Assembly: GCA_051453625.1 (NCBI GenBank)
Contig: JBOZIK010000001.1
Location: 35,122,661-35,166,885, forward strand
DNA: 44,225 bases
Origin: Welwitschia mirabilis
Lineage: Eukaryota
Direction of reading: 5' to 3'
Of this stretch, positions 1-44,225 are shown in pieces. The notes beneath the pieces are model-generated. The model did no database searches and was not told the DNA's origin. It saw only the letters and a program-made list of their open reading frames with translations. The position numbers and the translations under genes were made by a program. How positions within the stretch are numbered: the stretch's first letter is position 1; each line of letters starts with the position of its first letter.

Positions 1-238
1 TATTGGATATGTCGTCCACTGATGTCATCCGGACGATTAGGTAGACAATGGACTCTAATAAGAAGATGTTCACTTCAACTGTAAGCTATCTGGAATTAAG
101 TCTGTCATCTATCCAATTAGGGTTTTCATCCTGACTATTGTCTGGATGACATAGGAGATAACATTCTTCTATACATTATTTATCAATGTGATATCTAGTT
201 GTTTGCAGGACTAATCATCTAAAAATACAATTTATCCA
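1..238 (-). repeat. Fragment of Athila-type LTR (family 1)
   Basis: Reverse complement resembles LTR interior at ~22015-22170 and ~5860-6020. Contains the least-decayed family palindrome, TCATCCGGACGA, at 25-36. Confidence 0.55.
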
Positions 239-735
239 NNNNNNNNNNNNNNNNNNNNNNNNNNNNNNNNNNNNNNNNNNNNNNNNNNNNNNNNNNNNNN
301 NNNNNNNNNNNNNNNNNNNNNNNNNNNNNNNNNNNNNNNNNNNNNNNNNNNNNNNNNNNNNNNNNNNNNNNNNNNNNNNNNNNNNNNNNNNNNNNNNNNN
401 NNNNNNNNNNNNNNNNNNNNNNNNNNNNNNNNNNNNNNNNNNNNNNNNNNNNNNNNNNNNNNNNNNNNNNNNNNNNNNNNNNNNNNNNNNNNNNNNNNNN
501 NNNNNNNNNNNNNNNNNNNNNNNNNNNNNNNNNNNNNNNNNNNNNNNNNNNNNNNNNNNNNNNNNNNNNNNNNNNNNNNNNNNNNNNNNNNNNNNNNNNN
601 NNNNNNNNNNNNNNNNNNNNNNNNNNNNNNNNNNNNNNNNNNNNNNNNNNNNNNNNNNNNNNNNNNNNNNNNNNNNNNNNNNNNNNNNNNNNNNNNNNNN
701 NNNNNNNNNNNNNNNNNNNNNNNNNNNNNNNNNNN
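239..735. other. Assembly gap (others: 3707-3919, 6630-6729, 7943-8042, 13392-13535, 38407-38506, 42373-43198)
   Basis: Runs of N; three are exactly 100 nt, typical of placeholder gaps. Confidence 1.
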
Positions 736-789
736 CATGATTAAATACACATACGTCTTCAAGTATTTTCTATTTACATGTTAGTATCA

Positions 790-1640
790 AGGGACATTTT
801 TTTTATTTCATGAAATTTATCTTCACATATATTAGATGTTAATCCTACACTCTTTTCATTTCTACTATTTCATTTAAACTTTTTTGATTGTATTTTTTTA
901 AAGAAGTAGTAAAATCATTAATTACGTTTATTAAATTATTTTGAACTTTCTCCTTATCATGTTTTACTTCTTTTAAGTTATTTTTATTTGATCTATAGTT
1001 TTATTTTCTTTAAAAGTTGGTTTACACCAAGTTTAACTAATTTTAACAAGATCTTTCAAAAACATCCATGTATTTTCTAAATATAAATTCATCAAGTTGT
1101 CACCACATAAAAAATCTACAAGTTGTTTGGTTTCCCTATTTAATCCACTATAAAAATAATTGATTAATTATTCTTTGGAAAATTTATTAATAGGATTTGA
1201 ATGTATACTATAATAAATTATTCATATGTTATGTCATAATCCTCATTAAGTTGTTATTGAAAGTTTTTAACTTTTTTACCCTTCTTTTCTTTTTTCATTA
1301 TGCTCTGACTCATGAATTCTTTGATAAAAGATTCCTGTACTTGACTTTAGGTTTTAAAATTTTTATGAGGTATGGTTTTAAATCATAGCTTTACTCTATT
1401 TTAAGTGTAAAAAGAAAGATAATATGTAGGTTTTATTACTATTTTTTTTTTCATTTTCTGAATTAAGCACTAATTGTTCTATATTGGTGAGATGTTGGAA
1501 GGGATCTTCATTAGAATGCCCTAAAAAGGTTAAATAGGAATTTAATTTTTTAAATTATACATCATTTCTAAGAAGTAAGTAAAAAGCATTTTAGATTTCA
1601 TGTTTTTTATTAGCTATTAAATCCCTAAGTGGAACATTTC
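790..1640 (-). pseudogene. gag: Degenerate Athila gag
   Basis: Minus-strand fragments TFLGHSNEDPFQHLTNIEQL, L*FKTIPHKNFKT*SQVQESFIKEF, YSGLNRETKQLVDFLCGDNLMN..ENTWMFLKDLV and a CCHC relic SNICEDKFHEIK..CP match Athila gag motifs. Many stops and frameshifts. Confidence 0.8.
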
Positions 1641-2427
1641 TATTTTTATTAGAATTTACATTAGAAGTTCCTATCATGATTGGAGTGTTAGATGATGCTA
1701 CTTATTTTTGTTCTTGCATTGTATCCAAAATATATGATAAATGATTCACTTCTATACTATTTTTTTATTTTGAAAATTTAGATTATGAAATAATAAAAGA
1801 TAAAAAAACTATCTTATTTAACTCTTGAAATTTTTTTACTTATGTAGGGTGTGCATATCTAAGTTAAGCTCAAAGTTGACTAGTCCTTCTCTAATATTTT
1901 CCTTTATCAGGCTTCACTCCCTCTAATACTTCATATTTTTACTTGAGTATATCATGTCCTTGTCTGCTTAATGATGTTTCTTAAAATGTCATCTCTATTA
2001 TATAGATGATTACTTAAATGACTTCTATACAAAAAATAGAAAATGAAAAATAGAACATAGAGAAAAGTATAAATAGAACTAAAATAAAAACTAATAGTTA
2101 TCTACCTATGTCATCTAGATAATATAAGAGATGATATCACTTTATTAGGAGGCAGAAAACCGAAAGCAAAAATCTAGAAAAAATTCTCAAGAAAATACTA
2201 ACCAAGGCCATTTTTTGCCTATGTTATCTAAATGACAGATAGAACACAGACTTAAAAAACCTTAAAAAAATGAAAAACATGAAAAAATTTAGGAAGAAAA
2301 ACTTTAATATGTATAGTAAAAATATAGTGCTATTACAAACAAATACCTAAATCAAAATCCAAAGCACTTATCTAGGTAATGCAAATCTTCAAACTTCTTG
2401 TAGCCTTTCCCAAAAATGAAACTATGA

Positions 2428-3662
2428 TGTTTCAACATATATTTATGTAAATGTTACATTCTTTATTAAATCTTATCAATCACAAATATATGAATAAAAA
2501 AAACATACTAATATAGATGAGAGTCAACCAGAATGTTGTAATCTGTGAAGGAACTAAGTAAGAAGAAAGAGAATTAATGTCATGCAACGTATTTTTGTAT
2601 TTTTATTTTTAGTTCTAAATGAAAAACAACAATGAAATAAAAGAAGCACATGAATGTAATGTAAATACAAACTACTCTAAATGCAATATCTATCTAACTA
2701 CGAAATCTCTATTACTAAGATCGGCCTTGTATAATCTAAATTAATTGAGAAAACTATTACTAACTTTAACTAATCTAAGTTATCAAGTCCATTAAATAGA
2801 ATATGAAAAACATGTAATGATTGATATATGAACTATAAAATGCAAAGCAATACAAGATTCTAAACTTAAAATTTAAACCTTAACAAAGGTTACCCTTAAT
2901 GACCTATATCAATTATGAAACTATCATGAAATCATAACCAATATAAACCATAAGGAAAATGCACATGAATATATAAAATTAAAAGATAATTTTTATTATT
3001 TCTTAAACGAACATCCTATTATAAAGTAGTAGCACATCCATAAAGAAGACACAACTCAACATCAAGAAATACTCCTCTCTATAACTAATGAGTAAACCTT
3101 TTGTTCTCTAATCTCCTATCAAATGAATTTTTGGTGTCAAAGAAGATAATTAAAGTCAAGAATAAAGCTAGTATTTATTTACAAATTTAGACTTAAAAAT
3201 AGCAAATCCTAATAGACATGATAAAATCCTAATGGATACGTAATAGGGTGTATGATATACTACAGAAGTTTGAGGGAGTTTGGTACATTGCCTGAAATTA
3301 TATGGTCACCTTGTATGTCATTAGATAATGTAGAAGATGATGCAACATTAAAAAAGTTCCAAATTAGCATGCATCTTTTTCTAGTTGACATCTTAACCAA
3401 CTTACAAGTGTTCTCATCCAATAGTGTCATCCAGATAATGAAGGGGATGATGGACTTTTCAATACTTTCATGAAGTTAAATTGAATTTATAGAACATTAA
3501 TTCCTCCTTAGAATGTAAAGTATTAGAATTTATCCAAAATGCCTTCAAATGTATTGGTATTTATGGATTTTCATGATTTTCTCCTTGACTCTCAATAATC
3601 ATCATTTTCTACTTAAACCTATCCAAATGTTCAAAAAAAACATATAATTTATTATCATAATA
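2428..3662 (-). repeat. 5' LTR of element E (family 1)
   Basis: About 1235 bp, colinear in reverse complement with LTRs at 13672-14887 and 21024-21925. Confidence 0.85.
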
Positions 3663-3919
3663 AATCATTTAACGTGCCAAAAAGTGTTATGGCTAAAAAA
3701 AAACTANNNNNNNNNNNNNNNNNNNNNNNNNNNNNNNNNNNNNNNNNNNNNNNNNNNNNNNNNNNNNNNNNNNNNNNNNNNNNNNNNNNNNNNNNNNNNN
3801 NNNNNNNNNNNNNNNNNNNNNNNNNNNNNNNNNNNNNNNNNNNNNNNNNNNNNNNNNNNNNNNNNNNNNNNNNNNNNNNNNNNNNNNNNNNNNNNNNNNN
3901 NNNNNNNNNNNNNNNNNNN

Positions 3920-4393
3920 TAGATACCACTGAAACCCTAATGATGCATGGAAAGCATATGACATATTACATAAGTTTGATAAAGTTTAATACATTAACTA
4001 AAATTAGGTATCATCTTTCTAATTAGTTAAACAATGGTCGGGATGATGCTAGATTAAGAGAGTCCTATATTTATCATTCATGTTGGTCTAGTCAGCATCT
4101 TAGTTATTATACAAATGGTGTAATTGAAGTGGCCATCTAGACGATGGAGGAGATGACAAAAGACTTCAAGCTCTTCAATCAAGTGAATTTGACCTTGTAG
4201 AATATTATTTCCTTTTCAAAATGTAAAGTATTAAAATTAATTCAAAATGCCTCCAAATATGCTGATACTTGTAGATTTCTATGCTTTTCTCCTTAACTCT
4301 CAATAATTGTTCCTTTTTCCTTAAACCTATCTAAGTGTTCTATAAAACTATTCAAAATACCCTATTAAAAACATATAATTTGGCATTACAATA
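3920..4393 (-). repeat. 5' portion of a family-1 LTR, cut by an N gap
   Basis: Reverse complement begins TATTGTAATGCCAAATTATATG and is colinear with 13672-14150. Confidence 0.85.
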
Positions 4394-5670
4394 ACCCTTT
4401 CTTACGTATCATCTTATTATTTCACCATTATCCTTAAAATTACTTGATCATGTAGGATTTCTTTTAAGGAAAAAAGAAAAAAAAGAAGAATAATAATAAT
4501 AACCATAATATAATATGTCTCAGCTAAAAAAACATGATCACCATAATGTCCTATCATACCATGATATATTTTTTGTAAAAGGGATCTTTGTAGTATTGTT
4601 AGCTATGGGAAATCCATTGGAGGTTAGTTAGCCATGCTTCATAGGTCCTTACTTCTCTGACAGTGGTTGCACTCCTATCATCATGGAAATAATTATTATT
4701 TATAGGCTACAAGATTAGTGATGTTTCTGGTATTATCAAAGGTATTATTATTTTGTAGACTCATTAAGAATTTAGTACTCCCACATGAGCATTTCATTTT
4801 TTAGTATTTTGGTATGTTTTAGGATATAAATGGATGAGTCTCTCTCTAAATAGCTTTTAAACTCATTATTCATTATTTGTAAATATTAGATCTACTTGGT
4901 ATTGTCATAACCACTACCTATTCAAATGGTAGTTTATGAAATTTCTTACATCATGTCATGCATTATTAATTAAGTGATTTTATGATTTTTACTAAAGAAG
5001 TTTTCTACTTTAGAATTTAGGATAGATTAACAATTATCTTTATGTTCCTAGTTATCTATTTTTATTTTCTTTGTCTTAGTTGTTTTACTTGGTATTTCAA
5101 ATTTATTTTTATATTTTCATGACAATATGTAGAACTTAATCATTTAGGAGTTTTGTTATTATTTTTATTTTTACTCATAGTTTTTTTAATCTTTATGAGT
5201 TAACCTTCTTTTAGCATTTTGATAGATGATGTTCCTTTAATTCATGATGATAATTTTTTTTACCTATTCTTTTAGCTTCTTTTTGAGTTTTAACATTCAC
5301 TTGATATTTTTAAATGATTTTGAATTTAAGCAGATTTAAGGATTTTCTTTAGCATTGCCTATTCCTACTTGGTGTATTATCATTGCTCTATCTTGGTACT
5401 CCTTTCTCCACATTAAGCTCTCCTCATTTTCATACTTTGTACATGGTAATTTCTTAGCTTTTATCCATCTTTTAGACTTCATCATGAATTTCTGAGGCTC
5501 TACTCTACTATTTATGACTCTCTCATTTTTTTTAAAATTTAACTTTTCTACTCTTTTTAAAAAAAACTATCATACACTAGATCATCTAGATGATATGAAA
5601 AATAAAAGTATCATATTTTTTTGACAGTCATCCCAGAATTATCGTCTAGATGATTCAATGGATGCTAGCA
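4394..5670 (+). mobile_element. Fragment of family-1 internal 3' non-coding region
   Basis: Colinear with ~18920-20100 (e.g. TACTTCTCTGA.AGTGGTTGCACTCC at ~4650 and ~19172) and with the reverse complement of ~31850-32490. Confidence 0.8.
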
Positions 5671-5674
5671 TGAT

Positions 5675-7141
5675 TACTGATCTCCCAAATTGTATGTATA
5701 TGATAGGGTGTTTTGCATAGTTTTGCAAGATAATAGATAGGTTTTATGATGAGTTTTGATGATAATAAATAGCATTTTGGTCAATTTATAATACTTTCCA
5801 TTTGAAGAAATGGTTCTACAATCAAAGAGGATAATGCAATGTAAGAAATATTTTACATAAGTTGATCATCCACATAATCATTTAGACAATTTCACAGATG
5901 ACAAGTATACTTAAACTAAGAAGGATATATACTAGATCAATTTAGAAGTTGATGTGGAATTCTTATGATGCGACATCATCTCCTGTGATGTCCAGAAGAT
6001 TAGTAGGATGATACATAAAATAAATGTTTCATCAAGCTTCACTAAATTCTAGCCATGTGACTTATATCTTCTTGCATAGTTATTGTGGTTGTTAGCATAT
6101 CTACTTATATTTTTTGATTTTAAAATCTATTTTTTAATAAATACCTTCTCTATTCTTGACTCCATTTTTATCTTCTTTGCCATTGAAAACTCTTATGATA
6201 GGATATTGAATGGTAATAGATCCATTCATTGTTATTATAGAGAGACATCTTCCTTGGTGTTGGGATGTGTATCCTTCATTGAGGTGCTACTGCTTTGTAA
6301 CACAAATGTTATTTTCGTTTAATTGAAACTCTATTTTTCTTTTTGTATCTTTTGTTTTATGCATCTCCCTTATATTTTATGTTACCTTTGATTTTGTGTA
6401 GCTTCCTTTATGATATATATCATAAGAAAAACCTTCGTTAAGGTTGGCATTATTAGTTTAGGTGCATTACATTTCATTTCTTAAATTAACTTTACATTGT
6501 TTTCATATTTTCTTTAACATACCTGATAGCTTCGATTAGTCTTAGTCTAGTAATGGCTTTTCTTAATTGATCTATGTTATATAGGATTAATCTGTATGAC
6601 AGGTTAATTTGGTAATTGTATAGATGTTGNNNNNNNNNNNNNNNNNNNNNNNNNNNNNNNNNNNNNNNNNNNNNNNNNNNNNNNNNNNNNNNNNNNNNNN
6701 NNNNNNNNNNNNNNNNNNNNNNNNNNNNNCTTAAATTAACTTTACATTATTTTCATATTTTCTTTAACATACCTGATAGCTTCGATTAGTTTAGTCTAGT
6801 AATGGCTTTTCTTAATTGATCTATGTTATATAGGGTTAATCTGTATGACAGGTTAATTTGGTAATTGTATAGATGTTGCATTTAGAATATGACTTGCATT
6901 TAATTTTTATAATGTACTCATTTGCATTGTCATTTTTGCATTATTATTTTATTCTACTTTAAGGTTACATACTGGTTTGTTTTTGAATTAATTATCCTTT
7001 TTCTAACCAATTTGTTCAATAATATTATGAAATTTGAGTTACTTCCATTTATATTAGTGTATTATGTTATGAAAAATATATATATGTGATTTACAGGATT
7101 TGTTTGAGGATGTAATGTTTGCATAAATATGCACTACAACA
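5675..7141 (+). repeat. 5' LTR of element A (includes 100-N gap and 150-bp duplicated overlap)
   Basis: Shares TATCCTTCATTGAGGTGCTA.TGCTTT with ~14313 and similar words at ~21663; ends ACAACA immediately before the PBS. The 5' boundary is approximate. Confidence 0.85.
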
Positions 7142-7144
7142 TAT

Positions 7145-7162
7145 TAGCACCATTATCGAGGA
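7145..7162 (+). promoter_or_regulatory. Primer-binding site, tRNA-Asp type (decayed)
   Basis: TAGCACCATTATCGAGGA versus the Athila PBS TGGCGCCGTTGCCGGGGA: six mismatches, all G>A or C>T; lies 3 nt after the LTR end. Confidence 0.85.
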
Positions 7163-7849
7163 AAGCTTCTTAGAGTTTGAGAATTCTTATTGCTTAAGTA
7201 AATACTTGGATTTTGGTTCAAGTATTCGTCTATAGTAGCATTGTATTTTTATAGTAGAAACAAAGGTTTTCCTTTTTGTGTTTTTCATTTTGCATTCCAA
7301 AATAAATATCCTATCATTTCTCTAGTTATTTAAATGATGTATGGTAATAACAATTTATGTGACTTAGGTTTTTAATTTTTCTTAAGAATTAATATTTTCT
7401 TATCATCCCCTCTGTTATTCAGATGACTCATTAGATATTTTTATTCTATGCTATTTTATTTTTTTTTTTTTTACATTTTTCATTTTAGGGTTTTCTGTGT
7501 GTTGTCATCTAGGTGTATCTTCTGGATGATCATAGAGATGATGAATTTAGAATAGAACTAAGCATGCTAGCACATGATATATTTTGGTAAAAAGATAAAG
7601 TATTAGAGAGAGTAGTTGTTGAACAAAAAAAACATCTCAGAAGGTTTGATCAACTATGATTTTAATGCAAGTATGTATAACTCAAGTACACAAAATATTT
7701 CATTTGTTGAATAATAATATTTTTTTGCATTTATTATTTTAGAATCTAATTTTTCAAAAAAAATTTAAAAAATAATTTAGAAGAAACTAATTCTATTACA
7801 CTATCAAATTCATCACAAAAATAGAAGTAGATTGCTTTCTTAAATTTCC

Positions 7850-9850
7850 TTATTATTATCAGAACTGCTACTACTACCCCATAATTCCTAATGCCAATGT
7901 CTCCCTTAAAGAACTTATTACAAATAAAAAACATCAAATCCANNNNNNNNNNNNNNNNNNNNNNNNNNNNNNNNNNNNNNNNNNNNNNNNNNNNNNNNNN
8001 NNNNNNNNNNNNNNNNNNNNNNNNNNNNNNNNNNNNNNNNNNCCTCTTTTGGACTACCTCCTGGGAATAATGTTGAGTTAAAAAATTTAAATTATTATCC
8101 TATTTTTACTAGAGAAAATGATAAAAATTGCCTCCAACATATAGCCAATATAAAAAATGGTAAAAAATGTATTAGTGATCATAAATACATGGTTATTTTT
8201 TCCATTATTTAAAATAAAAATATAAAAAATAATTAAAAACTATTCCACATAAAAATTTGATGAATCTCACTTTAGAAAATGCATGGAGATTATTGGAAGA
8301 ACTTGTAGAAGTAAGTTAAACTTAACCTAAACCAACATCTAAAGAAAATTGTACAGTGGGTGAAATCAAAAAAAACTTTAAAGAAGGTAAACAAGAAAAG
8401 GAGGGAGTAAAAATAGAAAAAGAACTAATAAATGTTATTAAGCATTTTACTACAATACTAAAGAAATACACTTAAATGATCTTAGATGCTAAGGTGGAAA
8501 CTAAAAAGAGTGTAGTTGTAGTTCCAACTTATAATTTATATGAAGATAACTACCATATAATAAAAGATTACCTTTTATTTCCTACCTATTAAAAAATATT
8601 TATGAAGAGGTGTACGCATTTAATTATAGGTCTTAAAAATTTAGAAATCAAAATGAAAACAAAAATCAAAACCAATTTTAACCTAGGATGAATGGACAAC
8701 CAAAATTTTAATCCTTTGTAAACAAATTTAAAAACTTTCAAGCAAATCATTCAAATTTTCAACCATTTAGAAATATATTTGAGAATGATCACTTTAAATA
8801 AATAACTCAAACTTCCAACCAAGCAACTTAAATTGTCAATCAAGCACATTAAACTCATAAAACTAAAATGATCCACTTAGAAAATCCATTAATGAGTTAA
8901 GAAAATCATAAGAGAAAACAAATTTAAACATTAATATCCTATAATAAACTATGCTTGCTAATCAAAGATCATAAGGATCACTTGCAATACAACCTTTACC
9001 CAATTCTGATAAAGTAAATAAAGATTGTAAGGTTAAGATAATAAGTAGAAATGATATGATACCTCCTACCTAAGAGGCTTCACATCCTAAAATGATTAAA
9101 ATAATGAAGAAGAAGAGGATATTGAAATCTTAGAAAACCGTACTTTCCATTTTCTTCTAAATGATAATAAGAAAAATTATTCTTAAAATAAAGGTAAGAA
9201 ATTTAATATCCCTTGATTTGATAGATTAAACACCAATCTTATCTTTGATAAGCATCTAAAAACCTTAATGCAAAATGTGAGCATAAATTTATCATTTTTA
9301 AAACTTTAATAAGAAAATAATAAATATTCTAAGTTATGGAAAGATCTAACTATGAGAAAACAAAAATGAACTATACCTAGTAAAGTCTTCCTAGTCCAAT
9401 CTATAACCAAATTAGTTTTACAAAAATGTTCAAAGTTTAAGGATCTAGGGTAGTAATATTTAGTATCATAGTAGAAGGAATAAGAAAATAAAGAAAGCCT
9501 TAATAGATATATGAGTGACTATTAACATTATGTCTTTACACATTTGTTAATTACTTGCTTTGAAAAGTAGAATTAAGCCTATAAGGATTGTCTTAGAATT
9601 AGTAGATACATCAGTAAAAAAAAAACTTTAGAAGTTATCAATATTTAGTAATTCAAATTTAAGAAGCATTTTATCCAATAGATGTAGTTGTTGTAATCGA
9701 ATTTAAGCATAATGGAGGTTATCCATTACTTCTAGGAAGAGCATTTTGTACAACATCCCATTGTATTATTGATACTAAAACTAAAATGATGAAATGTCAC
9801 TTATGAAATAAAAAGTTTACCATTAGAGTATTTGATGCTATTAAAAAGAA
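7850..9850 (+). pseudogene. gag-pol: Degenerate gag and aspartic protease of element A
   Basis: CCHC relic YNLYEDNYHIIKDY (8530-8571); protease KKALIDI*VTINIMSL (9491-9538; cf. ALLDLGASINLMP) and PLLLGRAFCTTSHCIID (~9723-9773; cf. PLILGRPFLATARALID). Confidence 0.85.
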
Positions 9851-10210
9851 TTTAGATGAAGAGTTAAATATTGAAGAAGAAATTAAGCCTAGTCTATTCT
9901 TACAGCATTGTCCACTTAAAGAAAGATAATTAATGCTTCATGAACATATCTTATTTGATGAGCACTTGAAGTAGAAAACTTGAAACTTATCAATGATGAT
10001 CAACTCAACTATGATAATTTAGGGACTGACTATTTTAATTAAGAAAATAGAAGAACTAAAACTGTAAACTATGTAGAAGTTCAAAATCTAAATAAAACTA
10101 GGATTTTTTATTTTTAGGAAGGTCGTCCAGACCAATCATCTATGAGACAGTATGGGATGATAGTCAATATTGATAAGGATTCAATAAAAAATAAAAATTT
10201 AAATTTAAAT

Positions 10211-11015
10211 CTAAAATATTTACCTAGTGGGTTAAAATATATCTTTTTGTGTGATGAGCAGAGTAAACCTTTGATAATAAATGAGAATATTTCCTCTCCA
10301 CAAGAGTCAATTTTAATCTAATTTTGAAATCTAAGGCTAATATGTTTGCTTAGTCCCATAAAGATTTAAGAACCATTTCTACCTCCATTGTTTAACATAA
10401 AATCTTCTTTGAGGATAATGCAAAACCTGTTAGGTAATCCCAACATAAACTAAACCTAACTCTTAAATAAGTTATAAAAGATAAAATCATTAAATTAATG
10501 GATGCTAGAATTATTTATGCCAAACTAATAGTGAGTGGATTATCCCTTTGATAATAGTGCATAAGAAAGATGGGAAGTGAAGAGTTTGTATTGATTTTAA
10601 AAAATTAAATGAAATAACTAAGAAAGAACATTGTCCTTTACCTTTCCTTAACTAAATACTTGTTAGAATTTAAGAACATAATTTTTGTTACATTCTTGAT
10701 GTAGGTTTGTATTTCTAGTGAGTCCCAAGCTAAAACTACTTTTAATTTACCATTTGGAACTTTTAAATACATGCTTTTTAAGCTTTGTAATACTTCTAGT
10801 ACTTTATAACATTGAATGATGGGTATCTTTTCTAATATGCTAGAGGATTTAATTAAAATTTTTATGGATGACTTGTCAATCTATGGTGAAAACTTTGAAC
10901 AAATATTAGAAAGGTTAGAGAAATTCCTTGATAGATGTACTAATAGTAGCCTACATTTGAGTTGGGAGAAGAGTTTCTTTTTAGTTAATAATGAAATTAT
11001 ATTAAGTCATCAGTG
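10211..11015 (+). pseudogene. pol: Degenerate reverse transcriptase (Athila-like)
   Basis: LKYLPSGLKYIFL; DGK*RVCIDFKKLNEITKKEHCPLPFLN*IL; MLFKLCNTSSTL; MMGIFSNMLEDLIKIFMDDLSIYG (FMDD at 10861-10872); LSWEKSFFLVNNEIILSH. Includes ORF 10816-11022. Confidence 0.95.
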
Positions 11016-11749
11016 TTGTTGATACTTTATTTGACCAAATCTAACTTCATATTTACTGTTTTCAATCATTTTTTAAAAAATGAGATATTTTTCATCCCCT
11101 TTCATTATTTTTAATTATTTCTCTTGTTTGTTAGCCTTTTGAAGTGCAGTTTTTACATAGAATATTTATTCTTTGTTCTCATCATTTTGGGATAGATAGA
11201 TCTAATTATTATTTTGAATTTTATGAGAAATATGAATTTCTATATTTTATGAGATGGAACTAGAGTTTTACCTTTGAAATTAGTTTTCTCTTACATCATT
11301 CATTAAAACCTAGTAATGCTTTTAGTCAAAAAGATTAGTGTGATAAGCTTTGCATTTCCACTAGATTAGCATTTTAATTTAGGAATTTGTAGTTTTGCAC
11401 CTCTGTGAGGTCCACCTACCCACTTGTTACTAATAAAATGCAATTTTTCTAGTTTTTCTAAGCACGTTAATGTGATCTAGGATGTATTAATTCACATGTG
11501 AGGGATATGATATATTTTTAAAAATATTAGTTATGATAGTCATTTTGAACTCATATGCAAGTTTAAATTTGATTTATTCCATATTATTTGCATGATATGC
11601 ATTATGAGTATTATTTAGTAGGCCATGCACTAGACAGTAGGCTTACCAAGTTAAGATAAAGACTTTGACTTTATTTCAGTTAGTTGGGCTTCTTGCATTG
11701 CTAATTATTTTGTTGGCTAAACCAATATATCCACCTCCTTTCTAGGCCA

Positions 11750-12850
11750 AATCACACTCTATTTAGATTATAGCCATTTAAGTGGAGAGACATTTTAGTG
11801 AATTCATAAGCCAGATGAAGTCCAATGTAGATTACAAGTTGATAAACCTCTAGTCATGATGCATTATGAATTCATATGGAACATATTACACATTTAAGAT
11901 TATAGAGTTCTATGAAAATATGCACATGGAACTAAGAATGAATGCAGTGAAATGAATGGTAGACATGATCATAGCTACTATTCATAGAGATGAGGTGTCT
12001 CTTCTTATAGTGTATATTTCACTTATCATTAGATTATAAGGCCTTAAAAGAACTTACATCCATTCTGTAAGAGGTATTAAGGAGCATAGAGCATATGAAG
12101 TGATTCTTAACATACCGCCAGATGTGAGGAGAGATAGGTGTAAAGTCTTGGTAATGCATTTGCCATCTTTTTATTCATAGAGGATTAATTCATAACATTA
12201 GTCTATCATTTCATGATAATCACTACATCATCACTCATTTATAAATATTAGTAGTGTTCAGAAAGGGAAAGCAAATGGATCTATCCTCTCTCATATGGAG
12301 AAGGTTGCAAGCTATGATGAAGGCATGCTACATTTAAACATAAAAATATCCTTACCTCATCTCCATCATCTTCTATTATTTTGAATTTTTAAACCTACAA
12401 GTGAGTAATAGATATCACACTTATATACTTTAGCATGTTACCTATAGGACATGAGCATTCAGATCCTTAGAGAGCCTAAGAGACAACATATTCCAAGGGT
12501 TACAGTGGAGATCATAGTAGAGATAATTTAGGCTCTTCTTTCAAATATAGCCCAAGAGATCTGAGAGAATATTGATCACAATTTTACAAAGCTATAACAG
12601 AGGAAAACTATAATGGAATAAAGAATGATAGCTACTAAGCATCAACTATGTAACATTGAGAAGTAAATGATAGTTGTATGAGATTGAGTGATACATATTG
12701 AGTGCAACATCATAGTAGACATTTTAAAGGCTATATGAGTATAGGTAGAATAGAGGACATGGTCGATTTCAATAGCTCTCAATACACATTTTTTAGTCAA
12801 AGAAGAGCGTTCACCTTCTTCTCCACCTCCACCTATGGCCACCTAAGCTA
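11750..12850 (+). pseudogene. Degenerate Athila ORF2 (env-like / putative plant transposon protein)
   Basis: YGTYYTFKIIEFYENM (IIEFYENM at 11899-11922; cf. LVREFYAN), FIHRGLIHNISLSFH, coiled-coil-like stretch and Pro-rich end SPSSPPPPMAT*; located between pol and PPT. Confidence 0.6.
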
Positions 12851-13371
12851 AATTTACGGTAGCACTAGAAGGGGAATGATTTGATGTATTATTGATGTGC
12901 TTATTCTTTTACTAATTATACTTAAAATTCATGATTAATCTATGCATATATTTATTTTAGATTATTATTATTTTTAATACACATTATTTATTAAGCTTTT
13001 CTGAGTTATCTTATGATAATATCTTATTAACAGAATTCACATTTTATTTTAATATGTATTAAATGTTTTATGGTGGATAATGTAATTTATGAGTTCTCTA
13101 AATTTTTTATTTTTCTAATGATTATGTTTTTTCATGCATCTAACTTTTTATTCCTTTTTTAAGCTTATAATTCCTATAATCATTTAGATGATTCACAAGA
13201 TGTAATTACGCTGCATACTATACCAAGGTAATACATTAATTTATTATTTTGTAATATTTTATCCTATATGATAATATTTTTGAACTTAACTTACATTTAC
13301 CTAGTTAATGGCTATATTAACTAATTTGGCTTACAATTTATAGTTGTTTACTTACTTTGTCAAGAACTTAC

Positions 13372-13390
13372 AAGGCTAAGTGGATGGTTA
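13372..13390 (+). promoter_or_regulatory. Polypurine tract of element A
   Basis: AAGGCTAAGTGGATGGTTA matches AAGGCTAAGTGGGGGATA at 21006-21023 and the minus-strand copy at 30933-30951; both of those directly precede an LTR. Confidence 0.8.
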
Positions 13391-13535
13391 TNNNNNNNNN
13401 NNNNNNNNNNNNNNNNNNNNNNNNNNNNNNNNNNNNNNNNNNNNNNNNNNNNNNNNNNNNNNNNNNNNNNNNNNNNNNNNNNNNNNNNNNNNNNNNNNNN
13501 NNNNNNNNNNNNNNNNNNNNNNNNNNNNNNNNNNN

Positions 13536-13671
13536 TATTCTAAGGATAACTTAAGGAGTTTCATTTAGCTTCCTTCTTCTTTTGATTATGTAATATATCT
13601 TTTTGAATTAATACAAAGTATATGTGATTTTGATCTTGAGTCATGAATAACTTTATGTTTCTAATGCTTAA
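13536..13671 (+). repeat. Middle piece of the family-2 3' LTR (insertion site of element B)
   Basis: First 45 nt match 38362-38406 at 44/45; the rest is colinear with ~33420-33516; ends CTTAA (left TSD copy). Confidence 0.85.
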
Positions 13672-14887
13672 TGTTGTAATGATAAATTTTATGTTTTTGA
13701 TAGGGTATTTTGAGTAGTTTTATAAAAAATTTACATAAGTTTAAGCATAAAATAATGATTATTAAGAGTTAAGAAGAAAATCAAAGAAATGTATAAATAC
13801 CAATACATTTGAAGGTATTTTGGATTAATTATGATACTTTACATTTTGAGGGGGAATTAGTAAGCTTCAAGACCAATTTAATTTGATAAATAAATTCAAG
13901 AAGGATATTGACCCCTCTACTATTTTGACAACATATCAAAATGATAACACTTGCATGCTGACTACAATGCTGACTAGATTAACATGAAGGCTAAATATAA
14001 AACTCTTTTAACATGGCATCATGTTGATCATCATCAAGATGATAAACAAGATAACCACCTAATTTTAGTTAATGTATCAAACTTCACCAAACTTTTGTAA
14101 TATCTCATGCACACTCTTACACATTCATTAGGATTTTATCATGTCTGTTAGATTTGATATTATTAGAATCTACTATTATCAATAAATACTACCTTAGTCC
14201 TTAGCTCTGATCATCTTCTTTATCACTAGAAATTCTTTTGATAAGATATTAAAGAATAAGAGATCTATCCTTTGTTATTGAATAGATATGTATTTTTTAG
14301 TGTTAGGCTATGTATCCTTCATTGAGGTGCTATTGCTTTATAACATGAATGTTTGATTTGACTTAATTAAAAATCTCTTTTTCTTTTTATATCTTTTGTT
14401 ATTTGCATCTCCCTTATGGTTTATGTTGCTTTTGATTTTGTAACATCTTTATCTATGATGTTGATTATGAGGATAAACTTTATTAAGATTGATGTTATTA
14501 GGTTATGTAAATTGCATTTAATTCTCTAAATTAACTTTGCATTATTTTCATATTCTATTCAATGTACCTGATAGATTAGGTTGGTTTTAGTGTGGTGATG
14601 GCCTTTATTGATTGATCTAGATCATCAAAGATTAATCTCCATAATAAGTTGATTTGGTAATTGGATAGAAGTTACATTTAGAGTAAAATTTACATCTCAT
14701 TTACATAATGTATTTATTTACATTGTTATTTCACATTATTATTATTCTTCTTTAAGATTACATAAGTATTTCATTTTAAAATTAATTATCTTTCTTCTTG
14801 CTTGTGATTTTGATAAAATTATGATATTTGATTACTTCTATATATGTATATAAAGACATAACATTTCTACAAATATGCCTTGCAACA
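13672..14887 (+). repeat. 5' LTR of element B
   Basis: Nearly gap-free colinearity with 21024-21925 plus 38565-38946 (roughly 75-80% identity by eye). Confidence 0.9.
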
Positions 14888-14890
14888 TCT

Positions 14891-14908
14891 TAACACCATT
14901 GTCAAGGA
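14891..14908 (+). promoter_or_regulatory. Primer-binding site, tRNA-Asp type (decayed)
   Basis: TAACACCATTGTCAAGGA versus TGGCGCCGTTGCCGGGGA: seven mismatches, all G>A or C>T. Confidence 0.85.
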
Positions 14909-15599
14909 AGGTTTTAAGAGGTTTGAGAATTATTGTTACCTAAATACATGCTTTATATTTTTATTCAAGTATTTGTTTATTGTAGCATTGTATTTTTACT
15001 ATAAATATTGTAGTTTTTCTTTCTACAATTTTTTTTGGTATTTTTCTTTTTTCGTTTTGCATTTTTTAAGCTTTTCATCCTATCTGTCATCTAGATGACA
15101 TAGATAGATATAGCCTAGGATGAGGGATTTCTATTATTTTTTCTATAGGTTTGTTTTTGTTTTTTCATCATGTAATGAATCAATATCATTTGCTTTATCA
15201 TCCAAATGACACAGGAAGATGATTGATAATATGTTTTTATTATGGATTTTAATGTTTCTGTTTTTTATTGCCTTTGTTTTCTATTTTCTAATTGTTTAGG
15301 ATACCATCTGGATGACAAACAAGATGGAAAATAGGAAAACATTTTATTAAGTATGCAAGGATGTGATAAAATCTATTAAAAAGTTGAAATATTTAAGGTA
15401 AAAAATCTCATTCACAAAATTAGAAAAGGATTATTTAACAAAAAATAAAATATAGATATGTACATCCAAGATAAGTAATTTCTAAGAGTTAAAGTTTTTT
15501 TTATTTTTTTAATTTTAGAATCCAAATGAAAATAATAGAATAGGTAAAAACTCACTTTATCTTCTTCTTATTAATGAGTAGCATCACTTAATATAAAAA

Positions 15600-18250
15600 T
15601 GATGGAATCCTCTAGTTTAAATGTTAATGTTACTATACGAGAGATAATTTCTAGAAGGAAACATAAAAGATAAAAATCTTGTAACTTATCTCCTAATGAT
15701 GATCTGAAACTTAAAACTATCCCATTCACTACTAAGAATAATGATAAAAGATCACTATGAAAAATATTAGCTGAAATAAGAGCTAAAGAAAGAAGGATAA
15801 AATATAGAAATTATAAGAATAATGGAAATAAAATACTTAGAAAAATATTTTAATAAAAATCTTGGGAAACTTCAAATGATGTTGAGACTAAGATCCCTTC
15901 CTCTTTTTAAACTTCTTATTTTTTCCCTCCTTCTTTTTAAATTGCAAATGAAAATGATAATAACAATTTGCAATGTTTTAGGAATCCCACCTCATCTAGT
16001 GAAACATCCTATAATCATTTTAGTAAATCACAAACATCTTCCATGATTTATTATAAAGAATAACCATCTTTCATGAATTATTATGAAAAATAATCATCTC
16101 CCATCCATTATCATGAAGAAGAAGATCCATCTAGCACAAGTTTATATAAAGAAATAAATAAATCAATAATAAAAATGCTTAAGGAAATGAAAATGAAATA
16201 AGAAATACCAATAACAATGTAGAAAATTTTATTAGAATATTTTAATAAATTTTATTACCAATTCAATAATCTTAAGGTTCTTTTATACAATAAACGTATT
16301 CTATCACATCCCACTTTAAGAATTATGAAGAAAACTTAGAAATAATAAGTAACAACGATTCTTGCTTTGACATAGAAAATGAAAGTATGGATCAAACTAC
16401 AACATCAAACTTATTATAATATGGACAACAAAAGAAAAACAATAATGATTTAACTCCATTATTCAATAATAAGGATGAAGATAATTATTTCTCAGATGAT
16501 GAGCTAGGTTATAATCCCATTTAATTCCTATTAGAAAATAAAGATAAAATAAAAGAACTAGCTCATGAAAAATCTAAAAATTCTTTACTGCATGATAAAC
16601 ATACTGTTCACATTTCTTCTTCTAATGAATCTAATGAATTAAAAATAATAATAACATGCAATAAGATGATGAGAATGATGAAGAAGAAGATGATGATGAT
16701 ATTAAAATATTAGATCATAGCCCTATATTTCACTTAATTTGTGATGAGGATGAAGGAGGTAAACCTTTAAAAGAAGTTTAACATATAAGATTAAAAGAGA
16801 ATTTATATTATAAGGAGAGTCATCCACACTTGTTGTATGGATGACAATCTAAGATGATAGTTAGTAACATTAAGTCAATGACTTGAAAATGAGGATTAGA
16901 ATTAATAGAACTTTTCAATAAAGAGGAACAAGAATCAACTTAAGAAATATCAAAAAATCTTCCATCACATAAGGAATACCATGAGAAATTTTCCTTTTAT
17001 TTTTTGATGAATCCATTAACTTAAAAAAGAAAAATAATCCTCAATAATACAATAATGAGTTTAATAAATAAGATCAAGATATAGTTAATGATATTGATAA
17101 AGACAATTAAGAAAGGAAGATATTATCAAAAACATAATGAAAAAGATAAAGTTATCTTTTAATCAAGTAATGATGAAGTCCACAATGAGGAGAAGAAATA
17201 AAAAAGAAATAATTAAAAATCAAATAAACTTAATAGAGAGTAGTCTTGTATCTTTTAATGAATAAAATAACTTAAAGACTATTCACATGTTTCTCCATCT
17301 CTTTTACTTATACTTCCATACAAAACCTCAAATGATATGCCTCCTTATACTCTTACTTTCACATTATCTTATGATCTTGACAATGATAACATTTTTCCCT
17401 TTTCTTCATTTGAACATTTAAGTAATTCTCCAAATAACATACCTCTTCTTGAATTTAGTGAAACACATCTCTTTGAGGATTCTAGTCCAAAAATCTAATA
17501 ATGTTTTCCTTTTAAAATTTCATGTGGTATAAAAAGTAACATCTTTTCCTTTTTTACAAAGTCAACTTTATCATGTGCTTTTAATGATTACTCTTTTCAA
17601 AAACAAAAATTGGAAAATTTTAAAACTCTAAATTGGGATAAACCTTATCTTCTTGATCCAAACCCATGCTTATAATTAAATATTAATTAGCTTTTTAAGT
17701 ACGTTAAACCTATCTTAATCACTTATAAAACATTTTCTTTTAAAGCCTTGGATACCGAATAATACCATTCATGTCTCCCATGTTCAATATTAATATTTAA
17801 ATGGAAAATACATTTCAAATTTTTTACATTAGGAGTTTAATAAGAGATTGTTTTTTTGTGAGTTATATGAATTATTTATCTCTTACATTGCTACTAAATC
17901 TTATGAATATAAAATTCCATTTGGTTATGCTAATTGAAAAAGGCCTTATTTCTTTAATAAAAATCCATATCTTGAATTAAATATTAGAAAGCTTCTTAAA
18001 CTTACTAGACATTCTAAAGAGCCCTCAAAATATTCTTAGATACTTTTTTTAATTACTTCCTTGCATGCATTATATGATGTTATTCATAATTTATGTCATT
18101 TCAATAAGAGATTGTTCTTTAATGAGATTTATCACTTCTTGATCTCTTCTTTAAAACTTGGAATTTATGCTATTAAAGTTTTATACTTTTATTGTTTTTA
18201 CTACCAATTAATTTTACTAAAAAATGATTGTATATCTTTTATGTTTTATC
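15600..18250 (+). pseudogene. Degenerate gag-derived ORF of element B
   Basis: ~15700-15775 resembles the gag N-terminus at ~8075-8150; the acidic block at ~16660-16750 resembles ~9100-9170. Purine-rich coding-like composition with many stops. Confidence 0.5.
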
Positions 18251-21023
18251 AATTGCTGAATATTTGATTTAGTTCTCATTTTTTTGAAAGAATGTAATAT
18301 CCTAGGATCATAGCCTTAGAAACAAATCTTTCTTTATGCTTTTTTCAATAAAATATTGAATAGATTTTAGGATTTAAATAAAATTTATTTTTATTTTGCT
18401 TTAGTATTTTATTTTTTCTCTTATGTTTTTATGTTTTTGTCTTTGGTTTTATTTTAATTAATAAATTGATCTCTAGATGGTTAGGTCCTTATCTTTTAGA
18501 GAAAGTACATTTTTAATGGCTCAGTTAAAATTTCCAATTTTAACACTAGGGTAATTTTAAAAAAAGGACATGGGTTAAAAATCCATGAATCATTAGACTT
18601 TAAACATAATAGAAGCAATTGTTTTAAAATTTATCCTGCCATTATTTGAATTCTTTCTTAGCTTATTCTTTTGGTGGACATCATGCTATCACTTAAACAT
18701 CTTTTAAACTTCACTTATGTTTACTTCATGATGTTATCATAACTAGTAATTTTTATTTAAGCTTTAAAGTAATAATATTAAATTCATTCAAGCTTAAAAC
18801 ATTCAAATGTCTATGAAATTCATTTAAAGAAATATTCTTTGGTTTTTTGCATTTTCTCTTAATGGTATAAGTCGCTACTTATTGGGGGTGCTTGTTCTTG
18901 TCTTTCATCTCATTTCTTCACCTTCATATTTGTGAGTGTGTGGTTATTTGGAATTTAATTTGAAGAAATATTTTTTTAAAAAAAAGAGAAAAAAGAAAAA
19001 GAAAAGGAAAAAGAAAGAATAATTATCATGATCTATTATTTTTATGCTAAATACATGGTCACCATGATGTTCTATTACACTCAGGTAATTTTTCTTAAGA
19101 GGAACCTTTAGTAGTATTGGTAGCTATGGAAACTTCACTAGGGAATTAGTTGGTTATGCTTCAAAGGTTTCTACTTCTCTGATTGTGGTTGCACTCCCTT
19201 CATCATGGATTAAAATAAAATACTTTGAGGCTATGAGATCAGTGATGTTTTTGGTGTCATCATAGGCATTTCTTATTTCCTAGAATCATTGTGCATACTA
19301 TATTCCCACATGATCATTTCACTTTTGAGGATTAAAATGTGAATTATATTGTTAGTAGGTTAGTTCATTTTTAATAGCTTTTAATCTTAGCATTCATTAT
19401 TTGAAACATTAGTTACTTAGCATCATCATAATCACTACCTAATTGAGTGGTACTTTATGGAGTTTTTACATTATATTATGAATTATTAATCAGGTGATTT
19501 TATGATTACTTCCAAGGGGTTTTGTAAAGTTTGAATTTAAGCTAGGTACATAATCTTCTTCATGTTCCTATGCTGTCCATTTTTGTTCTATTTTTGTTAA
19601 TTATTTTCTTTGCTATTTCAAAGTTATTTTCATACGTTTTCATCGTGAATGCTTAAGACTTGATCATTTCGTAGTTTTCTTATTGATTTTTATTTTCATT
19701 TGTAGCATTTCTTTTTAGAAGTTAATTTTAATAAATTTCTTTAGTTTATGATGCTAATTTTCCCATCTATGTTTTTTTGAATATTTTCAAGTTTCATTTT
19801 ATTTAATCTTTTCTTGAGTTTTGATGCATCTCATACTATTTTTCAATGATTACGAGTTCATGGCACATTTCATTTATCTTTCTTATCTTGATGTATTCAT
19901 CCCCCTTACCATACCTTGATTTATTATAATTCTTAGCCATTTTCCAACTTTTAAACTCTCTCATAGCTTTATAAAACCTACTTGATAATATTTGAGCTTA
20001 ACTGATTTTGTTGATAATTCCAAATTTTTGATCTTTTTAAAAAAACCTTATCATCCTTCCTTTCATCTAGGTGATAAGGCAAATAACATATAGTCATTCT
20101 AAGATTATTAAATATTTATCTTTCATCTTTTTTATAGTTTTTTTTTTTTAACCTTTCTTTCATACATAAAATACTACTCTTAGATCTATCTATTTTACTT
20201 ATTAGTACTTAACTTGCATATGGATCACTTTCCTTCTTACATTAATGTAATATGGAATGTATTAGTTCCCCTGAGGGGGTAGGATATATATTTTGAGATA
20301 TTTCAAGCAAAATTTAAATTTTTAGAGTTATTTTTAGATTTTCATAAGAATATATGTAATGTACTAATCTGATTTTGAATGCCTACTATTAAAGTGATAT
20401 GTATTATTAACATTGTTTAGTAAAATATGTACTTAATAGTAGAATACTTGTAGTTTGTATCTTTTGTAGTAATGATATAATAAATTCAAAAGATCATGGA
20501 TGAAGGAAATAATCTTATGATTGATTATTTTTAATATATTTTCCTTGTAGATTGTACTTATAGACTTAATATTTTATCTATAAATTTTCTTTTTTAGTTA
20601 TTACTTTTTTTATTTACATATGCACATCATTTATCTAAGTTATTATGGTGAAATATAATTATGATTTTTTTTTTAACATCAAACCTTTATATTTTTAATG
20701 TGCTAAATGTTTTAAGTAGGGGTATAATGCACTTGTAAGTATTTTGACCTTATTTTTTGATTAGCATGATTGTAAGTGATTAACTTTATTGATTGATTTT
20801 TTAAAAGCTTGTCATCTACATAATTAGCCAAATAATAGTTTAAACAATACACTATTAAGTTAAAACATTTTAGTTTATTTAATTTTGTGATTTACACATG
20901 TATACTGAGATTTATAAACTTGAACTATATATCCCTAGTTAGTATTTTAACTTAGTCAATTTGCCTCGCTATTATAATTGTCCATCAACTTTGTAAGGGA
21001 CTAACAAGGCTAAGTGGGGGATA

Positions 21024-21925
21024 TGTTTCAATGTCAAATTGTATGTTTTTTATGGTGTATTTTTAGTAGTTTTACAAGTAATTTAGATAGGCTTAAGCAT
21101 AAAATAATGATTATTGAGAGTTATGAAGAAAATCACATAAATGCATAAATACTAATACATTGAAAGCATTTTGGATTAATTCTAATATTCACATTTTGAG
21201 GAGGAACTAATGAGATTCAAGGATAATTTAATTTGATAAAGAGTTTTAAGAAGGCTTTCATCCTTTCTATCATTTAGATGACATGCCAAGACAATAACAC
21301 TTCCATGCTGACTAGGATGCTAACTGGATTGACATGAAGGATAACTATCTAACTCTTTTAATATGGCATTGTCTTGACTATCATTAAGATAACATAGAGA
21401 ATGACTACATAATTTTAGTTAATGTATAAAACACCACGAAACTTTTGCAATGTGTCATGCATCCTCTTATGTGCTCCTTAGGATTTTACCACATTTGTGA
21501 GATTTGGTATTATTAGAATTTATTCTTATCAATAAATACTGCCTTCGCCTTTGACTTTAATCATCTTCTTTGGAATTGGAAATTCTTGTGATAGGAGATT
21601 AAAGGACAAGATATCCATTCTTTATTATTGCAAAAAGAATTCTTTCTTGATGTTGGGCTATGTATTCTACATTGAGGTGCTACTGCTTTGTAATATTAAT
21701 GTTTGATTCAAGTTAATTAAAAATTTATTTTTCTTTTCATATCTTTTGTTATGTAAATCTTCATTATGATTTATGTTGCTTTTGATTTTGTGATAGCCTC
21801 ATTTATAATACAGATCATGAGGGCAATCTTTGTTAAGGTTGACATTGTTATTTTAGGTTCATTGCAGTTCATTTCCTAGATTAACTTTGCATTATTTTTA
21901 TATTCTGTTCAACATACTTGATAGC
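21024..21925 (+). repeat. 3' LTR of element B, first ~900 bp
   Basis: Follows the PPT; colinear with 13672-14575; last 58 nt are identical to 38507-38564. Confidence 0.9.
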
Positions 21926-23046
21926 ACTTAGAGTAAATTATAACACTTATCATTTTGAAAAGAAGTCTCATGATCAAGGAGGATGATTTTACTTAATTAA
22001 AAAATGCAAAAAGGGTGATGTCTCCTTAGTTATCTAGATAACAATACTGGATGATAGAATATTTAGAGTTGATAAGAACATTAACTTGAATTAGAGTTGA
22101 AAGTTAATGCCATCTTTTTTTGATATGGTATTATCCCCATCATCATGCAGATAATAGTCAGGATGATATCATTTTCTAATAATGATAAATCTACTTTTGT
22201 AATGGTGTTATGCATCCCTCTGAGTTACTAGGATTTTATCCAAGCCATTATGTTTTCTATTTCCAAAAACATCTATGTAAAAAGAAATAAATACTTCTTA
22301 TTCTTATTTTTGAGACTCTCTTATACTTGATAAGCTTGTGATGGGAGATTGAAAGGTAAGAAGTCCATCCATAGCTATAGATATAAGTATTCCTTGGCAT
22401 TGAGCTATGTATACCTTATTCATGTGTTGATCCCTTGTAAGTGGATGCTTGATTTGAAATTAATAGAAACAGTCACTTTACTTCTATTATGTGCATCTCT
22501 CTTATGGTTTATATTGGTTATGATTCAATGATAGCTTCATAATTGATTTAGATCATGAGGGAGACCTTTATTAAGATTAATATTATTAGTTTATTTTTCG
22601 CATTTTATTTCATATTACATTTCTATAACTAAAATAGTTACATTACATTACATTTTGTTCATTGTATCTTATCTCCTACATTGGTTAGGATTTAGTAGTA
22701 GTATTTTCTAATTGGTTTAGATTATAAGGGATGATATTTATGATAGGAAAATTGGTAGTAGAAGAGATATATGACTTAGAATATTTTCATTTGGATCTCA
22801 TCTATAAGCATTACATTTGCTATTCTCTTGCATTTTATTTTTGCATTAATCTTGTTTTCTAATTTAAATAGAAAATACCAAAAATACTTCACTCAAATTA
22901 ATTATCTGACTTCTTTTCTTAGTGGCTTTGATGGAGTATGATATTAATGTTAATTATCATCTATACTAGCATATGTTTGTGTAAGCATTTCGAATTTATA
23001 AGATTTACTTAAGGAATTAGCAATTGCATAAATATGCACTACAATA
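21926..23046 (+). repeat. Family-1 LTR lacking its first ~140 bp (candidate 3' LTR of element A)
   Basis: Begins at the homolog of 21165 (LTR offset ~140) and ends GCACTACAATA, with no PBS following. Confidence 0.75.
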
Positions 23047-23559
23047 ATAAAGAACTAATAAATTCTCATTAATTGAAGAAATATTCTATTAAATCCTTTC
23101 TTCAAATCACTTCAAGTTTAAATTTCATCCTTACTTTAATGTACCAATTTTAACTTTATTATCACATAGATTTCATGTCATCATTTATTAGAATTATGAA
23201 TTTTTAGAAAATAAAACAAGAAGGAGTTACTAATTTCCAAAATATTCAAAACATGACCAAAAGGATTAGGTACTTACTTGATGAAATAAAACCACTAAGG
23301 CATCATCTTAGGAAAACTGCAAATAAGCAATAATTAAATCACATTAACTAAGAGGAAATAACATTTGATCTAGAAGAAGCATCACCTATTAAAGATTTAG
23401 AATAAGAAATAGGTTTTTACTATAACATGATATCATGTCACAATAAAAAGAGGCTAATTTATAATGAAACTGATTAAGCATCTAATTGAATTAAGTAAAA
23501 ATTCCCCAAATCATGAATAAAGTTCATACCATAAAATAAATAGGCCTTAAAAATGTGTC

Positions 23560-23810
23560 AATAAAAGTTTATTTTATTCTATCTATAAAAGTCTATCTTT
23601 AGTGTTTTTCTATAAAAGTCTATTTTTAATTTTTTTCTATGAAATTTTATTTTTAGTATTCTATCTATAAAAATCTATCTTTAATGTTGTATTTACAAAA
23701 ATCTATTTTCAACATTTTATCTATGAAAATCTATCTCTAATCTTCTATCTACAAAACTCTATATTCCATCTATAAAGGTTCATTTCTAGTATTCTGTTTG
23801 TCAAAGTCTG
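23560..23810 (+). repeat. Degenerate minisatellite, ~28-bp unit, ~8 copies
   Basis: Units of the form TCTATAAAAATCTATCTTTAATGTTGTA recur at ~27-28 nt spacing. Confidence 0.85.
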
Positions 23811-25034
23811 TATACAAAACCCATTTTGTCAAAGTTTATCTTCATAACATTATCTCTAAAACTCCTTCTCAAAATAGTTTCATAGAAAATATACAAAAAC
23901 CAAGAAGAAAAGTCCAAATTAACCTCTTCCATAATTCTAGCATGGTCCATCTATTCCTGATTTTTCTAAGATCTAATACCAACAAGTCCTTAGATGTTCC
24001 ATCATTTTTTGAACCTTTTTACCGCTTCCTTTTACTATAGTTTCATCTCTAATACTTACAGAATGGTAAATTGAAGGATCACTTAGCCATTAGAAGGAAG
24101 CAAAGTTATTAGCAACTAATAAGCTTTCCCTAATCAAGAGTTAAGCCTAGATATCATCATAAAGTTATATAAGCCAAACGTTTTCTTTGATATGAAGCTT
24201 AAAATAGCTTCAATGTTATAAGTTCACTCTTTGTATATTAATAAAATCATCATTTTGTTTCTTCTAGGTACATATAATGCATTTTTATCTTTTTCTTAAG
24301 AATTTCTTAAATCAAATATATCATTTAATCTTTTGAAAATGTTTTGCTATTATTTTAAAGTTCTACATGTTAAAATTTCTTATGTTGTTTAGTAAATACT
24401 TTTTCTAATTTTTTAGATTCACTTTATAAGATCTACTAAACCATGCAACTTACTAAAATAGTCATATTCTATTTACTGATTAGTAGTTCTTTATTCATTA
24501 AATAATGTCATTTTATTTATAGCCTCTAAAATTGTCTATTTCAGTTTATCTATAAAACTATACCTATCTGTTTATGAAACTATTCTAGTCCATCTATAGA
24601 ACTATCCTAGTTAGTTGTTAAATAGTCTAGTTTATTTACTAAGTAATCTTCATTCATCAATTAAATTATTAAAATACTTTATTTACTACACCATTCTATA
24701 ATGGCTTTTAAGCTTATTTGATGCATCTATTAAATCATTTTATTTAGTTATTTCTATGAAATAGTGTCACTATGTCTACATAACTATATATTTTTATTAA
24801 TACTATTTTAATTAGTTTATAGAATTAATTTTTTACTATTTTCATTATTATAATATCTAGAATTTTTAGGTTACTCATGAATAAAGTCATAGGTCATTAT
24901 AGTATTGATTAAATACTCCCTTTTTATGAAACATCTTTTTATAATTTTCTACATTGTATGAAAAAATTGAAGTCTTTATTTTTCTTAGATTAGTATTTGA
25001 ATCTTCATTTCAAATTCTTTGATAATTTAAAAAT

Positions 25035-25370
25035 CTAACATTCATCCACCAAATAGAAGAATCCATCCAAATCATCCAAGTCAAGACAATAGCAAAGTAA
25101 CCACAAATCATAGTAATACATAGGAAGAGATATTTCTTCAATTTCACTGAAGATTAAGAAAGCCTTTGAAAGATGTTCTTTAGTTGAAGAGACTTTTAAA
25201 CCATTAACAGAAACATGTTCATGGATTAAATCCCTATCAGATACCTTGTGGAAATCTTTGAGCACATCTAAATTCTTTGTGAAGATGTTCTTAAGCATTT
25301 CAAAGAATTATTACTATGTCAAAGTCTCCAAAATCTTGTGCCATCTTGTCTTAAAACCATTAGCCATTTT
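25035..25370 (-). pseudogene. Unclassified ORF relic, probably a TE accessory protein
   Basis: 87-aa ORF with protein-like composition that extends upstream through stops to MANGFKTRWHKILETL. HVSVNGLKVSSTKEHLSKAF weakly recalls retroelement accessory ORFs. Confidence 0.3.
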
Positions 25371-27940
25371 TTTCTTCTTCTTCATCCCTAAGCTTCCTTC
25401 ATTTCTAATCCACTATGTTTTAAGAAATACAAAAATGCAATCGAACTACATAGATATATATAGAGGAAGAGAGATACTAAGCACCAATTTTTGAGGATCA
25501 TGATGCCTTTTGTAGTTACCATTAGGATCCTTGATGTAGTGAATAAGGATTATGCTTTCTGATCCCTAGGTCATAAAATCAAGTCTTGGAGGTGATAAGA
25601 ATAGTTTTTCAAATTTTTTTCTAGCACTTTTTTGTATTATGTACACATGTAGAATTTTTAACCATTACTTAGCTTTTAACTCTATCAAGCACACATGCAA
25701 TTTTTCTAAGACATTCTTTAGCCATTGCCTAGTTTTGTGCACATGAACTTTAGCTAGAAAATGTTTATCTTTTAGCTTTATTTTATGCACATGCATAGCT
25801 GTACTTTCTTTTTTTTTTTGTATTTCAAGATTTTAAAGAAAATTTTTATGTTTTTTAGGATATTTTTTTAAATTTTTAAATGAAAAAATAACTTTTTATC
25901 ATTAAATTAAGTTGTGATGTTAAGCAAGATCCCTTCATTTGATTTCTTAAGATCTTTCAATTTTTAAAATTCTATTTTCACTCTAGTTGAGTTCTTTTTG
26001 AGATTTTTGACCTTTTTCTAAATATTATAGGCCAAATCTCTCTTATCAAATTAAGTTGAAATATAGAGCAAGGTCCCTAAACTTGATTTTTCCCCTTTCT
26101 ATTACACTATTTTGGAAATTTTAATAGATTAAGATAAGTTGAATGATAATAAAAATTTACTTAACTATATCATAATGAGTTCCTTTTATTGTACAGTCTT
26201 AACTATCATAATGATGAAGTTTGAGTATATGAAGAGTCATGTCTATCTTAAGTTAAAATGTTCTAGGCACCTTAAGGTCTAAATTCTTGCATACATCTTG
26301 GTAATCAAGAGTACATTAGATAAAGACCAAAGGGATGATGATAGGATCTACTTGGATTTCATCACCAATGAGGAAAAGTTTAATAAAGTTTAAAATTTAT
26401 TGATTTTAAGGTATAGGTAGGTTACTAACATTATATTATATTCTTCCTTAAGAAGGGTATATAGCTAAGATAATAGAAACTAGCTGATAACTTAAAAGCC
26501 ACTAACATGATTTACATTTTGTTCTTTTACTCCCTTTGGAAACAAGGTACCATCCTTGGAGAGGATGTGATCACTACCCTGATTTAAGAGTAGACTCTAA
26601 AATTAATCAAATTTCATCCTTTTCATTAATTAATAATTAATTTATATCTTTTACAATAAAATCTACCTTGATCACATTAAGAAATTTTAAATAAAGTATT
26701 TTTATTATTTCTTTTTTTATAAGCATAGGCTTTCACTAGTTTAAGGGTGTTTTTTCTTTGTTTTTACACTTTATAATTCAAATAGATCACTTATTTAGTA
26801 CATTTCCTTCCCTGTTATTGTGATTATACTTCTTTGTCATGAAATTTTTATTTCTTTTATTTCATTACATTATGATTTAGATAAATCACTTGACATTATG
26901 GATGAGAGAAAGATCCCTTTTCTTATAACTATATCATCCTTTTTCCTTTTTTTTATATATTGTTTTTGAGTTTCATGAGATTTCTTTATGTGATGAATAG
27001 ATTAATTTTAGTTAGAAATGTGTGAAAGACTTTTTTGACTCTTAACATTACCTCATAGCTTATCAACTCTCTTTTGGTACTTATTCATTTTTTATTATGA
27101 CACATTTGACATCATCTTCAAGGGGTAGGTTTTAGTGGTTTTTAGAGTCTTTGATACACAGTCTTACCACTAGAATCATAGCTAATATCAAAGTTACTCT
27201 TCAAGATCATTAGTTATGAGAGGTTTATAATAAGAATTTCATATCATCCATGTAAACGTATAGTTATAAGAAGGATTTTTTGACACATTATTATACACCT
27301 CCTTAAGATATAACTGAAGAACCTACTTGGCAAGATATTAATGAAAAATTAATAGAGATTATGTAAAAAACTATTACTTATTAACACAACAAGTTGGTTG
27401 ATTAGATCAAAACAAGCTATACTAATTTCTATACCTTAAGGGACCTATTCTACATTCAAAATAATTTGGAGCTTCTTAACCTTATAACTCACATGAATAT
27501 TTTGAATTATGATAAAGGAAAGATGAGATGATTAATTGTGTCGATGTAGGGCATTAAGGAAAACGTAGCAGAGACTAGTTCATAAAAACAAGTTTGCATA
27601 AATTATGTTAACTTGATCCATTGTTGTTTAGAAGAATCCTCTTTGCATATTTATATTATCTCATTACATGGCAGTAATCAACTAAATAATATGACTTTTG
27701 ATATGCTTAGTAAGAATATTATTTTTACTAAAGCTTAGTTTAACCTCATGGTATATTCTTTTTCTAATGCTACATGTAAAGTTTCTTATGCTCATGGCCC
27801 TCCTCATCAACATAAATAGTCTACTATTAAATGTCATCCACAAAAGAATCACATCGTGATAAGGGTAATGCTCCACAAAAATAGAAAAATAAGATTCCTA
27901 ATTAGACTTAATAAAATAAAAAGATAATTCAAAATATTAC

Positions 27941-29737
27941 TATTAGGTCTATGAATTATCTATTGATAACAAACCAAATTATGATGATAACTATTAATAT
28001 ATGTTTTTGTTTATCACAAGATTATAACTAATTATGGAGTATGCTTAGGAAATAAATGGAATAGGAAAAAAGATACAATTGGAAAATAACTTTTAATTTA
28101 CAAATAATAGATTTTAAGGGATGATCATACATGAATAAGAAAATTGTTAGTATAGCAAGCTAACCCACACTATATAATGTAGCAAGCTGATCCACACTGT
28201 AGTAAATCAATCTAGGTACCTAGGTTAATTTGATTTTCACAGTTGGTAATTCTAAATCAAGGGATTGATTAGCTATCAATTGAATATCAACCAACATGCA
28301 TTCATAATTAGTAATTGAAGAAATAAATTAAATGTTTTACTAGTTATTGAACTCTTATAATCATTGCACAAGATTTTGATATAAGAAAATCACTATTGCA
28401 CATCATTTCTTAGGCATTTTAAGTTGTAATGAACTTTCATATTCTAATCCACTTTCTTTTAATTCAATATTACACATCTTCTTTCTATTGTAATGCCATT
28501 ATGAATCTCCTAAGGTTGAGGCTACCTGATAAATTCTATTTATGTTGATGTGCGACTCTAAAGAATTATTGATTATAATAATGGAGGTACTAGAAAAACC
28601 TTGTTATTAGTGGAAAGCTATCGCAAAGCTCTATTGTATTACTATAGCCTTTTGGAATAAAAGAACAAACACAAGCTTGTTCATTACATACTTGCATTGA
28701 TTTATTTTTTCACTTTAATTTTTTTTTCTTACATTCTTAGTTTACAGGAAAAGTGTTTGTGAAAATTTGTTTTTGTTATAAAGTCTAGTTATTATGTTTA
28801 ATTTATTATCTCTAAGGAAACAAAATCCTAACAATTGAAATTAGAGTAGGTTACATTTACATTCTTTAGAGTTAAACTTCTTAATTTGTTCTTTCTTAGA
28901 TTTTAGGCCTTCCTACTATAATAATACCAATTATAAGATATGAAAAATTGAAATGCAAAGATTTATTAAATCTAAATTAAATGTTTGAACTACTATTAAA
29001 ATGGGTTTTCATCCTCCATCAAATCTAAGAATTGAATTTACAAAGGATGCAAAGGTCAAGATAACTCTTCATAGAAGGGCCTTATATGCCCTATATTGTG
29101 CCCTTAGTGATGGTGAAACATTTAGTATGTTTGAAGGCTTCTCTTATGCACATGATATTTGGCATTTCTTAAAGGTTAGCTTTGTTGAATCATATAAAAC
29201 TAATGAAGAAGAAGAAATCCTGTTAAGTAAGAAAAACTTAAAGGAGAAGGAAAGGGTAAAATTGATGATATCAAAGGCACATCATTAATCATTTATTAAA
29301 AAGATGAATATTTTAAAAGTGTAAAGGAAGATGAAGAAAAAAATGATAACTACATTAATCATGTATCATATAATCCTCCTGCATCAGATGATAAAGTATC
29401 TTTTTTTTAATTTTAGTTTATAATATTTATAACAAAATACTTTATTATTACTTCATTAAAAAAATGAATGATAAAAATGAAAGTTTACTAGAGTGGAATA
29501 TTTTTCCTTTATTCCTAAATGCAGTTATCTAAATATTAGTTAAATTGGTTTATTTATGTTATTTCTTGCATTACCTCATATAGACTTTCTTTTTTATACC
29601 CCCATAATTGTCCTTGGTCATAAAGGAGGAGAGAATAAATAGAGTTAAAAAGAATAGAATTGATTTCTTTGTGCTATCTTTTCTTGACTATAATGACTAA
29701 ATAAATATCTATTTAAATGAAAGTTTATATTAATGGA
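27941..29737 (+). mobile_element. Sirevirus-like Ty1/copia relic (5' LTR, PBS-Met, gag, PPT-like motif), internally deleted and interrupted by element D
   Basis: LTR 27941-28833 has inverted ends TATTAGG...CCTAACA; PBS TGAAATTAGAGT (28836-28847; cf. TGGTATCAGAGC); copia gag follows; AAAGGAGGAGAG at ~29622 resembles Sirevirus AAAGGGGGAG tracts. Confidence 0.8.
28905..29288 (+). pseudogene. gag: Degenerate copia/SIRE gag N-terminus
   Basis: RPSYYNNTNYKI*KIEMQRFIKSKLNV*TTIKMG is in frame with ORF 29001-29288 (RALYALYCALSDGETFSMFEGFSYAHDIWHFLKVSF); cf. RPPxFDGTNYxxWK and KAMxALxCAL...AKEIWxxL. Confidence 0.9.
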
Positions 29738-32490
29738 TTTTGTAGTGTGAATTTGTGCAATGTTAAAGTCTTTAAGTAGATCCTATAAATCACAACTACT
29801 TATCGAAGATACAAACTAGTATGGACATGAGTTAATTTGAATGTCATAATTCATTGAAGACATTAGGCTAGAACTTAGAGAATTAATTTCAAGAAAGTAT
29901 TTTTAGTCCTTTTCATTTTAGTAGAAGAAAATTAAAAATAATGCAAATGTAATGTAAGATGAATGATGATGAAATGCAAATGGATGACATGTAAGTGTAA
30001 TGAATCTATTTGATTAATAATCATTATATTACAAAGAGTAGTCCTTATAATTTAGATCAATTAGGGAGAGCTATCACTTATTCCTAATCAACATAAGCTA
30101 TAAAACACATCAAATAGAACATGAATAAATGTAAATATGGAAATGAAATAAAATAAAATATAAGATCTAAGTTAATAATATCAAACTTAATAAAGGTTGC
30201 CCTTATGATCTATATAAACTATGAAACAATCATAGAATAATAATCAACTTAAATCATAAGGAAGGTTCACACAATAGAAGTGAAAAGAGTTTTTATAGTA
30301 ATCACGAATTAACATCCACTTATAAAAAACTTAGAAGTACCTCAATGAAGGATACTCAACCCAACACCAAGAAAGACTTTTCTTTGTAGCTATGAATGGA
30401 TCTTCTATCCTTTAATATCCTTTCATAAGAATATCTAGTATAAAAGATGAAATTAGGAGTAAAGGCAAGTGGAGTATTTATAGTTTTCTAGAAGAAAAAT
30501 CCTAGAAGCTAGAGAAGAAATCCTAGTAACCCTCATGAGACATGCGACCCCATTATAAAAATAATTCATTTTCATCATACAAAATATTTTTCATCCTAAC
30601 TATCATTGAAACAATGCTGGTGACAATATCTTATAAAATAAGATAACTCATTATCTTCTAGTCCCATAGTCAGCCTTGTAGTTTTAGTCCAAGTAAGCAT
30701 CTATATTATTCTTGATATTATTTGAATGGCCTAAGGAATGACAATCTTCTTAAAACTTTTAGCTAAGATAAATCAGCCTTTTACATCATTATATTCTCAT
30801 CAAACTGCTAAGTTTCAAATTCTCATCACCTTGATTCTTCATAATCATCTGAATTTTATCTAAACCTATTTAAATATCTTAGAAAATTACTTAAAATACC
30901 CCATCAAATACATATAATTTAGCATCAGAATATAGCCTCCAACTTAGCCTTATTAGTCTGTGATAAAGTAAGTGATTAACTATACTTGTGAGTCAAATTG
31001 GCTAAGATAAACAGTAACTAGGGAAATGTAAATTAAATTTAGAAATCTATATCATGCAGACTTAAATATAAAAAAATGATGAATTTATGTATTACCTCTA
31101 TAAGATGTGTTAAACTATCATCGTCCTGATTCTTCTCTAGATGATTGTATGCTTAAAAAGTCATAATGAAAGTTAAGTGCTTATGAACATGATTAAAGAA
31201 AAAGAATATTAAATCATTGTTAGCCCTCTACTTAAAACATTTAACCAATCATAAGATTTTTAAAATAAATTAAATATCATACACAAAATCATCATAAAAT
31301 GTATAAAATGTAACCATGATAATTTAGAAAAATGATGATGTGTAAATGTAATTAAAGCAATGATAACTCAAAAGGATGTGTATAAATTAATCATTAAGTT
31401 TAAAGAATAATCTGTAAGAAATGAATACAAAAAATAATCAAAACATTACTCTCCTTATCCATAACTTTTTGAAGTGCCTGGATTACACCTACAAGAAAGT
31501 CTTATAAGCATGTTATTTCATCCTACTAAACAATGTCTATGATGTAAATTATAGAAGAAATTTGAAAGCATAAACCAATTATTACATCACAAATATGTAC
31601 TATGAAGGCTAAAAAATGATCATTAAAATTAAAAATTTTGCTTAATATTGTAGAAATAACTTAGAAATATTTCTTTTTCCTCACTTGATGAATCAATACG
31701 TCTTATATGCAATAATGTAAGAAAAACTACTATTGTTCCCCCTATCATCCAAATGTCAAATTTGGCACAAAGCTTAGAAAAGGAAATTTTGGGAAGACAA
31801 TAAGTTCTAGGAAGGATTGTATAATTAAGGGTAATAATAGTAAAGCCTCAAAAAATCATCAAAAGATTAAAAAGATGGACAAAAGTGAAGAAACATCCTA
31901 AAAAATGATCATGGAAAAGGGGTCAAATGTGGAAGGGACTCAAAGATAAAAGGATAGGACCATTATAATGCATCAAGTAGAAATAAAAAATGCTCAAAAA
32001 AAATATTAAATATGTTAAAAAGCAATAAACATATAAAAGTGAAAAGCCAAAACTCAAAAATAAATAAAAATAGAAAGTATCATTATCATCTATCAAAAAG
32101 TGCTAAAAGAAGAATAAACCTCATGGATAAAAACCTCAAGTAAAATAAAAAAGATAAGAAAAAAGTATTAAATGATCAAGTCCAAAATATTATGCTAAAA
32201 AAGTATGGAAATAACTTTGAGAAACCTAACAAAACAACTAAGGAAAGCTAAATGAAAATGTACAACTAGGAACATGAAGAATATTGTTTACCTATCCTAA
32301 ATTCTAACCTAACAAAATGCTTGATAAAAATCATAAAATCATCTAATTAATAATGCATAATGTTATATAAAAACTCATAAAGTACCAATTTAATAGGAAA
32401 TGATTATGACAATGATAAGAACATCTAAATATTTATAATTAATGAATGATAAGATTAAAAGCTACTCAAGAATGGACTTACCTACCTCCA
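29738..32490 (-). mobile_element. 3' end of a family-1 Athila-type element (element D): 3' UTR, PPT, complete 3' LTR 30932->29738
   Basis: Reverse complement reads AAGGCTAAGTTGGAGGCTA-TATTCTGATGCTAAATTATATG...CACACTACAAAA; 30933-32490 is colinear with 19350-21023 and 13000-13390. Confidence 0.88.
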
Positions 32491-32645
32491 CATGTCACTA
32501 TAACATGTTATTTTATACTTCCACTAGGTTTCATTGAGTTTTAAATTTTATTTTTCATGAAAATATCACTTTCCCCATAAGTGTAATTTATTAACTTCTC
32601 AAAAGAATGAAAGAACATGAATTTAAATGACTTTATCTTAACCAC

Positions 32646-35600
32646 TATCAATATGTAAAAATTAACATTAATATTAATTGTTTTAAGCTAATTTATTATA
32701 AATTAAAACATTAATTTAATTATTTCAATCATATAATATGTCTTCTATTATTTTTTAAATAAACATAATTTTACACTTTTCTTCATAATAGTTACAAATC
32801 TTTATCAATGTTTTAGAACTCCATGGTAAAAGATGCACATAATTCTAAATGAAACAATGGTGGTAAGAGAGATGTAAGGTGGTGATACATAGTAGTAGCA
32901 TTGGAAGACATGTGATAGAGGTATGTAAATGTTGAATTAGAAACATATGATAATAGCATCAGTTAGTAGAGGAATATGACTCTAAATAATATACATTAGA
33001 TTCATTATGATGAAGATTTCACATAATGCTATATGACAATCTACATTAAATCCTACAAGACAACCTCAACCAAATGCTAAATGATAAGGATTTTACCTAG
33101 GTCTAGAGAATATAATATTATTTACCTAATGCTATAAGACAACCTTTACCAAATGCTATAGGATAGAATTTTATCTAACAAATGATAAATGATGAAGATT
33201 CTACCTAATGCTATAACCTAAACACTCTGGATCACTTCAACCTACTCTTACCTATAGAAGGACATTGAGTTGTTTTTTTTAAGCATTCGTTTTTTAGAAA
33301 ATGATAAAATTCCTAATAAAATTCCTAGAGTATCAAGTTAACATGAACTTCTAAGCTTTTTTATATGGACACTGAGCTTGTTACAAGGATATCTTGGGGA
33401 GTCTCATATAGCTTTCTTCTTTATTTGGCTATGTAATATATATTTTTTTAATTAATATAAAGTAGATATGATTTTGATTTTAAGTCATAAATAAATTCAT
33501 AATTTTAATGCTTAGTGATTTTTCTCTATCAAGGGTTTTAATCAATTTAGTAAATCTATTAGTTAGTTAGTTTAAGTATTTTTAATTTGATGGATCTTAA
33601 GTACAATGAGTCCTTTATTTGCATGATTATTTTAAGGATATGAAGAATGAATTAACTTTCAAATTCATCTATCCTCATAGGATAAATTAAATTATGTCAA
33701 CATGGATAGAGGTATTATTACTTAATAGTTTAACTTGTATTTTAGAAAGTTTCAAGAATTATCAGAGTAAGGAAGTGCTAGTAAATAAATTAAATGAATC
33801 CTTAGAGCTTGCTTGTATTTCTAATTTTATAATCAAAGTTGTAATAAATTCTTAACTCCCTTCTTTTTCCCTTTCTTTTGTAACTTATACGATAAGTATA
33901 ATTTCTATTTAGCCAATCTCAATTATCCATTTTAAAGAATGATACTAAGTCTTAACTTAGATTTAAATATAGATGATATAATAAAATGAATAATAAATTT
34001 TATTTTCATTATTAGGGATAATAACATAGATGATCATAAAGAGTATAAACTTTACTTTGTTATAAGATTTTTTATTTTTTATTTTTAAGTGGTGGGTAAT
34101 GCTCTACTCTAGTGATACTTGAACTAGTCCTCTTTCTTTTTCTTTTATCTATTATTTAATTTTTTCCCTCTAGTTATTGGTACTAGTCCATCTAGTTATA
34201 CCCAAAATAGTTCATATTTATGTTTTTATTTTATTTTTATTTTTATTTTTTGCTCTAACTTGCTTTGGTTATAGGTTTAACAGTGTTTTTACACATTGTA
34301 ACAAATGAATGAAAAAAAATAAAAATTTAACTTAATTTATGTTCTTTTTTTTATTTGTTGTGTTTTTATAATTAGGTTTTAATTTTCTATTTTATTCATT
34401 TCTCTCAAATTACTATTATAAATATTAAAACACTCAAAAAGGTTTTTATGATTTAATTTTCATTAAGACTGGTTTTATGTGCATAGCCTTTTTAATTTTC
34501 TATTATATTTTTCCATAATCATGTAAATTTAATTGATTTATGAGAGTTTTACAAATCTCTATGTTTTCTTAAAACTAAAATTCACAACTAAATCAAAACC
34601 ATCTCCTTTCTAGACTGGCATTGCTAGTTCTTTTTTCTTATAACTCTGTTAGATTTGGTAGAAAACCTTATCTGACTCCTACAAATCCTTTTTAATATCA
34701 AGCCTTCTTTGGATCCTTAAAAAGTCATGAAAATGTAATCTTTTAGTAAACTTTACTTACCATTTTATAAAACTTGATGTGGATTGGAAACATGATCCTT
34801 TTAGGACACTATATAAAGTACATTTTGAACCCCAGTTTGTCTATGAAAATAATGGAAATCCCTATGACTAAAATAATATCATTCAAACTATGACAACTTT
34901 AGGGGATTATCTTTAATGTAATTATAATGAATCTTATCCTTCATCCTTTCTTCCATACTTATTTGATCAATGACCTCCACATATATATCAACTTCCTTAT
35001 CTTAAATTTGAAAAGTATTATTTTCAATAAGAATAGTTTGATCTTATTCTTTCCACTATCTCTTATAAACCTTATCACTTATTATTTAGCACCTATCCTT
35101 TATCTTCTTACATGTAATACTAATCTTCATCCACATCATTTGAGAAGTCAATAAGAAAATTCATTGTATACTCAAGCATAAATTAATAATAACCATAAAA
35201 GAACTTTGAAATAACACTTCTATTTCCTAAATAACCTTGAGTAAATTTTCTAAACCCGTATCCAGCTTATTCAACAAATAACCCAAAGTAGTTCTTAAAT
35301 CATTGTTATTCTCAAAAAATAAAAGGAATGCTTCCTTGTAGTTCCTAAATATAAAACTTTTGAATACCTTGAGAGGATTAAGAAGAGTTAAACCTATGAT
35401 ACTAAACCATATCCTTTAAGAATGAAGGGAAAAAGTAATGAGGAAATCCATAAGAATATTGAATTTAAGAATGCACTAAAAAATTATTAATTATTTATGA
35501 TAAGGTGATACTTTGGAGAAGCATTAAACATTAAGAAACCATTTGAGAAAGGATATATCTTAGAGAGTTACACTATAAAGGATGAGTTATTAAGAGACAT

Positions 35601-38406
35601 TAACAAATAGAGCATTGAATTACCACCATTGTCACTTAAGAAATCACATGAGAAGGAATTATCTAGTAATGTTAATTAGGAAAAATACGTTAATAAAGAG
35701 CTTATATGTGATCCATTCTTTAAGAAATCCTCATCTTCTTAACAACTCCATAGACCACTCATTATATCTTTACATTTATTTACTAAGAAATACCCAAGGT
35801 ATAATGAAAGAGAAAAACCTTCTTTAAAATTGGAACCAACTTTCAAAGATCTTATACATGACTCCTCTAATGAATAGCGACCTTTTCAAGTGATTTCCCA
35901 ATCATATTTTTCTTCTTCTCAAAATAATGTCTTGCAAGAGTTGTTGAATAAATATAAATAGCTAAGGGATGAAATATTTTTATTTTAAATATATAAACCT
36001 TTCTAATTGCATTAATTTTCTTCTTAATTTCATAAACTCTTGTATAAAAATATATATGAATTTTATCTTGGTTCAAAATGCTGCACAAAGTTTTAAATCA
36101 TTCAACCTTTCCTTTAACACTCTTAACCTTTATACATGTACCATATTAGAGAATTTTTAGTTCCATTTTATTCTTTTAGATTAAATTTTTCTTTTAGAAT
36201 AGATTTTTCTCTTAGAATATATATAGTTTGAGAAAAAAATAAAATCATTAAAAACATTTATGCTTAATGGTATATCTTACTCAAAACATCTCAAGTACTA
36301 CCACCTATACAATCATTGCCTTAAATCCTTTCACTTAGCAAATCCTAATTTTCATCCTCTTAAGCCTCTCCATTGATCTCTCTTATTTTCCAATAACTTC
36401 ACTAAGCCAATACATCATTTACTATATCCATTCATCTATGAATTCATAAGACTTATAGATTTAAATTAACGGATTTTATCAAAAAATTAGTAATAAGTTA
36501 TCTCATTATCACTTAAGTAACTATTATAATTAAGTTTACTTATGGGATTTTAAGGAAGAGTTACACTTACTTTGAATCTAACTATTAAAGGCAAAATTGT
36601 TTTACATCTTTAATTTCAATAAAAAATGGCTGAAAAAGGTGGAATATACCTTCATATTTTATTCCTTATGTTTAAAGCTTTTGATAGAAACAAGATGTTT
36701 CTTAATTAGTCTAATGAGCCATGACCTCTCTAAATGTGCATAACAAATGAATATAAGAAGATGAACAAAATAAGAATAATATCTCTTCTCCAAATGCACA
36801 TCTCACTAATCACTTAGTTGGGTTTTGTTAACTTTATTATGGCTATGGACACTCATTAGAAATTTAGCTCTAATGATCTAATTATGACATAATCAACTAC
36901 ATTGAGTGATAAATACTAAACATACTTAATACTATTGGGATGCTCAATGTGAATTATTTATGTTAAAATAAAAGGAAAATAAAGGAAATAAAAGGGTAAA
37001 AATTAAAGGCCTTTTGATATTTATTGTTTTTTTAACTTTCATACTTGAGATTCTCTACAATTTCATATACCATGCTTAGTTGATATTAATATTAACTTAA
37101 AAAAATACAAAAATGTAATAAAAGCCATTAACTTAAGTAAGTTTGTTCATTTATTTATTGATTTTATGATTAAGTTCTTTGATATATTTTTCATTCTTCA
37201 TCTCCATAATCCACTCTTATTTCATAAGAAATAAATTATGAGGCATAAATTGCTTTTTAGGATGCATATTTTTACTTAGAATTTTTCAAATAAGTTAATT
37301 GTATTTTTTGCATTAGTATTTTCGTTTCATAGCTTAGTTGCATTACTTTGCATTATTTTAATAAAAGGACTTACAAAATCTTTGTAAGAATTATGTTCTC
37401 AAAATCTATAATTCTTTCTATTAATAAACTATAAAGACAAAGTTGAGTTTTGATTAAAGGGTATAGCACCTAGTTTTTACATCTTTATTCATAGAATTTA
37501 TTAAATTCAATGTTTTAACTTTAAAAATTGGTCATAAATTTTTTTAAAAAGATATATCATTTATCATATTTAAGTGTTCTTTCCTAGATAAATTTTTCAT
37601 ATTAATCATTTTTTTATTAATGTTTTACTAAGATTATTAAAAAAGTTAAGTTATTAGGTGTGGTAACATATAAAAATTGACATTTATATCAAATGATTTT
37701 GGTTTATGTATTATAAATAAAGACATTAATTTAATTGTTTAAATAATACAAAATAAAACTTAAATTAACACTTTTATCCCTAATAATTGCAAATCTTTAG
37801 CCATGTTTTAGAAAACATGATAGAGAATGGACACACATTTGCATAAAATAATAGTGGCAATTAAGACATAATGTAATGAAATGTAGCAATAGCATTAGAA
37901 GACATGTAGAAGAGGCATGTGGAGTTGGTATTAGATACACATGGAAATAGCATTAGTTGGTAGGGGAATATAGCTCCAAAGTTCACATTTTAGACTCATT
38001 ATAATGAATATTTCATCTAATGCTATATGATGATTCCCAAGAAATACTATAAGAAAATATCCATCAAATGCTAAATGATAAAGATTATACCTAATGCTAA
38101 AGGATAGAATCTTTTTTATGCAATACTATAAGATAATATCCATCAAATGCTATGAGATAGGATATTATCTAAAAAATAATAAATGACCAAGATTCTATCT
38201 AACTTTATAAGCCAAAAGATTCCAATTCCCTCAATCCTACCCTCACTTATAAAAGTACCTTAATTCCTCATTTATAAACATCTTTTATTTTGAAAAGCAA
38301 TAGGATTCTTAGAGTACCAAGTCAACATCACCTTCGAAGCTTTTTTTATGGGTAGTAAGTTTATTCTAAGGATAGCTTAAGGAGTTTCATTTAGCTTCCT
38401 TCTTCT
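32646..38406 (+). mobile_element. Second Athila-like, non-autonomous LTR element (element C, family 2)
   Basis: 5' LTR 32646-33995; PBS-like TATTTTCATTATTAGGGAT (34001-34019); degenerate ORF ~34700-36100; PPT-like AAGTTAAGTTATTAGGTG ending 37660; 3' LTR from 37661, colinear with 32646 onward. Confidence 0.75.
33020..33220 (+). repeat. Internal ~25-bp tandem repeats in the family-2 LTR (second copy at 38015-38200)
   Basis: Recurring AATGCTA(T/A)A.GA.AA..T..ACCT units in both LTRs. Confidence 0.75.
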
Positions 38407-38506
38407 NNNNNNNNNNNNNNNNNNNNNNNNNNNNNNNNNNNNNNNNNNNNNNNNNNNNNNNNNNNNNNNNNNNNNNNNNNNNNNNNNNNNNNNNNNNNNN
38501 NNNNNN

Positions 38507-38854
38507 TTCATTTCCTAGATTAACTTTGCATTATTTTTATATTCTGTTCAACATACTTGATAGCTTAGATTAGTCTTCATCTAGTGATGGCTTTTCTTAA
38601 TTAATCTAGATTATACAAGACCGATCTATATAATAGGTTGTTTTAGTAATTAAATAGAAGTTGTAATTAGAGTAGAGCTTGTATCTCATTTGCGTAGTAT
38701 GTTTATTTGCATTGTTATTTTGCGTTCTTATTATTCTACTTTAAGGTTACACAAGTATTTCATTTTGAAATTAATTCTCTTTCTTCTTGTCTATGACTTC
38801 AATGGGATTATGAAATTTGAGTTGTTCCCATATATATTAGTATGTTATTTTGTG

Positions 38855-38892
<38 letters not shown>

Positions 38893-38946
38893 TGATTTTC
38901 AAGATTTGTTTAAAGACATAAAATTTAACAAATATGCACCATAATA
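38507..38946 (+). repeat. Terminal part of the element B 3' LTR
   Basis: Overlaps 21868-21925 exactly; colinear with 14520-14887; ends GCACCATAATA followed by TSD CTTAG. Confidence 0.9.
38857..38887. repeat. (AT)n microsatellite, ~15 units
   Basis: Direct inspection; lies inside the element B 3' LTR. Confidence 0.95.
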
Positions 38947-39470
38947 CTTAGTAAATCTACTCTATCAAGTTCTTTTATTAACTAAGTGAATTTATTAGTT
39001 AGTTGATTTAAGTATTTTTTTAATTTGATGAATCTTAAGTACATCAAGTCCTTACTTTGATTAATATTAAGTGCACTAAGTCCCTACCTTTCATGCTTAT
39101 TTTAAGGCTGCAAAGGATTAAAAACTTTTGAATTCATCAATCCCTCATATGGTGAATGAGATTATGTCATCATAACCAAAGTTATCATTACTTAATAGTT
39201 TAAAGTATGTTTCAAGAAGATGTAAAACCTCATCAAAATGAATAAGTGCTAGTGGATGAATAGGGTGAACCCTTGACGCTTACTTGCTTCACTACTCCAA
39301 TCAAATTTTTCATAAATATTCAACTCTCTTCTTTTTTCTTTTCTTTTGTGGCTTATAACATAAGAAATATTATGTAGTTTATATTTATTTAACTATAATT
39401 ATCCTTGTGAAAGAATACTACTGAGTGTTAACTAAATTTAAATTTGGTTCATTTACTAAAATAAAAAATA
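38947..39470 (+). repeat. Terminal part of the element C 3' LTR
   Basis: Colinear with ~33510-33995. Confidence 0.85.
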
Positions 39471-39689
39471 ATGGTGTTGATGTTATTTGCTGAAATTTCT
39501 TTAGTTTATGCAATTTTCTTCATAAGGTAGTAATAAACCTACTTATGTTAGGAAAAAGTTAATATTTACATGAAATATAATAAAAAGAAAAGAATACATT
39601 ATTTTATAATAGAATAATAAATTTAATGTTCCATCTTATGGAAAATTAATCAACTATAGTTGCTTGGAATGTCAATTCTTACATGTAAA

Positions 39690-41085
39690 CATGAAGCTTA
39701 ACTACACAAATTACACCATATGAAAGATGAGGATGAAGGATTTTCTAATAGATCAAGTCCTTAAAGATTATCAAAATGAAAGTATTTTCACAAAGAAAGA
39801 TGAAGATTCATGCTTCACTAGACTTATCATATTTATAAATATGAGGAATGAAGTTTATCCTATTGTTTACAAGAGCAAGTATCCTAAAGAACATTGGAAC
39901 ATAATAGACATCTTTTAACTTATGATTGCATAGTAAAAATAGTCATTGATTTGTGAACTCTTCACAATCAAACTTAAAGATCATAAAGAAATAATCAAGA
40001 AATAATCAAAAATTGGGAACATATTGCTAAGATTGATGAAGAAATAATCAATTCCATCTTACTTAAGGTATTTCAATTAAACTTTAAGACATTTCTTAAA
40101 GTATTAAAGCATGATAATGAAACCTATTCATTTGAATAAGTAATGAAAAAAGTCCATCAAGTTAAAATAGAAATAAAAATAAGTGAAGACAAACTAAGCA
40201 TAATTCTTACTACATCTAATAAATGCATGAAGCAAAAATACACAAGATTTAAATTTTGTAAGTTCTATAGTAAGATGATCTACCACTTCTAGTGTCATTC
40301 ATTGAAGAACAGAAAAAATTCTTAGAGGAAGAAGAAGTAAAATAAGAATAAAAAAGAGAATAAGGACAAAAATTTTGAAACCACAATCATAAGTAATGAT
40401 GTGGGTCATTAAGAATAATTTTTAGCAATCTCTGTAAGTGATAAAGAAAAACGGTTCATAGACTCAAGAGTAGTAAGTTATATAACTAATAGTAAATAAT
40501 GGTTTATGAAACTTGGTTCAATCTTGGATAGCATCATTAAAAACAAAATCATTAGTGACAAAATGAATCTAAGAATAAATTAGGTAGAAATTATAAATCT
40601 ATCATTCTTCATCTTAATTTAAACCCTTTACATTTCCAAAATCAAGATGAAATTAATATTAGTTACTTTAAGACAGATTTGAAGCTAAATTTAGTAAGAA
40701 GAAGAATAAGATATGTTGTATCATAAAAGTAAGTTATAATGATAGAATATTTCTTTTACAAATGACATAAACCAATCAAAAATCCTTTTTAGTTATCAAA
40801 AAATATGAAATAATGCTTTAGCACTAGAGGGTAAGTCATGCAAGCCTTAGACTTATTAGAAAATTACACCAAGTTAATAAAGAAATTCTAAAACATAACA
40901 CTAGAATACTATTTTGTGAATTCTATAAGATGGTTAAAAAACACTTTAAGTCATTTCAAAATAAAAAAATTAAGATAAAAATAAGCGTGAAGCTTAAATT
41001 AATCCATAGTAAGTTGTGTGAAACATTACCTATTTCATTTTTAAAACACTAAAAATACTTTATCACTTTTGTCAATTACTGATAA
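39690..41085 (+). pseudogene. gag-pol: Degenerate Ty1/copia gag-protease-integrase, truncated in the integrase core
   Basis: TNYTI*KMRMKDFLIDQ (includes ORF 39727-39918); protease RFIDSRVVSYITNSK*WF (from 40452; cf. WxxDSGASxHMT); L*H*R..HAS pre-integrase motif (~40815); LKLIHSKLCETLPISFLKH*KYFITFVNY (from 40993; cf. LELIHSDLCGP...YFITFIDD). Confidence 0.9.
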
Positions 41086-41934
41086 CATGTAAGGATTGAA
41101 ATTTACATCAAGTAATTAAAGCCTTATTAGAATGATTAATTGATTATAATGATGTTTTTATGTGTTTATTATGCTTAAGAAGAGGAAGAGATAGTTTTAC
41201 TAATCACCTATCTTAGAAGTGGTGACAACTCTAGTTCTAGGAGTGAAAGCACTGGTTATTATAATTAGAATGGTAACATATTTTTATCATCTCTCTTGAT
41301 GCAAGCAATCCATTCTAGTTACTTCAATAAGTAGAAGATAAAAAAGGAATATTTTCTATGAATAATCCCTTACTTTGGCCTCATAACTAAAGGATAACCT
41401 TGTACAGTTTAAAAATTGTAAACAATAGCTTAATTAGTCCCTAAATTCTAATTCTAGCATATAAATACCCTACCTCAATTCATTTGAAGAATATCATATC
41501 ATTTTTATATTATAAATATATTAAAGTTTTATTTATGAGTTCTTTCTAAGCTTTCCATAGGAATGTGTTAGCTACTAAGCTATCATGATACTTCTTGGAT
41601 TATCATAATTACATTCATAGATTATATACATTTACTTTTATAATAATAAAGTGTTTTACATTATTGATGCATTACTTTAATATCAAGTTTTGATGGATCT
41701 CTTACTATTATTATTAGGATTGCCAAAGTATGATTTTACTTTAACATTTTTTTGGCGATTCTCTTTTTCATTCTATCTTAAATAACCTAAATGCTTATTT
41801 GATGTATTTTAGAACACTCCTCCTTTCCATGCTTATTTTATTCATGCTGTGAAAACTAGGTGCTTAAGTATATCACCCTCATGTCTATGATAAATGAAAT
41901 TATACCATTATGCTTCATCTATAACCACATGGGT

Positions 41935-42210
41935 TGTAATAACTCAAACTTCTACTATTGAAAATACTTTAAAACTTGCTTTAATGCTCTAATACCAGAA
42001 TGAAAAGGCTAAATGTTCTACAGTTGAAAATCTTCATACACTTGATGCTCTGATACCAAAATGAAATGTTCAATAATTTCTAATGTTGGAAAAAAAAATT
42101 TCAATTCAAATCTCCCTTAAATTTATTAGCTCTGATACCAAATGATACATCCAGTATTAATAGTTGAAGACTTCGATAGCTCTTTATACTTACACCAAAA
42201 TGTAATATTT
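41935..42210 (-). repeat. Tandem array of LTR-end / tRNA-iMet PBS junction units
   Basis: Plus-strand GCTCTAATACCA (41986-41997), GCTCTGATACCA (42047-42058 and 42129-42140) and a disrupted copy (42179-42197), each followed by 2-3 nt and then TG. Confidence 0.85.
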
Positions 42211-43198
42211 AATGAAATAATCATCTTCTATAAAAAGATCTTAAGATAATGGGTGGACTCAATGATGAAGTTTAATTTAAAATACTATTTAGGATATTTC
42301 ATTTTATTAGCTAAACATTTTTATGGATACACTTAATTTAATATTAATGTTTAGTATGTGTAAGTTTACCTANNNNNNNNNNNNNNNNNNNNNNNNNNNN
42401 NNNNNNNNNNNNNNNNNNNNNNNNNNNNNNNNNNNNNNNNNNNNNNNNNNNNNNNNNNNNNNNNNNNNNNNNNNNNNNNNNNNNNNNNNNNNNNNNNNNN
42501 NNNNNNNNNNNNNNNNNNNNNNNNNNNNNNNNNNNNNNNNNNNNNNNNNNNNNNNNNNNNNNNNNNNNNNNNNNNNNNNNNNNNNNNNNNNNNNNNNNNN
42601 NNNNNNNNNNNNNNNNNNNNNNNNNNNNNNNNNNNNNNNNNNNNNNNNNNNNNNNNNNNNNNNNNNNNNNNNNNNNNNNNNNNNNNNNNNNNNNNNNNNN
42701 NNNNNNNNNNNNNNNNNNNNNNNNNNNNNNNNNNNNNNNNNNNNNNNNNNNNNNNNNNNNNNNNNNNNNNNNNNNNNNNNNNNNNNNNNNNNNNNNNNNN
42801 NNNNNNNNNNNNNNNNNNNNNNNNNNNNNNNNNNNNNNNNNNNNNNNNNNNNNNNNNNNNNNNNNNNNNNNNNNNNNNNNNNNNNNNNNNNNNNNNNNNN
42901 NNNNNNNNNNNNNNNNNNNNNNNNNNNNNNNNNNNNNNNNNNNNNNNNNNNNNNNNNNNNNNNNNNNNNNNNNNNNNNNNNNNNNNNNNNNNNNNNNNNN
43001 NNNNNNNNNNNNNNNNNNNNNNNNNNNNNNNNNNNNNNNNNNNNNNNNNNNNNNNNNNNNNNNNNNNNNNNNNNNNNNNNNNNNNNNNNNNNNNNNNNNN
43101 NNNNNNNNNNNNNNNNNNNNNNNNNNNNNNNNNNNNNNNNNNNNNNNNNNNNNNNNNNNNNNNNNNNNNNNNNNNNNNNNNNNNNNNNNNNNNNNNNN

Positions 43199-44225
43199 AT
43201 ATGAAAATTTTAATTTCATTACTACTTGGAGTTATCCACAAAAGAATTCTTAATAATAACCATTATGCCTCCACTAAGAATGGATCTTATGACCTGTGTA
43301 AGGAGAACTAACTTACTTAATCAATGCGCCATGGAGGATGAACTTGAAATAAATTAAAAACGAAATATTATCTATCATTGGAGATGCAAGTAAGGTGAGG
43401 TTTTACTTTACCCAAACAGCACTGAAATTCGATTGAATGAATGGTAATGGTAATCACATGCATGAATGGAAGGCGAGCAATGCAGATCATAGTGTACTGA
43501 AACTACCACAGAGATGAATCACCTAAAGAAATGCACTATCAGAGAATTTCAAAAAAAAAACAATGCGTCTGCAGGAAGAATTGGCTAGAGAAGAGGATGA
43601 GTGAAATGTTTTCTTTTCTGAAGATTTGGCTCATTTTGTTGAAGCTAAAGGGAGTTACAAGGTGCAGTTTGTCAAAAGATTACAAAATGAAATGCTTGTA
43701 CAAGAAAGAAATGGAAAATGCTCCAAAAGAATACACGTTTCAAGGGTTTTGATGGGTAAAATAAAACTAATTTAATACATTTTAGGACTGGCGTTTCTTA
43801 GGGCTTGAAGAGGCATTTTTCAGAAACAATGTTTCAAACAAGAGCGTTTTGAAATGGCATACATCCATACCTAACATTTTACAACCTGTCCATTTCTCCC
43901 ATTTCTCCTATGAGGTTCAACATAGATCTGAAATGGAGTGTTGGAGTTTCGTAATGGCAAGATGGAGCTATGAAACGCTTAGCAAAAAAACCTATTTCTT
44001 ATGTTTATCAGCTATCTTAGATTTTAGTTTAAGTAGTAACGCTTTTCATTTAACAAATAAGTTAATAGAGTAGTGGTAGGAGGCAAGTACGAAAAAAGAA
44101 AGGGTAGGGGTTTGAATCTCATTATGAATGAAATGGCTCTTAAGTTTCAATAATTATCATTCTCTCTTCCCAATAAATCTAACTTAAGATTTTAATTTGA
44201 ATTTAAAGGAATATACTAAATAATC
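43199..44225. other. CpG-retaining low-copy-like non-coding DNA (possible gene flank, UTR or intron)
   Basis: About 12 CpG in 1 kb versus about 2 per kb counted in 15600-21000; higher GC; no similarity seen to repeats in this window. Confidence 0.5.

Follow-up and report, generated by a model that had tools for sequence, protein, structure and literature searches.

Diverged tandem units carrying the tRNA-iMet primer-binding site in Welwitschia mirabilis: a probable relic of a high-copy, retroelement-derived repeat

TRIM elements have terminal direct repeats of about 100-250 bp around a short internal domain that carries a primer-binding site (PBS) and a polypurine tract (PPT). Tandemly arrayed TRIMs (TA-TRIMs) are common (PMC4717578). 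LTR elements primed by tRNA-iMet are abundant in plant genomes (PMC6317226, PMC7215508), and the 12-nt word TGGTATCAGAGC is the plant iMet PBS, which is that of Cassandra (PMC7215508). Cassandra builds long tandem arrays, and LTR-LTR recombination, template switching in reverse transcription and unequal exchange have been discussed as their causes (PMC7215508). In the rice element OsajLTRA10, a 25-bp internal sequence with the iMet PBS is duplicated (PMC4717578). Tandem repeats are also frequent in the non-coding parts of large plant LTR elements (PMC6317226), and satellites often originate from tandem repeats inside LTR retrotransposons (PMC7004042). In Gypsy, two different tRNA-binding sites are present, one 5' and one 3' (PMC1635307). 

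The array described here lies in a contig of Welwitschia mirabilis (JBOZIK010000001.1). The window, by which we mean the whole stretch of DNA analysed, is 44,225 nucleotides long, has 25% GC and contains seven N gaps. On its minus strand, from 42206 to 41935, four decayed PBS-junction units can be read directly, one behind the other in head-to-tail order (Table 1). The PBS word is exact in units 2 and 3, carries a single C>T in unit 4 (TGGTATTAGAGC), and is present in unit 1 as a disrupted, PBS-like word. Every word sits 2-3 bases after a CA, where the PBS of an LTR retrotransposon is expected 0-5 nt behind the CA end of the LTR, and the three intact ones match the PBS at 12, 12 and 11 of 12 positions. 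The array is closed by another ATTACA. An initial, sequence-only reading had described this region as an array of iMet PBS words, each behind an LTR-end-like CA, and that description is confirmed. Measured from word start to word start, the units are 57, 82, 61 and 63 bp long (Table 1), where that reading had given 58-81 bp.

Table 1. Features of the array and its surroundings, with the summed depth of contigs from three public DNA runs (X1, X5, X6)
Feature	Position	Strand	Detail	X1	X5	X6
ATTACA, a CA terminus resembling an LTR end; TTT and unit 1's disrupted word come next	42201..42206	-	read directly			
Unit 1, 57 bp, opening with the disrupted 19-nt word (42197-42179)	42141..42197	-	alignment score 46 to unit 3			
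Unit 2, 82 bp, TGGTATCAGAGC (42140-42129) after TATCA-TT; longer spacer with a T9 run	42059..42140	-	reading and alignment			
Unit 3, 61 bp, TGGTATCAGAGC (42058-42047) after TTTCA-TTT	41998..42058	-	reported as holding the deepest bin in all three DNA runs			
Unit 4, 63 bp, TGGTATTAGAGC (41997-41986) after TTTCA-TTC; ends in ATTACA (41940-41935)	41935..41997	-	alignment score 50 to unit 3			
Spacer core common to the units, plus strand TTCTAC.GTTGAAAAT	42011..42034	+	three copies, the others at 41945-41968 and 42064-42087; 71-100% identical to the reference			
TTTCA-TTT-PBS block, possibly present again in inverted, decayed form	42296..42318	+	23 nt, 74% complementary to 42045-42067			
Purine run GGAAAGGAGGAG followed by TG, candidate polypurine tract and LTR start	41817..41828 (with TG to 41815)	-	read directly			
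Scaffold gap of 826 N, where any 5' LTR would mostly lie	42373..43198	.	read directly			
Depth bin in unit 4	41948..41983			10011	2749	1166
Depth bin in unit 3	42020..42055		reported as the stretch maximum for each run	7631	27007	3295
Depth bin 42056-42091	42056..42091			5205	11192	1589
Depth bin over the unit 4/unit 3 border				2234	2682	451
Depth over units 2 and 1	42092..42199			451-871	196-524	50-111
Depth over the flanks	41444..41911 and 42200..42372			hundreds to about 3200	hundreds to about 9100	20 to about 3700

The array shares features with several of the described systems, and differs from each. TA-TRIMs and Cassandra arrays are also head-to-tail parts of retroelements, with TGGTATCAGAGC in every repeat and a variable copy number (PMC4717578, PMC7215508). 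However, each repeat there spans an entire LTR and its internal domain, over hundreds of bp, whereas the unit here consists of no more than the CA end, the PBS and a brief leader. The search pattern used for Cassandra has 200-1000 bp between repeats (PMC7215508), against units of 57-82 bp here. The Cassandra 5S-rDNA boxes A (RGTTAAGYRHGY) and C (RRRATRGGTRACY), which are expected 5-200 bp upstream of the PBS (PMC7215508), are absent from both strands of the whole window. OsajLTRA10 provides a case in which the PBS word and its upstream bases are present twice in an LTR retrotransposon, but there the two 25-bp copies are found at a deletion breakpoint, and the available part of the source reports no high-copy tandem family (PMC4717578). 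Tandem repeats in UTRs and the satellites derived from them likewise form arrays in non-coding parts of LTR elements. Unlike the monomer here, which is the PBS junction, their monomers are not described as containing a PBS in the accessible portions of the two papers (PMC6317226, PMC7004042). Gypsy/Ty3 two-PBS systems also have more than one tRNA-binding site per retroelement RNA, but these are different sites at the 5' and 3' RNA ends that pair with different parts of the tRNA, and not one site copied in tandem (PMC1635307). In open-access text we found no description of tandem arrays with a PBS junction as the monomer, and none of the four unit strings occurs in the text of open-access papers. 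The array is a variant of known retroelement tandem structures, and not a new kind of system.

The clustering of the words is well above chance. Three words with at most one mismatch lie inside 155 bp on one strand, while 0.054 are expected per window, counting both strands, at the window base composition, and this contrast is what confirms the array. Shuffled windows (n=300) contain on average 0.057 such words and never more than 1. Outside the array the situation is different from what the sequence-only reading had supposed, namely that the other PBSs of the window are heavily decayed: at up to three mismatches there are 20 matches against 20.25 expected from shuffles, which gives no indication that the window contains a further PBS. 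Tandem Repeats Finder calls no array of ~60 bp and reports only an 18-bp fragment in two copies (42011-42045), from which it follows that the units are strongly diverged. The number of units is given as assembled, the array being 160 bp from the 826-N scaffold gap. Among the contigs listed from public runs, none covers the whole stretch, and the sole zero-difference contig that touches the array (X1, 41672-41975) ends within unit 4; the unit number rests on the assembly.

The four units are homologous to one another and constitute a diverged tandem repeat. MAFFT aligns all four, and a repeat search returns three families in register, one consisting of the word alone, one of the word with the bases following it, and one of the spacer core. 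When unit 3 is used as the query of local alignments, both unit 4 and unit 1 score above the best of 200 shuffled targets (50 and 46 against 44). The likeness of unit 2 to unit 3 is weak outside the word, from which most of its score derives (35, p = 0.085). Candidates for extra units flanking the array, at 41900-41850 and 42266-42211, are at noise level (p = 0.43). The spacer core that the sequence-only reading had noticed is real, both alignment and repeat search giving TTCAAC/TTCAAT .. GTAGAA. That reading had also proposed a serial capture of junctions, or repeated insertions beside a PBS. Because the units are homologous to each other, an origin of the spacers from the ends of different LTR families is ruled out, and repeated insertion with it.

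Conservation along the unit is uneven. When the three units whose words are intact are aligned, with a rotation that keeps the word away from the edges, the word itself is the best-conserved stretch of 12 columns: 34 of its 36 pairwise comparisons match, the mean elsewhere being 0.32, and column shuffles of these three units (20,000 trials) give p = 1e-4 for the conservation of the word window. In the alignment of all four units, the best window moves to TTACATTTTGGT, which takes in the CA end and the first bases of the word (p = 5e-5). The CA-TTT-PBS block is where conservation is focused, although part of the contrast is ascertainment, because the region was chosen for its PBS words. Words and spacers have thus not diverged to the same degree, as they would have in an ordinary decayed tandem duplication.

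The copy number of the units was assessed in public DNA runs. Those matching part of 41300-42372 comprise 13 rows from four studies and two organism codes, and none of the rows is recorded as RNA. The contigs of three DNA runs from two organisms were aligned to the stretch at a likeness of at least 85, giving 2303 contigs for X1, 3122 for X5 and 943 for X6. Logan contigs are short and the depth sums all look-alikes, so that copy numbers are rough, and LTR context and array length are unreadable. Zero-difference contigs have a depth of 4.0-8.1. Over 41948-42091 the depth is 2234-10011 in X1, 2682-27007 in X5 and 451-3295 in X6, which places units 3 and 4 at hundreds to thousands of times the single-copy depth, as an order of magnitude only. 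The depth of unit 2 is lower than that of units 3 and 4, at about 50-530. Many contigs run on from one unit into another. Their loose ends after 42060-42063 (19 records in X1, 31 + 30 in X5, and 24 in X6) enter the TTCTACA..AAAAT core of another unit. Some joints jump back by 56 and 123 bases, and those that carry inserted letters amount to roughly one or two periods. The deep pile-up, together with the run-on into further units, indicates that the unit belongs to a high-copy, tandemly organised family. The array is therefore not unique in the genome, a possibility that had been entertained at the outset: the unit is high-copy in three DNA runs from two organisms and the unit number varies among copies, an answer obtained from the contigs of public runs.

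The contigs also inform on which differences are peculiar to this copy. Within 41948-42091, among 40 of 94 rows, the majority differs from the copy here at 41983 and 42014, and part of the contigs differ at 41991 and 42010. Units 3 and 4 here have about 3-4 differences from the majority letters in 144 bp, among the positions listed. Position 41991 reads G in 10% (X1), 23% (X5) and 65% (X6) of the depth, and the C>T word of unit 4 is the majority form in X1 and X5. At 42185, 42187, 42188 and 42195 most contigs have other letters, and with those letters the word of unit 1 is still no PBS. The presence in the majority of a mutated word in unit 4 and of a non-PBS word in unit 1 means that not all words were maintained, and this partial loss fits amplification at the DNA level as well as it fits retrotransposition. 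Units 3 and 4 are diverged from each other yet each is high-copy, and so the divergence of the units predates the spread of the family. The possession of several diverged PBS-bearing units is an inherited trait of the family, and not decay or a product of this locus. In the RNA run X14, two reads fall on the stretch, both less than 90% alike, and these are too few to speak to expression.

The copy at this locus is inert, being without a detectable LTR pair, coding remnant or RNA structure signal. A search for the LTR partner of 42141-42372 gave no above-null match in 40500-41830, 38507-40500 or 43199-44225; the 826 bp beside the array are gap. At E<=1e-3, nothing else in the window matches 40000-41935. 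Repeat pairs of 65-80% identity abound in the remaining sequence. One match in the window, at 34692-34772 (66% over 83 nt), was set aside, since nothing PBS-like is found there on reading. The possible inverted copy of the PBS block (Table 1) may be chance in DNA so AT-rich. The purine run at 41828-41815 is only a lead to a polypurine tract, as no LTR is found after it. A miniature TRIM-like array, as had been suggested, is not supported: no LTR pair or matching terminal repeat was found, units of 57-82 bp are too short for an LTR plus internal domain, and they are homologous along their whole length.

The coding content is equally meagre. In Pfam, none of the 54 ORFs of at least 55 aa in the window matches gag, protease or integrase; the sole match is a sub-threshold RVT_1 fragment at 10816-11019, which is 31 kb from the array and on the other strand. 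Retroelement domains are also missing from the 28 minus-strand ORFs of at least 30 aa at 36000-41935, where the only Pfam match, Tom6, is taken as spurious. The copy may be a non-autonomous or truncated one. ARAGORN finds no tRNA genes in the window, Rfam gives no match in 40800-42372 at E<=1, and the RNA of the array folds no better than its shuffles (z = -0.06).

Close repeats of the PBS word are found in other sequence collections as well. Among metagenome contigs, 75 stretches, grouping into 40 sequence clusters, contain a pair of exact words at a distance of 35-65 nt. The periods in these loci are 21-77 bp, a single locus holds as many as eight words at no more than one mismatch, and in most of the loci the bases just 5' of the word, often ending in CA, are repeated along with it. 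A same-strand downstream ORF of at least 90 aa is available for 41 of the 75 loci. Retroelement ORFs are downstream in 11 of those 41 (7 of the 40 clusters), with Ty3-type gag (Retrotrans_gag/Ty3_capsid), copia-type gag (Retrotran_gag_2), Pol_BBD with zf-CCHC, and gag-type aspartyl protease. Two clusters are not retroelements. In one (L003/L032/L034), the word is part of a 21-bp repeat that in L003 adjoins a mannose-6-phosphate isomerase ORF, and in the other (L011/L044/L059), a repeat with the word has a response-regulator ORF downstream in L044. Another example (L017/L074) is satellite-like, with 30-bp units over about 900 bp and many decayed words. In L012, two copies of one element are 1.6 kb apart, one with one word and the other with two. 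As controls, 596 Gb of prokaryote genomes yielded 1 match, in a MAG contig, which reads as a CA-TT-PBS duplication, and viral contigs yielded no paired-word matches. The array with its flanks has no relative among the 75 metagenome loci, the matches being limited to two of 19 nt around the word, and the 23-nt unit string is absent from viral contigs and prokaryote genomes.

The metagenome pairs also allow a comparison of the two sides of the word. Ungapped identity between paired words is higher upstream than downstream (0.70 vs 0.58, Wilcoxon p = 0.03), which mostly reflects where the borders of the duplications are placed. In 16 of 38 cluster representatives both words have a CA within 6 nt, a count that is descriptive only. 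Retention of PBS versus spacer in the extra metagenome units (0.58 vs 0.70, 38 clusters) was discarded as meaningless, because unrelated sequence passes the 60% gapped-identity filter.

The best explanation, to which we assign a probability of roughly 0.6, is that the array is the inactive relic of a retroelement-derived tandem repeat of a U5-end/PBS/leader module. Of the interpretations in the sequence-only reading, the one that stands is the duplication of U5-PBS junctions; serial capture, a TRIM-like array and a decoy do not. The ~60-bp unit would comprise a U5 end in CA, a gap of 2-3 nt, the 12-nt iMet PBS and a leader of about 35-45 nt. Duplication of the module may have taken place in an ancestral element. 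Reverse transcription could have produced it, through template switching or misaligned strand transfer from one PBS copy to another, and so could replication slippage or unequal exchange. During retrotransposition of the family, each unit would have provided a usable CA end and PBS. In retroviral biology, the tRNA's 3' end is copied during plus-strand strong-stop synthesis. Words that served in priming could thus be kept both by selection and by such recopying, and words not used for priming would have drifted. Drift of unused words would account for the word of unit 1 and for the C>T form of unit 4 that is in the majority in X1 and X5. The ancestral element may have had a working multi-PBS leader.

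The main rival holds that the array is a minisatellite or young satellite of retroelement origin, whose amplification and reshuffling took place at the DNA level alone, with words that are intact owing to youth or homogenisation and were never multiply used. We consider this unlikely, though a serious contender. The unit bins are deeper than both flanks, and deepest in the second organism, where the deepest unit bin of X5 (27007) compares with 1069-2404 in the right flank. Further units are present in other copies and their number varies, most X1 and X5 contigs share both the mutated unit 4 word and a unit 1 that is not a PBS, and the locus has no LTR or coding context. The 30-bp units of the satellite-like metagenome example provide a parallel, and satellite birth from tandem repeats of LTR retrotransposons is reported to be frequent (PMC7004042). 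However, homogenisation would keep whole units alike, whereas units 3 and 4 are diverged although high-copy, and the block kept in them is the one that a retroelement needs. The flanks 41444-41911 and 42200-42372 are, moreover, repeated hundreds-fold in X1 and X5, as would be the case for a dispersed element that bears the array.

A stronger form of the retroelement reading is that the multi-PBS array is an adaptation of the family rather than debris, giving redundancy of primer sites as a general mode of LTR retrotransposons. This we hold to be doubtful. Each unit would combine an integrase end (CA) with an iMet primer site, and reverse transcription might start at any of them. The words used would be rewritten from the tRNA in each cycle, which would leave perfect words beside drifting spacers. 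Units upstream of the word used would join U5 and hence both LTRs, and word-to-word strand transfer would expand or contract the array. The module could also seed a PBS-bearing satellite. On this view, primer-site redundancy of a kind so far undescribed would lie behind the 40 unrelated metagenome clusters, of which 7 have gag, protease or copia-type Pol ORFs directly downstream.

A tandem duplication in situ that arose within a single dead element, is confined to this locus and then decayed neutrally is very improbable. It agrees with the mutual alignment of the units and with their divergence, as judged from the fragment that Tandem Repeats Finder sees. However, units 3 and 4 each have very many relatives of at least 85% likeness in three runs, with few majority differences among those listed, and neutral decay would not give one 12-column block with 34 of 36 matches against 0.32 elsewhere.

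It is also highly unlikely that the array is a functional multi-site small-RNA target or decoy, binding 3' fragments of tRNA-iMet or miRNAs of the miR1511/miR845 type in order to soak them up or to trigger secondary siRNAs. Small RNAs directed to the PBS (miR1511, miR845 and 3' tRNA fragments) do recognise the iMet PBS word (PMC4470002, PMC8215267). The miR1511 Northern probe contains the word (PMC4470002), and according to a review LTRs are the targets of miR845 and miR1511, which have a link to tRNA-iMet (PMC8215267). The array itself offers several sites on one strand inside 155 bp. However, the three intact sites match the miR1511 probe at 12, 13 and 12 of 21 positions (PMC4470002), and so they are poor targets. 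The complementarity ends at the 12-nt word, which makes a decoy role unlikely. Plant small-RNA targeting normally requires near-full pairing. The lack of an RNA structure signal and of an Rfam match, and the embedding of the copy in decayed, 25% GC repeat DNA, also speak against such a role. Finally, a minisatellite with no link to retroelements, in which the 12-mer is present by coincidence, has precedents in the isomerase and response-regulator clusters of the metagenomes (L003/L032/L034 and L011/L044/L059), but is scarcely credible in view of a chance of ~1e-6 for the word in a given 60-bp unit at the window composition, the CA-N2-3 before every word, which is LTR-end geometry, and the abundance of iMet-primed LTR elements in plants (PMC6317226, PMC7215508).

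What the array means at this locus is modest, since it is a dead copy in decayed repeat DNA beside an assembly gap. The wider interest lies in the tandem PBS modules present in many unrelated elements, and in the growth of one such unit to a high-copy family. If PBS modules are regularly tandem, annotation tools that expect one PBS after the LTR would misplace LTR ends and misdate elements. The arrays would then also be a concrete intermediate in the origin of satellites from retroelement parts, and would provide a natural system of alternative priming sites, in which redundancy may serve as protection against loss or targeting of the PBS.

Comparison of the window with itself shows a mosaic of old repeat copies, mutually 65-80% identical (examples are given in the table), and the array region is absent from all of the pairs in this identity range found within the window. 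The flanks of a 100-N gap at 6630-6729 (6480-6629 and 6730-6878) are 98% identical over 150 bp, and they look like an unmerged contig overlap, which would make the duplication an assembly artefact. The sole coding relic detected in the window is an ORF whose match to RVT_1 scores 24.3 bits, below the cut-off of 29.6. Elsewhere, a 28-bp tandem repeat lies about 200 bp from a PBS-like word on the minus strand.

Features of the window outside the array
Feature	Position	Strand	Details
68-aa ORF, sub-threshold RVT_1 reverse-transcriptase match	10816-11019	+	E 3e-05
Tandem repeat, 28-bp period, 6.8 copies	23575-23776		score 180
PBS-like word, two mismatches	23970-23981	minus	sole other two-mismatch word in window
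Repeat pair	13671-14574 and 21023-21924		one of several old copies, 65-80% identity range
Repeat pair	1757-3639 and 15543-13718		one of several old copies, 65-80% identity range

Immediately to the left of the array, a segment of 46 bp (41870-41915) reaches depths of 3181, 9066, and 3677 in the three DNA runs, in which contig ends are numerous at both of its borders (41869 and 41915). It could represent an independent short repeat of high copy number or else additional decayed units.

Repeats of the PBS word (the 12-mer complementary to the 3' end of plant initiator tRNA-Met) in other collections are of several kinds. In three of the metagenome loci with two exact PBS words (L003, L032, and L034), the word stands at the start of a perfect 21-bp tandem repeat of five copies, downstream of which L003 has ORFs for mannose-6-phosphate isomerase and a glycosyltransferase-like protein; here the word looks like a chance occurrence outside retroelements. 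Two further loci, L017 and L074, are satellite-like, with 30-bp units over about 900 bp, and the PBS word, intact or decayed, opens every unit.

The sole double-PBS match in 596 Gb of prokaryote genomes (L076, positions 1-130 of a contig of a Bacteroidaceae MAG) reads as a CA-TT-PBS-leader module in duplicate, and is probably eukaryotic DNA binned into that MAG. In the metagenome locus L012, the internal region of one element is present twice on a single contig (487-1002 and 2001-2599, 83% identical), the first copy carrying one PBS word and the second carrying two, 73 bp apart. L012 is a direct case of copies differing in unit number.
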